This document shows positions 1 to 64,000 of a DNA stretch of 64,000 nucleotides, in pieces. The stretch comes from a virus. Under the pieces are notes generated by a model, which ran no database searches, was not told where the DNA came from, and saw nothing but the letters and a program-made list of their open reading frames with translations. The stretch covers positions 55,027-119,026 of the IMG/VR virus record IMGVR_UViG_3300029309_000001; one strand, given 5' to 3'. The position numbers and the translations under genes were made by a program. Within the stretch, counting starts at the first letter, position 1. Each line of letters opens with the position of its first letter.

Positions 1-666
1 TAATATTTGTTTTTGTTCTTCAGGTGGTAACTGATCTATCATTTGCATCATAGCTTGTTCTTCATTAAGTTTATTTACTTTTTGAACAAACTGCATTGGA
101 TCTATTTTTTTAGACATTAAAAATGGATAAGCTGCTAAAGGCACACCATCTTCAAATTTCTTTTTACTTTCTGATACAAATGCTAATTCAGATAATTTCA
201 TTTTATTTTTTTCTAACATTAACTCTGCACTTCTTGTAGTTATATCATCTACAAATTCATCATTTAAAGCTGAATAGTATTTGTTTAATGGAAATTTTTT
301 AGATACAGCAGCAGGAGTCATTTTCTTTTTAGAATTAATATTAAATCTAGTAAGCTGATCTTTATTAAGTTTCATTTTAGCAGTATCTGAAAAAATAAAT
401 GATTGAGGAGGTAAACTTAATGCAGTTCCACCTTGTGGATGTCTTTTACCACCAATGTTATACAGCTCAAAGTTACCATCATTAGTTAAATCAGTTAATG
501 CTGTCTCACCTTTTTCTGCTTCTAAATTAGCAAAGGATCTTGGTATAGGTCCTAATGAATTACCATAAGGTGCTCCACCTGTAGCCATAACTTTTACAAT
601 TTTACCATTTTTAAATTTATATCCGTTTGGTAAATTTCCTATTTTTACTTTTACTTTTTTTCCCAT
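1..666 (-). CDS. Virion cargo/internal protein, N-terminal part (runs off the window edge)
   Basis: Open frame from ATG at 666 (MGKKVKVKIGNLPNG...MATGGAP...NLEAEKGETAL...IGGKRHPQGG) with no stop to position 1. It follows the other giant cargo genes in the same direction. Confidence 0.7.
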   Translation of the reverse strand, partial: MGKKVKVKIGNLPNGYKFKNGKIVKVMATGGAPYGNSLGPIPRSFANLEAEKGETALTDLTNDGNFELYNIGGKRHPQGGTALSLPPQSFIFSDTAKMKLNKDQLTRFNINSKKKMTPAAVSKKFPLNKYYSALNDEFVDDITTRSAELMLEKNKMKLSELAFVSESKKKFEDGVPLAAYPFLMSKKIDPMQFVQKVNKLNEEQAMMQMIDQLPPEEQKQIL

Positions 667-668
667 AA

Positions 669-3600
669 TTATATAATTTCTATGTCTGCTCCTGCAGCTA
701 ATAATTCATAATACATATCTGTATCAATACTTACTGTTTTTTCTTTTTGTTCACCACCATCTTTAAAGAAGAATCCTAAACCTCCTGAATACTCCCAATT
801 ACTTGTTGAAGGATTATAAGTAACACCTGCATTTAATAATCCATATCTTGCTTCTGCTCCTATTTTTAATCCGTCATTGCTTTTATAATCTGCAAATAAA
901 TCTAATTGACCTTGAGGAACATAATCATGTTTATCTTTATACATAAATCCAAGACCAGATTTATAAATTGTTTGAGGAACTGGTGTTTTAAATTGTAAAC
1001 CTGCTCTTCCACCATAATAAGGACTAACCATTTCTTGATCATTAAAGTCAATACCACCATATCCTTCTAGCATTATACCAGCAGGTCCTGAAGTAGGTAA
1101 CCCATAAAAATCTTGATCAAGTCTTAATCTAGCTCCTATGTCACCTTTAGCTGTCAGTTTAGTAAAAGGATTTCCTTCATTATCCATTTCTGTAGTTTCA
1201 AAAGGGCTAAAGTTAGTATAAACACCTCTTTTAAATCTACCACCTCCTGCATCTCTGCAACTACCACCCCAACAATTTACCATATCTGCTCCAAAAAATA
1301 AATTTAACGGATGCTCACCACTTTGATATTCAACACCAAATCTTGGATTTGTTAATCTTGTTCCTCTAAAACCATATTGAGCATTAGGTAATTCACTACC
1401 ATATTGACTAAAACCATCTTGTCTTGAAATTACTTTACTATCTGTAAACATAAGTCCTGTGTTTTCATCTTCTTCTCCTCTAGATAATGTATCAGCTGCC
1501 ATTACATTGTATGCATCATCTGAAGATCTAGTAGCTAAATTATAAGCTTGTTCTTTTCCTTCATTTATTTGATCAAATATTTTATTACCAATACCTGCTG
1601 CTTCTTTTAAAAACTTTGCACCTTTTTCAAAACCTTGAACTACTTTACTATCTCTAACATAGTTAAGTTTATTTCTCATTCTTTCTCCAAAAGTATCACC
1701 CCATCTATCTCTTCTGTCTTGTCTTCTTTGTTTTCTTAAAGCTTTTTCTTCTTCTTTTGCTGCTTGCATATCTTCATAAGATTCAAAACCTGCTTCTATA
1801 GCTTTATCTTCTCTTCTTTTATCTCTACGTACACCTCTAAGTTGTCTTCTACTTAAAGTATTACCATCTCCTTCAAATGCAAAATCATCAGTAACATCAA
1901 ACTCTGGTGTAACATTTGCTTGATCAACAAACATATCTTGTTCTGTATTAAATACATCACCATAGGATCTATTGATAGAACCTTCTTTTGGTTTAAATGT
2001 ATTCATATCTATATCTCTTCTTCTAACATCATATGTATTAGCTGCAGATTTTTTCATTCCTTGATTAACTGCATTAGCTGTAAACATATCACCTACATTA
2101 CGGTTTATTGTACCAGTCTCATCTGAAAATGCATCACCTACTACATTAAATTGATCTGAATCAGGAGTGTTAAATCCTTGATTTTCTTCTGTTGCATCTA
2201 CCCATTGACCTCCTTGCCATACATCACCATATGAACTAATAGCTCCTTCTTTAGGCATACCAGCTTCATAATCAAATTGTTCTGGATTTACCATATACAT
2301 TGCTGCTGCATCTTGTGCACCATTTTGTGCTTTATATAATGATCCACCAGTTTGTTTAAAATTACTAAATGCATTATAATTTATACTAGGTGTAGTGGTT
2401 AATCTTTGTGGTGCATATAATGGATTTACAATTGCACTTGAAAAATCTTTATTTCTATAGTTTTTTAACATATCTAATTGTGTTGTTTGTTTGCTAAAAG
2501 GATTAACATTAAATAATGGTGTTTTAAAATTATCTGCTTGATTTAAACGAGTATTAATTAAATTAACACCTTTTTGATTTAATGCAGGAAAAGTTTTATT
2601 AAGTGTTTTTAATTGATTAAAGTTTTTAGGTAATACATTAACAAGACCTGTGTTACCTACACCACTTAACTCAAGAGCACCAAGTGCTAAATTACCAAAA
2701 CCTTCACCAGTTCTACCTTCAGAAAAATCTGTATAAGCTTCAGGTAATGTATTTCTTAAAGCTTCTTGTGACCAATATGCATTATTTAATTGACCAAATG
2801 TTACTGGTGCTCCTATAGTTGAACTACCTGGTACAGTTACACGTGCAAGTTTATTTGCAAGACCAAGACCTCCTCTAACTACACCTACACCACCAACTAA
2901 AGCAGGAATGTAACCCATTAAACTATTCATTTCATAATCAACTGGACCTTGATCAACAAACATTGGGTTTAATAAATTTTCGTTATCACCTATACTTAAA
3001 AACTCATTGCCTGTATTATAACCTATAGTAGGTCCACCATAACCTCCTTTTGATCCTTTAAAATATGGATTAAGACTAGTTAAAACTGCATCTTCATAAT
3101 TGTCTGGTGTTATTGTTTGATAATCTGATTTATAATTAGCTACAATTTGATTCCTAAAATCTTCATAAGACATAGGTTCTCCTTCTTTAAGAACTCCATC
3201 ATTTTGATTTAATATAGGTTTAGCTTTTACAATAGTTCCACCACTTAAATCACTATTATTAATTCTTTTAATATTACCATCTGCTGTCCATTGTTCTCCT
3301 GAAGCTAAGTTAGGATAATTTACACCAGGTGTACCAATTTGAGGTTTATAATCTCTTACTAATTCTTCATAGTCTTTAGCTATTATATTTTCATATAATG
3401 AAGATCTATTAGCATCATAAAAAGTATTTTCTAAATTTAAATTATTTTCATCACCCATTTCAGCATCTTTTCCAAAATTATATATGCTAGTTAAAGGTTC
3501 TCCATTTACAGTAAGTTTGCTTACATCTTGTAAATTTAAATTATATTGATTAGCAAAATTTATAACATCTTTTAAGTTAGAAAAATTTCCTGTTCTTACT

Positions 3601-5741
3601 TCTTTTTGTTCTACAGTTTCATTTCTATATGGATATACTTGTCCTTCATTATCAACAGTCCAAAATACATTTGGTGTTGTTTCATACTGTAAAAATGGAT
3701 CTCTTGATAAATTCCATTCTTGTGCTTGTTTATTTAAATTATATAATTGTGTTCTTCCTTCTCTTGTTGAAGGGTTAGGAAAATTTGGAAAGTCTCTTAT
3801 AATGTTTGAATAAAGATTAAATTCATCAGCTTGTGGCCATGTAGATTTATCTTTAATATTTATACTTCCAGCTCTATAATTAGAATTTCTAGCATCTCCA
3901 TATCCTGCTCCAAGAGCAAGTAAATCTTCTTGCATTTTTAACCACAATTCTAATTGTTGATCTGTCCAATCAGGAATTTCACTTTTATTTTGAAAATGCA
4001 TTAGATCACCACCATCACGTAAAAATGAAAAAGTAGGGATAGAACCACCGTATTTTAAATCAGGATCAAATTCCATATCATCAAGATTAGCATCTTCAGG
4101 TACACTTTCATTATTTTTTTCTTGTGATGTAGGTTCATTACATTTACAATTTGCTGCATCCCAATCTCCAGGTGGTGTTAGCTGTGCACATTTTTCCTGT
4201 AACTCAAAACAATCATTTGCAGTTTGTTGAGAACTTTTTTCATAAGTTATGTTAGTAGGATTTTCTGCATCAAAAGGAATATACTTATATTTTTTTTGTC
4301 CTCTTTCATCAACACCATCAAATACATAAGAACCTTGTATGCCTGTATTATCTTCATTATGAACAAGCATAACAGCATCAGGTACATATTCTGTTTCAAT
4401 CATATCACCTAATAGCTTATCTCCTTGATAAGTTATATTACCATCCATATCCATACTAGATATTTGATATAAATCAGGATACGCAGCAGTTCTATTGTTA
4501 ACATATTGATTATACTCATTCATTCTTTTCTCTTCGTATGTTATGAGTTTATCTGGTTGTGTTGGATCAAAGAATCTAGTTTCATCAAATGGATTTGTTA
4601 TTTTAAATTGTTGATAATTTTCTTTACCCCATCTATTATTACCTGCACTTGGAAATGCAAGCTTTGCCATTTGATTTATTTCTTTTTTAGAGGCATCAGG
4701 ATTTTGTTCTCTTAAAACCTTTTTAAAATTTCTAAATTCTTTTTTAGTTATTTTATTTGGATCAACATCAAAGTTTTGAAAATCTTTAATTCCACTTTGA
4801 AATAAATTTACTATATCACTTAATATGTTAGTATCTTCTCCTGCATTATACATCATAAAAGGTTTAGTATCTACTTTATTAGATCTATCACGTCTTCTTT
4901 TACCACGTTTAGTTTGCCAATCTGCAAATTTATTTAATATTTGATTTTCTTGATTATTTTTTGCATCAAATATATCTGTATTATTATCTAATCCTTCACA
5001 TACTCCTGTTAAAGAATTATAATTTCCACCTTTTGCAGCACACTCATCTGCTTTTGCAACCTCTGACTCAACTTCATTTATTATATCTTCTTCACTTTTA
5101 TTGTTATCTTCAGCTCCTGGATAATTAGTTTCTGCATCTTCCATTCCTTCAACATCATCATTATCTCCATCATCTTGGAATTTTTTTAAAGATCCTCCAT
5201 ATTCAAATGTAGGCATTTGTTGTTGAGGTATTATAGCTTGTTGAGGTTGCATAGATTGTTCTGGTGCTTGTTGTTGCATAACCATTTCTTCTTGTGGTGC
5301 AACAGCTGGTTCATTTAAACCAGGCATTTGTAAACCTTCTTGTATTTGTTCTACAGTTTCTTTTGATTCTTCATAATCAGAAACACTTTGATTTTGTTTA
5401 CTATAAGAACTGTCATTATTTTTTAATGGTCCCCCTTTTTCATAACTATCACAAACATTTTGTTCAGTGCATTTAAAATCATTACTCCAGCAATATCCAA
5501 TATTACCTGACTTATCATTTATACACTTTTTCATTCTATTTGATATGTCAAAAAATATACAAATACCACATTTATCTTCTGAACTTGCTTTACCATAATT
5601 AAATCTAGAAATAGCTCTTTCTCTATTATCTAAATTTAAATCTTGATCAATAGTAGCATCAGGACATGGCGTAACTTGTTGAGTATCACCACCTTCTTGA
5701 TAAACTTCTAAAGTTTGTATGTTAGGGTATTTTTTTGCCAT
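669..5741 (-). CDS. Giant (1690 aa) modular virion cargo protein
   Basis: Long ORF downstream of the tail genes, where crAss-like phages place cargo/ejection proteins. It has an N-terminal Cys-rich domain, repeated xxGG-x-L-x-K-x-Q linkers and a C-terminal amphipathic beta-strand region. Confidence 0.7.
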   Translation of the reverse strand: MAKKYPNIQTLEVYQEGGDTQQVTPCPDATIDQDLNLDNRERAISRFNYGKASSEDKCGICIFFDISNRMKKCINDKSGNIGYCWSNDFKCTEQNVCDSYEKGGPLKNNDSSYSKQNQSVSDYEESKETVEQIQEGLQMPGLNEPAVAPQEEMVMQQQAPEQSMQPQQAIIPQQQMPTFEYGGSLKKFQDDGDNDDVEGMEDAETNYPGAEDNNKSEEDIINEVESEVAKADECAAKGGNYNSLTGVCEGLDNNTDIFDAKNNQENQILNKFADWQTKRGKRRRDRSNKVDTKPFMMYNAGEDTNILSDIVNLFQSGIKDFQNFDVDPNKITKKEFRNFKKVLREQNPDASKKEINQMAKLAFPSAGNNRWGKENYQQFKITNPFDETRFFDPTQPDKLITYEEKRMNEYNQYVNNRTAAYPDLYQISSMDMDGNITYQGDKLLGDMIETEYVPDAVMLVHNEDNTGIQGSYVFDGVDERGQKKYKYIPFDAENPTNITYEKSSQQTANDCFELQEKCAQLTPPGDWDAANCKCNEPTSQEKNNESVPEDANLDDMEFDPDLKYGGSIPTFSFLRDGGDLMHFQNKSEIPDWTDQQLELWLKMQEDLLALGAGYGDARNSNYRAGSINIKDKSTWPQADEFNLYSNIIRDFPNFPNPSTREGRTQLYNLNKQAQEWNLSRDPFLQYETTPNVFWTVDNEGQVYPYRNETVEQKEVRTGNFSNLKDVINFANQYNLNLQDVSKLTVNGEPLTSIYNFGKDAEMGDENNLNLENTFYDANRSSLYENIIAKDYEELVRDYKPQIGTPGVNYPNLASGEQWTADGNIKRINNSDLSGGTIVKAKPILNQNDGVLKEGEPMSYEDFRNQIVANYKSDYQTITPDNYEDAVLTSLNPYFKGSKGGYGGPTIGYNTGNEFLSIGDNENLLNPMFVDQGPVDYEMNSLMGYIPALVGGVGVVRGGLGLANKLARVTVPGSSTIGAPVTFGQLNNAYWSQEALRNTLPEAYTDFSEGRTGEGFGNLALGALELSGVGNTGLVNVLPKNFNQLKTLNKTFPALNQKGVNLINTRLNQADNFKTPLFNVNPFSKQTTQLDMLKNYRNKDFSSAIVNPLYAPQRLTTTPSINYNAFSNFKQTGGSLYKAQNGAQDAAAMYMVNPEQFDYEAGMPKEGAISSYGDVWQGGQWVDATEENQGFNTPDSDQFNVVGDAFSDETGTINRNVGDMFTANAVNQGMKKSAANTYDVRRRDIDMNTFKPKEGSINRSYGDVFNTEQDMFVDQANVTPEFDVTDDFAFEGDGNTLSRRQLRGVRRDKRREDKAIEAGFESYEDMQAAKEEEKALRKQRRQDRRDRWGDTFGERMRNKLNYVRDSKVVQGFEKGAKFLKEAAGIGNKIFDQINEGKEQAYNLATRSSDDAYNVMAADTLSRGEEDENTGLMFTDSKVISRQDGFSQYGSELPNAQYGFRGTRLTNPRFGVEYQSGEHPLNLFFGADMVNCWGGSCRDAGGGRFKRGVYTNFSPFETTEMDNEGNPFTKLTAKGDIGARLRLDQDFYGLPTSGPAGIMLEGYGGIDFNDQEMVSPYYGGRAGLQFKTPVPQTIYKSGLGFMYKDKHDYVPQGQLDLFADYKSNDGLKIGAEARYGLLNAGVTYNPSTSNWEYSGGLGFFFKDGGEQKEKTVSIDTDMYYELLAAGADIEII

Positions 5742-5775
5742 TTACTTAATTAATTAATTATAAGCAGTATACATT

Positions 5776-5789
5776 TATAATATACTAAA
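5776..5789 (-). promoter_or_regulatory. Putative phage late promoter (TTTAGTATATTATA)
   Basis: Copy of a motif recurring upstream of minus-strand structural genes, about 35 nt before the ATG at 5741. Confidence 0.55.
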
Positions 5790-5820
5790 TAATTAGCACA
5801 TTTTCTAATTATATTACTGC

Positions 5821-8800
5821 TTATATCATACCTAAAGACTTTAAATGTTTAGTTCCTGCAGGTGTAAGTTTATCTCCATTTTCATATTTTTTAATAAGTC
5901 TATCTGTTACTTTATCAACTTCACCTCCCATTTGCTTTTTAGTTATTCCTTCATTAAATTTTTCTATATATTCTTGAGGAGTTTTATTAGCTTGTCCTGC
6001 ATTAACTCCATATTTATCTGGAAATACAGATTCTAAACTATTACCATCTCTAAGTACATAACCTAAATATTCACGTGTTCCTTGTCTTCCTAAAAAGTTT
6101 ACTAATGCTGCAACTTCTGTTGTAGTATATGGAAAACTAGGTATTTGTTTGCTATAAATTTTATATAAATCTATACCACTTTCTCTTAGACCTTTTACAC
6201 CTTCTAACTTACCTCTATATCTATTTTCAAAATATTTATTCTGTGCTTCTATATCATTAGCAAAATCTTGTCTACTTCCATCATACATTGTAGAAATTTC
6301 ACTAAACCTTTGTCCATATAAACCTGTAGCAGTTGATTCTGGATTAATCATTAGTTCACCATTAAGACTTTCTGCATAAGCAACTCCTTGTTTTAATTTT
6401 TCAAAATCAACCCAATTTGCATCTAATTCACTTGGTGGTATTAATTCTTTAGTATCTGGATGATAATATATTCTTCCATATATATCAAATGGTTTTCCTA
6501 CAATACTTTCTCCTTCAATATTAAAACCTAAACCTGTTGGTATATCAAAATCATATTCATCATAATAAGCATAATAAGGAAGCTCTCTTTCATCATCCAT
6601 ACCTCTTGATATTTGATAATTACTAAGATTAAAACCTCCTGCTGCAGAATCATTTATTTGCCATTTATCTTTTGATGCATCTTTTGTAATACCCCTTTCT
6701 ATTATGTCATCCATAATATCATCAACATTATTAAAAGAATAATAAACAGACTTATCATCTTCTACTCCTAATGTAGGTTTAAATTTAGATTTAGAAACTG
6801 TATTATGTTTTTGATCAAAACCTAAATACATACCCCATAAATCTTCTGAAGCATTTTTAATATATTCTCCAGCATTAGGATTATCTTTAAATCTAGGATG
6901 ATTTTGAAAATCATCAAATGATGTTTCTACACCATCCCACATAAAAGGTTGTTTTTCTCCATAAAGCATTTCTACCATTGCTTGATCCATATTATAACCT
7001 ATAGGTGTTACAGATTTATATAATCTATTTGCTAACCATCCAGGATTATTTTGACCTTGCATTTGAAACTTAGGTAATCTTTTATTATATTTATCTTTTA
7101 TTGATCCACCTGTCTTTTTTTCTTCTAAATTATTTAACTCTAAACCTTCTAACGTAGCTGCTGTTATAGGTACACCAGTTAACATTTTATTTAAAAGATT
7201 TGCAATAAGTTTATTATTTTGTTTAGTATCTTTTGTTTGATCTAATATTCTCATAACATATCCATCATAATCTGTACCAGGTAGTAATTTAGCATTATCA
7301 GCACGTACCTTAGAAATTAAATCTCCTGTTATATTATCATAAGCATCTGATATATATTTATTATCTAATAGATATTGTTGTAACTCTGCAACATGAGCAG
7401 TAGGCTCTATATACAAAGTTCCTGGTGATTCAAAAGATGGTGAATTAGTTTTTTTTGGAGTAACTGTTTTTATTGGTTCGGTCATATAATCTTGAGTTTC
7501 TTTATTTCTTACTCCAAAACCTTTATCTGCATTACCCCATAGTGAATAACCATCATCAATTAACATTTGATTTTTTAATAATGCAGATGATGTAAGACCA
7601 CCATCATCAACAAATTTTAAATTTGGTGAAAACCAATTAGTATTTGCAGCTCCTAATCTTTGATCAAATATTTTTGTTGCATCATCTGTTATAGGTATAG
7701 TAGTAGATCCAAAACCAAAAACATTTTTTTCAGTATTGCCAGAATTTCTTATTAATTTTCCTACATAGTCCAGTGCATGTTGATCTTCATGTCTAAAAAT
7801 ATTTCTTAACCAATTTTCTGGCAATGCATTTGTATTCATACTTACAAAAGGTAATATACCTTTTTCTAATTGATTATAGTTTTCACCTGAAAAGAAATAC
7901 GGACTATCATCTGGACCATATGAATTAAAATTATTTATAATAGGTATTTGTTTATATGTTGCAATAAATTTATCTACATCTGTATCACTTGCATTTGGAC
8001 CTAAATAATTTTCTTTTATTCTTCTACGTCCTTCTGTAGTATTCATTCTTTCAAGAATATCATTTCTTATATTTAAATAAGATGTATTTCCTGTTAAACT
8101 TTTAGACATATCTTTAACGTCCATTGAATGACTACCTGCACCTAATACTGGTTTACCCATTTGAAGTGTACTTATATATTCAGGATTATATATAAGACTT
8201 TTTAAATCTAATGGTTGAACCATAGAAAAATCTTCAAATAAACTTGTTGTTGGTGTTCCTACCTCTCCTGTTCCATAAAGATCTTCAAATGCATTATAAT
8301 TAACATTTCCCCTAGCTTCTCTACCTATTGCTTCATTATGTATTCTTATTAAATCATCATCTAGATCATCTTTAAAAAATGCTAAATCTTTTTTACTTTG
8401 ATCAACTATATCTGTAAAAGTATTACCTGTTAAACCATGATAATTTTGAAAGTATCCTGGTTGTGCATTATAATAATCTTTTCCAACATTTGATATATTT
8501 TTTGATGTGCCACCTAACCAAGTTGGTAAATAACTACGAAGATAATCTTTTGTATCTTTTACTGTTTGTATTGTTTTTTTTATTTTTGCAGGATTAAACA
8601 AATCTTTATATTGTGCTTTTGGTAATGAACCACCAAGTTTATATAAATCTTTTCCTTTAATAGGTATTATTCCTGGAGATTCTATATCTAAATTATATTT
8701 AGATAAATAACTATCAGGCACTTTAACTCTTATATATTGATTTCCTTTTTGATCAGTAATAATTTCATAAGGATAATCTTTTCCAAAAACTTTATTAATA

Positions 8801-11800
8801 TCTTTTTTAAGTTGTTTTTCAGTATTTTTATTTAATATACTTTGATACCTTTTTGGATAAGCAGATGGATTACTAATAGCAGTTACATCATCAGGATTAT
8901 ATCCTTGATTTGTTAAAAAATTATTTCTAATTTCTTCTATTTTATTTTTTTGTTCTTGAAAACCTCCTGAAATTTCTATTGTGTTACCATCTGGTTGTTT
9001 ATAAGTAACAATCATTTTTTTAGGATTAGTTTTATCAAAAGTAAAAGGTCCTAAAGTTTCTTTACCTACAGCATCTGATTTAATTAAATTACCAAGTGTT
9101 TGATCTACTTCACTAAGAAAATCATTCCAACTATGACCAGTCCAATTATATTCTGTATATAAAGGATTGGGTGCTCCAAATTTATCTGCAGTATATCCTT
9201 GAGTTTTTGCAACTGTTGAAGATAATGGTAAATGTAAATAATCTTTACCACTTTTTGCTGAATAATCTGCAAGTTCAGATAATAATATTTGTTGAGGATT
9301 TTTTCTAAATTCTTTTAAATTTAATTCTACTTCAGATGGATTATTTAATTCATCTAATTCTTTTTTATTTTGTTCCTTTATTTCTTTATTTTGTTTTTTA
9401 CTTTTATTTATTAAATTTTCTTCATATTTTATTTTTGAGTCAACAAATGATTTAAATGCAGGATGTTGTGCTATTTCTAATTGTAATTCTTTTGATATAT
9501 TAGGTGCATTTACATTACTTCTCATAATTGAATTAAACTCTTCATTATTAAAAAAGTTATGATTAGATATATCTACAGATGTTTGATAATCTTTATCTGA
9601 TACATTTGGACCACGGTATTCTGCATTTGCACGTATTGAAGGTGATGATCGTATAAAGTCACGTATTGTTCCTATTAAGTGTTGATTTGTCCAATGCATG
9701 CCATCTTCTGTTTCTAACATAGCATCTATAAAATGATAAGCTTCTTCAGGATTTGTATCTACATCTTTGATATAATTTAAAACATAATTATAATTTTCTA
9801 TTTTTCTTAAATGTCCGTCATAATTTACTGGATTTTCTTTACTTAAATAATCTTTTCGGTTTTGAAGATTTTTATTATATTTTTGAGCATAATCAGATTG
9901 TTTTTCTACTGAAATAGTTGCATCAGGAAACTCATCACTAAAGGCAACTCTATTATGTCCTAATACAAGTTTATCTGTTAAATTTTTTCCAAAATGTGCA
10001 GAACCTGTAGTTTTACTATAATCAGTTACACCTGCATCATCTATAGTTGTTAATAAAAGATTTCCTCTTGCAGAATTGTCACCTTTAAAAATATTAGATT
10101 CATCTCCTTGCCAATAAGTTGTAAAGTTAGAAGTAGGAGATTGTAATGATGTATACATTGTTGGAAATAATAATGTAGGATTTAATGATTGTTGAACTTC
10201 ATCTGCAAATGCATTATAATTAATTGCACCTCTACCTCTATTATTTTGCATCATTGTTTCATAAACTCCTAACATTTTTCCTCTGTCATATCTTTCTTGA
10301 GGAGATAAACCTTTAATTTTTTGAAGATATTGTAAAAATAAATTATTGTTTATATCCCCTTTATTATCTATTATTTTAGTAAGTTCACTATCATTTATAA
10401 TTGTAGGTAATTGAATATTAGAAGATTGAAGTGGAATTTGCTGGCTTGCTATATAATCTTGCCAATTTGCATAAGGCCAATTTTGTCTTAACACTGTATT
10501 AAATTGTCCCATTGATCCTGTTGGTTTATTAGTAAATAATGATGGGTTTCTTGTTGATCTATAATTTAAATTAAGTGTATTTTTAGATGGTGAAAAAAAA
10601 CTTTTAACACCTTGATATAAAGTTTTATACTTTGGATCAAATGGATTATACCATTGAGCTTTTGGTAACTGACCACCGTCTCTAGACATAAAATTAGATT
10701 GTCCAAAATCATCTACTATTTCAAAAGGATTATCAGTCCCTTGAGGAGTTTGTTGTGCAACATTATCCATAAGCCATATAATATCTTCATCTGAAAAGTT
10801 TTTAAATAATCTATTATAACCATGCTTTTCTTTCATCTTTTTTAAATCCTCTTCTGTAAATTTTTTATAATCCCCTGAACTATCATATATACCTGATTTA
10901 TCTGCTTGGTATCTAAATTCTATTAAATCAGATCTAACTTCTGATGGATCTGCATTATGAAATCCTGGTGTTGTACTATAATTTCTATCTAACCACCGTT
11001 TAATTTCATTAGGGTTTTCTGTCATGTATTGTTGTTCATCTTCTGATAATTGATTCCATACATTTTGAAATGCTTTATTTCTTTTATTTATTTTAGCTTG
11101 TAAATTTTGATCTCCTACAAAAAATCCACCTTCAGTATGTCCTAATTCATGAGCCATAATATCTTTCTGTTGTTCCTCAGTAAAAGGACCAATATAATTA
11201 TTTATTGGATCTATAGTAATTGAACTTCTAGTTTTAGTAGAATATCCCTTCTTATGTTTATGTTGTCCAAGTGATCCAGTAAACTTTTCTTCTATAGAAG
11301 GTCCTAGAATAATTGGCTCATCTAATGGTTCAAGCCATATAGAATCTTCATGCTGCATTCTATAAGGATAATCATCTATATATTGTAGACCTTGTTTTGT
11401 TCCTGATTTAAAAAAACGATTAGTCCAGCCTGGTTTATCAGAATTATCAATTATTTTGTTTTTTAAATGATCAAAAGTATTACCTTTTAAATATGACCCA
11501 TACCAATCTACTACAGGTTGATATTTATTTGCTATTGCCATCTCTTCATCAGTAAGTGTATTTGGTAATACTTCTCCAGTAGATTGATAATTAGGTATAT
11601 TAAATTGTTCAGCTATTGAATTTTCAATTGAGTCAGCTTGATTAGCTAAAATTAACGCTTTACTAAATTCATCAAATTCTGGTGAGTTAAGTAACACTCC
11701 TTCTTTAGGAGGTTTTTTACCAAGTAATATTTCATATACTTGTATGTCATCTTTATTCATTTCTAGTATATCTGGTATATTAGAAAAATGTGTGCCACTT

Positions 11801-12501
11801 AAAGTAGAACCTCTACCAGTTTCTAATGGTGTAAACATGTTTACTAAAGGAAGGAATTTTGAAAGAGTTTTTCCTAAAAGTGGTTTTATAGCTTGCAATG
11901 CAGTTCTTATACCTAATTGATCAGTATTATCTTCAGAATCTTCTCCCCCATGTTTTTTCTTTTTTAAATTTGGAGTTTTATAACCTCCTTTAGCAAAAGC
12001 ATCAGCTTCTTCTTCAGAATTAAAATAATAAACCTCTCCTCTTTCTAACGCCATTTTAAAAGCATCTTGTTCTTGACCTTTTTGAAACTCTGTCCATGAT
12101 GTAGGATCTGGAGTTTCTTGTCCTTCTACAGTAGGATATAACATTGGTATAACCATATAAATAGGACTACCATCATCATCTGTCATTTCAATAGTAGTCA
12201 TAAGATGTGTAGATACATTTCCCATTTGTTTATTATAATTAGGAAGTAATTTATTATCTCTTTCTGTTCTTCTTTGTTTTACTTTATTTGTTGGTTTGTC
12301 TTGAACAGGTTGTTCAAATACCATGTTACCTGGAAACTTATAATTAAAACCAGGTTGCATTAATTGTTGATTACCAAAATTATCTGTACCCATAACTGGA
12401 AAGTCTACACCTTTCATAGTTATATCTCCAGATGGTATAATATTATAAGGATTATTTACATCCTTACTATTTCTTTTATATCCGTCTTTACTTAATTTCA
12501 T
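5821..12501 (-). CDS. Giant (2226 aa) polyvalent cargo protein with two zincin (HExxH) domains and a C-terminal lysozyme/transglycosylase-like domain
   Basis: Zincin motifs IMAHELGH and FRHEDQH; SLT-like motif GVAYAES-x-NPESTATGLYGQ; GG..AQ/FQ linkers between domains. Confidence 0.75.
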   Translation of the reverse strand: MKLSKDGYKRNSKDVNNPYNIIPSGDITMKGVDFPVMGTDNFGNQQLMQPGFNYKFPGNMVFEQPVQDKPTNKVKQRRTERDNKLLPNYNKQMGNVSTHLMTTIEMTDDDGSPIYMVIPMLYPTVEGQETPDPTSWTEFQKGQEQDAFKMALERGEVYYFNSEEEADAFAKGGYKTPNLKKKKHGGEDSEDNTDQLGIRTALQAIKPLLGKTLSKFLPLVNMFTPLETGRGSTLSGTHFSNIPDILEMNKDDIQVYEILLGKKPPKEGVLLNSPEFDEFSKALILANQADSIENSIAEQFNIPNYQSTGEVLPNTLTDEEMAIANKYQPVVDWYGSYLKGNTFDHLKNKIIDNSDKPGWTNRFFKSGTKQGLQYIDDYPYRMQHEDSIWLEPLDEPIILGPSIEEKFTGSLGQHKHKKGYSTKTRSSITIDPINNYIGPFTEEQQKDIMAHELGHTEGGFFVGDQNLQAKINKRNKAFQNVWNQLSEDEQQYMTENPNEIKRWLDRNYSTTPGFHNADPSEVRSDLIEFRYQADKSGIYDSSGDYKKFTEEDLKKMKEKHGYNRLFKNFSDEDIIWLMDNVAQQTPQGTDNPFEIVDDFGQSNFMSRDGGQLPKAQWYNPFDPKYKTLYQGVKSFFSPSKNTLNLNYRSTRNPSLFTNKPTGSMGQFNTVLRQNWPYANWQDYIASQQIPLQSSNIQLPTIINDSELTKIIDNKGDINNNLFLQYLQKIKGLSPQERYDRGKMLGVYETMMQNNRGRGAINYNAFADEVQQSLNPTLLFPTMYTSLQSPTSNFTTYWQGDESNIFKGDNSARGNLLLTTIDDAGVTDYSKTTGSAHFGKNLTDKLVLGHNRVAFSDEFPDATISVEKQSDYAQKYNKNLQNRKDYLSKENPVNYDGHLRKIENYNYVLNYIKDVDTNPEEAYHFIDAMLETEDGMHWTNQHLIGTIRDFIRSSPSIRANAEYRGPNVSDKDYQTSVDISNHNFFNNEEFNSIMRSNVNAPNISKELQLEIAQHPAFKSFVDSKIKYEENLINKSKKQNKEIKEQNKKELDELNNPSEVELNLKEFRKNPQQILLSELADYSAKSGKDYLHLPLSSTVAKTQGYTADKFGAPNPLYTEYNWTGHSWNDFLSEVDQTLGNLIKSDAVGKETLGPFTFDKTNPKKMIVTYKQPDGNTIEISGGFQEQKNKIEEIRNNFLTNQGYNPDDVTAISNPSAYPKRYQSILNKNTEKQLKKDINKVFGKDYPYEIITDQKGNQYIRVKVPDSYLSKYNLDIESPGIIPIKGKDLYKLGGSLPKAQYKDLFNPAKIKKTIQTVKDTKDYLRSYLPTWLGGTSKNISNVGKDYYNAQPGYFQNYHGLTGNTFTDIVDQSKKDLAFFKDDLDDDLIRIHNEAIGREARGNVNYNAFEDLYGTGEVGTPTTSLFEDFSMVQPLDLKSLIYNPEYISTLQMGKPVLGAGSHSMDVKDMSKSLTGNTSYLNIRNDILERMNTTEGRRRIKENYLGPNASDTDVDKFIATYKQIPIINNFNSYGPDDSPYFFSGENYNQLEKGILPFVSMNTNALPENWLRNIFRHEDQHALDYVGKLIRNSGNTEKNVFGFGSTTIPITDDATKIFDQRLGAANTNWFSPNLKFVDDGGLTSSALLKNQMLIDDGYSLWGNADKGFGVRNKETQDYMTEPIKTVTPKKTNSPSFESPGTLYIEPTAHVAELQQYLLDNKYISDAYDNITGDLISKVRADNAKLLPGTDYDGYVMRILDQTKDTKQNNKLIANLLNKMLTGVPITAATLEGLELNNLEEKKTGGSIKDKYNKRLPKFQMQGQNNPGWLANRLYKSVTPIGYNMDQAMVEMLYGEKQPFMWDGVETSFDDFQNHPRFKDNPNAGEYIKNASEDLWGMYLGFDQKHNTVSKSKFKPTLGVEDDKSVYYSFNNVDDIMDDIIERGITKDASKDKWQINDSAAGGFNLSNYQISRGMDDERELPYYAYYDEYDFDIPTGLGFNIEGESIVGKPFDIYGRIYYHPDTKELIPPSELDANWVDFEKLKQGVAYAESLNGELMINPESTATGLYGQRFSEISTMYDGSRQDFANDIEAQNKYFENRYRGKLEGVKGLRESGIDLYKIYSKQIPSFPYTTTEVAALVNFLGRQGTREYLGYVLRDGNSLESVFPDKYGVNAGQANKTPQEYIEKFNEGITKKQMGGEVDKVTDRLIKKYENGDKLTPAGTKHLKSLGMI

Positions 12502-15500
12502 TATCTAAAAGATATATTCATTTTACTGTTATTTAACTTAAGTAACATTTTTCTATCACCTGAAACATTCTTTCTTAGAACTAACATGTTATAGTAATGT
12601 CTAAACTTCTTTCTTTGTAACTCTGCTTTGTTATAATTAAGATTTGCTTGATTTAAATCTTTTATATAACCATTTAATCTTGTAATCCAAATAGATCTTT
12701 CTATACCACTAAACTCACCTCTATCATCTGTAATATCCCAGAATTGATTAAATCTATATTTTTGCTCTTCCTTAGAATATAAAATTTGTATATCAGTAGG
12801 AGGATTAATTATAGGATATTGATTTAACAAAGGTACATTATTTTTAGGAGATAGATCTAAAGTAAGTAGACCAGATACTTGTTCTGAATTAAATATAACT
12901 GCTTCATCAAAATTCCAATCTAAATCATGCCATTTATCTGTACCTATTAATTGTTGAGGTCTTGGTAAATTAAAGTTTTTATAAACATAAGATTCCATTT
13001 GATATTCAACACTTCTTAATGTATTTACTACTTGACCTGAGTTTTCAATTAATGTAATTTCCCATGGATAATCTTGACCATAGAAGTTTGCATATAAATC
13101 ATTTCTTGCATTATGTTTCCATATACCACCTACTTCATAATTTGCAGGTACACATTGTTGATATTCATAATTACATATTAAAGGATTTGGATTTATATAA
13201 CCTGGTGTTCCTGCTAAAAATAAATCATCACATTGAGTACCAGGCTCAAACCAAGTTGTTGCTTGAGATGGATCAGGCACAGGTATAGGAGGACACTCAC
13301 ATAAAACTCTTTTACATATTGGTGGATTAAATGAACTACAAACTTGACCTGCAGGTACTTCTGTATAACCAGGTGGACATTCACAAGATACACACTGTGG
13401 TAAAGGTGCACTTGGATCTGGATCACATGGTATAGTAGCAGGCGTATCAGGAACAGTATTAGGTGGACAATTACAACTTACTAATGAATCAACTATAAGC
13501 TGTGCTACATCACCATAATTACTTGCATCAACTGCAAAATGATTAACATTACAAACAGAAGGACCTTGATTACCATTAAATCCTCTTGGCGGCATACAAT
13601 TAATAGTATTTTCCCATGCATTACCACAAGCAGGAGCATTACCTGATGCAAATACAGCATATACTTCTACATTAGGAGGAAAATTAGCTGTATTTTGACA
13701 TGCAACATCAGCATCTGTAATAAAAATAGCAACTTGTCTAGTTGCAGTAGATGCACCTAACATACTAGCATCATTAAGTCTATTTAAAGCTGCTTGATAA
13801 GTTGTAGCTGCTCCATTTGCATTATTAGGAATAGCAGTAACATCAGCAGTTACAGTTGCTGCATTTCCGTTAAGAGGTGAAACAATATAATCTGAAGGAT
13901 TTCCACCTGCTGTATTATTATTAGACCAATTTGCTACACCAACTTGTACATTATTTGTACCTGCAGAACCACCATCCATTCCACCAGATAATAAAGTAAT
14001 GCAAGTATTTATAAATTGTTTTTGAAATACTTGTGTATTATTAGCTGCAGGTCTAGTTGATCCAGAATAATCATTTAAAAAGAATACATCTAAATCTTCA
14101 CTAAATGCAGATCTTTCTGTATCTACTGAAGTTACTATACTTTCTGTAAAATCTATTTCAACAAATGCTGGATCTGAGTCAGTAACAGTAATACAACATT
14201 CACCAACGCTAGGATCAAATGAATATCCTGGAGGACATTGTGGTATTTCAGTAGTTACAGTTTTAGATGTCATGAAATGATTAATACTATTGAATGTTAA
14301 TTCAGGGTGCCAATCATGGAATGAGATCCAAGCTTTTGCTTTTGGATCATAACTAACTGTCCAAGAAACATCTTGGAAATATGTTGGGTTATCTAATTGA
14401 AAAGGTATGTAAGTCAATACATCTTCATATATAGGATCTACTTGTTCAAAGCAATCACATTCTTCTGTTACAAAGTTATATGAACAATTAGGTCCACACT
14501 CAGGTGTTACACCTGGGCATATTGCTTCTGCTAGATCAGCAACAATACCTGGTATATTATCAAATTGAAAATTTCCAGCCATAAATGGATTTGGATCTCC
14601 TGTCATAAAATCATTACCTGCCATTGCTTGTGCATAATCTAATTGATCTTGTGTAGGTACATTATTATTTCTTAACCATCCTGGAATTATTTCTAATTGT
14701 CCAATAAAATTAGGATTTGCTGAATCTTGATATTGAGGATTTACATGAACATTAGCTTGTAACCATTGTATAATATCATCATCAAATCCTTGTGATGCAA
14801 ATGAAGCATGAGAGTTACCACCTAAATTTACCATAGGTGGAGTTACAGGCACAGCTACATGTGGAGCATTAATAGCTGATTGTGCGCCTGCTCCTGGTGG
14901 ACAAGTAGGACAACACATAGGAGGGCTTGTTAATTGGTTTGGTCTATTTACAAACCAAAATGGATTAGGTGCTGGAAAAGGATAACAAGTATTATTAACA
15001 TTTGCAACACTAGAAAAACCATCATATAAGAAAACAAGTTTTTTAGGAATACCAACTCTTGCATTTGCAGGATTAAATAATTCATTTATACCAGACCATA
15101 ATCCATCAGCTACATTTGTACCTTGTCGTATAGTTTGACCTGTTCCAACATTATAACTATTTATCCAACCTCCCATAATACCAGAAGGATTTGTTGGAGT
15201 AACAGCAGAAGGATCTGTTTGAGAAATTAAATTATCATTAAATGTTAATCCTTGCGGAGTAGCTAATGCATCATTTATATTACCTGGTTGTACATCTATT
15301 GGTAATTGACTATATACACCATCCCAAGCACGTGTACCAAAAGCCATAATCCCCATTTTTGTGAAACCTAGATCCATGCTATTTCTAAATGCATTAGTTA
15401 AACCTGTAACTAAATTTCTCATTGATGCTACATTATTTTGAGTATTTACAGAAGCAGAAGCATCTGTTACAATCATAATATCAAATTCACATGGTGGAGC

Positions 15501-18500
15501 AGGTGGACCAAATGGAACATCTGTATAAGATTTTTCACACATTTGTGTTGCTGGATTATATGTAAATCCATCAGGGCATGTTATGTTTTGTGCAACACCA
15601 CTACATGCTGTTTCATTATAATAGAATCCATCACATGGTACATACTCAATACATGGAGAGTTTGTATATTGTTCTGATACATTCCAATCTCTTTTAGAAA
15701 AATAAACTATGTCATTATTAGTATCATATACAGTTTGACAACCAGCTGCTGTTACAGGGTTATCAATTATTTGAGGGCAATCTTCTATCTCAGGAAATGC
15801 AGCTAATAATTGAGATGGTAAATATTTATTAAACCACCACTTCATTCCTGTATTAGTTATATTAATTAAACCTTGACCTGATGTTTGAAATATTTTTCCT
15901 TGTTCTTGAGATATATAAAATAATCCCATTGGTGTATTTAAAACTCCTCTTGAACTTTCAGATGAACCATATTCATGAGATACATCAGAGTTTACTACTT
16001 CTCTAAAGTTTCTATCTACAAATAAACCTCCGTCACCAACAGTTATTTTTGTTCCTGCATCTGTAGTTAATTGATCATTACCTGTAAATATTTTTGGTGA
16101 CATTCTAGGAAATAATACCATAGCACCATAACCACTTATAGGTTTAATAGTATTAATTGTATCTTTAAATTCTTTATAGTTTAATGGAAGGAACACTCTC
16201 CAAAAATCTTTCTTTGCTTCTTTTTTTGCTTGTAAAGAATATATTAAACGTTTTTCATATGTAGTATAACAAGTTTCTGCTACTAATGGATCATAATATC
16301 TAGGTTGTATATTACCAAAAGATGTTGTTCTAGTAATAAATTGATCTATACTTAATGCTTTGTCATACTTATAGAAGTTACCTTTTTTAATATGATCAAC
16401 GTGGAATAGACTTGTAAGATCAGAATACTCTAATCTATCATAATGTCTTTTTTCCATATCTTCACCCCAATCTCTAAAGGCTAAGTTTATTTCTGATTCT
16501 ACAAAAAAGTCATTTACACCATTACAATGTAAATACATAAAACCTTCAGTTATATGAAATAAATTACCTCTTCCTCCAGTAGCACCAAAAAATCCAAGAG
16601 TACCTAAAGCATTAAGATCTCTATCTAAATAATAATAATCATTAGGCATTGCATTTTGAAAAGTATTTGCACCACCAAATAACCAACCCATACCTCCAAT
16701 AGCTTTTGTTAATTCATCTAATCTATATTGTTCTGTATTCATCCAATACGTAGGAAATGGTACATTAGGATATTTTCTATAATCAAATACAAAACCATCT
16801 CTTTCATTATCATCTAAATAATCCCAGAAAAAAGGCATAATAGCTTTTTCTGTATATCTATTTATATATACATCACCTCCAAATAATGGTTGTTGTGTAT
16901 TAAATCTTGTTAATGTAGAAATAATAGGATTACCACTTGCATCAGTTGGTAGTTGATCAGCAAAAAATTCTACACATCCACGCATTGGTATTTGTCTTAT
17001 ACTATCTAATTGACCATATTGATTATCAATGTTAAATTTCATAGCACAATAATGTGCTGCAATATTTGTTGTACTAGGACTTCCAGGATTAGTATGATCT
17101 GCTATACCTGCTCCAGCTGGTACAGTTCCAATTGTAAACTTTGAATTATCATTAAAACCTAATTGTGCTGGATTTTGTAATCCTGCACCATCAAGATTTA
17201 CAGCTACAGTTGTAGGTCTATTTAAATTATTAATTCTAATATTAGCATTAAGTTGAGATATACTACCTTTTAAATATCTTGCAGTATCTATAGAATGTCT
17301 AAATACAGTACCTCCTGGTAATTGATTCATATTTCTATACCAACCATGACTGTTATATTTCATGGCAAAATCTTGAAAACTACAAAGATTATAAATTAAA
17401 TCTATAATTTCCTGACCACCAGTAGCAACATAATTTAAAAAAGTTTGAGCTCCTCCTAATAGACCAATAATTCCAGGTGTTTGAGTAAATCTACTTCCTT
17501 TATAAATTCTTTCTGCTTTTGGTCCTATTGTACCTGCTGTATTCCAACGTGTATTTTGTGCTAAATTTATTGCTCCTTGATCTGCTGCTTGAGCAGCACT
17601 ACCAAAAGCTCCTCCTCCTACTATTAAAGCTGCATCACCTAAAGTTCTACCAGTTCCCATACCAGGTGTTCCTCCTGTTGCATTAGTTCTATCAGTAATA
17701 GCACCACTTGTTAACCAATTACCATTACCCCCAGCCCAACCTGAAGCATGAGGAGCAGCTCCAGTTTGACCTCCACTTCTTGCAGTAGTAGTTTCATTAA
17801 AACTAGGACTTGTTGCATTAGCAGTAGCTGACCATCCATTAGCAAATGCATTACCTGGTGTCATAACTATATTAGTACTATTTCCAGTTTGTGCTTGCCC
17901 TCTTTCTTGACCCATATTATAAGACTGACCAGTTGTTATTTTTCTATCAATTGGTCCTCTCATTTCATACATTGCATATCCTATACCTATAAAAGCTGCT
18001 AAGATAGCTGTTGAATTACGTAATAATTTTTCACCTGGATGCTTTTCAGATTTTTGAAATCTTCCTTTAGCATTACCTGTTAATACACCATATGATTTTA
18101 ATTCATATGCATTTAAAAATGGTCTATTAAACATTAATTCAGGTGAATGAAATGTATGTACATTATTTGAAAATGTATTAATTTGACCACCAAAATTACC
18201 TGTATGAGGACCAAGATCTGTTCCTTGTAACCAGTTTTGCATACCAGTACCCCAGCTTTGAATTGAAACAGTTCCTGTTGGATCTGTAGGTGTTCCAAGA
18301 TTTCCAGGTGATCTTAAATATGGATCTGCTCCTAGATCATTAAATGGATAGTTAGGTATAAAGAATTGTGTTGTACCATCTCCTGATGCTGTTTCTGTAG
18401 GAGCATAAGCTTCCATATTTTTTAATATACCTTTTCCTAATATAGATTTATTACCTTCCCGTGTTCCTACTAAAAATTCATATCCAACTATATTAGTTAT

Positions 18501-20087
18501 AAGATTTCCATCATTATCTCTTGGCCATGGTATATTTGTAAATTCTACTGCAAGATTAAATATAGAAGCTCCTCCTGGTGAAGATGTAGCTGTTGTTCCA
18601 TCTGGTACACTATTATCATCTGGCATTTTATGATGTCTAATAGGTTGACCACATAAACCGCCATATCTTATTTGATCTTGAGGATATAATTCTGTTGACT
18701 CCCAATAAGCCATTGCACCTCTAGTTCTAATAATACCACCATCTGGTTGTGTTTGATTTATATTAACTGAAGTAGGAAATGCTGTATTATATACTTTAAA
18801 TACTGGATCTGTTGGATCTAATGCATTTGGATCACCACCTATAACTGTACGTTCATCTACAGCTATACCACCTGCATTAAAAGGTACAGATGCTCTACCT
18901 GGTATATGATATGAAGAAGAACGTTCACCTGTATTATATATAAATCTTATAAAGAATGTATATACTTCATCTCTTAAAAATGAAGGTTTATTACCGCCAT
19001 TATAATAATAATCTACAGGATATTCAACAGATACCCAATTAGTTTGTATTTGATTTGCTAATGGTTGATAGTTAAAATCAAATTGTTCTGTAGGTTGTGT
19101 TCTTACTAAATAATCATTTACAACAAACATTCCTTTTGACTTTTCATATGCTGGTCTTCTTAAAGGAAGAAAATCAAGAGGAAGTGATTTTAATGCTTGA
19201 TTTAAATAATCTAATTTAATAGTAGTTTGTTCTGTACTATAATTTCCAACAACATATGCTTTTACTTCTGATACAACATCTGTTAATAATACTAATTGAT
19301 ATTGATCAAATTCTGTATCTAAATTAGATAAAGTTAATATTAATGACCCTGAAGTATCATCATGATCAAACAATGGTTGTACATTAGATATACCTATATA
19401 ATCTCCATATACTTGATCATTAATTGTATATGCTATAAATGCTTGATATGATCCATTTCTTAATTGTCCTCCTTCAGGAGCCTTTTGTAAATCAAGACAT
19501 GGTGTATCAATTAATGGAGCTAATCTAATTCTTTCACAATCTAATGTTAATGGTTGTATGTTTTCTCTTACTACACAAGCAGCACCAGGAGCTGATGTTA
19601 TTATTTGTACATAAGGAGGTTCATCTAATATTATTGTTCTAGAAGGATTTAAACCGTCATCCCAATATAGTTGCCATTTACATTCAAAATTTTCTTTAGC
19701 AGCACCTATAATTAAATTATCAGTACTAAAATTTAAACAAGGATCATTTATTAATCTTGTATATTCACATTTACTATCATCAAACACCCCTATTTCTGAA
19801 GATATATTATCTGTTGAATAAACAGCCCACTGATCACCATAAATATGTATTGAACCAATTATTGTATATGGTATTTCTGCACATTCAAAATTTGCTGGCT
19901 CATTACCTATTACACCTGTATCTCCATCTATAGAATTATTTATAGCATTAACTGCATGCTCCCATACTTCTTTACTTGCTATAGATGCAAAGGTATCTTT
20001 TACCATACCTTTCATAAATAGATTAGATTCTACAGATGAGGTCTTTTGTGGTAACTGTGGATTTTGATTCTTTTTCTTTTTAGCCAT
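12501..20087 (-). CDS. Tail stabilization/muzzle protein (crAss-like Tstab) with vWA and Cys-rich insertions
   Basis: N-terminal FMKGMVKD...AVNAINNS..G.IGNE, SFLRDEVYTF and C-terminal WTVSYDP..KAWISFHDW are typical of this family. It lies directly after the tail tubular gene. Confidence 0.75.
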   Translation of the reverse strand: MAKKKKNQNPQLPQKTSSVESNLFMKGMVKDTFASIASKEVWEHAVNAINNSIDGDTGVIGNEPANFECAEIPYTIIGSIHIYGDQWAVYSTDNISSEIGVFDDSKCEYTRLINDPCLNFSTDNLIIGAAKENFECKWQLYWDDGLNPSRTIILDEPPYVQIITSAPGAACVVRENIQPLTLDCERIRLAPLIDTPCLDLQKAPEGGQLRNGSYQAFIAYTINDQVYGDYIGISNVQPLFDHDDTSGSLILTLSNLDTEFDQYQLVLLTDVVSEVKAYVVGNYSTEQTTIKLDYLNQALKSLPLDFLPLRRPAYEKSKGMFVVNDYLVRTQPTEQFDFNYQPLANQIQTNWVSVEYPVDYYYNGGNKPSFLRDEVYTFFIRFIYNTGERSSSYHIPGRASVPFNAGGIAVDERTVIGGDPNALDPTDPVFKVYNTAFPTSVNINQTQPDGGIIRTRGAMAYWESTELYPQDQIRYGGLCGQPIRHHKMPDDNSVPDGTTATSSPGGASIFNLAVEFTNIPWPRDNDGNLITNIVGYEFLVGTREGNKSILGKGILKNMEAYAPTETASGDGTTQFFIPNYPFNDLGADPYLRSPGNLGTPTDPTGTVSIQSWGTGMQNWLQGTDLGPHTGNFGGQINTFSNNVHTFHSPELMFNRPFLNAYELKSYGVLTGNAKGRFQKSEKHPGEKLLRNSTAILAAFIGIGYAMYEMRGPIDRKITTGQSYNMGQERGQAQTGNSTNIVMTPGNAFANGWSATANATSPSFNETTTARSGGQTGAAPHASGWAGGNGNWLTSGAITDRTNATGGTPGMGTGRTLGDAALIVGGGAFGSAAQAADQGAINLAQNTRWNTAGTIGPKAERIYKGSRFTQTPGIIGLLGGAQTFLNYVATGGQEIIDLIYNLCSFQDFAMKYNSHGWYRNMNQLPGGTVFRHSIDTARYLKGSISQLNANIRINNLNRPTTVAVNLDGAGLQNPAQLGFNDNSKFTIGTVPAGAGIADHTNPGSPSTTNIAAHYCAMKFNIDNQYGQLDSIRQIPMRGCVEFFADQLPTDASGNPIISTLTRFNTQQPLFGGDVYINRYTEKAIMPFFWDYLDDNERDGFVFDYRKYPNVPFPTYWMNTEQYRLDELTKAIGGMGWLFGGANTFQNAMPNDYYYLDRDLNALGTLGFFGATGGRGNLFHITEGFMYLHCNGVNDFFVESEINLAFRDWGEDMEKRHYDRLEYSDLTSLFHVDHIKKGNFYKYDKALSIDQFITRTTSFGNIQPRYYDPLVAETCYTTYEKRLIYSLQAKKEAKKDFWRVFLPLNYKEFKDTINTIKPISGYGAMVLFPRMSPKIFTGNDQLTTDAGTKITVGDGGLFVDRNFREVVNSDVSHEYGSSESSRGVLNTPMGLFYISQEQGKIFQTSGQGLINITNTGMKWWFNKYLPSQLLAAFPEIEDCPQIIDNPVTAAGCQTVYDTNNDIVYFSKRDWNVSEQYTNSPCIEYVPCDGFYYNETACSGVAQNITCPDGFTYNPATQMCEKSYTDVPFGPPAPPCEFDIMIVTDASASVNTQNNVASMRNLVTGLTNAFRNSMDLGFTKMGIMAFGTRAWDGVYSQLPIDVQPGNINDALATPQGLTFNDNLISQTDPSAVTPTNPSGIMGGWINSYNVGTGQTIRQGTNVADGLWSGINELFNPANARVGIPKKLVFLYDGFSSVANVNNTCYPFPAPNPFWFVNRPNQLTSPPMCCPTCPPGAGAQSAINAPHVAVPVTPPMVNLGGNSHASFASQGFDDDIIQWLQANVHVNPQYQDSANPNFIGQLEIIPGWLRNNNVPTQDQLDYAQAMAGNDFMTGDPNPFMAGNFQFDNIPGIVADLAEAICPGVTPECGPNCSYNFVTEECDCFEQVDPIYEDVLTYIPFQLDNPTYFQDVSWTVSYDPKAKAWISFHDWHPELTFNSINHFMTSKTVTTEIPQCPPGYSFDPSVGECCITVTDSDPAFVEIDFTESIVTSVDTERSAFSEDLDVFFLNDYSGSTRPAANNTQVFQKQFINTCITLLSGGMDGGSAGTNNVQVGVANWSNNNTAGGNPSDYIVSPLNGNAATVTADVTAIPNNANGAATTYQAALNRLNDASMLGASTATRQVAIFITDADVACQNTANFPPNVEVYAVFASGNAPACGNAWENTINCMPPRGFNGNQGPSVCNVNHFAVDASNYGDVAQLIVDSLVSCNCPPNTVPDTPATIPCDPDPSAPLPQCVSCECPPGYTEVPAGQVCSSFNPPICKRVLCECPPIPVPDPSQATTWFEPGTQCDDLFLAGTPGYINPNPLICNYEYQQCVPANYEVGGIWKHNARNDLYANFYGQDYPWEITLIENSGQVVNTLRSVEYQMESYVYKNFNLPRPQQLIGTDKWHDLDWNFDEAVIFNSEQVSGLLTLDLSPKNNVPLLNQYPIINPPTDIQILYSKEEQKYRFNQFWDITDDRGEFSGIERSIWITRLNGYIKDLNQANLNYNKAELQRKKFRHYYNMLVLRKNVSGDRKMLLKLNNSKMNISFR

Positions 20088-20098
20088 TGTTATCTAAA

Positions 20099-21016
20099 TT
20101 ATACTCTTCTTCTTGGTGCATGACTTGCAAACATATCATAATAATTATGATATTGTGCTTTTCTATTTACTTCCCAAATTTTTCTTACTTCTTCAAAATT
20201 TGGTGTATTTACAAAGCCAAGAGCATTATTTCTTGCAGCTCTTAATTTAACTTGAATTAATCCAAGTTGTTGTGCAACATTTTCTCCTTGGAAAATCATG
20301 TTTTCTAATATTCTTTCTTTTAGTGCATATTCATAATATTCATTACAATAAGGATGATCTAATACTAATAGTTCACCATCATTATTTTCTAATATACCTT
20401 GATAACTTAAATATACTTTACCTGTTGTAAATGTTGTTAATAAATACCCATCTTGTATTTCTGCTAGATTATGAGATTGTGTATTTAAATTTGGACATTC
20501 ACAACTTACATGAGATGTACTAGTTATACGTAAAGGAAAGAATGATGTATATTCTCTTACTGTAGATTCATTCATTCTTTGAAGAACTATATATTCTCCA
20601 CTAAATGTTGTAACACCTTTACCTCTATCTACTGGACATGTTTTAACAACACATACATTTTCACAATCTTCTGGTTTTGTACATACATGAGGTTGACTTG
20701 GATCTGGTGTCCACTTAGGTTGTGTTGTGTCAGTATGAGTTCCAGATGGTGCAGTATTTACTATTTGATATTCACTACAAACAAATGCATAATTAAGAGT
20801 TTTAAAATCTGAAGGCATTTGTGCTTTATTATGTTCAACATCAATAATTGATTCTTTACTTTGATGTATTCTTAAACCTAAATCATAATTAACTCTTGTT
20901 GCTACTTTAATTAATTGTTGAGGTTCAATCATACCTTCAAGATCATATGTAGAAAAATCTACTTTAACATCTTCTAGCAATTGATCAAATGTTCTATATT
21001 TATGTGATATGGCCAT
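20099..21016 (-). CDS. Tail tubular/ring protein
   Basis: About 300 aa, immediately upstream of the stabilization gene. The C-terminal GYLLTTFTTGKVYLSY..G.L...D motif resembles crAss-like Ttub. Confidence 0.65.
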   Translation of the reverse strand: MAISHKYRTFDQLLEDVKVDFSTYDLEGMIEPQQLIKVATRVNYDLGLRIHQSKESIIDVEHNKAQMPSDFKTLNYAFVCSEYQIVNTAPSGTHTDTTQPKWTPDPSQPHVCTKPEDCENVCVVKTCPVDRGKGVTTFSGEYIVLQRMNESTVREYTSFFPLRITSTSHVSCECPNLNTQSHNLAEIQDGYLLTTFTTGKVYLSYQGILENNDGELLVLDHPYCNEYYEYALKERILENMIFQGENVAQQLGLIQVKLRAARNNALGFVNTPNFEEVRKIWEVNRKAQYHNYYDMFASHAPRRRV

Positions 21017-21018
21017 GT

Positions 21019-21693
21019 TTATTCTCTATTTAGATTTTTATTGTTTTGTGAATCTTCTTGAGGTATTTGTAATCTAGCAACTAATGTTTGCATTATTTGA
21101 GCTTCTATTTCAGTGTAAAGAAATTCAGGTATATTAATTTGTTGTTTATATCTAGGTCTACAATCATCTTCTATATCATCTGTAAACTTAGATATATCTT
21201 CTTCAAAAACACCTTCTAGTTTTATTGCATCCCAATCTACATTAGGTAAATAAATGTAATCATTTAAAAACCAAAAGTATTTATATTTATTATATCTAAA
21301 AGAAGTAGTTTTACTCATTGATGCAAAAGTACCTGGTTGTGTAGGATGACATTCTATTGATCCATCTATAGATGATATTGTTCTAATTAAAGGTCCCCAA
21401 TAACCTTCAAAAAATGTAGGCAATTTGTCTTTTGTTCTTTTTATAGTCATACCACTTTTTATACCTGCACATTCTGCTTCAACTTTATCTACATCTATTA
21501 ATTCTAAAAAAGGTAAAGTTTGCCACACACTATTAAATTTCATAAGTTTATTAGCATTATCCTGCCTTCTCATTAGTGTTTGTGCAAACTTTATTACCAT
21601 GCTATAAAGAAATCTATCTGTTACAAATGCATCTTGTACATTTCCTTTTATTTGATTTCTTACTCTTGATATAATATCTCCTATAGTTGTCAT
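21019..21693 (-). CDS. Tail ring/structural protein
   Basis: Synteny in the crAss-like tail block. The N-terminus (MTTIGDIISRVRNQI..D..VTDRFLY) is typical of ring proteins. Confidence 0.55.
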   Translation of the reverse strand: MTTIGDIISRVRNQIKGNVQDAFVTDRFLYSMVIKFAQTLMRRQDNANKLMKFNSVWQTLPFLELIDVDKVEAECAGIKSGMTIKRTKDKLPTFFEGYWGPLIRTISSIDGSIECHPTQPGTFASMSKTTSFRYNKYKYFWFLNDYIYLPNVDWDAIKLEGVFEEDISKFTDDIEDDCRPRYKQQINIPEFLYTEIEAQIMQTLVARLQIPQEDSQNNKNLNRE

Positions 21694-21694
21694 T

Positions 21695-22213
21695 TTATTC
21701 TTTTTTATACATGTCCGCTACTCTTTTTTTATTACCCATTACAATATATTTTTTCCATTGTTTTGGATATTTTTTTGCAACAGCTCTTTTAAATTGTCTT
21801 ATTGCGGTAAATTGCCAAAGCTCTCTATTTTTAAAACGGTATTTAGTTGAGTAGTTAGTATAAAAAATCTTACCTATATTTCCATTTGTTTCCCAGTTTT
21901 TATTTTGAATTACTTTACCGTATTCTTTTGAAACTGAATAATTAGTGTTTACACTTTTAGGAGGAGGGCAAGTTCCTATAAATAAATATCCTAAACTATC
22001 AGGTAGTTTAACACCGTTTCTATTATCTATTACATTATTCCATATTTTACCATTAAAAGATTTAATTATTTTTTTAAGTTTATCATCATCTATGTTTGAA
22101 TATATAGGAAACTTCTCTTTAAAATCAGTTAAAGTTTTTAAGTTTAGCAGCCCATATACTTTTTCTCTATACCTAGGTTTATTTAAATTAGGTTTTTTAA
22201 AATTGTTTAACAT
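21695..22213 (-). CDS. IHF/HU-like basic protein of the crAss-like tail block
   Basis: Basic 172 aa protein with GVKLPDSLGYLFI (HU-like beta arm). It occupies the position of the IHF-like gene before Ttub in crAss-like phages. Confidence 0.5.
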   Translation of the reverse strand: MLNNFKKPNLNKPRYREKVYGLLNLKTLTDFKEKFPIYSNIDDDKLKKIIKSFNGKIWNNVIDNRNGVKLPDSLGYLFIGTCPPPKSVNTNYSVSKEYGKVIQNKNWETNGNIGKIFYTNYSTKYRFKNRELWQFTAIRQFKRAVAKKYPKQWKKYIVMGNKKRVADMYKKE

Positions 22214-22225
22214 ACATTATACAGT

Positions 22226-22239
22226 TATAATTTACAAAA
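22226..22239 (-). promoter_or_regulatory. Putative late promoter (TTTTGTAAATTATA)
   Basis: Motif copy about 13 nt upstream of 22213. Confidence 0.5.
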
Positions 22240-22259
22240 AATAAGTGATTTATTCAAGT

Positions 22260-23441
22260 TTATTCTGGTGAATATGTGAGTTCACAAATCTCACCTTTAT
22301 CTGGTGTATGAAGAGATAATACTCCAGATCTTCTAGATCCTACAAATTTATTATGATAATGATAATAATCTGTTTTAGAAAGACTTGGTAAAATCTTTAA
22401 AGTAAATCCAGTATTTTCATGTTGTGTAATATATTCTATTTTCTTTTTATGATGGTAATGTCCTGTATATAAAGTTCTATATAATGTCTTACCCCATTCT
22501 CTAGGATATTCCATAGAATATAATAATAATGAATTTTTAGTATTTACATCACCATGCTCAAATGCAAAAAAGTTATCTCCATATGTAAACACTTTTCTTT
22601 CAAGATATACTACATCCCATAATATTTTTTTATCTTTAAAACATTTTGAAAGTGCATGTGCTAAATGAAATGATGAAAGTCTATCATGATTACCTGGTAT
22701 ATATACTATTTGTAACTTATCACAAAATTGTTTTAAATAATTTATACTCCATTGTAAAGCATCAAAAGCTTGCATATAAGCTTCAGTAGATGTCATACAA
22801 TTATCTAAAGGTGTACCACTTGTAGTAGTACCATTCCATGTATCCATATTTATTAAATCTCCACCTATTACATAATAAAGTTTTTCTATATAATGAGATT
22901 TACTTGCTCTTTCTGCAAGATCAATAATAGTTTCTTCAAAATCTTTATCTATAGTTTCATTACCTTCTTTACCAAAATGTATATCCTGTAAAGATAAAAC
23001 TCCAGCTGTTTTAGTTTTACCTGGAGTTTTTATTCTTTTAACTAATTTATGTTTTTTTGGTTTAAAATCTTTTAATAATTCTGCTACATTATCTACTTCA
23101 TTATCTTTTAATTTTGTAACCATTGCTGATACACGCCAATGATCACCCATTTGTTTATTCCAATAGCTAGATAATTTCCATTGTGTAGTATCTATATTTA
23201 ATATATCAATTATTTCTTCAGGAGATTTTGGTTCAGAAGAACTCATTGTTTCCATTTTTGCTTCTCCTTTTTCTATATTATATTCATATGATGTAGCTGA
23301 ATTTTCTAATAATTCTTGTGACTTAACATAATCTTTTAATTTGTCATAGTCTTCTATTGTGATGTTTAATTTATCAGCACAATAATCTGATGTTTTTTTC
23401 CATTTAAATGATGCTTTGATTTTGTCAAATAATGAATCCAT
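22260..23441 (-). CDS. Calcineurin-like metallophosphoesterase with an N-terminal extension
   Basis: All five motifs are present: DIH, GGD, GNHD, EHGD, GHYH. Confidence 0.85.
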   Translation of the reverse strand: MDSLFDKIKASFKWKKTSDYCADKLNITIEDYDKLKDYVKSQELLENSATSYEYNIEKGEAKMETMSSSEPKSPEEIIDILNIDTTQWKLSSYWNKQMGDHWRVSAMVTKLKDNEVDNVAELLKDFKPKKHKLVKRIKTPGKTKTAGVLSLQDIHFGKEGNETIDKDFEETIIDLAERASKSHYIEKLYYVIGGDLINMDTWNGTTTSGTPLDNCMTSTEAYMQAFDALQWSINYLKQFCDKLQIVYIPGNHDRLSSFHLAHALSKCFKDKKILWDVVYLERKVFTYGDNFFAFEHGDVNTKNSLLLYSMEYPREWGKTLYRTLYTGHYHHKKKIEYITQHENTGFTLKILPSLSKTDYYHYHNKFVGSRRSGVLSLHTPDKGEICELTYSPE

Positions 23442-23469
23442 GTATTTTATTTTTTAGTTAATATGTTTG

Positions 23470-23477
23470 CAAAGATA
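23470..23477 (-). promoter_or_regulatory. Bacteroidota-type -7 promoter element (TATCTTTG)
   Basis: Matches TAnnTTTG, about 30 nt upstream of the phosphoesterase start. Confidence 0.5.
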
Positions 23478-23499
23478 TAAAAAGTTTAATATATAATAG

Positions 23500-23527
23500 A
23501 AAAGGTCCCATTTTCACAGGACCTTTT
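23500..23527 (-). terminator. Intrinsic terminator
   Basis: AAAAGGTCC...GGACCTTTT inverted repeat after the 23572 gene. Confidence 0.6.
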
Positions 23528-23571
23528 CGGCAAACAAGCAATGAAAACCAACAAAACACTACTTACTTTTG

Positions 23572-24126
23572 CTATATTGTTGTTGAACAGTATGTTTCTA
23601 CAGAACCATATAATGTACCACCTACACTTGCATCTACTTGAAATTTATAACTTGTATTAGGTGATAAACCAGTTACAGTAAATGAAGCTGTTGATGTTGC
23701 TATACCTGTTCCACTTGGAGCTGCAGAATATGCACCTGCCGTTGCTATTTTAAATTTTACATTTAATGATGCTGCTGATGTAGGTACACCTGCCCATCCT
23801 AATGTTACTGTTGTTGATGTTTTATTAATTACATATAAATATTGTACAGATTTAGTTGCTGTATTTGGATCTTTTAAGAATAATGCTACTCTTTGCATTA
23901 TAGCAGATAACCTTTCTCCTTTTGCAATAGTAAATATATTACCTGCACCATCTTGTGCTTCAATAGTATCTTGACACCAAGTTATACATTCCATACATAA
24001 ACATTCTGCACACTTTTCTACATTAACTCCTGTACATTGTGAGTATGCACAAGGTGTTGTTAATCCTGTGTCATTGCATGCACAAGGTGTTGATTTACAG
24101 TTACTAGAATTACAATTACAAGCCAT
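23572..24126 (-). CDS. Small virion protein with a Cys-rich N-terminus and a fibronectin type III domain
   Basis: About 12 Cys in the first 50 aa; FN3 signature TSTTVTLGW...VTGLSPNTSYKFQV. Confidence 0.7.
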   Translation of the reverse strand: MACNCNSSNCKSTPCACNDTGLTTPCAYSQCTGVNVEKCAECLCMECITWCQDTIEAQDGAGNIFTIAKGERLSAIMQRVALFLKDPNTATKSVQYLYVINKTSTTVTLGWAGVPTSAASLNVKFKIATAGAYSAAPSGTGIATSTASFTVTGLSPNTSYKFQVDASVGGTLYGSVETYCSTTI

Positions 24127-24144
24127 TTTATTTATTTTTTAATA

Positions 24145-27100
24145 TTATGAACATACAGTTTCATTTTTCCAATGTGGATATGTTCTAGAGTATTGAGCTA
24201 CTGCTTTACCTGCTGAACCATCACATCTAGCATAATATCTATTATGAATAAGTTCTACTCTATAATCTTTTCCAGTTGCTCCTGCTGTAGTTGTATAAAC
24301 TTTACATGTAGGGTCAAATTGTGTTCCTGTTTTATTATACATATTTATACAAGATCCGCCACCTTTTGCTGCTTCACCACAAGCACCTGCTACAGTATTA
24401 GTTCCAATTGGAGCAGTTCCATATTGAGCACCTGCACCTCCCATTTGAGAATATGCACCTGCAGTTGGTATTGCTGAAGCACCTACAACAGAATCTAAAC
24501 AAAGTAATTTTTTTAATTCTGCTGTATATGGATCATTTAGGTTAGCACCTGTTACAGGAATTTCAAAATAACCATCCATATAAGGAACAATAGTTATATT
24601 AAGATTTACTAATGGAGCTAATGCATTACTATTTGATGTAGTAACTGTAGCATTATATGGATTAGCATTAGTATCTAAATTAGCTTTCCAATTAGAAATA
24701 CCTTCTACATTAAAGTAATCTGATCCAAATCTATAAGCGTTATATTCATTTGCAGTAAGAGCTGCAGTAGTTCCATTAGCTGTTGCATTACAAGCTAATA
24801 TCATTTGTCTTATTAATGCTTTATCACTAGCATCTGCACCAGCATGTAATCCAGTTTGTTTAGGTATTACATAATGGCCATCACATCTATAAATTGCATT
24901 AGTAAGTATTGGATACTCTGAATTAAGAGCTACAGTTTCTGAAGCTGCCCATGTAGATGGACCTTTAAATGTTCCTGCATCTCCTGTAGTATTTCTATTA
25001 TTATCTACAAGAATATTCATTACATCATCATAATCATCTTTAAATCTTGCAGTTGGAGCACTAGGTGCTGCTGATGCATTTGTTGTAGTATATAATGATA
25101 CTGCTTCCTCAGATCCTTCAACTATAGATCTATAAGATTGTTGTACAAAAGAAAATAACATAAAGTTTGTTGAAAGTGAATTTGCAGTGTTACCCCACCA
25201 TCCTGTTGGTGTAGTACTAGATGTATATACTTGTTTAATAGTATTCCAGTCTCCTGTAGTATTTAATGCTACACCATCTCCTCTTAATGCTATAATTCTA
25301 TGATGTGATAAATATGCAGCTTCTGAACCTACTTTTTGTTTTGTTCCATCAAAACCACCAGCTTTTAAAGGAAGTATATATAGTTTACCTGTATAACCAG
25401 AATATCTATTTGTTATTTCTGTATGAACTGCAGTCATAGATGTTTTAATAGCTGCTCCTTCTGCTGAAGTATATTTATCTGTATCAATAAATACAACAAG
25501 ATCAGTTGTTAAATGTGTTGCCCAGAATCCTCTTGAGAAAGAAGATGTATAATCTCCACTGTTTTTAGATCCTATAGTTAATTTAGTTGTATTAGAATCT
25601 GTAGTTTTAAAACTTCCAGCTTGTATAGGTGCATAAGCAAATTGTTGTGTATTTGATGGTATTGGATTAGGAGTAAAACTATTTGTTCCAAATGATGCAG
25701 CACCTATATCATATATTAAATCTGAAGCCTGTACAGTATTACCATGCGCAATTTGATAATTATAACTAGTATTAAATGCATATTGTAAATCTGCATAAGG
25801 TACCCAATTTGTCCAAGCAGCTTGACTTATATTTACTTCATCACCTAAACATGAAAAATATGTTTGTGGTATAATTGGTGCTGCTGATGCATCTGTATTT
25901 ACTTCTGCATAAACATAATAATTTTTACCATTTGTTGATGTTATACCATCCATATATCTCCAACCATCACCTAATGTATTAGTTGTTGTATCTGTTCTTG
26001 CTGTAGTAACTCCATTTGTAACAAGTGATTTAACTGGATTATTATAATCTAAAGATACACCTGTTGAAGTAATTTTTCCTGCTGCACATGGTGTTAATGT
26101 TTCTGCCCATATTGTATTATTTTTTAATACACCAGCAACTTCACCATCAGCAGTTGTAAATCCAGCAATATAAATATCTCCCATATTTGTACCAGGATTT
26201 CTTACATCATCACAAGCCATTGCTATAAATGATCCTGCTGTTGAATATGCTAAATCTGTTGGAGTAGTTTTAAATACTGCTGCTAATATTGTACTATCTG
26301 CACAAGTTGTTCCTGTAGTTGTTATAAGTTCTTTATTACAACTGTGTTCAAAGTTTCCTCCTTGTGTTAAACCATAACTAACTTGTACTTGATATTGCTG
26401 ACCCTGTGTTAAACCTGTAAATGAACCAGTCCAAGGACCTCTATTAGATGGATTATCTCTTACTTGACTAGCTAGAGTAGAACCTTTAGAATTCATTAAT
26501 GTTATTCTAGCTGAATATTTACTTGGTAATTTTGAAGCATCTACAGTAAATGATATTGTAGTTGTTCCTGCTGTTAATGACATAGTTGGACATATATCAA
26601 CATTAGTAATTGTTTTAGTTGTTGTATTAGCACATTGTACTCCTGCACCATTTGTAAAACAATATTCTACTGTTACATCAAATGTTGCACTTGAACCATC
26701 TAAATTAGTTATACTTAAAGCTGTTCCTTCATTTGTATTTTGAAGTTGATGTATTTGTCTATTAAATACAGCTGAAGCTCCGTATGTATCTGTAACTGTT
26801 ATTTTAGATCCATTAGATTTATCACAATCATAAAAAGATGATGGAACAGTAGTTTGTGTAAAGTTTATGTTTATACTTGTTGATAAACCTGGATCACCTG
26901 TTGCATTTGCAAAGAAACCATATGTAATATCACTACATGCAGATGGTATTACATCTTTTTGTAATGTTTCTAATGCTTGTCTCATATCATTAATTACAAT
27001 CCATGCATTTGTAAATGATTGTGCTAATGTAGATGGAGAATTAACAAAACCTGTAACAGTACTTAATGTTCCTGTTCCATGTAATTTTTTTGCACTACCC

Positions 27101-27822
27101 ATAGATGCACCTTGATAACCTATTGATGCTGCTAAATCTGATTGTGGACCTGTACTAGATTGTAATCCACAAAATGCTCTTTCTACTTCTGATAATGCTG
27201 TACTTAAATTTGTTAGTCTTCCTGGATTTCCTACACAAGTTGTTACTATTTGTTTTTCTGTAGGATTAATTTTTCTTTTCTTTTCAGCATTTTCTAGCTG
27301 AACAATTCTTCCTTCATGATTTCCTACTTGTCCTTGTAATGTTGTAACTTCAGAAACTGTTTCTGTTATTCTGTTTCCTACTAATTCTGCGTATTGTTGT
27401 AAAGGTAATGCTCTAACAACAGATGCTGTATTAGGATCTGTATATTGCATTGATGTTGGTAATGTAACAGGAGTTGTTAAAACATCTCCTGAACCAAAAT
27501 CAGATTGATTAGCTTGACGTGCTTGTACAACATTTTCTATAATTAAATTTGTTAACTCTGTTTGATTTGTTGCAGGCTGTGCTTGTTGACCAGATCCATT
27601 TTCTAACCCTGATTGGTTTATTCTAGCCATTTCCATTGTTCCATGGTTGACTCCTGGAGCTTGTTTTAATTTTACTAATTCTTCACAAAACTTAGCCATT
27701 ACGTCACTAATAGTATCTCCGTGACAAAGATCAATACAAGGTAAATCTGGACCTTGCCAGACAACACAGTTGGATGAAACGTTGTTACATCCTCCAGATT
27801 TATTAGAGTTATAAGGAATCAT
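24145..27822 (-). CDS. Large tail fibre/appendage protein (Cys-rich head, coiled coil, Ig/FN3-like domain)
   Basis: Heptad segment VTTLQGQVGNHEGRIVQLEN; FN3-like FTGLTQGQQYQVQV; Thr/Gly-rich composition. Confidence 0.6.
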   Translation of the reverse strand: MIPYNSNKSGGCNNVSSNCVVWQGPDLPCIDLCHGDTISDVMAKFCEELVKLKQAPGVNHGTMEMARINQSGLENGSGQQAQPATNQTELTNLIIENVVQARQANQSDFGSGDVLTTPVTLPTSMQYTDPNTASVVRALPLQQYAELVGNRITETVSEVTTLQGQVGNHEGRIVQLENAEKKRKINPTEKQIVTTCVGNPGRLTNLSTALSEVERAFCGLQSSTGPQSDLAASIGYQGASMGSAKKLHGTGTLSTVTGFVNSPSTLAQSFTNAWIVINDMRQALETLQKDVIPSACSDITYGFFANATGDPGLSTSININFTQTTVPSSFYDCDKSNGSKITVTDTYGASAVFNRQIHQLQNTNEGTALSITNLDGSSATFDVTVEYCFTNGAGVQCANTTTKTITNVDICPTMSLTAGTTTISFTVDASKLPSKYSARITLMNSKGSTLASQVRDNPSNRGPWTGSFTGLTQGQQYQVQVSYGLTQGGNFEHSCNKELITTTGTTCADSTILAAVFKTTPTDLAYSTAGSFIAMACDDVRNPGTNMGDIYIAGFTTADGEVAGVLKNNTIWAETLTPCAAGKITSTGVSLDYNNPVKSLVTNGVTTARTDTTTNTLGDGWRYMDGITSTNGKNYYVYAEVNTDASAAPIIPQTYFSCLGDEVNISQAAWTNWVPYADLQYAFNTSYNYQIAHGNTVQASDLIYDIGAASFGTNSFTPNPIPSNTQQFAYAPIQAGSFKTTDSNTTKLTIGSKNSGDYTSSFSRGFWATHLTTDLVVFIDTDKYTSAEGAAIKTSMTAVHTEITNRYSGYTGKLYILPLKAGGFDGTKQKVGSEAAYLSHHRIIALRGDGVALNTTGDWNTIKQVYTSSTTPTGWWGNTANSLSTNFMLFSFVQQSYRSIVEGSEEAVSLYTTTNASAAPSAPTARFKDDYDDVMNILVDNNRNTTGDAGTFKGPSTWAASETVALNSEYPILTNAIYRCDGHYVIPKQTGLHAGADASDKALIRQMILACNATANGTTAALTANEYNAYRFGSDYFNVEGISNWKANLDTNANPYNATVTTSNSNALAPLVNLNITIVPYMDGYFEIPVTGANLNDPYTAELKKLLCLDSVVGASAIPTAGAYSQMGGAGAQYGTAPIGTNTVAGACGEAAKGGGSCINMYNKTGTQFDPTCKVYTTTAGATGKDYRVELIHNRYYARCDGSAGKAVAQYSRTYPHWKNETVCS

Positions 27823-27852
27823 AGTTTGTTTTTATTTTTTATCACTATACAT

Positions 27853-27866
27853 TATAATATACAAAA
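27853..27866 (-). promoter_or_regulatory. Putative late promoter (TTTTGTATATTATA)
   Basis: Motif copy upstream of 27822. Confidence 0.6.
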
Positions 27867-27885
27867 GTTTTATTTATTAACCAAG

Positions 27886-30800
27886 TTAAGCAACAGTAAA
27901 TGATTTTATTTCAGTTTGTATTAAAGTACATCCTGCCATATCAATAAATCCTCTCCAGTAATAAGTTGTTCCTGATACTAAAGATCCTGTTGTAGTTTGA
28001 GTTATTATTGTATCTGCTACACCACCTCCTGGATAAGTATTTGCTGTTCCAGGAACCATTGTTGTTTCAATTACACCACCACCTGTTGGAGTTGCACCAC
28101 TTACATATGATATAGAAGAGCTAGTACCCCATACAACACCCCATTTACCAGTTGAGCCACCAACAGCAGCTGTACTTAAACTATTTGTTTCAGTTAATAT
28201 CCATCCTAATACATATGTAGTAGCACTATTACATAAAGATAATAATGCTTTAACTTCTGGACATAAACCTGTTGTTGTAAATTGTTGTAGAGCATTCCAA
28301 TCAGAAGTTTTTTTAATAATACCATCAGCATCTAAACATTCTGCTCTTACTTGGAATTCATATTTTATTTGTGTTCCTAATCCAGTTAATGCATAATATG
28401 TATTAGTTATATCATTTACTTCAATCCATGTATTTGGAGTAGTAGTATTAACAACCCTATATCTTACATCATATCTAACTGATGTTTCAGTAGTAGTAGA
28501 TGCAGACCAATTTAATGTAGCTGTTTCATGAGTTAAATTTGTAACCTGTAAATTACCAGGTGCATTACATGTGCATTGTGGATCTGGATCTGTACATACT
28601 GCATCAGGACATAATTCAGTTGCAGTTATTTTAATTCTTTGTTGTGCACAATCTCCTGATGTTTTAAAACATTCACATAATTGTACTGTATGATCAGTAT
28701 TAACAGATGCTTGTGGAATTATATGGGTATATCTTCCAAACTCATTTGTTTTACCTACATCTTTACCATCTAAATATATTTCAAAATCTTTTATTGCATC
28801 ACCATTTTGATTTACAACATCAAATACTAAACATTCATTATCATCACATTGATAAAGATTTAAATCAAAAAAGTCATCTAAATCTGATGTAAAACGTTCT
28901 GCTGTAAAAGAAACTTGAGCAACATTAACACCCCATCCAAATCTATCAAGACCTCCATAACCAGAAACTAAATTATTTGGATTAGGATATGACCAATATG
29001 GATTTGAAAGTTCTATTGCAGTCATTGGATTAGTACCACCAACTAATCCATTTACTGGTGCTGTTCCTGTAATAAATGTCCCATCTGGTGTAGGTTTATT
29101 ACCACTTGATATTGCTCCTAATGCATGTAGTGGAAACGGTCTATGAGTTGAATTTTCATTATCTGGTTTGGCTGGATATAAAAAACAATTTAATTTATGA
29201 TTACATGATCTTGATGTAAAATCATTATATATTTCTAAATATTTATCATAATCATTTCTAAAATTAAGAGAAGGATCTCCTTGTACTGTAGCAAGATTCC
29301 AATCTGTAGCAGTGCCATTTAAAGATCCTCTTACATGATAACACATAAAATCAGGATCATTGTTAACAGCACTTAATCTATTATCTGATTCATCTGCAAA
29401 TACTACTACTAATACTTGTTCTGTTGATGCTGCTGGAGGAGGTCCTGACCATGATACTGAAGTTCCTATAGGTGTATAAGCACCTGGTATTCCAGGATTT
29501 GTAGCCCATAAATTACAAGTTGTTCCTGGAACTGCTCCATCATACCATTTAGTAGCACAATCTCCGTTTTGTGCCCAATCTGCAACTTGTACTGCTAAAC
29601 CTACACCAAAATTAGTTTGTTGGTGACAACCACAACCACCTGTATGAAATTCTGAAAATGCGTAACATCCTCCTGCACATGCTCTTTCACTAGGAGCTTG
29701 ACATGCTGGATTATTAGATTGTTGAGCTAAAGGTGTACAACCTTTACCTGCATTATTAAGTTGACCTGTAACTGAAGATGTAGCCCAGTCTAGCCATCTT
29801 TCACCTTGTATGACAGTATGATAATGTTTACCATTAAAGCCTTTACCTTTTAATGTTTGTATCCATAATTCTGAAGCAGCATGAATATTTTTTACAGAAT
29901 TAATTCCTAAAGAAGTTCCATCATAATAAAAATAAACTGTTAATTCTCCTTTTTCTGTTAGGCCACATAAAGGATCTACCCAATTAGGATGTGTTCCTGC
30001 TTCTGGTGGAACACCAGGTTCTAATGGTTTAAATACTTCTCTTTCATATGCAAACCCTGTATATTCTTTTTCTTTTTTATCTTCCCAAAAACATAAATAT
30101 TTTTCTGCAGCTCTTCTATCTATACTATTTGCACAAGGACTTGTCATACCAAATCTCATTGCTTGAAAATGTTTATATACATCATCTGCAAATAAAGCTT
30201 CTGTTTCTATTCTTTTAACATCAACATCTGTTAAATGTTCTCCTGGATCATTTTGTCCATAAGCTATATCACAATCTGGTAAAGCTTCTTCACAACTTCC
30301 ATCATCACATCCTGCAGTTGCATTATAATTAGGAGCAGCTGGATCTGTACAACCTGGAAAAGTACAACTCCCATCATCAATTGTAGCTAATGGATTATAA
30401 TTACAAGCCGTTGGATCTGTACATCCTAATACATCATATCTACATGAACCATCATCACAAGCTGCATTTGGATCATAATTGATTGCTGTTGGATCTGTAC
30501 ATCCACATGCACATTGTTCACTTGGATTAATTATACATGTACCAACTTGTACTTGATATAAAAATTCAAGACATTGACCTTGAGTTGTAATTTGTTCTCC
30601 AAATAAATCATATGTTCCTGGTGCTATATTATTAAAAAATGCATATCCATTAGCATCTGTTATTTGTGAACCTAAAGTACCAAAATCAATTAAATATCCT
30701 GCAATTGGAACACAAGTATTAGCATTTGATACATCACATGCTTGTACTGTTATACAATCTATAGGTGGATTACATGTTGTAGTACTTACTCCAAAACCTA

Positions 30801-32307
30801 AATTTATTGTTTCTTGAAGTTGTATAGGAAATGTAGGTATAATATAACTATTATTAGGAGGATTAATTCCAGGTTGTGTTATAGTATCAGGACTAGTTGT
30901 ATTATTCCATTCAGTTCCTCCATAAAATTTAGGGAAGGTCCAACCATCTAATTCTAAATTACCTGCACCTGATGATGCATAAGGATTAACTGTTTCTAAA
31001 TATCTCATAGAAGGATTACCATCTGAAGATAAATTACCACCTGGTGGCAGGTTCCATTGTGGTATACCATCTAATCCCCATAAAGCAGTATTTTCAGTAG
31101 GATGGTATTTTCTAGAATTAGAATTAAATACACCTTGATTATTTCCTTGATTACCATTAGTTATACAACCTGTTACATGTAAAGCATATGAATAGTTTTT
31201 AGGTTGAGTCATATCACCAGATGGCATTGTTGGCCAGTTTACTCCATTATGAGTTCCTCCATTTCCTGTATGTTGACTAAGTGTTGCAATATGTGCTGCA
31301 TAATCATTTTTCCATACAAATACATTACCTTCATTTACTATATCTCCTCCAACTTGACATCCTGAATCAAAAGTTATTACGTTTTGATAAGTTGTAGCAT
31401 TCACTGTTGCAGTTTGTGGTGATTGTGAACCATGATAAGTACATGTTGATTCATCATTTAAAATGATAACTAAAACTTTATCACCATTATCTGCTACTGG
31501 AGGTAAACCAAGTGAAGTAATTTGTTGTCCTGTTGATGTTGCAGAAGTTGTTAAATTTTGTGCAGTACTAGAATAAAAATCATATATACCTGCTGTATTG
31601 TGTGACCATAAAAGAGTATCACCTAATGCACCTGCAGCAAATGGACCATTGTATTCATCCCATGAATTTGTATCACAATCTCCATTATATATATTTGCAA
31701 CGCCCATACCTAAACCTGTACCAGAATTATTTAATGCACCTGTATATGCTGAGGTTGCCCAATCTAACCAACGGTTACCACCACCACCAATTATTGTATG
31801 ATAAACTTCTCCTGCTAATGATGTATATTGATATGCAGGATCTACCCATCCATTATTTTGAAGCCACATCATTATTCCAAAATATTGATCTTGAATATCT
31901 GTTCCTTGATATTCTCTACCTCCTCTATAGTAAATATATACTTTATCATATGGTAATCCAGATGATCCTGAATTAGAACATCCTTGATGCCATGGTAATA
32001 AATCACCATCTCCATTAAATACTTCTTTTAATTGTGGTTGACCACAAACCCATTGAACTGTAACAGTTCCCCATACTATTGGATTTGATGATGTTTGTAT
32101 AGCTTGAAATAAATAATTAGCTTGCATTTGTGTTTGATCCACAAATTGAGAAGTATCCATAGTACCATTATTATCTATCAATACATGGTGCACAGAATTA
32201 TCATATTTTAAAGTAAGTTGATTACCTTGTGTAGTACAATTTTCTTTCCATTCAATATTGCATTTACCTGAAATGGTTGGATAACATGATGTAAAAATTG
32301 TTGGCAT
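27886..32307 (-). CDS. Large virion appendage/adhesin-like protein with GCTDP repeats, a duplicated domain and FN3
   Basis: Three GCTDP..NY...A..DDGSC repeats; two copies of YHT-x-RWLDWATS-x-TG-LNN; FN3 (LTGLGTQIKYEFQVRA). Confidence 0.7.
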   Translation of the reverse strand: MPTIFTSCYPTISGKCNIEWKENCTTQGNQLTLKYDNSVHHVLIDNNGTMDTSQFVDQTQMQANYLFQAIQTSSNPIVWGTVTVQWVCGQPQLKEVFNGDGDLLPWHQGCSNSGSSGLPYDKVYIYYRGGREYQGTDIQDQYFGIMMWLQNNGWVDPAYQYTSLAGEVYHTIIGGGGNRWLDWATSAYTGALNNSGTGLGMGVANIYNGDCDTNSWDEYNGPFAAGALGDTLLWSHNTAGIYDFYSSTAQNLTTSATSTGQQITSLGLPPVADNGDKVLVIILNDESTCTYHGSQSPQTATVNATTYQNVITFDSGCQVGGDIVNEGNVFVWKNDYAAHIATLSQHTGNGGTHNGVNWPTMPSGDMTQPKNYSYALHVTGCITNGNQGNNQGVFNSNSRKYHPTENTALWGLDGIPQWNLPPGGNLSSDGNPSMRYLETVNPYASSGAGNLELDGWTFPKFYGGTEWNNTTSPDTITQPGINPPNNSYIIPTFPIQLQETINLGFGVSTTTCNPPIDCITVQACDVSNANTCVPIAGYLIDFGTLGSQITDANGYAFFNNIAPGTYDLFGEQITTQGQCLEFLYQVQVGTCIINPSEQCACGCTDPTAINYDPNAACDDGSCRYDVLGCTDPTACNYNPLATIDDGSCTFPGCTDPAAPNYNATAGCDDGSCEEALPDCDIAYGQNDPGEHLTDVDVKRIETEALFADDVYKHFQAMRFGMTSPCANSIDRRAAEKYLCFWEDKKEKEYTGFAYEREVFKPLEPGVPPEAGTHPNWVDPLCGLTEKGELTVYFYYDGTSLGINSVKNIHAASELWIQTLKGKGFNGKHYHTVIQGERWLDWATSSVTGQLNNAGKGCTPLAQQSNNPACQAPSERACAGGCYAFSEFHTGGCGCHQQTNFGVGLAVQVADWAQNGDCATKWYDGAVPGTTCNLWATNPGIPGAYTPIGTSVSWSGPPPAASTEQVLVVVFADESDNRLSAVNNDPDFMCYHVRGSLNGTATDWNLATVQGDPSLNFRNDYDKYLEIYNDFTSRSCNHKLNCFLYPAKPDNENSTHRPFPLHALGAISSGNKPTPDGTFITGTAPVNGLVGGTNPMTAIELSNPYWSYPNPNNLVSGYGGLDRFGWGVNVAQVSFTAERFTSDLDDFFDLNLYQCDDNECLVFDVVNQNGDAIKDFEIYLDGKDVGKTNEFGRYTHIIPQASVNTDHTVQLCECFKTSGDCAQQRIKITATELCPDAVCTDPDPQCTCNAPGNLQVTNLTHETATLNWSASTTTETSVRYDVRYRVVNTTTPNTWIEVNDITNTYYALTGLGTQIKYEFQVRAECLDADGIIKKTSDWNALQQFTTTGLCPEVKALLSLCNSATTYVLGWILTETNSLSTAAVGGSTGKWGVVWGTSSSISYVSGATPTGGGVIETTMVPGTANTYPGGGVADTIITQTTTGSLVSGTTYYWRGFIDMAGCTLIQTEIKSFTVA
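30292..30504 (-). repeat. Three tandem Cys-rich GCTDPxAxNYxPxAxxDDGSC repeats
   Basis: Visible in both protein and DNA (ggatctgtaca recurs three times). Confidence 0.85.
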
Positions 32308-32318
32308 AAGTCCTAATT

Positions 32319-32507
32319 TTATCTTGCTGTTGTTGGTGGAATTACTACTTGTCCTGGATTAAATGGTGTTGCTACAGTACTTTTAGGTTTTGTTAATGAT
32401 TCATTATAAATATTTAAACATCCTTTATGTACATATTTACCATCTCCTGCAGTTGCTTGTTGACATCCACATCCTATTGCTTTATTACAGTGTGCACAAT
32501 TTGCCAT
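32319..32507 (-). CDS. Small Cys/His-rich protein (CxxC...CGC...HxxC)
   Basis: 62 aa ORF tightly packed in the operon, with a possible zinc-binding pattern. Confidence 0.6.
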   Translation of the reverse strand: MANCAHCNKAIGCGCQQATAGDGKYVHKGCLNIYNESLTKPKSTVATPFNPGQVVIPPTTAR

Positions 32508-32523
32508 TATTTTTTTGGTTTAA

Positions 32524-33165
32524 TTAACAACATTCACTACTACAAGTGATTTTTTCTAATTTCTTTTTTGCATAATTATATAATTGCATTCCTTCATTAG
32601 GACTTTGACAATATTCTACTTTTGCTTTTGCAGCATCTATCATTAGTCTAATAAAATTTAATTCTCTATATAAATCTTTTTGTTTGCTTTTTGGTTCACA
32701 AGGTGTTATATCCATATCACAAAGTTTCTTATAATAAGATTTCATAATAGCTGTAATTCTCAAATGATTATATTCAACATATGTTCTATCATTAGGAGCT
32801 ACACTATAACGTATAACATATATTCCATCTGGAATAGCTGCTCTACTACTTGACCCTGTTAATGCATTTGCTGCTACAGTAGTTACTGTATTACCACACG
32901 CATCTGTAGTTGATGTTAACTGACCTGATTGTGATGTCCCTGTACAACCTGATGTTTGAATTCCCAATGAACATGAGTTTATTGCAAGATCAAAACCTGG
33001 TTGAACTTTTATTAAATTACCTTGATTAAATCCAGGAGGAGTTATAAGTAACTCTCCGCAATCTACATACAAACTATCTGTATATTGACTAGTATCTTTT
33101 ACCCTAAAAATTTCACAATTTGCTACTGTAGGAACTTCTAGACTAAGTATATGTTTATTTGCCAT
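32524..33165 (-). CDS. Structural protein (tail hub/fibre-docking candidate)
   Basis: Contains IPDGIYVIRYSV, a motif seen in crAss-like virion proteins. Start moved to MANKHIL at 33165 because the upstream ATG overlaps the promoter motif. Confidence 0.55.
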   Translation of the reverse strand: MANKHILSLEVPTVANCEIFRVKDTSQYTDSLYVDCGELLITPPGFNQGNLIKVQPGFDLAINSCSLGIQTSGCTGTSQSGQLTSTTDACGNTVTTVAANALTGSSSRAAIPDGIYVIRYSVAPNDRTYVEYNHLRITAIMKSYYKKLCDMDITPCEPKSKQKDLYRELNFIRLMIDAAKAKVEYCQSPNEGMQLYNYAKKKLEKITCSSECC

Positions 33166-33201
33166 ATTAATATAATGTTTAAAATAGGACCACTCTTCAA
33201 T

Positions 33202-33215
33202 AATAATATACAAAA
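33202..33215 (-). promoter_or_regulatory. Putative late promoter (TTTTGTATATTATT)
   Basis: Motif copy lying just past the 33226-33263 terminator. Confidence 0.6.
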
Positions 33216-33225
33216 AATATATAAA

Positions 33226-33263
33226 ATAAAAAAAGAGTGAGACGTTTAAATCTCACTCTCTTT
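33226..33263 (-). terminator. Intrinsic terminator
   Basis: GAGTGAGA/TCTCACTC stem followed by a long U-tract on the minus strand. Confidence 0.8.
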
Positions 33264-33286
33264 AAATAATATGATTTAACTAACTG

Positions 33287-34582
33287 TTAAACTGGAGGAT
33301 TTACACCAAATCCTTCACCTGGTAAGAATGTACCACCCATATCAGTCATTGCAGAACCTGCTCCAAATACTCCTTCAGCAAACTTGTTTAAAGTTGTTTC
33401 CCAAGCAGCAACTACACCATTTGTACAAATTTTGATTAAATATTGATCATTATCAAAAACGCCAGTAGGGTTGTTAAAACGTGGAACTGAATGTAAAATA
33501 TAGTAACAAGTATAATTAGCTGAACGTGTTATACCATAACCAGCATCATTTGGTCCAACTTTTTCTACTTCTCTGATTCTAGCTGAATCTAAGTTTCCTT
33601 GATTAGTAGGATGTTGTCTATATCTATCCATCATCATAACATCTCTAAGAACTAATTCACCTTTAGTTTCAGATGATTTACCTACAGTTCTTGTAGTAGT
33701 CATACAAGATGAAGTACATGGATCACCACTTTCATCTAATTGAGAACCAAAAATTTGCATTGGTTCAGTTGGATAAAAGTCTCTAGTATCAAAAGAACAG
33801 TCACCAAATACAGTCATAGAGCTAGTATCAGTAATAGTAAGTTCACCTTTATTACCAGCAACAACAGTTGTATCTGCAGTATAAGCTTGTAAAGCAGCTA
33901 TTGCAGTTTGTTGTTTTTCATATCTAGTATTACCAGCAGCAGTTGCTGAATCAGTAATAGGAGTATATGAACCAGCATTTTGATCTTCCTGAACTTTTAC
34001 ATCTATTAATTGACTAAGAATTGGATCCTTAAGTAATTGAATAGCCATGTCAGCTAAAACTTTAGCAGGATCTTTGTGTGTTTGTCCTGTTGGACAACAG
34101 TATCCATCTCCTCCTAAAATTTTGTAAGCATTTCTATTCATTGCTCTAAGCACTGGAGATCCTTTTAGATCTATTCTATACAATGCTTCATCAGAACATG
34201 GGAAACATGTACCAGTAGCTTCTACTACAATTTTAGCAGGTACAGCAGTAACAGCTGCTTGTTTTCCAATAAATCTTACATATCTTGGATTAATAATTTT
34301 TGATTTCCAAGACTCTGCATATCCTCCGTGGAATCTATTTCCACCTAGAATATCATTTGCCGCACCAGCAACACCTGTAGCACTTCCTAACGGTGAACCC
34401 ATTGCAAAAATCAGATTCGTTTTACCAGCAGCAAGAACAGTGTGGTTAGCAGTATTATAAGTATCTGCATGTATAAAAGCACCTTCATTTGCTACTAAAA
34501 CACTTGAATCTTCATCACCACTGTGAGCTGCAAATGAGCCTGGAGCAAATGTTTGCTGGAACGCGTGATTAAAATAAGCCAT
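33287..34582 (-). CDS. Abundant structural protein (auxiliary capsid protein candidate)
   Basis: Third gene after the MCP, as in crAss-like capsid blocks. It has its own terminator and is Ala/Gly/Thr-rich. Confidence 0.55.
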   Translation of the reverse strand: MAYFNHAFQQTFAPGSFAAHSGDEDSSVLVANEGAFIHADTYNTANHTVLAAGKTNLIFAMGSPLGSATGVAGAANDILGGNRFHGGYAESWKSKIINPRYVRFIGKQAAVTAVPAKIVVEATGTCFPCSDEALYRIDLKGSPVLRAMNRNAYKILGGDGYCCPTGQTHKDPAKVLADMAIQLLKDPILSQLIDVKVQEDQNAGSYTPITDSATAAGNTRYEKQQTAIAALQAYTADTTVVAGNKGELTITDTSSMTVFGDCSFDTRDFYPTEPMQIFGSQLDESGDPCTSSCMTTTRTVGKSSETKGELVLRDVMMMDRYRQHPTNQGNLDSARIREVEKVGPNDAGYGITRSANYTCYYILHSVPRFNNPTGVFDNDQYLIKICTNGVVAAWETTLNKFAEGVFGAGSAMTDMGGTFLPGEGFGVNPPV

Positions 34583-34724
34583 TTTCTTTATGCCTCCTTA
34601 TGTATTCAGAGGACTTTTTTTAATTAATAATAATGTCCATTTTTTTAATGTGTTATCTGGACTTAGTATTTAATGATAACACATATATAATAATATAACA
34701 TTTTTATTTGTTATATCATAATTT

Positions 34725-35432
34725 TTAATTGTTTCTTTCTGCTGCTTGCATTTCTCGTCCATAGTTGTTTACATCAGCTATGTCACCTGCTATTATTGCA
34801 ACAGCTTCATCAATAAATAATTCTACTAGATCATCTTTAAATTCACATTCAATATCTGCAGCAGAAGCTTGTCCTGTATAAGGATCTACACAACCTTGAA
34901 TTTCAATTAATCTTGGTTGTCTATAATATGTAAGTGTTGGATTAACAATATTAAATTCATCTTGATAAATGTTTATAACATTGTTAGCAATAGTACATAC
35001 TGTTTCACCCCAATCAAAATCAGGTTTTTTTAGTTGATCTCTTAATATTAAATCTATGTTTGCTTCTTCTACTAAATAACAAGTCATAGATCTTGGTTCT
35101 GGACAACATTCTGATGTAGCATCTAAACTAATTCTTTTAAACTCTAAAAATGTTTCATTGTCAGGAAAGTTAGTTGATACTACACGGTCTCCCATATCTA
35201 CAATATTTAAAGGTAAATCAGTTAATAATATTTGTAAATCATCAATACGTCTCTTTGACATTTCATCTCCTTCTTGAAACATATTGTTACCATGTAAATT
35301 TCTTCTGCACCATTCAACTTGTGCTTTATTAAAAGCTTCAACAATTTGCCAGCACTCTATATTATCATAGTCATTGCTTGCTATTTTATTAAGCCTTTGT
35401 CTAAATTTTATTTGAATAGTTTGATTTAACAT
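34725..35432 (-). CDS. Tail ring/adaptor protein
   Basis: N-terminal F..RLNK..SN.....EI..AFNKAQ and C-terminal CEF......IDEAV are typical of crAss-like ring proteins. Confidence 0.65.
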   Translation of the reverse strand: MLNQTIQIKFRQRLNKIASNDYDNIECWQIVEAFNKAQVEWCRRNLHGNNMFQEGDEMSKRRIDDLQILLTDLPLNIVDMGDRVVSTNFPDNETFLEFKRISLDATSECCPEPRSMTCYLVEEANIDLILRDQLKKPDFDWGETVCTIANNVINIYQDEFNIVNPTLTYYRQPRLIEIQGCVDPYTGQASAADIECEFKDDLVELFIDEAVAIIAGDIADVNNYGREMQAAERNN

Positions 35433-35435
35433 AAT

Positions 35436-36461
35436 TTATGATTCCCAATAATTTTTAACTTGTGATAACATTCTGTCTAATATCTCTTCATTTAAAGGAT
35501 TCTTAAAAAATTCTAAAATCTCTTCATTACTTTTACCTAATTTAACTTTAGTTTCAGATTCTATAATCCATCCTCTATTATCATTTGTCATAAACTGATA
35601 ATATGTTGAATCTTTAATTAATGTTCTTAATGTAAGATTTTCCATTGAATCATTTGCTACAGCTATAAATGTACTTGCAGCTGTAGTTGTAGATTTTTCA
35701 TCACCTAAACCATTAATGTAAGCATCCATATTTTCATATAATACATCAATAGGTGTACTTCTAACATATTCATAACTATGAGCATCAATCATTTTTGTTA
35801 CATAAAATAATTTATCTTGATTTTCATCATATAATTTTTGAAGCATAGCTAATGCTTTATTTTTAACTTTAGAAGTTTTAGTTCTTGTATTAACAGTTTT
35901 CTTAACCTGATCTAAATAAAATCTACAATTTGGTATTGATTGTGCAGTTTCATAATCTTTTGCTACAATAGAAAATCCTCCTGCTTTAATAGCATATAAT
36001 TTTATAAGATCATATGGATCTTTTTTTGGATCTAAAAAGTATGGATCATTTCCAACTTTAATATGTATTTTACCCCAAAATTTATGATTGTCTGGTCTTA
36101 ATACTTGAACTTTATTCCAAAACTCTGGATCTTTTTCATCTAATACATTAGCTGCTAGTTCTTTTTCTAATTGTATTATAACTTTTCTAATTTCTTTTAT
36201 TTTTGCTTTCTTTTCTGCATCTGGTAACATTTTTACATCAGGAGCAAATTCATTTAATCCTGTGACATATCTTTTGATACCATTTAATTCTAAACAAGCT
36301 AGGTCTTCTTGATGATATACTCCATCATGTAAAGTCATACCATATTTTTCTAAACCCATGTTTTCTTTTTGATCATCAAAGTAAGGACGGATAGCAATTG
36401 CTTGATCCTTACCTTGTTGATATTTTTCATTAATTGTAAAATCTTTTGTCATTGTGCTCAT
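35436..36461 (-). CDS. Conserved crAss-like protein downstream of the MCP (gene 75-like)
   Basis: Synteny; contains the motif LDPKKDPYDLIK. Confidence 0.55.
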   Translation of the reverse strand: MSTMTKDFTINEKYQQGKDQAIAIRPYFDDQKENMGLEKYGMTLHDGVYHQEDLACLELNGIKRYVTGLNEFAPDVKMLPDAEKKAKIKEIRKVIIQLEKELAANVLDEKDPEFWNKVQVLRPDNHKFWGKIHIKVGNDPYFLDPKKDPYDLIKLYAIKAGGFSIVAKDYETAQSIPNCRFYLDQVKKTVNTRTKTSKVKNKALAMLQKLYDENQDKLFYVTKMIDAHSYEYVRSTPIDVLYENMDAYINGLGDEKSTTTAASTFIAVANDSMENLTLRTLIKDSTYYQFMTNDNRGWIIESETKVKLGKSNEEILEFFKNPLNEEILDRMLSQVKNYWES

Positions 36462-36496
36462 AACTAATTTTTTTGGTTTTTTGTTATTATTGGTTT

Positions 36497-36535
36497 AAAA
36501 GAAATAGGGAGGAGCACTAGGCTCCCCCTTCTTTC
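36497..36535 (-). terminator. Intrinsic terminator after the major capsid gene
   Basis: GGGGGAGC-CTAGT-GCTCCTCC stem followed by TATTTCTTTT on the minus strand. Confidence 0.75.
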
Positions 36536-36551
36536 ATATAATTAATTAAGA

Positions 36552-38192
36552 TTAGAATGATCCTCCTGTTACAGGATTTTTCATAACAATCTTAAGAACT
36601 TTAGTTGGGTCTTTAACCCATACAGCTGGCATGGTTTGAGTCATCATTACTCGGTATCCATTAAAGTTACCTGATGAAGCAAATCCTTGACTACGTCCCA
36701 TATAGTCCATAGTACCATTTTGGTAGAACCACTTAAGTTGATTATCCCAAGATAATTTTAATAAGAAAATATTATCTTGAACATTATCAGTTACATCAAA
36801 GATAATAAAGCTGTAAGAAGATAAAGGTCTTCCATCTACTAATGGATTCTCAATGTCATTAGTATGCAAGTTATCAAACGCTGGGTTTAATACAAACTGT
36901 ACATTAGCTAAGAATGGAATCACATAAGAAGTAAATGCATATCCAAAACCTAAATCCATTGGATTACCTTTAATAATTCCTAAGTTATCAGCATTTACAA
37001 CTGCACCTGTACCTAACGCACCAGTACCAGTTAATCCAGCTGCTTCAGCTCTAATAGCTTCATTAATAAGTTTCATACCACCAATTCCTGTTTGTACTAC
37101 TAAAGTACGTCCTGGATCTGGTCCTTCTAATTCAACTTTTCCTTGATAGAAGTTGTAAAGTTCATTTTTGAACATGTCAAGATCAAATGAAGCTTTGTTA
37201 TATACTCTCTTAAATGAGTTATCTAACTGCTTCCAAAGACCAACTGATAATCTAATATCATCTGGACCGTCTTGTCTAACTCTACCACCATGACCCCACA
37301 TTAAGTAAGTCTCAATGTCATTTGCTACTTTAGTAAGGTGTGCAGCTTCCATAGAAGTTAAGAATGTTCTAGAAAGAGATCCATTATCAAATGCTCTCTT
37401 AATATAATCTTTACCCATAGCTGTAACCATACCTTCTAATGTAGAAATGGATGGATCAATGTTTTTGTCAAAGTTTCTCCAAATCTCTGTAACAGGTACA
37501 GTACCATCAGCATTCATTCCACCTTTCATCATTAAATCTGCTCTTGATGAAATTGAATAATGAACGTGTGCTTCAGCTCCTCCTACAAAGTTGTAGAACT
37601 CACGGAAACCTGCTCCTGTTTCAATATCAGAAAATCTTTCACCATACTCACCTCTAGCAGAACCTTTTCTAAAGAACTTAGTTCCTGCTACAAGATATTT
37701 AGTTGCATCTAAACCTGTATTACTTGCATTGTTAACAAGTTGTACAGTATAGATAAATCCATTACCAGCTGGTAATATATCATCAGCTGTAATGTAAAGC
37801 TCAAGTCCATTATACTTATCATAAGTAATAATATCTCCGTGCCCAAATGTACGTTTAGAAAGTTTAATTCTAAACTTTTGACCATCCTTTCCTACAACAG
37901 TTTCACCTGCTATATTATCAGTAATGAAAGGTAAGTCAATTGCAATAGGTGTCTGCCATTTGTATTCACCTCTTGCATTATCCACCATAATTGTATTCTT
38001 ACCACCGAAAGATGCCATTTGATATAAAGGCATTTCTACCTTTTGCGTCATTGCCCACAGATCAACTGGACCCATGTCCATTGGTTCTGCGTTACCTAAC
38101 ATACTTGCTAAGTGATATGAATCAATATGTGAACTCGCTTTATAGCTTGTGTCTCTTAAGAACAAGCCATTGTTTAATACTGGAGTTGCCAT
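36552..38192 (-). CDS. Major capsid protein (HK97 fold, crAss-like)
   Basis: 546 aa in the portal-scaffold-MCP order. Motifs ETYLMWG, GLWKQL, TGIGGM, LNPAFD and VWVKDPTK; codon usage suggests high expression. Confidence 0.9.
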   Translation of the reverse strand: MATPVLNNGLFLRDTSYKASSHIDSYHLASMLGNAEPMDMGPVDLWAMTQKVEMPLYQMASFGGKNTIMVDNARGEYKWQTPIAIDLPFITDNIAGETVVGKDGQKFRIKLSKRTFGHGDIITYDKYNGLELYITADDILPAGNGFIYTVQLVNNASNTGLDATKYLVAGTKFFRKGSARGEYGERFSDIETGAGFREFYNFVGGAEAHVHYSISSRADLMMKGGMNADGTVPVTEIWRNFDKNIDPSISTLEGMVTAMGKDYIKRAFDNGSLSRTFLTSMEAAHLTKVANDIETYLMWGHGGRVRQDGPDDIRLSVGLWKQLDNSFKRVYNKASFDLDMFKNELYNFYQGKVELEGPDPGRTLVVQTGIGGMKLINEAIRAEAAGLTGTGALGTGAVVNADNLGIIKGNPMDLGFGYAFTSYVIPFLANVQFVLNPAFDNLHTNDIENPLVDGRPLSSYSFIIFDVTDNVQDNIFLLKLSWDNQLKWFYQNGTMDYMGRSQGFASSGNFNGYRVMMTQTMPAVWVKDPTKVLKIVMKNPVTGGSF

Positions 38193-38252
38193 AATTTCAC
38201 TCTTTTTTAGTTAATAATTAATTGTTGTTGTTGTTTTTTTATTTTATATTTT

Positions 38253-38924
38253 TTAAGCTACTATTTCTACTAGATCTGCTACTGCTCCTCTACCTGCAGC
38301 TGCACCAGATTCTCTACCTTCTATTGCCCATCCTGCACCTGTCCATACTAATGATAAAGTTTGTCCTACCGCATTAAAACCTGCAGTTGTCCAAGCTCCA
38401 GCTGTTGATGTTGGAGTTAATGTTCCTGCTGGTGTATCTGCTGCAACAGTTACTATTATTAATATAGTAGCACCTAATTCAGTAGAATCAGCTAATGTAT
38501 AAGCTTTAGTTCCTGTTACATTTAAAATAACAACAGGAATTTTAGGATCTATTGCTCCTGTACTTACAGCTTGATTTCTATCTTTTTCTGGACAAAGACT
38601 ACATCCAGTTGTTACTTTTGATACAGCTTTACTAAGAATTGCTTGTTCTTTTACTATATCTTCTCTACTATTTAATTTCCACATTGCTTCCATTATTTCT
38701 GTTGGAATTGCTTTAGCTGCATCAGCTGAATGTAAAAGTTGTACAGTACTAGTATCTTTACCTGATTTATAGTATATATTTGTTTTTGTATTTGATGATT
38801 CATCTTGTTCAACTAATACAATATCTGTTGCTGAAATCCACATTAGATTTGAACGACCTTCAATTTCTATACCAAGCCATCTCTCACTATTGATAAGATT
38901 TGATGTGTTAACGTTTACTGCCAT
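38253..38924 (-). CDS. Putative capsid decoration/head protein
   Basis: Between scaffold and MCP. The C-terminal beta domain ending LSLVWTGAGWAI is typical of virion decoration proteins. Confidence 0.45.
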   Translation of the reverse strand: MAVNVNTSNLINSERWLGIEIEGRSNLMWISATDIVLVEQDESSNTKTNIYYKSGKDTSTVQLLHSADAAKAIPTEIMEAMWKLNSREDIVKEQAILSKAVSKVTTGCSLCPEKDRNQAVSTGAIDPKIPVVILNVTGTKAYTLADSTELGATILIIVTVAADTPAGTLTPTSTAGAWTTAGFNAVGQTLSLVWTGAGWAIEGRESGAAAGRGAVADLVEIVA

Positions 38925-38947
38925 TTTATTTTTGTTTTATTATGTTA

Positions 38948-40288
38948 TTAAAATCTTTTAAATATATTTCCTCTTGAAATCTTTCTTTTTGTAGCTGGTT
39001 TGCTAGAAGATGAAGATGTTGTTCTTCCTGTGTTTGATGCACTCTTGTCTGTTTGAGTTGTTTTTAATTTTCTTACAGTTTTTTCAACAGCTTTAGTTTC
39101 TCCTTTTTTCATTATCTGTGCTTTATAACCATTAGGATCAGCTAATAACCATAATGCTTCAGATACTAAATTATAATTTGGTTCAACAAATTGATACTTT
39201 TCTAATAAGTGTCCTAGTAGATTTGTATTTTCACCACTAATTGATGGGTATGCAGGATTAACTAATCCATTATAAATAAGTGATTGTATTTTTTTATCTA
39301 CTTTTAAATCACCTATTTTACCACCTTTTAATGTATCATATACGTTTTTCATATAATTTTGAGATGCTTGTTCTTGTTGTTTCTTTTTCATTTCTTGTTC
39401 TTGAAGTTTTGCAGCAACAACTTTTTCTTGCATCTTATCTAATTTTGGTTTAAACTTAGCTGCTTGTTGTTCAAGCTTACCAAGATCTTTCCAAATTTCT
39501 ATTTCTTCATCTATTTCTGAATCACTACCATAACCAGTTGCACCTAAATATTCTTTGATAATGTGCACTTGATCTTTTTCATTTTTAATATCACGTTGAT
39601 ATGATTCTTCTACATGAGATAAAGCTTTAAATAAACCTTTCATATCTTGCCCACCATCAGCAACATATTTTGCTGCTATTTGTAATTCTTGTGGTAAACT
39701 ATTAAAGAACTGTGCTGGTGTTTCTCTTCTTACTGCATTTGCTCTTTCTTCTAAATTAGCTGCAATTAGTTCTTCAAAATCTTTTGCAGAATATTCTTCT
39801 AATGGTTTTTCATCATCAAATCCTACTAATTTATCTTCTGATATTAATTTATTAAATACATCAGCCATTCCTGTTATAGGTTTTCTACCTCTTTTTTTAG
39901 GTTCTTCTTCTATAACTTCATCAGTTTCAGGAGCTAATAACTCATCTATTTCATCTTTTGCTATAGGTGTTTCAGTTTGTTTTACTTCTTCACCTTCTTT
40001 AGCTTCTGTAGCTTCTTCTGTAGCTTCAACTTTTTTTTCTGATTTTTCATTTAAATCAGTTGAATCATTTTTTGGTTCTTCAATAACTGGTTCTTCTTGT
40101 TTGCCTGTATCATTATCATTAAGGAAAGACATATCTACTTTTCCTTCTCTTGAAAATACATTTGGTTTTTTTTCTGTTTCTTCAGGTAATGTAACACTAC
40201 TTGCTCCTGGTGCTCCACTGAAGATTTCATCCAAGTTAATATCTACATCTTGGACTTTAGTTTCTACGGTTTTTTCTATATCTGCCAT
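38948..40288 (-). CDS. Scaffolding-like protein (gene 77-like)
   Basis: Acidic disordered N-terminus, coiled coil and basic C-terminal tail; located between portal and MCP. Confidence 0.7.
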   Translation of the reverse strand: MADIEKTVETKVQDVDINLDEIFSGAPGASSVTLPEETEKKPNVFSREGKVDMSFLNDNDTGKQEEPVIEEPKNDSTDLNEKSEKKVEATEEATEAKEGEEVKQTETPIAKDEIDELLAPETDEVIEEEPKKRGRKPITGMADVFNKLISEDKLVGFDDEKPLEEYSAKDFEELIAANLEERANAVRRETPAQFFNSLPQELQIAAKYVADGGQDMKGLFKALSHVEESYQRDIKNEKDQVHIIKEYLGATGYGSDSEIDEEIEIWKDLGKLEQQAAKFKPKLDKMQEKVVAAKLQEQEMKKKQQEQASQNYMKNVYDTLKGGKIGDLKVDKKIQSLIYNGLVNPAYPSISGENTNLLGHLLEKYQFVEPNYNLVSEALWLLADPNGYKAQIMKKGETKAVEKTVRKLKTTQTDKSASNTGRTTSSSSSKPATKRKISRGNIFKRF

Positions 40289-40322
40289 AATTTTAAATTT
40301 GTTGGTTTCTAATTATTACATT

Positions 40323-40397
40323 AATAATATACAAAAAATTCTACCATAAACCTTAAAAATTTTAAATGAAATTAATTTTTTAAGGAGTATATAGCTA
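40323..40397 (-). promoter_or_regulatory. Late promoter motif (40323-40336) with an upstream TAGCTATATACTCC box (40384-40397)
   Basis: Both elements recur in the same arrangement on the + strand at 54354-54433. Confidence 0.55.
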
Positions 40398-40401
40398 AGT
40401 A

Positions 40402-43185
40402 TTATTTTTTATTATTATCAGTATCTTTTTTGTTTGCATTTTTTGCAGATTGTACATCATATTTGTTCTTATTTTCACGTGCAATTTCAAGATTTGTTTG
40501 TGCAATATCACGTTGTGCAGATATTTTTTCTCTTTCTACAGATAATTTATCTTGTGCTGTTGCTCTATTGTTAACTGCTTCTTCTCTTTTAAAGTCCATT
40601 TGATCTCTGTATTGATCTCTTTGTTGCATATCTTTCATTGCATCACGGAAATCACTCATTTGATTTTGATCAATATCTGTTTGTGCTCCGTAACCTGCTG
40701 CTCTGATTTCAGCAACCATAAGATCTTTTCTTCTATCTGCTTCTTTTTGTTGCGTTTCAAAGTCACGTTCAGCTTGTTTTTCAGCAGCTTGTGCTTCAAG
40801 TTGTTGTTGTTGCATTTGCTGTTGAGATTCTTGCTGTTGTCTTTGCATAGCTTCTTGTTTTGTTTCAGCATCTTTAAGAATGTCTGTAACTTCTGCAATG
40901 GAATCTGCTTTAACAATACTACCAAGATCATATATACTTGCACCAGAAGTATTATTTTGTAGTGCTAATTGTTTTAATTGATCAAGAGTAGCTCTATGAT
41001 TTGTTTTAGTTGTACAGAAAATATTAAAGTCTCTCATTAATAATTCTGTTCCATTTATTTGGAAATTAACTTTTTCTGCTTCTGAATTTATATATGTTAA
41101 TCTTACACTTGGATTTGTACTATTATAATATTGTGCAAGATCTGTTCTCATTTGATGTACACGTGGCATTAATTGATCTGAATGTTGTACAAAATATATT
41201 TCAGTTTGTGCATATGATTGATTCATTGCATTAATAACACCAGTTGCTGTTTCTTGTGATATAGGACTTCCTAATCTTTGAGGATTAATACCTATTGCAT
41301 CAAATGCTTGTTGTTTAAAATGATTAGCTAATTGTATTCTAGACATTAATCTTCCTGATTGTTCAAGATTTAATGTTTGATAATGATTAAAATTTGTAGC
41401 ATTTTCTGTGTTTGTAATAGAAGTATCTAATGGCATCATACCAAAATCTTTCATTGCTACATAAGCTTTAGCTAAATTATTTTTACCCCAGTCTTCACCC
41501 ATAGAATGACGTGGTAATGCATTTTGATCAAACATAATAACAGTACCTAGTTCATCTACTAAGATGTCTGCTATTTGATTATTAACCATATTATATCCAA
41601 TTTGATATGGTTTCATTAAATCTACTAATGATGTTGATCTTGTATTTCTATCAGAAAATACTCTACCTTCAACAGGAAGTTTACAACCATATAAGTTGTT
41701 ATCTCCTTTAAATTGAAATGGTAATCTTCCTGGTCTAGTTCTATTTATACCAAGATAAATAGGATTAAATTCATTACCTTGTATATTTTCTCTCCAATAC
41801 GTAGGTAAATTTGGACCAATTTTTACACCACCCCATACTTCATTAATCCATATCCAATCAATATGTTCACCTTGTATTAAATTATCTTTAGTTTTTTCTT
41901 TAAATAAATTTGTATTATAAATTGGTTTTTCAGTTATTTTATAAGTCTCATCTATTATTTCTTGTATTACATCTCCATTCTCATTAATTCTAAGAAGATG
42001 TCCTACTTTTCTTTGAGTTTTCCAATAACACGTTGTAACACGCATCATATCTCCATCACCCCAATTGTATATATCATCACCTTCTCTTAAAATCCAATTA
42101 ACAATATCTCCACCTGTTGTTGGATCAGAATCCCAATTACTTATAAATTGTCTGTATTGTAAAGATGGTGCGCCAACATTCCATTCATGAGATCTGCTTG
42201 TATCATAAAATGAACCATCATTTTGTACACCTGTTTGCATATATCTTGCAGAAATTGCAGGATATATTTTTTCTAAAGACATTAATTGATCTTCTGTCAT
42301 TAAGTATCCATACTTATCTATAACATCTGCAGGTGACATCATATCACATTTACCTACAAAATTAGAATCTGATATATATCTACTATCAGGAGATTTATGA
42401 TAAAATGTTAAAACAGGATTCCATAATTCTACATCATAGTCATCCTCCATCATTTTAAAATGCCAAAACTCTCTATCTGAAACAAGCATATCTCTAAATG
42501 CTCTTTCTTCAAGTTCATTCATATTAAATCTTTCTTCATCTACAGCAAGGCAATGAGAAGCCCATTCTTCTACTACACTTCTATAATCTTTAGAAAAGAA
42601 ATCTTCTATTTCTGGTAATGATTTTAAATTTTCTTTTGATAATTTTTCTTTTGCTTCATCAGAATTAGGATCTAATCCCATATCAAGCATTTTTATTAGC
42701 ATTTTATTTTCTGCATCAGCTAATAAATTTTCTTCTATTTGTAATCTTTTTGCTTCAAGCATTTCATTGTATGATAAATCATCAACTGCTCTAAACTGTA
42801 CTTTGTGAAATCTTTTAGTAAATTCTCCTGTTAGTACATTAATTACATTTGGTATAATAGGATAAAACTTTAACTCTAATGCTGATTCATCTTCTTGAGT
42901 TAAAATATCCATTAAATCTTTATACTCATTGTCTTCTTCAACAATATAATCTTTTTTATCAATAATACCTTTTGCTAATTTATAATTTTTTAAAAGCTTT
43001 CTTGCATTTTTTCTAAGGTAATCCATACCTCTCATTTCCATCCAATCAAGGTTCCATGCTGCCCACTCTTCATTTTTATCTTTAGCTTTTATAAACTGAA
43101 GAGGTTGTGTAAGACTGCTATTAGTTAGCTTGTCTCCATTTAATTTAGCACCATTCTTTATTTGTAAAGCATTATATAATTGCAT
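40402..43185 (-). CDS. Portal protein
   Basis: 927 aa after the terminase. Motifs FYPIIPNVINVLTGE, SLVDLMKPYQIGYN and GINPQRLG; Gln-rich C-terminal coiled coil. Confidence 0.9.
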   Translation of the reverse strand: MQLYNALQIKNGAKLNGDKLTNSSLTQPLQFIKAKDKNEEWAAWNLDWMEMRGMDYLRKNARKLLKNYKLAKGIIDKKDYIVEEDNEYKDLMDILTQEDESALELKFYPIIPNVINVLTGEFTKRFHKVQFRAVDDLSYNEMLEAKRLQIEENLLADAENKMLIKMLDMGLDPNSDEAKEKLSKENLKSLPEIEDFFSKDYRSVVEEWASHCLAVDEERFNMNELEERAFRDMLVSDREFWHFKMMEDDYDVELWNPVLTFYHKSPDSRYISDSNFVGKCDMMSPADVIDKYGYLMTEDQLMSLEKIYPAISARYMQTGVQNDGSFYDTSRSHEWNVGAPSLQYRQFISNWDSDPTTGGDIVNWILREGDDIYNWGDGDMMRVTTCYWKTQRKVGHLLRINENGDVIQEIIDETYKITEKPIYNTNLFKEKTKDNLIQGEHIDWIWINEVWGGVKIGPNLPTYWRENIQGNEFNPIYLGINRTRPGRLPFQFKGDNNLYGCKLPVEGRVFSDRNTRSTSLVDLMKPYQIGYNMVNNQIADILVDELGTVIMFDQNALPRHSMGEDWGKNNLAKAYVAMKDFGMMPLDTSITNTENATNFNHYQTLNLEQSGRLMSRIQLANHFKQQAFDAIGINPQRLGSPISQETATGVINAMNQSYAQTEIYFVQHSDQLMPRVHQMRTDLAQYYNSTNPSVRLTYINSEAEKVNFQINGTELLMRDFNIFCTTKTNHRATLDQLKQLALQNNTSGASIYDLGSIVKADSIAEVTDILKDAETKQEAMQRQQQESQQQMQQQQLEAQAAEKQAERDFETQQKEADRRKDLMVAEIRAAGYGAQTDIDQNQMSDFRDAMKDMQQRDQYRDQMDFKREEAVNNRATAQDKLSVEREKISAQRDIAQTNLEIARENKNKYDVQSAKNANKKDTDNNKK

Positions 43186-43188
43186 TTT

Positions 43189-43281
43189 CTAATATTTTAT
43201 TTTGATAACATTTTCATCTTGAATATATAAATAAACAAAATGCATATCTCCCATTGTTGTAGTTGTAAACCAATTTTCCAT
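43189..43281 (-). CDS. Small 30 aa ORF (MENWFTTTTMGDMHFVYLYIQDENVIKIKY)
   Basis: Fills the terminase-portal gap exactly, with 2-3 nt spacers on each side. Confidence 0.4.
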   Translation of the reverse strand: MENWFTTTTMGDMHFVYLYIQDENVIKIKY

Positions 43282-43283
43282 AT

Positions 43284-45473
43284 TTATTTTAAATTTTTAT
43301 AAGCTGATTTTTTTATTTTATTTTTATGCAAAGCATTTCTCTTACCAATATTTCTAAAAGGTCTCATATTTAATTTATACAAATTTTGTGACTTATCCAA
43401 GTTATTTGAGTCTTGATTCTCTCTTCTTTTGGTATATCCTCTGTTTGATTGCTGTATTCTAACAAATGCTACTAATGCTGAAAATGCTACAAGTCTATCC
43501 ACGTTAAGTCCTGGATAATATTGCATCATTTCAGTTAATAACATTTTATCAGGTATTCTTTGTACTCCAAATGTTTGTGATAATACTTCACCATCACTAT
43601 TTAATTCTTCATCTATAGCTTCTCTAATATATTCTATTGCATATGAAATTAAATGACTTTTAAATAATGTTCCTGTATTTTTCCAACCATATTCTTGAAA
43701 TACATTTTGATTAGATCCTAAATCTTTTAAAAATAATATTTGTTGTTTAGGCACTAAATATTTTTGTTTACGTTTAGCAATCATATGCTGTATAAATAAT
43801 GATATATTATTTTCAACTAATGTCCAAGCTTTATACCATTCTATAATAAGTTCTAGTTGTTCATGTGTTTTGTTTATATCATCATATCTACCACACCAAG
43901 ATGCAACTATTTTTTCTCTTTCAATAAATGTTTCTGTCTTACCATCTTTATCTGTTCTTGTAACTTCACAAGCATTTTTATATACAAATATACTACACAA
44001 TGAATCTGATGTAGTAGTTTTACCTTCTGACACAGGGTCAATAGATGCATAATAAGTTCCAAACTCAGGATTAGAAATAGGTCTTTCCCATACAACTAAA
44101 ACACCTGTTTTATCTTCTAATTTCTTTTTAACAGGAAAATCCATTATAGGTAACTTTCTACTTCTTTTAGCTTCTATTCCATCTTCTGTTCTTTCTAATT
44201 CAATATGTTCATACCCATATTCTTTATCTTCAATTCTTTTTAATTGTTTAGATATTAATGCTTGTGGAAATATAGCTGCTTGTCTATATGCAAAAGCTTC
44301 TGCAATATTAATTGGTTTCTGTGATATACGTAATTGATATTGTTCAGGAGCTAAATCTTTTTGCCAAGTTGATCTTTCTTCTTTAATTGCACTTAAAGCT
44401 TCTTCAATTAATGAATTACCATATTTATCAATATAAGGAGGCATAGACCATTGTTCAGGTATAAATAAACCTGCAACACCAATAGTACCTTTATCATCCA
44501 TTAAATTGGTTTCTACAGCATATATATCATTTGATTGTGGATTAAGTATCATTTCTTTTAATGGATTACACTGATCAAGATCACCCACAGATCCTGCAGC
44601 TATAAACATACCAGTAGTAATCATACCTGATGACATTGCAGGTCTAATATATTCATATGTCTGATCCATCTTAGGAGCAATACCAGCCTCTTCATGAAAG
44701 AAATAAGTACAAGGTCCACCTACACCTGTTGTTGCATTTTTTTCAAAAGATGCACCTTGTATTTTTGACATAAGTCCTTTATTAGTTTTTCTATTATTTA
44801 TTCTAACTTCAATTTTCTGTTCCCATAATAATACTTTTTCTGGTGTACAAGGTCTATACCATGCAGTATGTTCATTAAGAAATGTTTTATATTCATCTAA
44901 AAATTTCCATGAACCTTTATCATTTATATAATCTTTAAGTGATGCACCCATTTTACATATAGATCCTTCTTCAAACCAAAATTGATTTATAATTTTTCCC
45001 ATATGAAAATAAGAAGAAGCTATCTGTCTTTTCTTTAATATTGCTGCATGTTTGTAATGTAATTCTGCTAGTATTTCATATAATGCCATATGATACTGTG
45101 CATCTCTTACTTTAGCAAAACCATATTTTTTTTCTTCTTTATCAAAGATTGGTAAAAAATTTAACCACATATAATAGTCTCTACTTAAATACCATGTATT
45201 TTTTTTACCTATAAATAATACACCTTCTCTACATTTTTCTTTTTCAAAATTCCAATAATTAATATAGTCTTTAGATCTAAATGGTTTATCACAATAAAAT
45301 CCTTGTGAATTAAATGAGACTGCTTGTTCATTAAACAACAAAGCAGTCTCATCAAAATCATATTCACCTGGTTCTTTAAAAAGATTTAAAAGATATTTAG
45401 TATACTCTTCTTTAGTTTTAAATTCTTTATAACCCCATTTACCATCTTGATATTTTGGAATTTTTTTATACAT
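43284..45473 (-). CDS. terL: Terminase large subunit
   Basis: Walker A variant LKKRQIASSY, Walker B FFHEEAG, RNase H-like nuclease SIDP...D and NVDRLVA. Confidence 0.92.
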   Translation of the reverse strand: MYKKIPKYQDGKWGYKEFKTKEEYTKYLLNLFKEPGEYDFDETALLFNEQAVSFNSQGFYCDKPFRSKDYINYWNFEKEKCREGVLFIGKKNTWYLSRDYYMWLNFLPIFDKEEKKYGFAKVRDAQYHMALYEILAELHYKHAAILKKRQIASSYFHMGKIINQFWFEEGSICKMGASLKDYINDKGSWKFLDEYKTFLNEHTAWYRPCTPEKVLLWEQKIEVRINNRKTNKGLMSKIQGASFEKNATTGVGGPCTYFFHEEAGIAPKMDQTYEYIRPAMSSGMITTGMFIAAGSVGDLDQCNPLKEMILNPQSNDIYAVETNLMDDKGTIGVAGLFIPEQWSMPPYIDKYGNSLIEEALSAIKEERSTWQKDLAPEQYQLRISQKPINIAEAFAYRQAAIFPQALISKQLKRIEDKEYGYEHIELERTEDGIEAKRSRKLPIMDFPVKKKLEDKTGVLVVWERPISNPEFGTYYASIDPVSEGKTTTSDSLCSIFVYKNACEVTRTDKDGKTETFIEREKIVASWCGRYDDINKTHEQLELIIEWYKAWTLVENNISLFIQHMIAKRKQKYLVPKQQILFLKDLGSNQNVFQEYGWKNTGTLFKSHLISYAIEYIREAIDEELNSDGEVLSQTFGVQRIPDKMLLTEMMQYYPGLNVDRLVAFSALVAFVRIQQSNRGYTKRRENQDSNNLDKSQNLYKLNMRPFRNIGKRNALHKNKIKKSAYKNLK

Positions 45474-45741
45474 CTTTTATAATAGCAATAATAGCAGCTT
45501 CATCAATAATAATATGCTCTTCACCATTATGCATCATTTCTACAGTGTTTATCATTTCAGGCCATTGAATATAATCACCTTCTTTAGCTTGTTCACATTT
45601 AGGTCCTGCTGAAATAATAGTTCCTAAAGGTGGTTGATGTTGTTGTGTTTCTGGTACATAGATTAATCCATTTTGAATTGTTTCTACTTTTGGATCTTGT
45701 TTAACTAAAACCCTTTTACCCATTGGAATAACTTTTTTCAT
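45466..45741 (-). CDS. groES: GroES/Cpn10 co-chaperonin
   Basis: IPMGKRVLVK, mobile loop GLIYVPE, GTIISAGP, GD, and C-terminal IIDEAAIIAII. Confidence 0.88.
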   Translation of the reverse strand: MKKVIPMGKRVLVKQDPKVETIQNGLIYVPETQQHQPPLGTIISAGPKCEQAKEGDYIQWPEMINTVEMMHNGEEHIIIDEAAIIAIIKDV

Positions 45742-45759
45742 TTTTGTTGATTTTTAAAA

Positions 45760-45852
45760 TTAATAATTATTGTTATTGTGATCTGTAAACATACTCCAGA
45801 TTAATAATGTTATTAATAAAAGACAAGCAAATATTTCTTCTATACTATACAT
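45760..45852 (-). CDS. Small 30 aa membrane peptide (MYSIEEIFACLLLITLLIWSMFTDHNNNNY)
   Basis: Fills the intergenic gap; single hydrophobic helix. Confidence 0.4.
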   Translation of the reverse strand: MYSIEEIFACLLLITLLIWSMFTDHNNNNY

Positions 45853-45854
45853 AT

Positions 45855-46373
45855 TTACATTTGATCATAAGCAAGTCCTTGTCCTCCACGTACTTGACTT
45901 TTTTGTTCATCTTTCATATCATTATATGCACCTTTAAATGATTGTCTTATCTGTTCAAATTTAGCTGCAGTGTTTACTAATGATGTTAAATTACCATCTC
46001 TACCATGTTCTATAGATGTAGTTTCCATATATCTTGCTAATCTATCTAACATTGTTTTAATACCTTTATAAGCTCTATAAGTTGGTGTATGATAAAGATC
46101 TTCACAAAGTTTTATAGCATTTCTTATAGCTTCATCTTCTGGTGATTCTTCTAATTCTATTTCTTCTATAATTAAATCTTCTTTTTCATGTTCAGGCATA
46201 TTAAAAAAAGGATTCATATCTGGATCTGGACATGTCATATAAAATACAAATAAATATACTTGCATATATGTATCAGGATATTTATCCATAATACCTTTTA
46301 ATGATTTAATAGAATAACAATGTTCTGATGGTATTACTTTACCATTTTGTACGTCAAATAGTTTTACTAGCAT
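45855..46373 (-). CDS. Conserved crAss-like protein (terminase small subunit candidate)
   Basis: Helical protein ending in VRGG, upstream of terL; position conserved in crAss-like phages. Confidence 0.45.
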   Translation of the reverse strand: MLVKLFDVQNGKVIPSEHCYSIKSLKGIMDKYPDTYMQVYLFVFYMTCPDPDMNPFFNMPEHEKEDLIIEEIELEESPEDEAIRNAIKLCEDLYHTPTYRAYKGIKTMLDRLARYMETTSIEHGRDGNLTSLVNTAAKFEQIRQSFKGAYNDMKDEQKSQVRGGQGLAYDQM

Positions 46374-47200
46374 TGTGAATTATCTTTTAACCACATTACA
46401 AGACTAGTTATTTCATCTTTTAAATATGGTAGGTCATACATTTTAATTTCTTTAATTATTGGTTCTCCTTGATTATTGTATTTAGTAATAGGATAACCAT
46501 ATTTATTTTCACTTTCTTTTTCAAATGATACATGTTGGATTTGTAACTTTCCTATTTTTAATTTAGGATTATGTTTTTTTATTATATATGCATATAAACT
46601 TAATTGTAAATTATAATGTTTTAGATTACAATCATCAAGATGAGAAACTGGGTTATACATTTTAGATGTAATACCTTCCCAATTTGTAAATCCAGTTTCT
46701 TTAATTTCTTTATTTGTTTTAAAATCAAGTATATTTATTTTACCATTAACAATAGTAACTAAATCTGCTTGTCCACATAAACCTAATGATTTAAGATATA
46801 CAAAATGTTCAGGATATACACCATCTTTAATTTTTTGATTTGGTGCAATTTTAATACCATTATCATCTGTTATAGGTCTTATAATAGGAACTTCTACACC
46901 ATCTCTTTCTATAGTATTAAACTCACAAATATTTTCTTCTCTTTGATTATGATACCAATTACCTAATTTAATAGCTCTTTCAGTTTCACTATTCCATGCA
47001 TTTAGTATTTCTTTTTCAGTCATACCATACCATTTAGATCTTTTATTTTTACTAGATTTTTTTGCTTGAACTTTTGCATTAAATTTTGGTTTAAATTTAC
47101 CTACAAAACTTGTAACACTAGTCCAGTTAATTTTATCTTTTTCAAGATTTTCATCTAAACTTTCATATATGTGTCCTTCTTCTTTAAATATTACAGCCAT
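46367..47200 (-). CDS. PD-(D/E)xK (Cas4/RecB-like) exonuclease
   Basis: SVTS, GNWYH, E..V, CGQADL, ILDFKTN and YNLQLSLYAY. Confidence 0.85.
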   Translation of the reverse strand: MAVIFKEEGHIYESLDENLEKDKINWTSVTSFVGKFKPKFNAKVQAKKSSKNKRSKWYGMTEKEILNAWNSETERAIKLGNWYHNQREENICEFNTIERDGVEVPIIRPITDDNGIKIAPNQKIKDGVYPEHFVYLKSLGLCGQADLVTIVNGKINILDFKTNKEIKETGFTNWEGITSKMYNPVSHLDDCNLKHYNLQLSLYAYIIKKHNPKLKIGKLQIQHVSFEKESENKYGYPITKYNNQGEPIIKEIKMYDLPYLKDEITSLVMWLKDNSQC

Positions 47201-47206
47201 AACTTT

Positions 47207-47524
47207 TTATTTATATCCTGTTTCATTTTTAAATTTATTTTCAAGATCTTCAGATAATACTGCATCCCATTTACCTCTTGGGCAAGATGAAGATAATGCT
47301 CTAAGTTTAAATCCTAACGAACAACCACAATCTGCACAACATGGTTGTGTTCCTGGTGCTGCACAATTTAAACCAACATTATCTAACATATCACATTCTT
47401 TACATAATAACCATCTTTCATCAGCAACAGCTTCTACAGTTTCAGATTTAAAAATTTTATTTTTAACTCCTTCTAATATTTGATCTGCATTTTTTATGCC
47501 TTTTAATAATTTACCTATTCTCAT
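47207..47524 (-). CDS. Small Cys-rich metal-binding protein
   Basis: R..LCKEC...C...CCADCGC....K......CPRGKW pattern. Confidence 0.65.
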   Translation of the reverse strand: MRIGKLLKGIKNADQILEGVKNKIFKSETVEAVADERWLLCKECDMLDNVGLNCAAPGTQPCCADCGCSLGFKLRALSSSCPRGKWDAVLSEDLENKFKNETGYK

Positions 47525-47870
47525 CTTTAAATTCTTTTTTTATCTTTATCTCTTCATTTAATTTATCTAAAGCTTTTTCCATAGATTCTAATTTTTCTTT
47601 AATTGGCAAATGCTTACCATAGCCTTTGTAAGTATTTTTTTGAATATTACCTAAAATATCTTTATTTCTTTTTATACTTTTTTCAAGTCTTTGTTTTCTT
47701 AATGAAAATGTTCCTAAATTTGGAAGATATATTTTGTTTCCTTTTAGTTCTGATAATGCATTTCTAACTCTACCATAATAAAAAGCTACTAAATCACTAA
47801 CTAAATCTATATGAGCATTACATTCTTCAGCAATTTCAGGATAAAAATCTTTATAATTTTTTGGTTTCAA
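47511..47870 (-). CDS. HU/IHF-like DNA-binding protein
   Basis: EIAEE...V..FY..V...L...KIYLPNLGTFSLR. Confidence 0.6.
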   Translation of the reverse strand: MKPKNYKDFYPEIAEECNAHIDLVSDLVAFYYGRVRNALSELKGNKIYLPNLGTFSLRKQRLEKSIKRNKDILGNIQKNTYKGYGKHLPIKEKLESMEKALDKLNEEIKIKKEFKDENR

Positions 47871-48219
47871 TTCCTAATAATTTATAATCCAATAATATAG
47901 TACCTTCTGTTTGAATTTCTATTTTAGGATTTAATTCAATAATTTTTTTATTTACACCTGTTTTTATTATAAGTTCTTTTTTGCTTGCTTTTGTAATTGC
48001 ATTTCTACAAGATTGTGGACTTTTAAATATTTCTTTTTTAGAAATAAAAGAACAAAATTTTGTAAGTTCAGATTTTTCTAATTTAGCTAATTCAGTTAAA
48101 CATAATAAATCAGACAAACTTATTTGTATATCATTAAGAAAGCAGTAAGTAAGGATTTGATATTTAATAACCTCATCCTTACTTGTTTTAACTTTTTTTT
48201 CTACTTTCTTTACTTTCAT
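47851..48219 (-). CDS. Winged-HTH protein (RepL-like)
   Basis: SPQSCRNAITKASKKELI..IELNP pattern; synteny with the crAss-like RepL-like gene. Confidence 0.45.
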   Translation of the reverse strand: MKVKKVEKKVKTSKDEVIKYQILTYCFLNDIQISLSDLLCLTELAKLEKSELTKFCSFISKKEIFKSPQSCRNAITKASKKELIIKTGVNKKIIELNPKIEIQTEGTILLDYKLLGIETKKL

Positions 48220-48845
48220 TATATATAAGTTTTTAATTTGTCAGTATCTTTACTTTCTATTAGAGTATAAGTAAAACTATTTCCCCATACTTCTCTAGCA
48301 TGTTGACATATATCTAAAAATTCATGCCAGTCATCATTATCTGCAATTACTTGACAACCTGCTGACCACTTATCTACTTGTGTAGATTTTTTACCAGCAT
48401 ATTTAGTTGCTCTATGAATATTAATTCCAAATAATCCTGTATCTAAATTTTCAGTATTAAGATTATATATATCATCTCTGTTATTATCTCTGTAAACTGT
48501 TACTGGTTTACATTGACCTAAAGCTAAGTATTTACCTTGATGCAATCTTAATTTATGAGAACCTCTGTATTGTCCTTCTTTTAGAATTGCTGTACCTTTT
48601 TCATCAACAATAGGATCTTCCATGTAAAATTTACCTGGATCTGTTGTACAATCAAACTCATGATATTTCCATTCTCCATCTTGTTTATATGATAATGTAA
48701 TTGTATCATCAAATCTGTTTGTAACTTGTCCTGCTGTTTTTGAATTTCTAATTCCAATAATGTTTAAATTAAGATCTCCATTTTCAAAATACTTGTAACC
48801 TTTAGAGTCTATTACTTTTTTTAATAATTCTCTTCCGTATTTCAT
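48219..48845 (-). CDS. Putative endolysin with an L,D-transpeptidase (YkuD)-like catalytic motif
   Basis: TTDPG, GINIH...WSAGCQV (H-x-S-x-G-C) and FTYTL. Confidence 0.65.
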   Translation of the reverse strand: MKYGRELLKKVIDSKGYKYFENGDLNLNIIGIRNSKTAGQVTNRFDDTITLSYKQDGEWKYHEFDCTTDPGKFYMEDPIVDEKGTAILKEGQYRGSHKLRLHQGKYLALGQCKPVTVYRDNNRDDIYNLNTENLDTGLFGINIHRATKYAGKKSTQVDKWSAGCQVIADNDDWHEFLDICQHAREVWGNSFTYTLIESKDTDKLKTYI

Positions 48846-49192
48846 GATTCTGTTCTTTTTAAAGTTCTTTTTCTAGGGGGTGCAGTATTTTGGTCTGCAT
48901 TCCAATCATTTGCTGCTTGTTGAACTGCTGCTGATCTTGCAGCATTAATTTCTTCTGGTGTACCTTCTTGAGGTCCTGCCATAGTTTGAGCAATAAACAT
49001 TTGTGCTTGAATTCTTTCAGCACGTAGTTTTTCAATATCTCTTAAAAGTTCTTCATATTCTTTTTGAACTTTTAAATCTTTAATATTTTCTTTGTAATAA
49101 GCTGTAATTTCAGCTCTTCTTTGTTTTAGTTCTTCTTTTGAAAGTTGAACTTCTTCCTCAGTATGTTCTGAGTTGTTAACTTTTGTTGCCAT
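48842..49192 (-). CDS. Hypothetical coiled-coil protein
   Basis: 116 aa ORF overlapping the next gene by ATGA; TATCTTTG element upstream at 49231-49238. Confidence 0.6.
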   Translation of the reverse strand: MATKVNNSEHTEEEVQLSKEELKQRRAEITAYYKENIKDLKVQKEYEELLRDIEKLRAERIQAQMFIAQTMAGPQEGTPEEINAARSAAVQQAANDWNADQNTAPPRKRTLKRTES

Positions 49193-49309
49193 AAATTTGG
49201 TTTTAAATTAATATTAAGTTAATTATATGACAAAGATACAAAAAAAGTTTAAATAAAAAAAGTTTAAATTAAAATTTTATTTAAATACGTCATGGGTGAC
49301 GTTTTATAT

Positions 49310-49969
49310 TTAATGATAACCATTTAACAGTTCTAATAGATCATCTATAGCATCATGTCTATGAGAATCTTCTAATACTGTTTTAAATACGTAGTTTGAA
49401 TTAGTTAATTTAGCCATATCATGATAGGCAGACCAGTTTTTATCTTTAAGATCTATTTGATATGAGTCTCCACAGAATATCATTTTAGAATCTTTACCTA
49501 ATCTACCTATACACATTGCTAGTTGAGATCTACTTAAATTTTGAAACTCATCTACAATAACTACAGCATTATCAAATGTACGTCCTCTAAAATGTGCTAA
49601 TGATACAAGTTCTATACTTTCTTCTTTTTCCATCTTTTCTAAGATGTTAGCTTTATTATATACTTTACGCATATTAGAACGTATAGGAACTAACCACGGT
49701 TCCATTTTTTCACGTTCAGATCCAGGTAAAAATCCATTGTCTTCTGTTGATATTGTAGGTCTAGTTATAATTATTTTATTATACTGACGTTTAAAAAATT
49801 GATCTAACGCAATTTGTACTGCCAATAAGGTTTTACCACTTCCTGCTTTACCTACAATAAAATTAAAAGGATGTTTTAATATTTCAGTTTTAGCTTTCTT
49901 TTGTTCTGCAGATAAACTTATAGAAAATCTTACTGCCCCTTTTGGAGGAGTTTTTTCTTTATTTGTCAT
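49310..49969 (-). CDS. phoH: PhoH-family ATPase
   Basis: GKAGSGKT, GFLPG..EKM.PW, RGRTF, DEFQN and GD..QIDL. Likely start MTNKEK at 49969. Confidence 0.93.
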   Translation of the reverse strand: MTNKEKTPPKGAVRFSISLSAEQKKAKTEILKHPFNFIVGKAGSGKTLLAVQIALDQFFKRQYNKIIITRPTISTEDNGFLPGSEREKMEPWLVPIRSNMRKVYNKANILEKMEKEESIELVSLAHFRGRTFDNAVVIVDEFQNLSRSQLAMCIGRLGKDSKMIFCGDSYQIDLKDKNWSAYHDMAKLTNSNYVFKTVLEDSHRHDAIDDLLELLNGYH

Positions 49970-49973
49970 ATGA

Positions 49974-50192
49974 TTACTTTTGTTTAGCAAATTTTTCTGC
50001 ACCAGCTATACCAAAACAACCTAGTACTACCCATGTAAAAGAATCATAAATAGTTTCATTGATTACTAAATCTTTGCCTAAATAGCCTGTCATTAAATCT
50101 AGAAGTGCAAAAAGTACCATTACTAAGAATGCTATAAATCCTACAACATTCTTTTCATTCCAGTCATTATTATCTTTAAATATTCCCCACAT
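49974..50192 (-). CDS. Holin-like two-TM membrane protein
   Basis: 72 aa with two hydrophobic helices and a basic C-terminus, near the endolysin candidate. Confidence 0.5.
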   Translation of the reverse strand: MWGIFKDNNDWNEKNVVGFIAFLVMVLFALLDLMTGYLGKDLVINETIYDSFTWVVLGCFGIAGAEKFAKQK

Positions 50193-50563
50193 TATCTTTT
50201 ACCTCCATTATATATTACGGCATGGCCGTCTTTGACTAATTGATCATTAATACAACAACTTGGATCAGTTTCATCATTTATTTCTATATGTAATTTACCT
50301 AATACTCTACCAAACTTACCTACACTTTCACTTTCTAAAATAAAATAGTCATTTATATTATCAGTGGTTAACATATCTATTAACGCTTGTTTTGCAGCTA
50401 GGCCACGTTTTTTTTCTTCCAAGTCTCTTGTTCTAGATTCAGGAGTATTGATTCCTACTAGTCTGATTCTTTTACGAACTGTTACGTCAAATCCAAGATC
50501 AATACTAGCATCAAGAGTATCTCCATCAACTACTCTTTCTAATTTTGCTTTATATGTATACAT
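50192..50563 (-). CDS. Staphylococcal nuclease (thermonuclease)-like protein
   Basis: RVVDGDT, RIRLVGINTPE, GKFGRVLG and INDQLVKDGHA. Confidence 0.9.
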   Translation of the reverse strand: MYTYKAKLERVVDGDTLDASIDLGFDVTVRKRIRLVGINTPESRTRDLEEKKRGLAAKQALIDMLTTDNINDYFILESESVGKFGRVLGKLHIEINDETDPSCCINDQLVKDGHAVIYNGGKR

Positions 50564-50567
50564 TGTT

Positions 50568-50942
50568 TTATGATTTAAATAATTTAGGATTTAGATCCCT
50601 TAATACTGCACACTTTTCATATTCTTCTTCATCAATGAAATGTTGCATCATATTTTCAAGTTCATAGTCCGTTATACCTTCATCAGGGTTATGTGCTAAT
50701 AAAGCACCATTCTTTGACTGCATTACTTGATCAAAGGTTTTCTTTTTAGTTACGATCATAAAGGAATTTCTAAACGCTCTATCCATTATTATTTGTTCAG
50801 CCTCCCATTGTTGTGCCTCAGTCAGCTTATCATAATTTTCTAGTGGGTCATTTACGGACATATGCTCTATTTTTTTTGTGTCAAAATTAATAAAAAAAAA
50901 TCTAAATATTGGGGATAGTTTTAATGAATTATTTTTTGCCAT
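50568..50942 (-). CDS. Hypothetical protein with a C-terminal UvrB/UvrC-type motif
   Basis: EEEYEKCAVLRD. The real start may be MSVNDPL at 50861. Confidence 0.55.
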   Translation of the reverse strand: MAKNNSLKLSPIFRFFFINFDTKKIEHMSVNDPLENYDKLTEAQQWEAEQIIMDRAFRNSFMIVTKKKTFDQVMQSKNGALLAHNPDEGITDYELENMMQHFIDEEEYEKCAVLRDLNPKLFKS

Positions 50943-50993
50943 ACAATCTTTCTTTTAAAAAAGAGGGCTTGTTTAGGGTATCCCCCCTATATA

Positions 50994-51007
50994 CTTAATA
51001 TACAAAA
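50994..51007 (-). promoter_or_regulatory. Putative late promoter heading the minus-strand arm (TTTTGTATATTAAG)
   Basis: Motif copy at the strand-switch point. Confidence 0.5.
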
Positions 51008-51143
51008 ATCCCCCCACATATGAAAGTCCGTGAATTGAAAAGTTGTATATATGGCATGTGCGTTACCTCCTACTGTACTGCTCCCCAGCTTACAAAAGAC
51101 GGAAGTGTACCCCCATTGGGTCCACAGTCTAAAAAATTATATT

Positions 51144-51452
51144 ATGTCAGTATTTTTTCACAAAATCCCAGAGGGATCTAACACTATCGTGTGTAAATCA
51201 TCAGTTGAAAACATCCAAGAGGTAACCATCCAAACACCAGACGGTCCTAAAGTGGTTCAATCCAGAACACAACAAAACATCCAATTTGGATTGTTGTGTC
51301 TTGTGGATATTAACCCAAGGTCTTTAAAACTTAAACCTAATCAAGAACTAAAAGGTTTTAAAATGTCTGGTATCTTTGTAAAAGACCGTAATGAAAAGAA
51401 TGAAGACGGTTCTTTCAAAGACACAACCTTACAATGGGTAACACCTAAGTAA
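51144..51452 (+). CDS. Hypothetical early protein (first gene of the + arm)
   Basis: Likely start MSVFFHK at 51144 after an A-rich leader; followed by a terminator. Confidence 0.65.
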   Translation: MSVFFHKIPEGSNTIVCKSSVENIQEVTIQTPDGPKVVQSRTQQNIQFGLLCLVDINPRSLKLKPNQELKGFKMSGIFVKDRNEKNEDGSFKDTTLQWVTPK

Positions 51453-51458
51453 TAGTGT

Positions 51459-51490
51459 TTAAGGGTACTAGTGTATCCTTAACCTTTCTT
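51459..51490 (+). terminator. Intrinsic terminator
   Basis: TTAAGGGTAC-TAGT-GTATCCTTAA followed by CCTTTCTT. Confidence 0.6.
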
Positions 51491-51504
51491 AAGGCATTAC
51501 GCAA

Positions 51505-52025
51505 TTTAACTCACTCAAATGTAGTCACTCAGTTTTACCTTGACTGGTTTACAAACTCAAACTATTCTCAATGTGAGTAAACATAAGACAATGTAACGCA
51601 ATCTAACAAGATTGTAGTTACTTGTCCTATATGTTACCAAGTTCTTGTCCTTAACAAAAAGAATTGACATAAAAACAATTTATTTGTTACAAAAAAAATT
51701 AATTGTGTGTATTAAGTTGTGTGTGATAGTCTTATTTCCCACATATAACCACCTTTTACCACATCATAACAACTGATTGGTACATAATAAATAATATAGC
51801 TATCATAACTTGTTTGTTGATGATTGTATCTTACAAGGGTACATAATGACTCTGGTTATGATGGCTATTACTATATGTCTCTTCTCTCTCTATAGAATGA
51901 GCATATTAGTATCCGCAATATTAAAAAATCACAAAGAGAGTTAGCTAGTGCACATAGCTACCATCCTGATACTACTATAGGCAGTGAAATACAGAAATAA
52001 GACTAGGATCTGTACTCTCTTTTAT
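51505..52025 (+). ncRNA. Candidate structured non-coding RNA region (multiple long hairpins)
   Basis: No ORF. Stems at 51587-51626, 51796-51868 and 51933-52022, with several G-U pairs that only form on the + strand. Confidence 0.45.
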
Positions 52026-52062
52026 ATTCAACTCAAATCATTAATCACTTAAAATAATAATT

Positions 52063-52386
52063 ATGAAAGTTACTATTAAAAAACTATTATCAGGCATTAT
52101 AGTGCCATTATCAATCTTATACCTTAACTACTTACATGTAGATGTATTCTTTACTACTGTGTTAGGATCTATAGCAACCGTTATAGTAAATTTAGCAGCA
52201 TTATCTTGTTGCTTTATATTATTTCATCATCACCCAGCATATAAGTTTAGAATACGGGGTGAGTATGTACCAATGTGCACAATAGGAATTGGAGCACAAG
52301 CTGGTATGATAGGAATTGTATTACCATTCTATGTTATAGCATTTGGATGGGAAGATGTATCACCAACTAAAGATCCATGGATATGA
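52063..52386 (+). CDS. Hypothetical membrane protein (about 3 TM segments)
   Basis: Hydrophobic 107 aa ORF with an AT-rich leader. Confidence 0.65.
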   Translation: MKVTIKKLLSGIIVPLSILYLNYLHVDVFFTTVLGSIATVIVNLAALSCCFILFHHHPAYKFRIRGEYVPMCTIGIGAQAGMIGIVLPFYVIAFGWEDVSPTKDPWI

Positions 52387-52928
52387 AAAAGTTTAGAGCA
52401 AGTAGCATTGTTAACTTACAGATAAAACAACCATCAAACATAATGGTATCAGTATTATCTGAGACAGATAGATTAATAGTTAACAAAGGGTTTTATAATA
52501 TGCATGTAAGTGAAACATTAAATTATGTAGATCAAAAAGTATCTACAGAGTACACTGGTTATTATGATGCACCTAAATGGTTAAGATACAAATTAGGAAA
52601 TACTCATTTTACTATTAAAGGAAATGATACTGCAGATTTTACTTTCTGTACAGGAATATATAACTTTAATATACGTACTGAAACAGATAATTTAAAACTG
52701 AAAGATAGTTATGATCATTTAAATATCCTTAAAGAACATCAAAAAACAATTCGTGATCTAAGAAATAGAATAAAATCTATCAAAGACATTAGGCAATTGT
52801 ATTTAGATTGTGAAGCTAATGAACCATTTCATGAAGACTTTGAATTTTATGATGTTCAACAACTCTCAACAAACTTTGTTATATCATATGATAAGTTTAT
52901 GAAAGGTACAGATTTACGTCAATGGTGA
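52377..52928 (+). CDS. Hypothetical protein
   Basis: 183 aa ORF overlapping the previous gene. Confidence 0.7.
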   Translation: MDMKKFRASSIVNLQIKQPSNIMVSVLSETDRLIVNKGFYNMHVSETLNYVDQKVSTEYTGYYDAPKWLRYKLGNTHFTIKGNDTADFTFCTGIYNFNIRTETDNLKLKDSYDHLNILKEHQKTIRDLRNRIKSIKDIRQLYLDCEANEPFHEDFEFYDVQQLSTNFVISYDKFMKGTDLRQW

Positions 52929-53025
52929 CGTACTAACAGTACCATTATTGTAATACTATATTATTACATACAGTTTAAGTGAGAGTAGTTAGGTGGGAAA
53001 CCACGTAACTGCATTTGAGTGGGAA

Positions 53026-53056
53026 AAAGAGGGGATGTAAAAGTCTCCTCTTTTCT
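53026..53056 (+). terminator. Intrinsic terminator
   Basis: AAAGAGGGGA...TCTCCTCTTTT stem with a U-tract. Confidence 0.7.
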
Positions 53057-53080
53057 TAAAACCAAAACAAGTATTACGGC

Positions 53081-53233
53081 ATGGAAGAAATTAAAAAACA
53101 TTATAGACAAAAAGAATTAGATACAGTTGGTGAACCACATATACCAAGATGGTTTAGTGGACCAAAGTATCCTAAACCAAGAATATGGGTATCTAAGGAT
53201 ACATTAAAAAAGAAAAGAAAATGCAAAAAATAA
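53081..53233 (+). CDS. Small basic protein (50 aa)
   Basis: MEEIKKHYRQKELDTVGEPHIPRWFSGPKYPKPRIWVSK...; first of three coupled small ORFs. Confidence 0.5.
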   Translation: MEEIKKHYRQKELDTVGEPHIPRWFSGPKYPKPRIWVSKDTLKKKRKCKK

Positions 53234-53394
53234 TTATAATAATAGCATCACTACTATTTACATCTTGTAGTATACTATCTCCAATAACAGATAAAGAAAG
53301 AGAACTAAACTATCAAATAGATAAATTATATCTAGATTATCAGTATAAAAAAGATTCATTAATAATAGAATATTACCATGAAAAAGATAGGTAA
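53221..53394 (+). CDS. Small lipoprotein (57 aa)
   Basis: MQKIIIIIASLLFTS-C: basic N-region, hydrophobic core and lipobox Cys16. Confidence 0.65.
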   Translation: MQKIIIIIASLLFTSCSILSPITDKERELNYQIDKLYLDYQYKKDSLIIEYYHEKDR

Positions 53395-53500
53395 AGAAAA
53401 TAGTAGAGTACCAGCAGTAATAGAAAGAGTACTTGGTACTATAACAGCAATTTTAATATTATATTCATTTATTCAAATAATAATACATTTTATATCATGA
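53378..53500 (+). CDS. Small single-TM protein (40 aa)
   Basis: MKKIGKENSRVPAVIERVLGTITAILILYSFIQIIIHFIS; ATGA-coupled to 53497. Confidence 0.55.
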   Translation: MKKIGKENSRVPAVIERVLGTITAILILYSFIQIIIHFIS

Positions 53501-54036
53501 GAGACATGTCCAAAATTAATATAACAAAAGATGTAGGTGCACATATTATGCTAAGTGCATTTAAAGAAGATACAATTAATAGAAAATATTTAGTAGATCT
53601 ATTATTTAAATCACTAGATGAACACAGTATAACTACGTTTCTACAGATTATGACTGATAAAGAACCACCTGTTTTACCTAAAGTAGGTGATGTTATAATA
53701 TATACTGAAGATAAATATGATCCAATTTCATGTGAAGCAGATGTATTAAAAGATAATAATGTATATTGTGACGAAAAATGTATGTTATATCCTGATAGAA
53801 AAACGTTTTATGCTATTATTACTAGTGATACTGGATATAATGACACATTTAATCCATGGCATTACAAGTTTAAAGTATCTGTAATTAGCAATGATTCTGA
53901 AGGTGAGCTAGTACTTGTTAAAAAAGAAGTAAGATGGGAAGATCTTAATATATTAACTAAGAATAATACTATTCGTAAAAAATGTAAAAATGTTTATGAA
54001 ACACTCATACAAGGGACACCAAAACTACCGTTCTAG
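53497..54036 (+). CDS. Hypothetical protein
   Basis: 179 aa ORF ending in KLPF. Confidence 0.7.
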   Translation: MRDMSKINITKDVGAHIMLSAFKEDTINRKYLVDLLFKSLDEHSITTFLQIMTDKEPPVLPKVGDVIIYTEDKYDPISCEADVLKDNNVYCDEKCMLYPDRKTFYAIITSDTGYNDTFNPWHYKFKVSVISNDSEGELVLVKKEVRWEDLNILTKNNTIRKKCKNVYETLIQGTPKLPF

Positions 54037-54102
54037 TATGTTTGGTGCAGCAATTGGTTTTATAGGTATATTTTTTACCGTTATAATAATATTAATTACA
54101 AA

Positions 54103-54348
54103 ATGGATATAGATAAATTTGGTATTGTAAATGATAAAGTTATAGGTGATCCTGAACTTAGTTTACAAGCCAAAGGTATCTATAGCATTTTATGCACTTA
54201 CGCAAACAAAAATAGGAAATGTTTTCCATCTATAGCTACTATAGCTGACACAGCAAATGTTAGCCAAAGAACTGTAGATAGAAAAATAAAAGAGTTAAAA
54301 AATAAAAATTATGTAAAAAGATCAGGAAAATTTCTAATTATTTTATAG
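54103..54348 (+). CDS. Helix-turn-helix protein (HTH_36 / replication-initiator N-terminal type)
   Basis: D.ELSLQAKGIYSIL...CFPSIATIA....VSQRTVDRKIKEL. Confidence 0.85.
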   Translation: MDIDKFGIVNDKVIGDPELSLQAKGIYSILCTYANKNRKCFPSIATIADTANVSQRTVDRKIKELKNKNYVKRSGKFLIIL

Positions 54349-54353
54349 TTAGA

Positions 54354-54436
54354 TAGCTATATAACTCCTGAAAAGTTTGCATAGTTCAAATTTTTTATGT
54401 ATATCACATGGTTTAATTACGTAGATTTGTATAATT
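54354..54436 (+). promoter_or_regulatory. TAGCTATATAACTCC box plus TAGATTTGTATAATT promoter
   Basis: TAnnTTTG overlaps the TTTGTATA motif. The upstream box is shared with 40384-40397. Confidence 0.5.
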
Positions 54437-54450
54437 AATTTACGTATAAA

Positions 54451-54708
54451 ATGTTATATCAATTACCTAGTGGAAGAACTATAGAGATACCAATAGACAC
54501 GTATCTAGACATGACTGATGAGGAATTATCTGAATTAGATTGTCTTAGTGATTCATATACTATGGAAATGAATGATCCATTTTATAAACCTTATTCTAAA
54601 GGTAAAACTCCAAGACAAAAACAAAAAGAAGATGTCAAATATGGAGTTGACAATGCATCTAATGAAGAAAAACTCAGTGATGAGTACTTTCATAGAGATG
54701 ACATCTAA
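54451..54708 (+). CDS. Small acidic conserved phage protein
   Basis: MLYQLPSGRTIEI....YLDMTDEEL. Confidence 0.65.
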   Translation: MLYQLPSGRTIEIPIDTYLDMTDEELSELDCLSDSYTMEMNDPFYKPYSKGKTPRQKQKEDVKYGVDNASNEEKLSDEYFHRDDI

Positions 54709-54745
54709 CAATTAATCAATCAATTTTATTAACTAAATTTTATTA

Positions 54746-55378
54746 ATGCTTATGGCAAAACAGGGTAAAGTATGCATTGTTCCAGATGAAATGGGCAATG
54801 TAATTAGAGTATCTAAAACTAATCCAGAATATGGACATGTTAGACTAACACAAGACGGAACAACATTTACACAGACTGGTTGGATAAAAAAAGTAACTAA
54901 AAGTACATTATTACATGGTACTGTAGAAGATTTAAAAGATTACAACATTCAAAAGAAGAAAACATTACCAGGTAATATATATGTTGTAGAATCATTTGAC
55001 CCATTTTCAACTAACAATCCTGACATTGATTTAAAAATGGCAGGTAAAACAAATGTTATATGTAAAGGTACAAATACTGAAACAGGTGAAATAGATGCAC
55101 CTATATATAGAAAATCATTTTATGATCCAATGGGAACAAAAGATGATGTATTAATTTCTCATACTAATGCAAAAGAAATTAAAGAAGCAAACTCTTCTGA
55201 AATTTATAACAAATTAAAAGAAGAAACTACAGAGACTGAAGAAGTAGATCCTAATCAAATAGATCTTGAAAAAGCTATTGAGGAGGTTACTAATGAAGAA
55301 ACTGTAGTAGAAGATGCAGTTGAAGAGACAGTTGAAGAAGAATTAGAAGTGGAAGAAGAAGTCAACTTTGATCTGTAA
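54746..55378 (+). CDS. Hypothetical protein with an SSB-like acidic tail
   Basis: Beta-rich N-terminus and Glu-rich tail ending NFDL. Confidence 0.55.
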   Translation: MLMAKQGKVCIVPDEMGNVIRVSKTNPEYGHVRLTQDGTTFTQTGWIKKVTKSTLLHGTVEDLKDYNIQKKKTLPGNIYVVESFDPFSTNNPDIDLKMAGKTNVICKGTNTETGEIDAPIYRKSFYDPMGTKDDVLISHTNAKEIKEANSSEIYNKLKEETTETEEVDPNQIDLEKAIEEVTNEETVVEDAVEETVEEELEVEEEVNFDL

Positions 55379-55500
55379 TACTTGTTTTTAAAACATTGAT
55401 GAGGGAGTTTTGGGATAATTTTAAATTTTTCAACCCATGTTCTCCCTCTGATATGTTTATTAATTAAATTAATAACCTCACTCAAATACACTTAAATAAA

Positions 55501-56001
55501 ATGCTTAATGAACAACAATTAAAAGAACTTAAATTAAAACTCAGAGAAGATAGATACATGTACTTAGGTATGTTATCTGAATATCAAACAATTACTAAAA
55601 ATTATACTCAACATATAAATTATTCTAAATTAAATCAACATCAACACTTTTTATTTAAAAGAGTGTTACATGGTTTTAATATGTATAGCAAAGATGAACT
55701 AGCTAATATGCATAGAGATAAAAAGAAAAGAATATCAAAGGTATGGAAAAGAGGCCAATCTGTATTAAACTGTTGGAAACAAGAGATCTGTAATAGACAA
55801 GCTAACAAAATTTTTGCTATATTTACACACAGTAAAGATGCAAAAAAATTGGTAGCAATAGATCCTAAAGAGACTGATCCAACATTTATTAACAAAATGT
55901 CACTCAAACAACTCAGAATAACATATGAAGATGTTATTATAAAATTTATAGCAGAAGGCTTACTACCTAAGAATTTCTTAACTTTAAAAAATGCTACATG
56001 A
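55501..56001 (+). CDS. Hypothetical basic protein
   Basis: 166 aa ORF. Confidence 0.7.
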   Translation: MLNEQQLKELKLKLREDRYMYLGMLSEYQTITKNYTQHINYSKLNQHQHFLFKRVLHGFNMYSKDELANMHRDKKKRISKVWKRGQSVLNCWKQEICNRQANKIFAIFTHSKDAKKLVAIDPKETDPTFINKMSLKQLRITYEDVIIKFIAEGLLPKNFLTLKNAT

Positions 56002-56261
56002 ATAGTCAATCTAAAAAGATGGCAAAAATTAATAGGGAGTATTCTAAACTTAGAGTACAATTCCTTACAGACAAACCTAATTGTATGGCCAGTTTACCTG
56101 GTTGTACATTAAGGGCGTCTGAAATACATCATAAGAAAGGTCGTGGTAAGTATCATAATGATACAACAACCTGGCTTTCTGTATGTAGATCTTGTCATAC
56201 ATGGATAGAACTTAATGAACCAGAAGCAATAGAATTAGGATTTTCAATTAAAAGAACATAA
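55998..56261 (+). CDS. HNH endonuclease
   Basis: C......C....EIHHKKGRG...WLSVCRSCHTWI. Confidence 0.8.
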   Translation: MNSQSKKMAKINREYSKLRVQFLTDKPNCMASLPGCTLRASEIHHKKGRGKYHNDTTTWLSVCRSCHTWIELNEPEAIELGFSIKRT

Positions 56262-56263
56262 TT

Positions 56264-56461
56264 ATGAATAAAGCAATAGAAACTTGTAAAAATTTAAAAA
56301 GAACTATAGATAATATGGAAAAACCTCCAGCAGCTTTAGGTAATTCTACATTACGTGATAATAATATATTTGCTACACATAGACCATCTAAAGATCTATT
56401 AAAGAGTAAGTTAAAAAGTATAATGAAAAAAAATAATATAACAGATGAACAAATTAGATAA
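56264..56461 (+). CDS. Hypothetical protein
   Basis: 65 aa ORF in the operon. Confidence 0.55.
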   Translation: MNKAIETCKNLKRTIDNMEKPPAALGNSTLRDNNIFATHRPSKDLLKSKLKSIMKKNNITDEQIR

Positions 56462-56702
56462 CGCAGCACAAGGCCTTGAAGGCAAACAATATAAAGAAGC
56501 TAATGAGTTTATGAAGCAGATACAATATAAAGAAGTATTAAACAAAGAGATAGCTGACGCTAGAGATTATACTAATATAGATAAATATGGTAGTATAAAT
56601 GTACATCAGTTAATGAAAACTGATAAGCAACATATCATTGAAGTATTAATACATGCAATGGGCACTATAAGGTATTTAAAAGAGAACAATGGGAAGAAAT
56701 GA
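56445..56702 (+). CDS. Hypothetical protein
   Basis: 85 aa ORF in the operon. Confidence 0.55.
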   Translation: MNKLDNAAQGLEGKQYKEANEFMKQIQYKEVLNKEIADARDYTNIDKYGSINVHQLMKTDKQHIIEVLIHAMGTIRYLKENNGKK

Positions 56703-57798
56703 TGTTCAAGAAAAAGCATTAGATCTTGCTATAAAAAATAAAAGATGTGGGTTAGGTATTAGTATGGGTGTTGGTAAAACTAGAATTGGTATACAACATT
56801 TGTTAGCTAATTACAATCCTTTTATAAAAGCATTAGTTGTTGTTCCTAAGTTATCTGTTACAGATGCTTGGAAAGATGAATTAAACAAAATGGATTTAAC
56901 AGATAAATTATCTGATCATATAACATTTAGTACATATTTATCTATAAACAAACAAAATCCTAATGAATATGATATAGTATATCTTGATGAATGTCATAGT
57001 TTATTAGATAATCATGAAAGTTTTTTGTCTGCATATAAAGGAAAAATACTAGGTCTTACTGGTACACCTCCTAAAAGACGTGGTACAGAAAAATTTAGAA
57101 TGGTACAAAAATATTGTCCAATGGTATATAATTTTACTGTTGATCAAGCAACTGATAGTAATATTCTTAATGATTATAAAATTATAGTACATAAATTAAA
57201 TCTTAGTGGTTTATCTACACTTGCAAAAGTTAATAAAACAACAGGAGGTAAGTGGTTTACATCAGAGAAAAAAGATTATGAATACTTTACATCTAGAGTA
57301 GTAGAAGCACAAACAGCAAAACAAAAACAGTTTGCTTCTATTATGAGGATGAAAGCTATGATGGAATATCCTACTAAAGAACAATATGCTAAAGGTATAA
57401 TTAAAAATATAGGAGAAAAATGTATTATATTTGCTAACACACAAAAACAAGCAGATAGAATGTGTAAACATAGTTATCATTCTAAAAATAATGAATCAGA
57501 AGAAAATTTAGAATTGTTTCGTGATGGTAGAATAGATAAATTATCATGTGTGTTACAATTATCAGAAGGTGTTACAATACCAGGATTAAAACAAGGTATA
57601 ATAATGCATGCTTATGGTAATGAAAGAAAAACAGCACAGCGTATTGGTAGATTATTAAGACTTAATCCTAATGAAACAGCTATTTGTCATATACTTTGTT
57701 ATGAAAACACTGTAGATGAAAAATGGGTTGATTCAGCATTAAGTAGTTTTGACTCAACTAAAATAAGCAGATATAATCCTTTAAAATCACAAGCATGA
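56689..57798 (+). CDS. Superfamily 2 DExH helicase (UvsW/Rad25-like)
   Basis: Q motif, GVGKT, DECH, LTGT, LSEGV and QRIGRLLR. Confidence 0.9.
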   Translation: MGRNDVQEKALDLAIKNKRCGLGISMGVGKTRIGIQHLLANYNPFIKALVVVPKLSVTDAWKDELNKMDLTDKLSDHITFSTYLSINKQNPNEYDIVYLDECHSLLDNHESFLSAYKGKILGLTGTPPKRRGTEKFRMVQKYCPMVYNFTVDQATDSNILNDYKIIVHKLNLSGLSTLAKVNKTTGGKWFTSEKKDYEYFTSRVVEAQTAKQKQFASIMRMKAMMEYPTKEQYAKGIIKNIGEKCIIFANTQKQADRMCKHSYHSKNNESEENLELFRDGRIDKLSCVLQLSEGVTIPGLKQGIIMHAYGNERKTAQRIGRLLRLNPNETAICHILCYENTVDEKWVDSALSSFDSTKISRYNPLKSQA

Positions 57799-57944
57799 GT
57801 AAAATGAAATCAGTATATCAAGCAATGAAGGAGTCCAATTGGAAAGGTACTCCTGAAGAATATTTAAAATGGTGGATAGAAAATGAAGCCAAAAAAATTG
57901 ATAAAAAAAAGAAGAAAAATGGCCTTACCACAAAGAAGTTATAA
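57795..57944 (+). CDS. Small protein (49 aa, MSKMKSVYQAMKESNWKGTPEEYLKWW...)
   Basis: ATGA-coupled to the helicase stop codon. Confidence 0.5.
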   Translation: MSKMKSVYQAMKESNWKGTPEEYLKWWIENEAKKIDKKKKKNGLTTKKL

Positions 57945-58185
57945 AGACACTAAAGAAATAGAAATAGATGGTGTAGATTTTGAAGTAGAATTTACATTTG
58001 AAGCAGCTGAAAGACAAACTTATTTAGATCCAGGTAGTGATGCTTTTGTTGTAATAAATAAAATGTTTGTTACAACAGAAGATGAAAATGGTAATAATGT
58101 TAAAATTGACATTGCACCATATCTACATGTTGAAGTAGATGAAGAGTTTTTAGCTGAAAATATATTAGAAGATTTAAAAGATTAA
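57919..58185 (+). CDS. Hypothetical acidic protein
   Basis: ORF 57883-58185 in the track; probable start MALPQ at 57919. Confidence 0.6.
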   Translation: MALPQRSYKDTKEIEIDGVDFEVEFTFEAAERQTYLDPGSDAFVVINKMFVTTEDENGNNVKIDIAPYLHVEVDEEFLAENILEDLKD

Positions 58186-58187
58186 TT

Positions 58188-58304
58188 ATGAATGGTATTT
58201 ATGTAATAACACATATAGTAATTTATGTTTTAGGTGTTGTAACAGGTTTATATATGGCATCACAAGTAGAAAAAGACATAAAAAGAAGAATAAAAAGAAA
58301 ATGA
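58188..58304 (+). CDS. Small single-TM protein (38 aa)
   Basis: MNGIYVITHIVIYVLGVVTGLYMASQVEKDIKRRIKRK; ATGA-coupled to 58301. Confidence 0.55.
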   Translation: MNGIYVITHIVIYVLGVVTGLYMASQVEKDIKRRIKRK

Positions 58305-58687
58305 GTAAGCAAAATTTTTTCTCTAATCTTATTAAAAAAGATGGAGAGTTAAAGCATACCATTAAAGCCAGGGAAACTATCTATAATAAATTTGTAGATA
58401 GTTTACCAGAAGGCACTAAAGTAGAAATTTTTGTAAGTGTAACTGGTCCAAAAGGATCTAATGCACAAATAGCAAAAATTTATGTAATGCTAAGAGAATT
58501 AGCAGGAGAGATAGGTTATAGTTTAGAAGAAATGAAACTTATAGTAAAAAGAAAATCAGGTTTATGTTTTAACAGAGATGGTCAAGAATATTGTAAATCA
58601 TTTGGTGACTGTGATAAAACTGAATTAAACAGTGTGATCCAAAACATTATTGAAATAGGAGACAATGTAGGATCTAATCTTCGCTAG
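58301..58687 (+). CDS. NinB/Orf-like recombination protein
   Basis: SNAQ..IYVMLRELA.EIG.S.EEMK...K...SF.DCDKTEL..VI pattern. Confidence 0.5.
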   Translation: MSKQNFFSNLIKKDGELKHTIKARETIYNKFVDSLPEGTKVEIFVSVTGPKGSNAQIAKIYVMLRELAGEIGYSLEEMKLIVKRKSGLCFNRDGQEYCKSFGDCDKTELNSVIQNIIEIGDNVGSNLR

Positions 58688-59150
58688 GTTGTATTACTAT
58701 AGGACCTGATGAAGTTTTTTCATTTTCTTCTTCTTCTTTATTTAATGTATCATTTACATACTCAGCAACATTTTCACTAATAGCCTCAACTTTTTGATAT
58801 TCTACATCATCTTGATTTGCAGCATAAAATCTAACTAAATGATATAATTCCATTAAAGGTGCTAAAGCCATTTCAGCTGGACTTATAGTTAAAGTACCAT
58901 CTTTAATTTGCTTATTAAATTCATTTGGGTTAACTTCAGATAATTTAAACTTAGTAAAAAATTTAAATTGTTCTTCTTCAGACATATCTTTAAGTATAAA
59001 ACTTATTGTTTCATCTAACTGATCCATATAGTTAGAACTTATAGGTGTCCAGATTACAGAATTTTTATTTATTTTAATAAAACTATCTTCAGGAATCTTA
59101 TCTAAAAGTTCTTTACCTTTAACTAATTTTGGTTTTTTGTTCTCTTCCAT
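58674..59150 (-). CDS. Hypothetical protein, antisense to the replication arm
   Basis: 158 aa ORF with its own TATCTTTG element at 59256-59263. Confidence 0.65.
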   Translation of the reverse strand: MEENKKPKLVKGKELLDKIPEDSFIKINKNSVIWTPISSNYMDQLDETISFILKDMSEEEQFKFFTKFKLSEVNPNEFNKQIKDGTLTISPAEMALAPLMELYHLVRFYAANQDDVEYQKVEAISENVAEYVNDTLNKEEEENEKTSSGPIVIQPSED

Positions 59151-59255
59151 GATTTTAATAATTTATTAAGGTTAGTATCAGGCTTAGTTCTAAGCATTTT
59201 AATATGGCTGGATTGTTCCAGTAATTTTATGTCATTTAATGTAAAATTCATACTA

Positions 59256-59292
59256 CAAAGATAGGAAAAAAAGTTATTAATCAGTATATTTG
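59256..59292. promoter_or_regulatory. Divergent pair of TAnnTTTG promoter elements
   Basis: TATCTTTG on the - strand (59256-59263) and TATATTTG on the + strand (59285-59292). Confidence 0.55.
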
Positions 59293-59317
59293 CAAAACAA
59301 AATATTTAAACCAACAT

Positions 59318-59923
59318 ATGTGGGAATTATTACAAAAAGTCCTTAAAGATAACATAACACCAAATCAGTTATTATTACTGTATTCTATACATGAACGTAT
59401 ATCTGTGCCACAAATAAAACCTTTACTTGAAGTAGGTTATTTAGTTAAAGCAGGATATGTAGTTCAACATAAAAAAGATAACAAAACAACTTATAGTATT
59501 ACTAAGGATGGCAAAGCAATAATTAGAAAATATGATAACTATTTTGTTAAAGCAAAAAAGAAAACCAATATTCAGTTAATGGGTAAAAACTTTGTAGATA
59601 AGTTAAATTTATACAGAGAAGTATTTCCTGCAGGTAAACTACCTAGTGGAAAACCAGCAAGACAAAACATTAGAAGTCTTGAGACTGCATTTAGATGGTT
59701 CTTTGAAACATATGATTTTGATTGGAATGATATAATTAAAGCAACAAAAATGTATGTTAATGAATTTAGAGATAAAGAATATTTATATATGAAAAACAGT
59801 CAATATTTTATATCAAAACAAGATAAAAATAAAGTAAAGCACTCAGAATTAGCAGATTACTGTGATATGATTAAAGATGGAGTAGTAGATAGACCTAATC
59901 ATTTTAAAGATAAAGTAGTATGA
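59318..59923 (+). CDS. Replication protein with an N-terminal winged helix (initiator/helicase-loader candidate)
   Basis: ITPNQLLLL...LVKAGYV...YSITKDGK; ATGA-coupled to dnaB. Confidence 0.55.
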   Translation: MWELLQKVLKDNITPNQLLLLYSIHERISVPQIKPLLEVGYLVKAGYVVQHKKDNKTTYSITKDGKAIIRKYDNYFVKAKKKTNIQLMGKNFVDKLNLYREVFPAGKLPSGKPARQNIRSLETAFRWFFETYDFDWNDIIKATKMYVNEFRDKEYLYMKNSQYFISKQDKNKVKHSELADYCDMIKDGVVDRPNHFKDKVV

Positions 59924-60864
59924 AAGCTTGGAATGGACAATATCAATCATTTAATGAAGCACTTAAATATATGCTTGATAGACAGAGTGGTAAGGAGAAA
60001 TCCATACAAACTCCGTGGCCTAAATTTAATGATGCAGTTACAGATGGATTAGAATGGAATACTTTAACAGTAATTGGTGGTAGACCTGGTTCAGGTAAAA
60101 CATTAATTAAAGATCAAATAATAAGAGAATCATTTATACTTAATCCAGAAGAAAAATACAGAGTATTAGAGTTTCAGTTTGAAATGGTAGGTAGAACTTC
60201 AGCAATTAGAGAGTTTAGTTCTATTACAGGTAAAACATATAAAGAATTATGTAGTGCTGGATCTATATTAGAAACAGAAATTTTTGATAGATGTCATGAA
60301 TATGCTAAACAAAGATTAAAAAATCCAGTAGATGTTATATCTACACCTATGACTGTAAATCAAATGCGTGAACAAATAGACATGTATATGAATGAACATA
60401 AAGGTGAAAAGACTATTATAACTCTTGATCATACTCTTCTAGTAAAAAGAGCACCATATCAAAACAATAGATTAGATATGTTATTTGAACTAGGAGAATT
60501 TTTTACACAGGTTAAGCGTGAATATCCCGTGATGTTTATAACATTATCACAATTAAATAGGAATATAGATAATCCTGACAGAGCAATAGATGGTAAATAT
60601 GGTAATTATGTACTTGAATCAGATATATTTGGTTCAGATGCAATGTTACAACATGCTGATACTTTAATAGGTATTAACCGTCCAGCTAAACAAAAGATTA
60701 GAAACTATGGTCCTGATAGATTTATCATTGAAGATGATAAAACATTAGTATTACACTTTCTTAAAGCAAGAAATGGTGATGCACGTATGTCATTCTTTAA
60801 AGCAGCATTTGAAAGAATGGAAATAGAAGAAATGAATACTCCACCACAACAACAAAGAAGATAA
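59920..60864 (+). CDS. dnaB: DnaB-like replicative helicase (SF4, ATPase domain only)
   Basis: GGRPGSGKT, FEM, DH, LSQLNR, SDA..Q.AD and KARNG. Confidence 0.9.
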   Translation: MKAWNGQYQSFNEALKYMLDRQSGKEKSIQTPWPKFNDAVTDGLEWNTLTVIGGRPGSGKTLIKDQIIRESFILNPEEKYRVLEFQFEMVGRTSAIREFSSITGKTYKELCSAGSILETEIFDRCHEYAKQRLKNPVDVISTPMTVNQMREQIDMYMNEHKGEKTIITLDHTLLVKRAPYQNNRLDMLFELGEFFTQVKREYPVMFITLSQLNRNIDNPDRAIDGKYGNYVLESDIFGSDAMLQHADTLIGINRPAKQKIRNYGPDRFIIEDDKTLVLHFLKARNGDARMSFFKAAFERMEIEEMNTPPQQQRR

Positions 60865-60867
60865 TAT

Positions 60868-61371
60868 ATGACCCCAGCAGAACGTAAAGCAAAAGTATTA
60901 GAATTAAGAAAAGAGCATCAGCCCTATTTTGATAAATCAAATAAGAACAATGCTCTATATATACCAAAGATGGCTTATAGGCCAACTGGAAAAGATGATT
61001 TACATGTCTCATTCTTTCCTAGTGAACTAGAAAAAGGAGCAGATATATACACTGAATTTGTAAGTATTCAGTATGAATCAGAAGATCCTAAAAGAACTTT
61101 GTATTTAATTAAACATAATCCACATTGGAAAGAAGAATATGAATTAATTACAAGTAGCTCAGGATTTCAAAGACATATAGTTCCAGTATCTGAATTAAAA
61201 GTAATCAATGATGTTACTAGTAGGAATTTACCATTAAACAGTGGTGATCCTGAAGTAGAACAAAAAGCATTTGATGCATTACCAAATCCAGAGACTGAAA
61301 GAGATATAGTTGACGTATTAAAAGGAATAGAAAAAGCATTATTAAGTATTAATCAAAAATTAAGTAAATAA
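60868..61371 (+). CDS. Hypothetical protein
   Basis: 167 aa ORF in the replication operon. Confidence 0.7.
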   Translation: MTPAERKAKVLELRKEHQPYFDKSNKNNALYIPKMAYRPTGKDDLHVSFFPSELEKGADIYTEFVSIQYESEDPKRTLYLIKHNPHWKEEYELITSSSGFQRHIVPVSELKVINDVTSRNLPLNSGDPEVEQKAFDALPNPETERDIVDVLKGIEKALLSINQKLSK

Positions 61372-62052
61372 ATGGCACAAAGCGTATTAATTATTGCAGA
61401 CTCAGGTACAGGTAAATCAACTAGTATGAGAAACCTAGATCCAAAAGAAACTTTTATTATTAACATTGCTAATAAACCACTACCGTTTAAAGGTTGGAAA
61501 AAAAATTATACAAATATTAGTAAAGATAATCCTAAAGGTAATATGACTTCAGCTTCTTCAGCTGCTGGTATAGTAAAAGCTATACAACATGTAAATGATA
61601 AAATGCCAAATGTAAAAAATCTAATTATAGATGATTGGCAGTATATGAGTTCATTTGAATATTTTGATAGAGCTAATGAAAAAGGTTATGATAAGTTTAC
61701 ACAGATTGCAGCTAACTTAGCACAAGTTGCTAAAATGCCAAAAGATCTGAGAGAAGACTTATACGTATTTTTTCTAACTCATTCAGAAGAATCAACAGAT
61801 GTAAATGGACATAGAAAAGTTAAAGCTAAAACTATTGGTAAAATGATAGACAATACTTTAACACTAGAAGGTTTGTTTTCAATAGTTCTATTTGGTAGAG
61901 TAAAGAAAACAGAAGACAGTTTAGAATATGGGTTTGATACAGTAAACAATGGTGAAAACACATGTAAATCACCAATGGGAATGTTTGATGAACCCTTTAT
62001 AGAAAATGACTTACAGTTAGTAAAAGACTGTATAACAAAGTATGAATCTTAA
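61372..62052 (+). CDS. AAA_24/Sak4-like P-loop ATPase (recombinase)
   Basis: ADSGTGKST, IIDD, LTH, KTIGKM.D and CKSPMGMF. Confidence 0.85.
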   Translation: MAQSVLIIADSGTGKSTSMRNLDPKETFIINIANKPLPFKGWKKNYTNISKDNPKGNMTSASSAAGIVKAIQHVNDKMPNVKNLIIDDWQYMSSFEYFDRANEKGYDKFTQIAANLAQVAKMPKDLREDLYVFFLTHSEESTDVNGHRKVKAKTIGKMIDNTLTLEGLFSIVLFGRVKKTEDSLEYGFDTVNNGENTCKSPMGMFDEPFIENDLQLVKDCITKYES

Positions 62053-62776
62053 AAAGAGTAAAATGAGTGAATTAAATTTAAAAACAAAAGTTATGTTAAA
62101 CACTAAAGACATGCAAGTAGGATCTGGTAAAGCTAGACCAGTTCTTGGACCAGGTAATCATGAAATCAAAATTAATAAAATTACTTATGATGTAACACCA
62201 TATGACAAAGATGCTCATAATATTATGTTACATGTAGAAACTAAACCTCTTGGAGGTGAGTTTGAAGGATTTCTAATTGATCAAAATAATCCATCATTAG
62301 GTAGATATGAAGGTCAGGTAGGAAGAATTAGAATGACACCATATCCATATAAAGATGCTACTTTACCTAGTGGTAGAGAAATAAATAAGGATCAAGAAGT
62401 TCTTAAGTCAATGATTTTCCTTGGTGAAGTACTTGAAATGAGAGATGATTTAGATTCTATTGAGGCAGAAACAATAGAGGATTTTGTAAGTCAATGTAAT
62501 TCATTATTTACTAGCAATGAAAAAGGTAGTAAATTTATGAACTCTTGTTTAGCTAGCCGTGAATGGGAAAATAAAGAAGGTTATGTAAATAATGATTTAT
62601 ATATTCCTAGAATATCTAAAGACGGTGTAGGTTTAGAAAAAACTGATGTAGAAAACAGTAGATTATTAAAGTTTGATGTATCTGTTCATGTTAGACCAGT
62701 GGTTAAAAAAGATAATGCTAATCAATCTTTTGAACCAAAACAAAATGGTTCAACAGGATCTGATTTTGAACTTTAG
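62042..62776 (+). CDS. Single-stranded DNA-binding protein (putative)
   Basis: Follows the Sak4-like gene; PG.H...I..I N-terminus and acidic-aromatic tail SDFEL. Confidence 0.6.
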   Translation: MNLKKSKMSELNLKTKVMLNTKDMQVGSGKARPVLGPGNHEIKINKITYDVTPYDKDAHNIMLHVETKPLGGEFEGFLIDQNNPSLGRYEGQVGRIRMTPYPYKDATLPSGREINKDQEVLKSMIFLGEVLEMRDDLDSIEAETIEDFVSQCNSLFTSNEKGSKFMNSCLASREWENKEGYVNNDLYIPRISKDGVGLEKTDVENSRLLKFDVSVHVRPVVKKDNANQSFEPKQNGSTGSDFEL

Positions 62777-62830
62777 GTATCTTAGGCATAAGCCAATAAC
62801 CGTTAATACATTTACCTAAATTATAGTAAG

Positions 62831-62862
62831 GGGTGCTCTAGTAGCACCCTAAACTATTTATT
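62831..62862 (+). terminator. Hairpin/possible terminator
   Basis: GGGTGCT-CTAGT-AGCACCC with only a weak U-tract. Confidence 0.4.
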
Positions 62863-62865
62863 ATT

Positions 62866-63846
62866 ATGATAAGCACAAAAAATTTTATATCAGATCAAAA
62901 AGATGTTGACAGTGCTTGGGTATTTGAATTTTATTTAGACCTGCCAGAAAGATTATTTGGACAAGATTTACAAGTTAAATCTATTTTTAATCCTACTGAG
63001 AGAACACCAAGTATGTTTATATACTTTGCAAAAAATGTGGGTCAATACAAATTTAAAGACTTTAGTTCTGGTAAACAGGGCAGTGCTATTGATTTAGTTA
63101 AAGAAATATTTAATTTAAATTTTTCACAAGCATTGTTTCATATAATAGAAGATTATAATAAATATATTCTTAAGCACGGAGAACATGATAGAATAGAATG
63201 TACACCTGCTGCAAGATATAAAGTTGACTTTATTAAGAAAAGAAATTGGTATCAAACAGATGTTGATTTTTGGTTATCATTTAATATAGGATCATCTATA
63301 CTAAAAGAATATAATGTTTACCCAATTGAATATTATAATATGATTAAAGAAGGTGAAAATACATTTGATAAAATTACTATAAAAAATAAACAAATGTATG
63401 GTTACTTTAATAAATACGGAGATATATATAAAATATATCAACCTGCTCAAAAAAATTATAAATTCATAAAAGTAACACCATATACACAAGGTATAGATCA
63501 ACTTAAATATCAAAAACCAAATCTTATAATATGTTCATCATTAAAAGATGCAATGTGTTTAAGACACTTTAACTTTAATGTTGAAGTAATAGCACCAGAT
63601 AGTGAAAATACATTAATAAAACCCTATGTAATAAATAACTTAAAAGAAAAATATTCTAAAGTTATTACTTTATTTGATAATGATCAAGCAGGTCATAATG
63701 CAATAAAGAAATATAAGGAAGCTTATAATATTCATGGGACATTTTTAGAAATAGAAAAAGATTTATCTGATGCTGTAAAATTACACGGTATAAATAAAAT
63801 AAAAGAAATCATAGCACCATTGCTATCTAAAACATTAAAACTATGA
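62866..63846 (+). CDS. dnaG: DNA primase (DnaG-like, TOPRIM)
   Basis: ERTPSM..FKDFSSG..G.AID N-terminal domain; SLKD and FDND.AG TOPRIM motifs. Confidence 0.8.
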   Translation: MISTKNFISDQKDVDSAWVFEFYLDLPERLFGQDLQVKSIFNPTERTPSMFIYFAKNVGQYKFKDFSSGKQGSAIDLVKEIFNLNFSQALFHIIEDYNKYILKHGEHDRIECTPAARYKVDFIKKRNWYQTDVDFWLSFNIGSSILKEYNVYPIEYYNMIKEGENTFDKITIKNKQMYGYFNKYGDIYKIYQPAQKNYKFIKVTPYTQGIDQLKYQKPNLIICSSLKDAMCLRHFNFNVEVIAPDSENTLIKPYVINNLKEKYSKVITLFDNDQAGHNAIKKYKEAYNIHGTFLEIEKDLSDAVKLHGINKIKEIIAPLLSKTLKL

Positions 63847-64000
63847 AATGGTTTATTCCAGGGAGTGTACCTAGTTCAAAAAATAGCAGAAGATGGACAG
63901 GTAAATTTTTTATAGCAAGTAAAACTACTATGAAGTATAGAAAAGATACAGATAGTATTTACAAAAAGCATGCAGCTTCTTTTGCAAAAGAATTTGCTAA
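63843..64000 (+). CDS. RusA-like Holliday junction resolvase (partial, runs off the window)
   Basis: MKWFIPGSVPSSKNSRR N-terminal motif. Confidence 0.55.
   Translation, partial: MKWFIPGSVPSSKNSRRWTGKFFIASKTTMKYRKDTDSIYKKHAASFAKEFA

Follow-up and report, generated by a model that had tools for sequence, protein, structure and literature searches.

Short conserved junctions are found in viral polyproteins, including those of ASFV (pp220 and pp62), adenovirus (GG-X), picornaviruses (3C) and TEV (Q-(G/S)). In the polymorphic toxins a short peptide borders the exchanged cassettes, VENN in CdiA being an example, with a single border before the C-terminal toxin. The MARTX proteins are secreted bacterial toxins in which one delivered polypeptide carries a swappable array of effectors that is reshuffled by recombination; a built-in cysteine protease domain, activated by a eukaryotic cofactor, cuts after Leu following delivery. 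In phages, the polyvalent proteins are giant chains of 2-15 unrelated domains, encoded beside virion genes and believed to accompany the DNA into the host (PMC5512222). The cargo proteins C1 (gp45) and C2 (gp46) of crAss001, of 60-91 kDa, are held in the head and tail, and it is thought that they are ejected partly unfolded and build a channel (PMC10172136). The ejection proteins of T7 (gp14-gp16) and of N4-like phages provide an outer-membrane pore and lytic-transglycosylase parts, and leave the particle before the DNA; papers listed on such proteins include PMC11445570 and PMC13434306. Both the polyvalent proteins and the cargo proteins of crassviruses are already known; documented here are one conserved junction peptide and the exchange of cassettes at it.

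We have analyzed a window of 64,000 nucleotides, positions 55,027 to 119,026 of the virus record IMGVR_UViG_3300029309_000001. Coordinates are those of the window unless stated, and all the features described lie on the minus strand. The record is complete (119,026 bp, CheckV 100%), and this ~119 kb phage genome has a GC content of ~30%. Pfam matches to the tail ring proteins CrAss_Ring_1 (20099-21016, E 4e-9) and CrAss_Ring_2 (21019-21693, E 5e-17) identify the phage as crAss-like. The host is probably a marine member of the Bacteroidota, and searching IMG/VR by protein patterns gave no close relatives. Three genes that bear the motif analyzed below come after the genes for TerL, the portal, the MCP and the ring proteins and after the muzzle-position gene. 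The muzzle-position gene (12501..20087) encodes a virion protein of 2528 aa with a VWA domain (phrog_37948) and no copy of the motif. Directly after it come the three consecutive motif genes, encoding proteins of 2226, 1690 and 1123 aa, at the position occupied by the cargo genes in crAss001. None of the three has a Pfam or PHROG match, and a search of solved structures by sequence returned nothing for the 2226-aa protein (P0002) and two chance-level matches for the 1690-aa protein (P0001). From synteny in this uncultured phage, and from the annotation of phi4:1 proteins discussed below, we infer that the three genes encode virion cargo (ejection) proteins.

The preliminary description of this DNA listed a set of GG-containing strings at apparent domain boundaries, and all are present in the sequence. 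The junction peptide has the consensus [K/R][Y/D]-GG-S-L-P-K-A-Q. A peptide that carries the motif is KRDGGSLPKAQDG. Using the strict pattern G[GS][SDQE][LI]..[AF]Q, there are four copies in P0001 (at residues 182, 577, 1132 and 1448), two in P0002 (at 609 and 1290), and none in the other 48 of the 50 window ORFs that remain when nine overlapping or antisense ORFs are subtracted from 59. Shuffling each of the proteins 5000 times yielded on average 0.005 and 0.002 copies, and never more than 1. Of the 155 ORFs of at least 60 aa in the whole record, three contain strict copies, seven in all; the other 152, including those of 5018, 2528, 1867 and 1105 aa, have none. A six-frame search of the record with a motif profile gave matches (E<=1) only in the three cargo genes, eight of the nine being copies on which the profile was trained. 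The motif is thus confined to the cargo-position genes, as had been proposed. The half-motif GG[SDEQ] alone occurs at background level, for example seven times in the 2528-aa protein.

A logo was constructed from 84 instances, to which 26 of the 27 proteins contributed. At the positions left free by the search pattern, P is present in 65/84 and K in 76/84, while the Q is fixed by the pattern itself; the residue that follows the Q is not conserved. Each chain has 2-6 copies, the number rising with that of the cassettes. Searching 1.84 billion proteins with the motif profile gave 87 clusters at 50% identity, nearly all of them giant, multi-copy proteins. By contrast, cellular genomes searched with a DNA pattern gave 99 single matches spread over all phyla, where ~139 are expected by chance (596 Gb, two strands, 1 per 8.6e9 positions, assuming equal base frequencies); the motif is unenriched there and occurs at chance level only. 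Among cultured phages the profile found no match in phi14:2 or phi17:2 at E<=1, nor in the crAss001 genome at E<=0.1. The family is small, with 87 clusters and the canonical motif in none of these three cultured phages. Literature searches gave nothing relevant on Crassvirales polyproteins, no junction motif in work on crassvirus cargo or ejection among the matches listed, and no phage work among the matches to the string LPKAQ.

P0001 (669..5741) is the polyprotein at the C2 position, with a Cys-rich N-terminal module, a variable middle, a conserved module at residues 1140-1447, a beta-barrel and a tail. GGSLKKFQ lies at residues 182-189 (5175..5198), a tandem copy YGGSIPTFSFLRDGGDLMHFQ at 565-584 (3990..4049), GGSLYKAQ at 1132-1139 (2325..2348) and GSELPNAQ at 1448-1455 (1377..1400). 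The last of these is ~12 aa ahead of a predicted transmembrane-type beta-barrel (residues ~1467-1658, 768..1343), for which Foldseek gives E 8e-5. The half-junction FKDGG|EQ (1662-1663, 753..758) immediately follows the last barrel strand. The partial ORF at 1..666 encodes the N-terminal 222 aa of the 1123-aa protein, the third motif gene (genome 52321-55692), which has two full copies, MYGGSLPKAQ and LGGGLHKAQ, just beyond the window edge.

P0002 (5821..12501), at the C1 position, comprises a constant N-terminal module, cassettes, an SLT-like module and a C-terminal tail. The N-terminal module is followed by the half-junction KKHGG|ED (185-186, 11944..11949), which gains support from seven homologues (P0008, P0009, P0013, P0014 and P0016-P0018) that have the motif here, either complete or as a variant. 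A zincin-like module has HELGH, read from the sequence, at residues 451-455 (11137..11151), and residues 437-582 have 31% identity to the virion protein phi17:2 gp042 / phi4:1 gp041. Full copies follow at 609-616 (GGQLPKAQ, 10654..10677) and 1290-1297 (GGSLPKAQ, 8611..8634). A second HExxH module has HEDQH, likewise read from the sequence, at 1571-1575 (7777..7791), and is also found in the C2-like protein P0035. A split copy, GGSIKDKYNKRLPKFQ, occupies 1798-1813 (7063..7110). The conserved module that comes next (1814-2191, 5929..7062) is common to the homologues; its SLT-like identity is weakly supported, the best match being MltF with E 0.79. The half-junction KQMGG|EV (2192-2193, 5923..5928) forms a hinge ahead of the C-terminal tail.

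The boundaries of similarity between homologues coincide with these copies in five pairwise comparisons. The HSP with P0004 begins at P0002 residue 609, exactly at a copy. With P0006, one HSP stops at P0002 residue 1307, ten residues past the 1290-1297 copy, and a second, 96% identical, begins at 1796, approximately at the start of the split copy. P0035 has an insert of 442 aa at the tandem copy of P0001, bounded by RDGGQLAKHQ and KDGGSLTKFQ, and P0034 has one of ~190 aa at the site of the GSELPNAQ copy, bounded by YGSELPRAQ and NGSELPNAQ. The HEDQH module of P0002 (1401-1807) aligns with the P0035 insert with 38% identity (E 8e-63), the alignment stopping at the motif, so that one HExxH module is common to a C1-like and a C2-like gene.

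What stays constant among the cargo proteins is the N-terminal module at one end and, at the other, the C-terminal module and tail. Between them the homologues have SET, YkuD and LysM modules above the Pfam cut-offs, together with an ART-PolyVal match of 28.5 bits that falls under Pfam's cut-off of 31.2 bits. The order of modules differs: P0015 and P0019, for example, begin with SET, and in P0027 barrels lie mid-protein. Matches to gp042 and gp041 of phi17:2 were obtained with the HELGH module and with the N-terminal 35 aa. In phi17:2 one gene encodes the zincin protein and another the protein with the N-terminal module, and gp041 has only a variant motif, [F/Y]Q-x-GG. The phi4:1 counterparts of these proteins are annotated as found in the virion by MS/MS. 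It is very probable from these comparisons that the motif marks a junction, and that a cassette with a copy at each end can be gained, lost or transferred between a C1-like gene and a C2-like one.

In the AlphaFold models two copies (at 1132 and 1448) and two GGE hinges (at 1662 and 2192) fall in coil of pLDDT<50 that separates folded units. The second AF2 model was weak (mean pLDDT 51.9, from 11 sequences). The proposal that the copies lie in disordered linkers is thus upheld at these four positions, but the LPKFQ half of the split copy at 1798-1813 is predicted to lie within a confident helix (pLDDT ~85). Both the location of the motif at module boundaries and the swapping of modules there in relatives (P0004, P0006, P0034 and P0035) are as the preliminary description anticipated, and modules of effector type are found in the homologues. 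Its half-motifs KKHGGED, KQMGGEV and FKDGGEQ are sustained by homologues or by pLDDT, the latter two being conserved hinges, while MATGGAP found no support. Among its module labels the two HExxH sites and the beta-barrel stand, the SLT-like label less securely.

Codon third positions vary among the six window copies. This variation at synonymous sites indicates that selection acts on the peptide, and a DNA-level recombination signal as the conserved feature was rejected on the same ground.

What might the peptide do? The exchange of modules at the peptide suggests that it could be a cut site, releasing the injected modules. We put the probability that the chain is cut into modules there at about 0.45. 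In this view the cargo genes encode polyvalent strings of independent modules. The constant end modules would probably serve packaging and ejection, and between them lie the swappable cassettes: HExxH modules, the beta-barrel and further modules, with SET, ART-like, YkuD and LysM in relatives. Each junction carries the selected peptide, or its degenerate GG-E form, within a flexible linker, and the chain would be cut at the peptide either in the head or once ejected into the host envelope and cytoplasm. The cutter may be the cargo-borne HExxH modules, acting in cis or in trans, or a protease yet unrecognized. The variable order of the modules fits poorly with a single uncut chain that crosses the envelope in a fixed order.

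Searches of the genome for PF04586 (S78), PF02902 (C48) and PF18818 (MPTase-PolyVal; E<=1) gave no matches. No protease family was found among 20 ORFs of the structural block using Pfam, or among 10 using PHROGs. The sole candidates are the HExxH modules inside the cargo proteins, of which P0002 has two. By eye, a plain HExxH is absent from P0001 and from the homologues P0006 and P0007, so cleavage in cis cannot be a general rule. Two further points argue against cleavage: at 8-11 residues the conserved stretch exceeds most protease sites, and half of the split copy is predicted within the confident helix mentioned above. Two other routes were discarded. Self-cleavage at GG|S by a Ser nucleophile is excluded by the presence of Ser at the +2 position in just 51/84 logo copies. 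Bacteroidetes have an A|Q rule for signal peptidase I, but the host enzyme is excluded because the sequence upstream has no hydrophobic core, there is a Pro at -3, and F, H or Y is sometimes found at -1. In favour of cleavage, autoproteolysis by zincin domains, freeing the separate domains, has already been proposed for polyvalent proteins (PMC5512222). Against it, the N4 vRNAP is packaged unprocessed (PMC5512222), and the gp45 chain of crAss001 seems to reach from the tail into the capsid in one piece; the account of it in PMC10172136 nowhere mentions cleavage or proteolysis.

Instead of being cut, the peptide might be a docking or handling motif, bound by a partner that keeps the unfolded modules in place or in order while they are packaged and threaded. 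This partner could be the inside of the capsid or portal, the lumen of the tail, a chaperone for packaging or a protein of the host envelope. Strong conservation of the peptide within disordered linkers would suit such a role, as would the motif-like C-termini of P0032 and P0024 (GGWLDKY) and of the 1123-aa protein (NGGWW), after which nothing is left to release. Encapsulin cargo-loading peptides contain GSL, as does the motif, which also counts for docking, but to our knowledge packaging signals so far have been single and terminal. A capsid-packaging tag, offered in the preliminary description alongside cleavage, becomes the weaker reading: each chain has several copies, all internal, unlike the single terminal tags that bind scaffold or shell, such as the T4 CTS or the encapsulin peptides. 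Packaging or docking is more plausibly the task of the constant N- and C-terminal modules, a copy number of 2-6 that tracks the cassettes is a better fit to punctuation, and no partner protein has emerged so far. We consider docking rather unlikely, though crAss001 speaks for it: there gp45 contacts the portal and the tail rings through short stretches of its chain, and the description in PMC10172136 does not report it as cut.

It is more doubtful that the peptide is a passive linker, a flexible joint that travels with the cassettes and is kept by descent, in-frame selection and microhomology. Recombination between copies predicts a copy on both sides of an insertion, as seen, the composition is GG-rich with Pro, and degenerate junctions in homologues (GGE... 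and QSTGEV) seemingly function too. Yet L, P, K, A and Q are kept despite synonymous variation, a linker would not need a fixed K-A-Q, and 24 nt is short for homologous exchange. Moreover the same basic and aromatic flank is present in 23/23 copies from other viral contigs (11 multi-hit stretches). Covalent anchoring, in which Lys and Gln enter an isopeptide or transpeptidase reaction, such as attachment to peptidoglycan by a YkuD L,D-transpeptidase, is very improbable and is drawn purely by analogy. The frequent K and the pattern-fixed Q are two residues apart, and P0019, P0025 and P0027 have YkuD and LysM modules, but the three proteins of this phage have neither YkuD nor any other Pfam match, and no transglutaminase-like gene was seen.

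Whatever its role, the junction shows how these phages vary their injected content: cassettes are swapped in frame at a shared joint, in some cases between two different cargo genes. A single junction peptide also makes the question of how many domains are handled after packaging directly testable. If it is a cut site, peptide and protease would constitute a new system of phage maturation or effector release, and would offer a natural way to load virions with foreign proteins. We tentatively extend this to plug-and-play effector delivery, in which motif-flanked modules swap between cargo genes, are packaged and injected, and are freed by the cargo metalloproteases; this is possible, but less probable than cleavage itself. 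The freed modules would then act in different host compartments, among them a barrel in the outer membrane, enzymes acting on peptidoglycan, and modifiers of the SET or ART type in the cytoplasm. Such a system would be the counterpart, in a virus of bacteria, of the MARTX toxins and of the polyproteins made by eukaryotic viruses.

These cargo proteins resemble the polyvalent proteins in having several unrelated modules per chain (two HExxH, SLT-like, beta-barrel) and adjacent virion genes, but they have HExxH modules of unassigned family, and no match to the signature MPTase-PolyVal (PF18818). The treatment of polyvalent proteins in PMC5512222 names neither a linker nor a junction motif, whereas here there is a conserved junction with exchange. 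They share with C1 and C2 of crAss001 (PMC10172136) the slot after the ring and muzzle genes, a likeness of gene position, but differ in being mosaics of 1123-2226 aa with the motif, which phi14:2 also lacks. The pore and transglycosylase parts that are separate single-function proteins in T7 and N4-like phages would here be fused with other cassettes via a common junction peptide. With the viral polyprotein junctions they have in common a GG and an [A/F]-Q pair between unrelated parts, but the genome has no clan CE (C48) match and the residue after the Q is variable. Where VENN in CdiA is a single border, here there are 2-6 internal borders per protein, and cassettes cross between two genes. 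In contrast to MARTX, the delivery vehicle would be a phage virion and the target a bacterium.

The window covers the final 64 kb of an IMG/VR virus record, one contig of 119,026 bp with a GC content of ~30% and a CheckV completeness of 100%. All of the following genes are on the minus strand. PHROGs matches identify the large terminase (43284-45473), portal (40402-43185) and major head protein (36552-38192), and Pfam matches CrAss_Ring_2 (21019-21693, E = 5e-17), CrAss_Ring_1 (20099-21016, E = 4e-9), a PhoH-like ATPase (49310-50002, E = 2e-49) and fn3 domains in proteins of 1473 aa (27886-32307) and 184 aa (23572-24126). Below the Pfam cut-off are a weak Ring_3/4 match in the structural block and a PD-(D/E)XK nuclease match at 46367-47200 (21 bits against a cut-off of 22). 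The rings are followed by a 2528-aa virion protein (12501-20087; phrog_37948, E = 2.6e-45) with a von Willebrand factor A (VWA) domain at residues 2000-2128 (E = 4e-8), then the giant ORFs P0002 (2226 aa, 5821-12501) and P0001 (1690 aa, 669-5741), and the beginning of a third. The arrangement matches that of Bacteroides phage crAss001, given in the accessible part of its description (PMC10172136) as rings, muzzle, cargo C1 and C2 and RNA-polymerase proteins, and on this synteny we call the 2528-aa protein the muzzle and the genes after it cargo. Beyond the window, a 5018-aa ORF (33879-48935 of the whole genome, minus strand) lies downstream of the cargo genes, with an ORF of 1105 aa before it and one of 1867 aa after it, in the place that the RNA-polymerase proteins take in crAss001. 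The 1105-aa protein has no Pfam match.

The junction strings listed in the preliminary description are all present. The strict pattern G[GS][SDQE][LI]..[AF]Q has four copies in P0001 and two in P0002, compared with means of 0.005 and 0.002 on shuffling the same proteins, and none in the remaining 48 of 50 window ORFs (59 less nine overlapping or antisense ORFs). Over the whole record there are seven strict copies in three of 155 ORFs of at least 60 aa; the 152 without one include those of 5018, 2528, 1867 and 1105 aa. The third gene encodes a 1123-aa protein whose N-terminus is window 1-666 and whose copies, MYGGSLPKAQ and LGGGLHKAQ, fall just beyond the window edge. A profile of 31 copies searched against six frames of the genome found only these three genes at E ≤ 1 (nine matches, eight of them training copies), so the proposed confinement to cargo genes holds by both methods. 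The half-motif GG[SDEQ] alone is not distinctive. Among the half-motifs suggested as junctions, KKHGGED, KQMGGEV and FKDGGEQ are supported by homologues and models; MATGGAP has no such support.

The motif is restricted to a small group of giant cargo proteins from phages. Whole-length searches with P0002 and P0001 found 24 proteins (1264-3509 aa) and 11 respectively, and a looser pattern gave 84 copies in 26 of 27 proteins, with consensus [K/F][K/R/Q][Y/D/F]-G-G-S-L-P-K-A-Q-[D/W/L]-[G/Q]. P (65/84) and K (76/84) were free in the search pattern. Back-translated to DNA, the pattern matched 70 IMG/VR stretches from 66 contigs, of which many are 104-125 kb long. Two or three matches fall in each of eleven stretches, and all 23 of their copies are in frame with the same flank kept; both single-match stretches that were read (L065 and L010) encode genuine giant mosaic proteins. 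Prokaryotes (one genome for each of 185,579 species) gave 99 single matches scattered over all phyla; by our own arithmetic chance would give ~139, which means no enrichment in cellular genomes. Among 1.84 billion cluster representatives, the motif profile matched 87 proteins at E ≤ 0.001, 68 of them at least 1000 aa long and 85 with two to six matched stretches. In four more viral records the matches are again grouped in one or two giant ORFs; a 245.6-kb record has five at 61.7-68.4 kb. Some relatives, such as P0024 and P0032 (L010:1845-6437), carry a variant junction GGWLDKFQ-x-GG. Several proteins, including these two and the 1123-aa protein (L171:3422-6793), end in motif-like strings (PGGWLDKY, PGGWLDKYH, NGGWW), so the motif is also found as a true C-terminus. 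P0113, a metagenomic protein of 143 aa, has four tandem copies of KFQYGGQIPIWWPNSNMVA and could be either an artefact of assembly or a variant junction in tandem array.

Cassettes have been exchanged at the motif, as pairwise comparison of related phages bears out. The alignment of P0002 with its homologue P0004 (88% identity), which lacks the zincin-like HELGH module, begins exactly at GGQLPKAQ (residue 609). Against the homologue P0006 the first alignment stops at 1307, ten residues past the copy at 1290-1297, and resumes with 96% identity at 1796, two residues ahead of the split copy (1798-1813), with different modules between. Three of the four internal breakpoints in these pairs are thus at a motif copy. 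The fourth is at YQSTGEV, where P0008 and P0009 have GGSLPKAQ ahead of the same following module. Compared with P0001, P0034 has ~190 extra residues between YGSELPRAQ and NGSELPNAQ, and P0035 has 442 (590-1031) between RDGGQLAKHQ and KDGGSLTKFQ, its two alignments overlapping within the single P0001 motif there. The P0035 insert is the HExxH module of P0002 1401-1807 (38% identity over 424 columns, E = 8e-63), the alignment stopping at the motif; cassettes therefore move between C1-like and C2-like genes. Insertions with a copy on each side are consistent with copies recombining with each other or with selection favoring joints in linkers. Third codon positions vary among the six window copies (GGT/GGA, TCA/TCT, TTA/CTA, CCA/CCT, GCT/GCA) while the residues are kept, so it is the peptide, and not a DNA signal, that is under selection.

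Module order varies, with SET first in P0015 and P0019 and barrels mid-protein in P0027. The parts that stay constant are, for the P0002 family, a ~185-aa N-terminal module plus the SLT-like module and its helical tail at the C-terminus; P0001-family proteins keep the Cys-rich N-terminus, the module at 1140-1447, the barrel and the tail. The Cys-rich module (P0001 1-181, window 5199-5741, minus strand; CP..C..C..C..C..C) is conserved in all P0001 homologues and follows a ~15-aa leader ending VYQEGG; among solved structures its only match was a CCCH zinc finger at chance level (E = 0.12). After the SLT-like module is a ~35-aa helical element, GGE..L..RLIKKYE.G.KLTPAGTKHLKSLGMI (window 5824-5922, minus strand), C-terminal in some homologues and internal in others (P0011, P0012, P0021, P0025-27); P0024 and P0032 begin with a similar string.

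AlphaFold2 models place the junction peptide in flexible linkers, with one exception. For P0002 1761-2226 (22-row alignment, mean pLDDT 77), a stretch of pLDDT < 50 (1778-1798) ends in the GG of the split copy and the GGEV hinge at 2192 is in a break of pLDDT < 50, but IKDKYNKRLPKFQ is modelled as a confident helix. For P0001 1090-1690 (11 rows, mean pLDDT only 51.9), GGSLYKAQ (1132) and GSELPNAQ (1448) are in long coil of pLDDT < 50, the latter ~12 residues ahead of a run of long strands (1467-1658, pLDDT 67-80), and GGEQ (1662) directly follows the last strand. Foldseek matches this model to transmembrane beta-barrels, namely the designed TMB10 (E = 8e-5), the BrkA autotransporter beta-domain (E = 7e-4) and invasin. 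The predicted 10-12-stranded transmembrane-type barrel (~1467-1658, window 768-1343, minus strand), whose last strand ends GLGFFFKDGG, possibly forms an outer-membrane pore that the virion delivers. Between motif copies, the relatives P0027, P0045, P0049 and P0104 have one or two barrels of this kind. The best Foldseek matches of the SLT-like module were to the lytic transglycosylase MltF, at only E = 0.79.

Cultured Cellulophaga phages support virion status. The HELGH module (P0002 437-582) resembles phi17:2 gp042 and phi4:1 gp041 (31% identity, E = 2e-9), and phi17:2 gp041 begins like the first 35 residues of P0002 (54% identity, pairwise E = 1e-8); the annotation of phi4:1 gp040-gp042 names them virion proteins 'based on experimental MS/MS proteomics analysis'. 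The motif profile found the canonical motif in none of three cultured phages (crAss001, phi14:2, phi17:2). In phi17:2 gp041 (L001:12375-15062), which shares that N-terminal sequence, the junction has the other order, [F/Y]Q-x-GG (NFQAGG, SYQNGG, TFQIGG, KFQSGG), and this protein might give a culturable system for junction processing.

What does the motif do? Our preferred reading, to which we give a probability of about 0.45, is that it is a recognition site at which the chains would be cut into separate modules. In its behavior it resembles junction sites of viral polyproteins. Sites of action would differ between the modules, with the barrel in the outer membrane, LysM, YkuD and SLT on peptidoglycan, and SET and ART-like modules presumably in the cytoplasm, which, together with the varying module order, is a poor fit to one uncut chain. 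Separate genes encode the zincin protein and the protein with the N-terminal module in phi17:2. HExxH modules are carried within the giant chains, and for polyvalent proteins autoproteolysis by zincins has been put forward (in the accessible text of PMC5512222). Against cleavage, P0001, P0006 and P0007 have no HExxH by eye, most protease sites are shorter than the conserved span, and crAss001 gp45 seems to remain intact, according to the accessible part of PMC10172136. Family profile searches of the genome and Pfam and PHROGs scans of the structural block found no dedicated protease. A docking motif on a chain that stays uncut is somewhat doubtful, passive punctuation between modules is unlikely, and a site of covalent anchoring is very improbable. 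The further suggestion of a packaging tag is disfavored by internal, multiple copies; the constant terminal modules suit that role better than the motif.

Full-text literature searches gave nothing relevant on 'LPKAQ' or on Crassvirales polyproteins. In the accessible text, 'linker' does not occur in Iyer et al. 2017 (PMC5512222), nor 'cleav' or 'proteoly' in the crAss001 paper (PMC10172136). The motif, whose function we infer, offers a sharp and cheap test of an open question on polyvalent and cargo proteins. By position, the giant proteins of this phage that carry it are crassvirus cargo proteins. They are also polyvalent proteins as Iyer et al. 2017 define them, with the multi-domain and virion-neighborhood features, although lacking the MPTase-PolyVal signature. 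New here are the common junction peptide and the documented exchange of cassettes at that peptide.

Follow-up and report, generated by a model that had tools for sequence, protein, structure and literature searches.

In a marine crAss-like phage, a 204-residue module near the C-terminal end of a 1690-residue protein forms an autonomous domain. As judged from structure prediction, its fold is most likely a ten-stranded, up-and-down beta-barrel of the membrane type (OMP-like, after outer membrane proteins), and we think it probable that the module is a barrel that is ejected and inserts into the outer membrane. The phage is uncultured, and its sequence is IMG/VR record IMGVR_UViG_3300029309_000001, and the window referred to here is the whole stretch of 64,000 nt that was analysed, corresponding to record positions 55,027–119,026.

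The carrier gene and its neighbourhood

The module is encoded by ORF P0001, and positions within it are also given for P0002, which corresponds to the C-terminal part of the same protein. The relevant features of the window are as follows.

1–666, minus strand: N-terminal 222 residues of the next gene, which codes for 1123 residues in the full genome
669–5741, minus strand: carrier ORF P0001, 1690 residues, with the module near its C-terminal end and without a Pfam or PDB sequence match
672–1499, minus strand: P0002, the C-terminal 276 residues of P0001
672–752, minus strand: conserved C-terminal tail of 27 residues with a predicted short helix
753–764, minus strand: downstream linker K-D-G-G (P0001 residues 1660–1663), with both glycines invariant
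765–1376, minus strand: barrel module, 204 residues (P0001 1456–1659, P0002 42–245), with ten predicted strands at P0002 residues 49–59, 65–77, 87–105, 111–130, 141–152, 159–171, 198–206, 210–219, 222–229, and 234–244
765–800, minus strand: last strand N-W-E-Y-S-G-G-L-G-F-F-F, beta-signal-like with Gly at -5 and a hydrophobic residue at 0
1257–1274, minus strand: C-W-G-G-S-C loop that joins strands 2 and 3
1377–1400, minus strand: upstream linker G-S-E-L-P-N-A-Q (P0001 residues 1448–1455), a cassette junction common to the homologs
5821–12501, minus strand: upstream neighbour of 2226 residues with the same type of linker
12501–20087, minus strand: muzzle-like virion protein of 2528 residues (phrog_15100, phrog_37948) with a VWA domain, related to phi4:1 gp042
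20099–21693, minus strand: crassvirus ring proteins R1 (20099–21016) and R2 (21019–21693), which mark the tail/cargo block

The ring genes match CrAss_Ring_1 with 36.7 bits and CrAss_Ring_2 with 62.7 bits (cut-off 27 for each), and the carrier is located downstream of them as the second gene after the muzzle-like 2528-residue ORF. At locus L002, a crAss_MUZ protein (E 5.6e-63) is encoded immediately before a module-bearing ORF of 922 residues, one of the two ~900-residue carriers compared below. Pieces of the 2226-residue protein match Cellulophaga phage phi4:1 gp041 and gp040, which the phi4:1 record gives as virion proteins identified by MS/MS, and the phi4:1 genes after the muzzle-like homolog are annotated there as MS/MS-based virion proteins. 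In PhicrAss001 the gene for cargo protein gp45 lies directly after the muzzle, and in that study gp45 is expected to form the transmembrane channel (PMC10172136). The initial annotation proposed that the virion could deliver the module, and this gene order suggests that it may do so. The 1123-residue gene at the left end of the window is the third and last with linkers of the GG-x-L-P-K-A-Q type; the start of its product does not significantly resemble the C-termini of the relatives P0007 and P0019 (E 0.17 and 0.84, respectively).

All of the sequence strings from which the module was initially recognized are present in P0002, at residues 37–41 (LPNAQ), 141–152 (GIMLEGYGGIDF), 161–171 (YYGGRAGLQFK), 197–205 (GQLDLFADY), 211–220 (LKIGAEARYG), 222–229 (LNAGVTYN), 235–245 (WEYSGGLGFFF), and 246–249 (KDGG). 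The module starts right after LPNAQ and ends right before KDGG as annotated, corresponding to window positions 765–1376. The reported lack of a signal peptide is borne out by the ORF translation, in which the N-terminus of P0001 is hydrophilic and 1455 residues precede the module, which begins at residue 1456.

Sequence searches place neither the carrier nor the module in a described family. Pfam gave 0 families for the whole of P0001, and NCBIfam matched 0 of 6 module members; a Pfam OprB hit in one of six members (E 0.018, 14.9 bits and so below the cut-off of 22.9) was taken as chance. A profile search of the PDB returned 0 hits, as did phmmer searches of the PDB with P0001 (E <= 0.1) and with the 2226-, 2528-, and 5018-residue proteins. 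In PHROGs, P0001 has no match at E <= 0.001, and the sole hit (E 0.083) lies outside the module. The C-terminal part has no tblastn match among 50,697 phage records, and the only hit of whole P0001 to phage records covers residues 26–106, such that there is otherwise no detectable homolog in cultured phages. The polymerase motif D-x-D-G-D is absent from all nine large proteins. Literature searches found nothing related for LPKAQ linkers, and those on beta-barrel ejection or cargo proteins, which covered main article texts, brought up no module of this kind.

Cassette boundaries and relatives of the module

Comparison of related sequences indicates that the module is a mobile cassette of giant cargo/ejection-type proteins, flanked upstream by a linker of the G-S-E-L-P-(N/R)-A-Q type and downstream by one of the form x-G-G. 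Among nine full-length orthologs, six contain the module, two have a divergent version, and one has none. In P0010 and P0011 the module is missing exactly between the two linkers, whereas P0018 has an extra insert of ~200 residues between duplicated GSELP(R/N)AQ linkers. In P0007 and P0019 (~900 residues) the backbones are 86.5–89.7% identical but the modules only 65.7%, and the module occupies residues 567–793 in the former and 145–374 in the latter. Its site thus varies among carriers, from the N-terminal part to the middle to the C-terminal end, which does not fit a model with a single order of exit. The presence, absence, or relocation of the module exactly at linker motifs supports an autonomous unit, bracketed by linkers as first described.

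The clade is small, as a search of 1.84 billion representatives gave 13 hits. For P0009 and P0013, confident alignment is limited to the tail and the last two or three strands. P0015 (E 3.2e-4), which has seven repeated stretches, was set aside because it seems to match by chance through low complexity. An IMG/VR search with the single protein found no relatives; with the alignment, IMG/VR yielded one locus from 52 pattern matches and a metagenome scan six loci from 162, and new sequence among these seven came from L005 only. In P0008, the region after the module looks lysozyme-like, but it matches 0 Pfam families and we do not claim this identity for it.

OMPs and other substrates of the BAM machinery typically carry a C-terminal beta-signal, in which the last residue of the protein is aromatic. 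The last strand of the module has a conserved ending that resembles such a signal, as first proposed: Gly occupies position -5 in all ten aligned sequences, and 11 of 12 distinct canonical modules end in Phe (the other in Leu). The FFF is internal, however, with 31 residues after it here and hundreds in P0007 and P0019. Inverse autotransporters also have internal beta-signals, and exposure by processing may thus not be needed.

Beyond KDGG there are 27 more conserved residues in P0001. Orthologs without the module retain this tail as well, so that it is a separate element. Adenain and Ulp-like proteases cleave at GG-X, and a screen of the 119-kb genome for the Peptidase_C48, C39, and C5 families gave no match. 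Linker cleavage is neither needed for the model proposed below nor supported. The linkers look instead like domain joints, since the same type recurs at many cassette junctions, and they could serve as points of recombination.

Predicted fold and strand faces

AlphaFold2 gave no usable fold from the single sequence (pLDDT 32.8). The alignment used for folding (A2) is shallow, with ten rows in about four identity groups; it leaves out the divergent P0009 and P0013 as well as P0018 (1921 residues, 89% identical to the query), and P0020 was found afterwards. With A2, AlphaFold2 predicts ten consecutive strands, each paired with its sequence neighbour, forming an up-and-down barrel with a mean pLDDT of 62.7 and a pTM of 0.58; 134 of the 276 residues are at or above 70 and 105 are below 50. 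The five models agree with each other (59.6–62.7), and the strands mostly have pLDDT values of 70–91, with blocks reaching 81–91. In the model the mean strand length is 12.6 residues, and two strands are 19–20 residues long.

The initial annotation described the module as OMP barrel-like, and the structural comparisons agree, as the predicted fold is a closed ten-strand barrel that matches transmembrane beta-barrels best. Comparison of the model with 48,161 chains using VIA-align identified the designed transmembrane barrel 8uzl as the best match (Z 13.3, rmsd 2.9 over 138 of 143 target residues), with further membrane matches to OpcA (11.8), VhGalP (11.2), Legionella porin I (11.1), BrkA (11.1), Hbp (10.5), KdgM (10.3), and EspP (10.2). 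Membrane barrels account for 16 of the top 20 rows, including all of the top eight. Foldseek against the PDB reports two matches at E <= 0.001, both of them 8uzl chains and with a marginal E value (5.5e-4). Neighbours in BFVD include phage proteins named as OMP beta-barrel, porin domain, and autotransporter beta-domain. Language-model neighbours, all below 0.9 and taken as no more than leads, are among others Phage_OMP, BcsS, OMP_b-brl, Tsx, NfrA_C, and PagL, with the nearest named ones being Gly-rich insect attacins and gloverins (0.87–0.89).

In the AlphaFold2 model the strands are joined by 9, 10, 26, and 2 residues on the termini side and by 5, 5, 6, 3, and 4 on the far side, with the hairpin of strands 3 and 4 protruding on the far side. 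The loop lengths are thus reversed relative to classical OMPs, which have short turns on the termini side and long loops opposite. The CWGG(S/T)C loop is strongly conserved, with C76, W77, G78, G79, and C81 invariant in 10 of 10 sequences and the fifth residue either Ser or Thr.

The alternating strand pattern of the module is beyond chance. Its mean alternating hydrophobic moment is 0.585, compared to 0.418 +/- 0.048 for 2000 shuffles (z 3.5; reached by 3 of 2000), and none of 125 other 204-residue windows of P0001 reaches this value (maximum 0.505). The module is also rich in Gly (16.2%) and in Phe, Trp, and Tyr (15.7%) relative to the rest of P0001 (7.7% and 10.0%, respectively).

The strands have two distinct faces. 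The hydrophobic face (62 positions) is rich in Leu, Ala, Gly, Phe, Tyr, and Trp with 6% charged residues, whereas the polar face (64 positions) has 20.6% Gly and 36% charged residues, and invariant Gly and charged positions track the strand register. Aromatic residues make up 35% and 45% of the two end zones of the hydrophobic face and 10% of its middle zone, with 0–5% charged residues, using a 6-residue offset for strands 3 and 4 that was picked post hoc; the query by itself has aromatic residues at 14 of 33 end-zone positions and at 2 of 24 middle positions (p 0.0065). The hydrophobic face has an aliphatic, nearly charge-free core between two aromatic belts. Invariant positions are more common on the polar face (20 of 64) than on the hydrophobic face (8 of 62; Fisher p 0.018), and in entropy the two faces do not differ significantly (p 0.10). 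The greater conservation of the polar face is the reverse of what a soluble protein with a hydrophobic core would have. Lumens of OMPs usually present a Gly-rich polar face, and from conservation and composition we favour an orientation in which the hydrophobic face would be turned to lipid and the polar face would line the lumen.

Candidate roles and known systems

We propose that the carrier protein would be packaged in the virion and extruded through the tail at infection, at least partly unfolded, as proposed for the PhicrAss001 cargo proteins. The barrel segment would then fold into the outer membrane of the host, on its own or assisted by BAM, and the inserted barrel would anchor the ejected protein or form part of the outer-membrane passage of an ejection channel. 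We infer each of these steps (packaging, unfolded extrusion, insertion, and function). Barrels of this kind fold from an unfolded chain, such as extrusion would deliver. A more specific version, to which we attach a small probability, is that of an "inward autotransporter", in which the barrel enters the outer membrane from outside, led by its five short hairpin turns, and acts as a portal or anchor through which the remaining cargo chain is threaded into the periplasm. This would account for the long loops, which would stay on the termini side. If true, crass-like phages of marine Bacteroidota would bring with them an exchangeable, host-matched outer-membrane channel module, and the rapid divergence and swapping of modules at GG/LPxAQ joints would reflect host-range adaptation.

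The main competing explanation is a soluble up-and-down barrel of the nitrobindin, Rv2717c, lipocalin, or LolA type with a hydrophobic interior, serving as a ligand- or lipid-binding or packing domain of a virion protein that does not involve membrane insertion. Soluble ten-strand barrels appear in the VIA-align comparison from rank 9 onwards with Z values close to those of membrane barrels (Rv2717c 10.0, Rv0813 9.6, nitrobindin 9.3), with LolA at 7.9, and strand alternation alone fits both orientations; the absence of a signal peptide and of a sequence match to any OMP family, and longer loops on the termini side, unlike in OMPs, also point this way. However, most invariant strand positions (20 of 28) lie on the polar face, which together with its Gly content is unusual for an exposed surface, and the aromatic end zones and aliphatic middle of the hydrophobic face, the occupation of the top eight structural matches by membrane barrels, and the length of the strands all argue for the membrane type, such that we regard a soluble barrel as rather unlikely. 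It is a good deal less probable that the barrel is an artefact, with AlphaFold2 having closed a Gly/aromatic-rich, beta-prone region that has some other beta architecture or is partly disordered. The ten-row alignment, the low overall scores, the failure of single-sequence folding, and the attacins and gloverins among the nearest language-model neighbours speak for such an artefact. Against this, the five models agree and have confident strand blocks, the 8uzl match describes a regular closed barrel, the strand periodicity is significant independently of the model, and the invariant Gly and charged positions fall in strand register.

The initial annotation also raised roles in superinfection exclusion or as a BAM decoy, for which the module would be cleaved free in the infected cell and act there as an OMP. 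Phage-encoded OMPs on the host surface are known, such as Lom and those of huge phages (bioRxiv 10.64898/2026.10.24.761521), and the last strand does end like a beta-signal. Those known OMPs are standalone proteins, and the study required a signal peptide (bioRxiv 10.64898/2026.10.24.761521), whereas the module lies 1455 residues into a cytoplasmically made protein that lacks one and so would have no route to the periplasm from inside. Neither the tail/cargo gene block nor the peptidase screen of the genome (C48, C39, and C5) favours release of this kind, and as no evidence points to either role and both are a poor fit to a domain buried in a 1690-residue protein, we consider them highly improbable.

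An ejected, membrane-inserting barrel can be compared with several known systems. The module is like OpcA (2vdf), the omptin pOmpT (7xw0), and TMB10_163 (8uzl) in its predicted strand number and all-next-neighbour topology, with Z scores of 11.8, 9.7, and 13.3, respectively, and it shares their two-faced strands with aromatic end zones. It differs from these ten-strand OMPs in being only 7–12% identical to them in structural alignments, in having no Pfam or NCBIfam match or signal peptide, in its location inside a large phage protein with the long connections on the termini side, and in the invariant Cys pair of its CWGG(S/T)C loop. In contrast to the omptin, PagL, and LpxR enzymes, its invariant positions include no conserved His or Ser of that kind.

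Autotransporter beta-domains (BrkA 3qq2, Hbp 3aeh, EspP 8qp5, AIDA-I 4mee, and NalP 1uyo) match with Z scores of 9.4–11.1, and P0001 resembles autotransporters in joining a large 'passenger' to a terminal membrane barrel; phage proteins of 608–1078 residues named as 'autotransporter beta-domain containing' are among the BFVD neighbours. However, autotransporter beta-domains have 12 strands and the module ten predicted ones, with no Pfam autotransporter match (E <= 10), no predicted helix entering the barrel, and no Sec signal, and in other carriers the module is in the middle of the protein or near the N-terminus.

The carrier is similar to the cargo and ejection proteins PhicrAss001 gp45 and gp46, T7 gp14, and N4 gp52 in its position after muzzle or ring genes. 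T7 gp14 is helical. Unlike the module, gp45 has a transmembrane helix by prediction, and the prediction for N4 gp52 is an elongated, alpha-helical protein (PMC10172136, PMC13434306). In the same reports, podovirus cargo and ejection proteins are expected to build the passage through the envelope, and the channel-forming role of the crassvirus cargo proteins is given as an expectation (PMC10172136, PMC13434306). How proteins and DNA of crassviruses and other short-tailed phages cross the outer membrane is still unsettled, and a membrane-type barrel in cargo-position proteins would differ from the helical solutions, with an architecture borrowed from host OMPs. The swapping of cassettes at short conserved linkers shows that these giant proteins are built from exchangeable parts. 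The small clade makes the immediate reach of these findings narrow, and the module itself is directly testable, being small (204 residues), sharply bounded, and expressible alone.

Membrane-type barrels are also carried by phages as standalone OMPs, such as lambda Lom, those of the huge phages, and the cyanophage OMP-like proteins of PF24653 (IPR056410). The PF24653 cluster is a language-model neighbour of the module at 0.87, which serves as a lead only, with no HMM match at E <= 10. The standalone proteins are small, have a signal peptide, and are made in the infected cell, whereas the module sits as a cassette inside a giant protein that lacks a signal peptide and is encoded in the tail/cargo block.

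The carrier protein and its C-terminal module

The module occupies P0001 aa 1456-1659, near the C-terminal end of the carrier ORF, and is arranged as follows (window coordinates):

669-5741, minus strand: carrier ORF P0001, 1690 aa
672-1499, minus strand: P0002, the last 276 residues of P0001
1377-1400, minus strand: upstream linker G-S-E-L-P-N-A-Q, directly before the module
765-1376, minus strand: module, P0001 aa 1456-1659
753-764, minus strand: downstream linker K-D-G-G, after the module
672-752, minus strand: 27-residue tail behind K-D-G-G

All of the strings quoted in the initial annotation are found in P0002, and the absence of a signal peptide that it reported is borne out, as the ORF N-terminus is hydrophilic. 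The hydrophobic/polar alternation is likewise real, with a mean alternating moment of 0.585 for the module compared to 0.418 +/- 0.048 in shuffles (3 of 2000 as high), exceeding all 125 other 204-aa windows of P0001. The module is richer than the remainder of P0001 in Gly (16.2% vs 7.7%) and in F/W/Y (15.7% vs 10.0%). The 27-residue tail is kept even in homologs that lack the module and is therefore a separate element. The sole part of the carrier matching a cultured phage record is its Cys-rich N-terminal region (P0001 aa 26-106; 5424-5666, minus strand), which matches a 'high potential iron-sulfur protein' ORF of Actinomycetia phage DSL-LC01 (29% identity, E 1e-6) and nothing in a Pfam search.

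Position of the carrier gene among tail and putative cargo genes

The source virus record (119,026 bases, ~30% GC) is rated complete by CheckV. Crassvirus tail ring proteins R2 and R1 are encoded upstream of the carrier on the same strand (Pfam CrAss_Ring_2, 62.7 bits, and CrAss_Ring_1, 36.7 bits; cut-off 27 for each), followed by genes for a 2528-aa protein, a 2226-aa protein, and the carrier. The 2528-aa protein matches phrog_37948 and phrog_15100 'virion structural protein', and a tblastn search with it matched 38 phage records, including 28 Flavobacterium and 7 Cellulophaga phages; as its relatives are largely from these groups, the virus probably infects a marine bacterium of the Bacteroidota, a host with an outer membrane. 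This muzzle-like protein (12501-20087, minus strand) also carries a von Willebrand factor A domain toward its C-terminus (aa 2000-2128; PF00092, 34.1 bits, cut-off 23.8). Its homolog in Cellulophaga phage phi4:1 is gp042, and among the genes that follow, the annotation gives gp041 to gp037 and gp035 as virion proteins from MS/MS and gp036 as hypothetical. Stretches of the 2226-aa protein match phi4:1 gp041 and gp040, and Pfam and PHROG searches with it gave no match; two H-E-x-x-H motifs in it (aa 451, 11137-11151, and aa 1571, 7777-7791, minus strand) could be metallopeptidase sites.

Downstream of the carrier are ORFs of 1123, 1105, 5018, and 1867 aa, none of which matched in family searches. 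For the 5018-aa ORF (G000:C1:33879-48935, outside the window and within the carrier's gene block), searches of Pfam, PHROGs, and PDB sequences gave no match; it lacks a D-x-D-G-D motif, and from its position only might be a candidate for the virion RNA polymerase region of crass-like phages. A 393-aa protein (22260-23441, minus strand) matching the PHROG 'DNA repair exonuclease' phrog_704 (E 3.5e-42) is encoded among the tail genes, between those of the ring proteins and an fn3-domain protein.

At locus L002, on a second crass-like contig, the gene of the ~900-aa module-bearing protein P0007 lies directly behind that of a crAss_MUZ-matching protein (Pfam, E 5.6e-63), the position held in PhicrAss001 by the gene for cargo protein gp45. 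The expectation of the PhicrAss001 authors is that the transmembrane channel is formed by gp45 and gp46 (PMC10172136). The third gene after the L002 muzzle gene (L002:11592-14693) codes for a protein of 1034 aa in which residues 932-987 are a Peptidase_M15 cell-wall hydrolase domain, consistent with a block of ejected proteins that breach the envelope.

Predicted fold and possible function

Single-sequence folding of the module region gave no useful model (pLDDT 32.8). With a 10-row alignment (37-89% identity to the query), AlphaFold2 predicted ten consecutive strands, with pLDDT >= 70 at 134 of 276 residues, a pTM of 0.58, and agreement among five models; the flanks, the loop at P0002 residues 174-195, and the tail are of low confidence. 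In a VIA-align comparison with 48,161 chains the best match is a designed 10-strand transmembrane barrel (8uzl; Z 13.3, rmsd 2.9 over 138 residues), followed by OpcA (11.8), VhGalP (11.2), Legionella porin I (11.1), BrkA (11.1), Hbp (10.5), KdgM (10.3), and EspP (10.2). Foldseek searches of the PDB gave two matches at E <= 0.001, both 8uzl chains, and among the neighbours in BFVD are phage proteins with the names OMP beta-barrel, porin, and autotransporter beta-domain. As a prediction, a closed 10-strand barrel is well supported, and with the five models in agreement and an alternation that stands out from shuffled sequence, we consider it improbable that the barrel is a prediction artefact, the failed single-sequence model notwithstanding.

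The composition of its faces, assigned from strand register as one hydrophobic and one polar parity per strand, bears on whether such a barrel is of membrane or soluble type. The hydrophobic face (62 positions on 10 strands) is 17% L, 13% A, 12% G, 10% F, 8% Y, and 6% W, with 6% charged residues, and the polar face (64 positions) is 20.6% G, 11% D, 11% K, 9% N, and 8.5% R, with 36% charged. Invariant positions number 20 on the polar face and 8 on the hydrophobic face (Fisher p 0.018), the former including R124, R126, D130, E145, Q169, K171, D200, and R218 (P0002 numbering) on five adjacent strands; the entropy difference between the faces is not significant (p 0.10). Counting depth from the short-turn side, with a 6-residue offset for the long strand 3-4 hairpin chosen post hoc, aromatics account for 35%, 10%, and 45% of the hydrophobic face at depths 1-4, 5-9, and 10-13, and charged residues for 2%, 5%, and 0%. 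In the query alone, with the same post hoc offset, 14 of 33 end-zone and 2 of 24 middle positions are aromatic (p 0.0065). The hydrophobic face thus has an aliphatic core flanked by two aromatic belts, which are separated by about nine residues; two such belts, an aliphatic core between them, and a conserved Gly/charged face are the signature of outer-membrane barrels.

Membrane barrels account for 16 of the 20 best VIA-align rows, and soluble proteins for the other four, from rank 9 (Rv2717c 10.0, Rv0813 9.6, nitrobindin 9.3, and RsfG 8.8). Sequence searches against OMP families gave no match to the module, and the loop arrangement is opposite to that of classical OMPs, with 9, 10, 26, and 2 residues on the termini side and 5, 5, 6, 3, and 4 on the other. 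A soluble barrel is a serious but unlikely alternative, set against the aromatic belts and the predominance of membrane barrels among the structural matches. On balance we lean toward a membrane-type barrel within a cargo/ejection protein, in which the carrier would be extruded unfolded through the phage tail and the barrel would then fold into the host outer membrane, serving as an anchor or part of a passage.

The initial annotation had proposed a cryptic beta-signal exposed by processing near K-D-G-G, with superinfection exclusion or a decoy among the roles. The last strand does resemble such a signal, with a Gly at -5 that all 10 aligned sequences keep and a final Phe in 11 of 12 canonical modules (Leu in P0007), but it is internal. 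We found no sign of cleavage: the whole genome lacks Peptidase_C48, C39 or C5 matches, and the same linkers mark cassette joints elsewhere. An intracellular exclusion or decoy role is very improbable.

Podovirus ejectosomes have known outer-membrane parts, T7 gp14 and N4 gp52, the latter predicted to be helical (PMC13434306), and known phage OMPs are described as standalone proteins with signal peptides (bioRxiv 10.64898/2026.10.24.761521). A literature search, with supplements outside its scope, found no crassvirus cargo protein described as carrying a barrel cassette of the OMP type.

Distribution and mobility of the module

A full HMMER search of 1.84 billion representatives yielded 13 matches at E <= 0.001, one of which (P0015) looks like a low-complexity chance match. 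Word-indexed profile searches recovered 3 proteins at near length, 7 at longer length, and 6 for the upstream region, and alignment searches found 1 locus in IMG/VR and 6 in a metagenome scan, with new sequence from locus L005 only. Twelve distinct canonical modules were recovered (P0001, P0016, P0018, P0020, P0004, P0005, P0006, P0017, L005, P0007, P0019, and P0008), and by these searches the family is tiny.

Six of nine full-length carrier orthologs have the canonical module (P0001, P0004, P0005, P0017, P0018, and P0020), two from metagenomes (P0021 and P0022) hold a divergent Gly/aromatic module in its place, and P0010 has only 14 residues from the LP-x-x-Q linker to the GGE linker and no module, which is likewise missing from fragment P0011. 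P0018 has an additional ~200-aa insert between two copies of a GSELP(R/N)AQ linker. The backbone blocks of P0007 and P0019 (~900 aa) are 86.5-89.7% identical, whereas their modules (aa 567-793 and 145-374, both at a GGN-I site) are only 65.7% identical. These comparisons identify the module as a cassette.

G-G-x-L-P-K-A-Q-type linkers (matched 7 times by a regular expression; a looser pattern also catches L-P-K-F-Q) are limited to three adjacent genes and absent from the other six large proteins of the genome:

5821-12501, minus strand: gene of the 2226-aa protein
669-5741, minus strand: gene of the 1690-aa carrier
1-666, minus strand: gene of the 1123-aa protein, as it lies in the window

They coincide with insertion/deletion boundaries in homologs, and therefore look like domain joints or recombination points.

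The modules between the LP-x-A-Q and GGE linkers of P0021 and P0022 are strongly diverged, and evolution of this slot seems rapid. Between divergent and canonical modules, similarity is confined to the last two or three strands, as checked for P0009, a fragment form of the P0021 module, and P0013, an N-terminally truncated metagenome fragment with a C-terminal end of the same kind. The final residue of divergent modules is I, L, F or I, and P0021 and P0022 each have one Cys pair near the module start.
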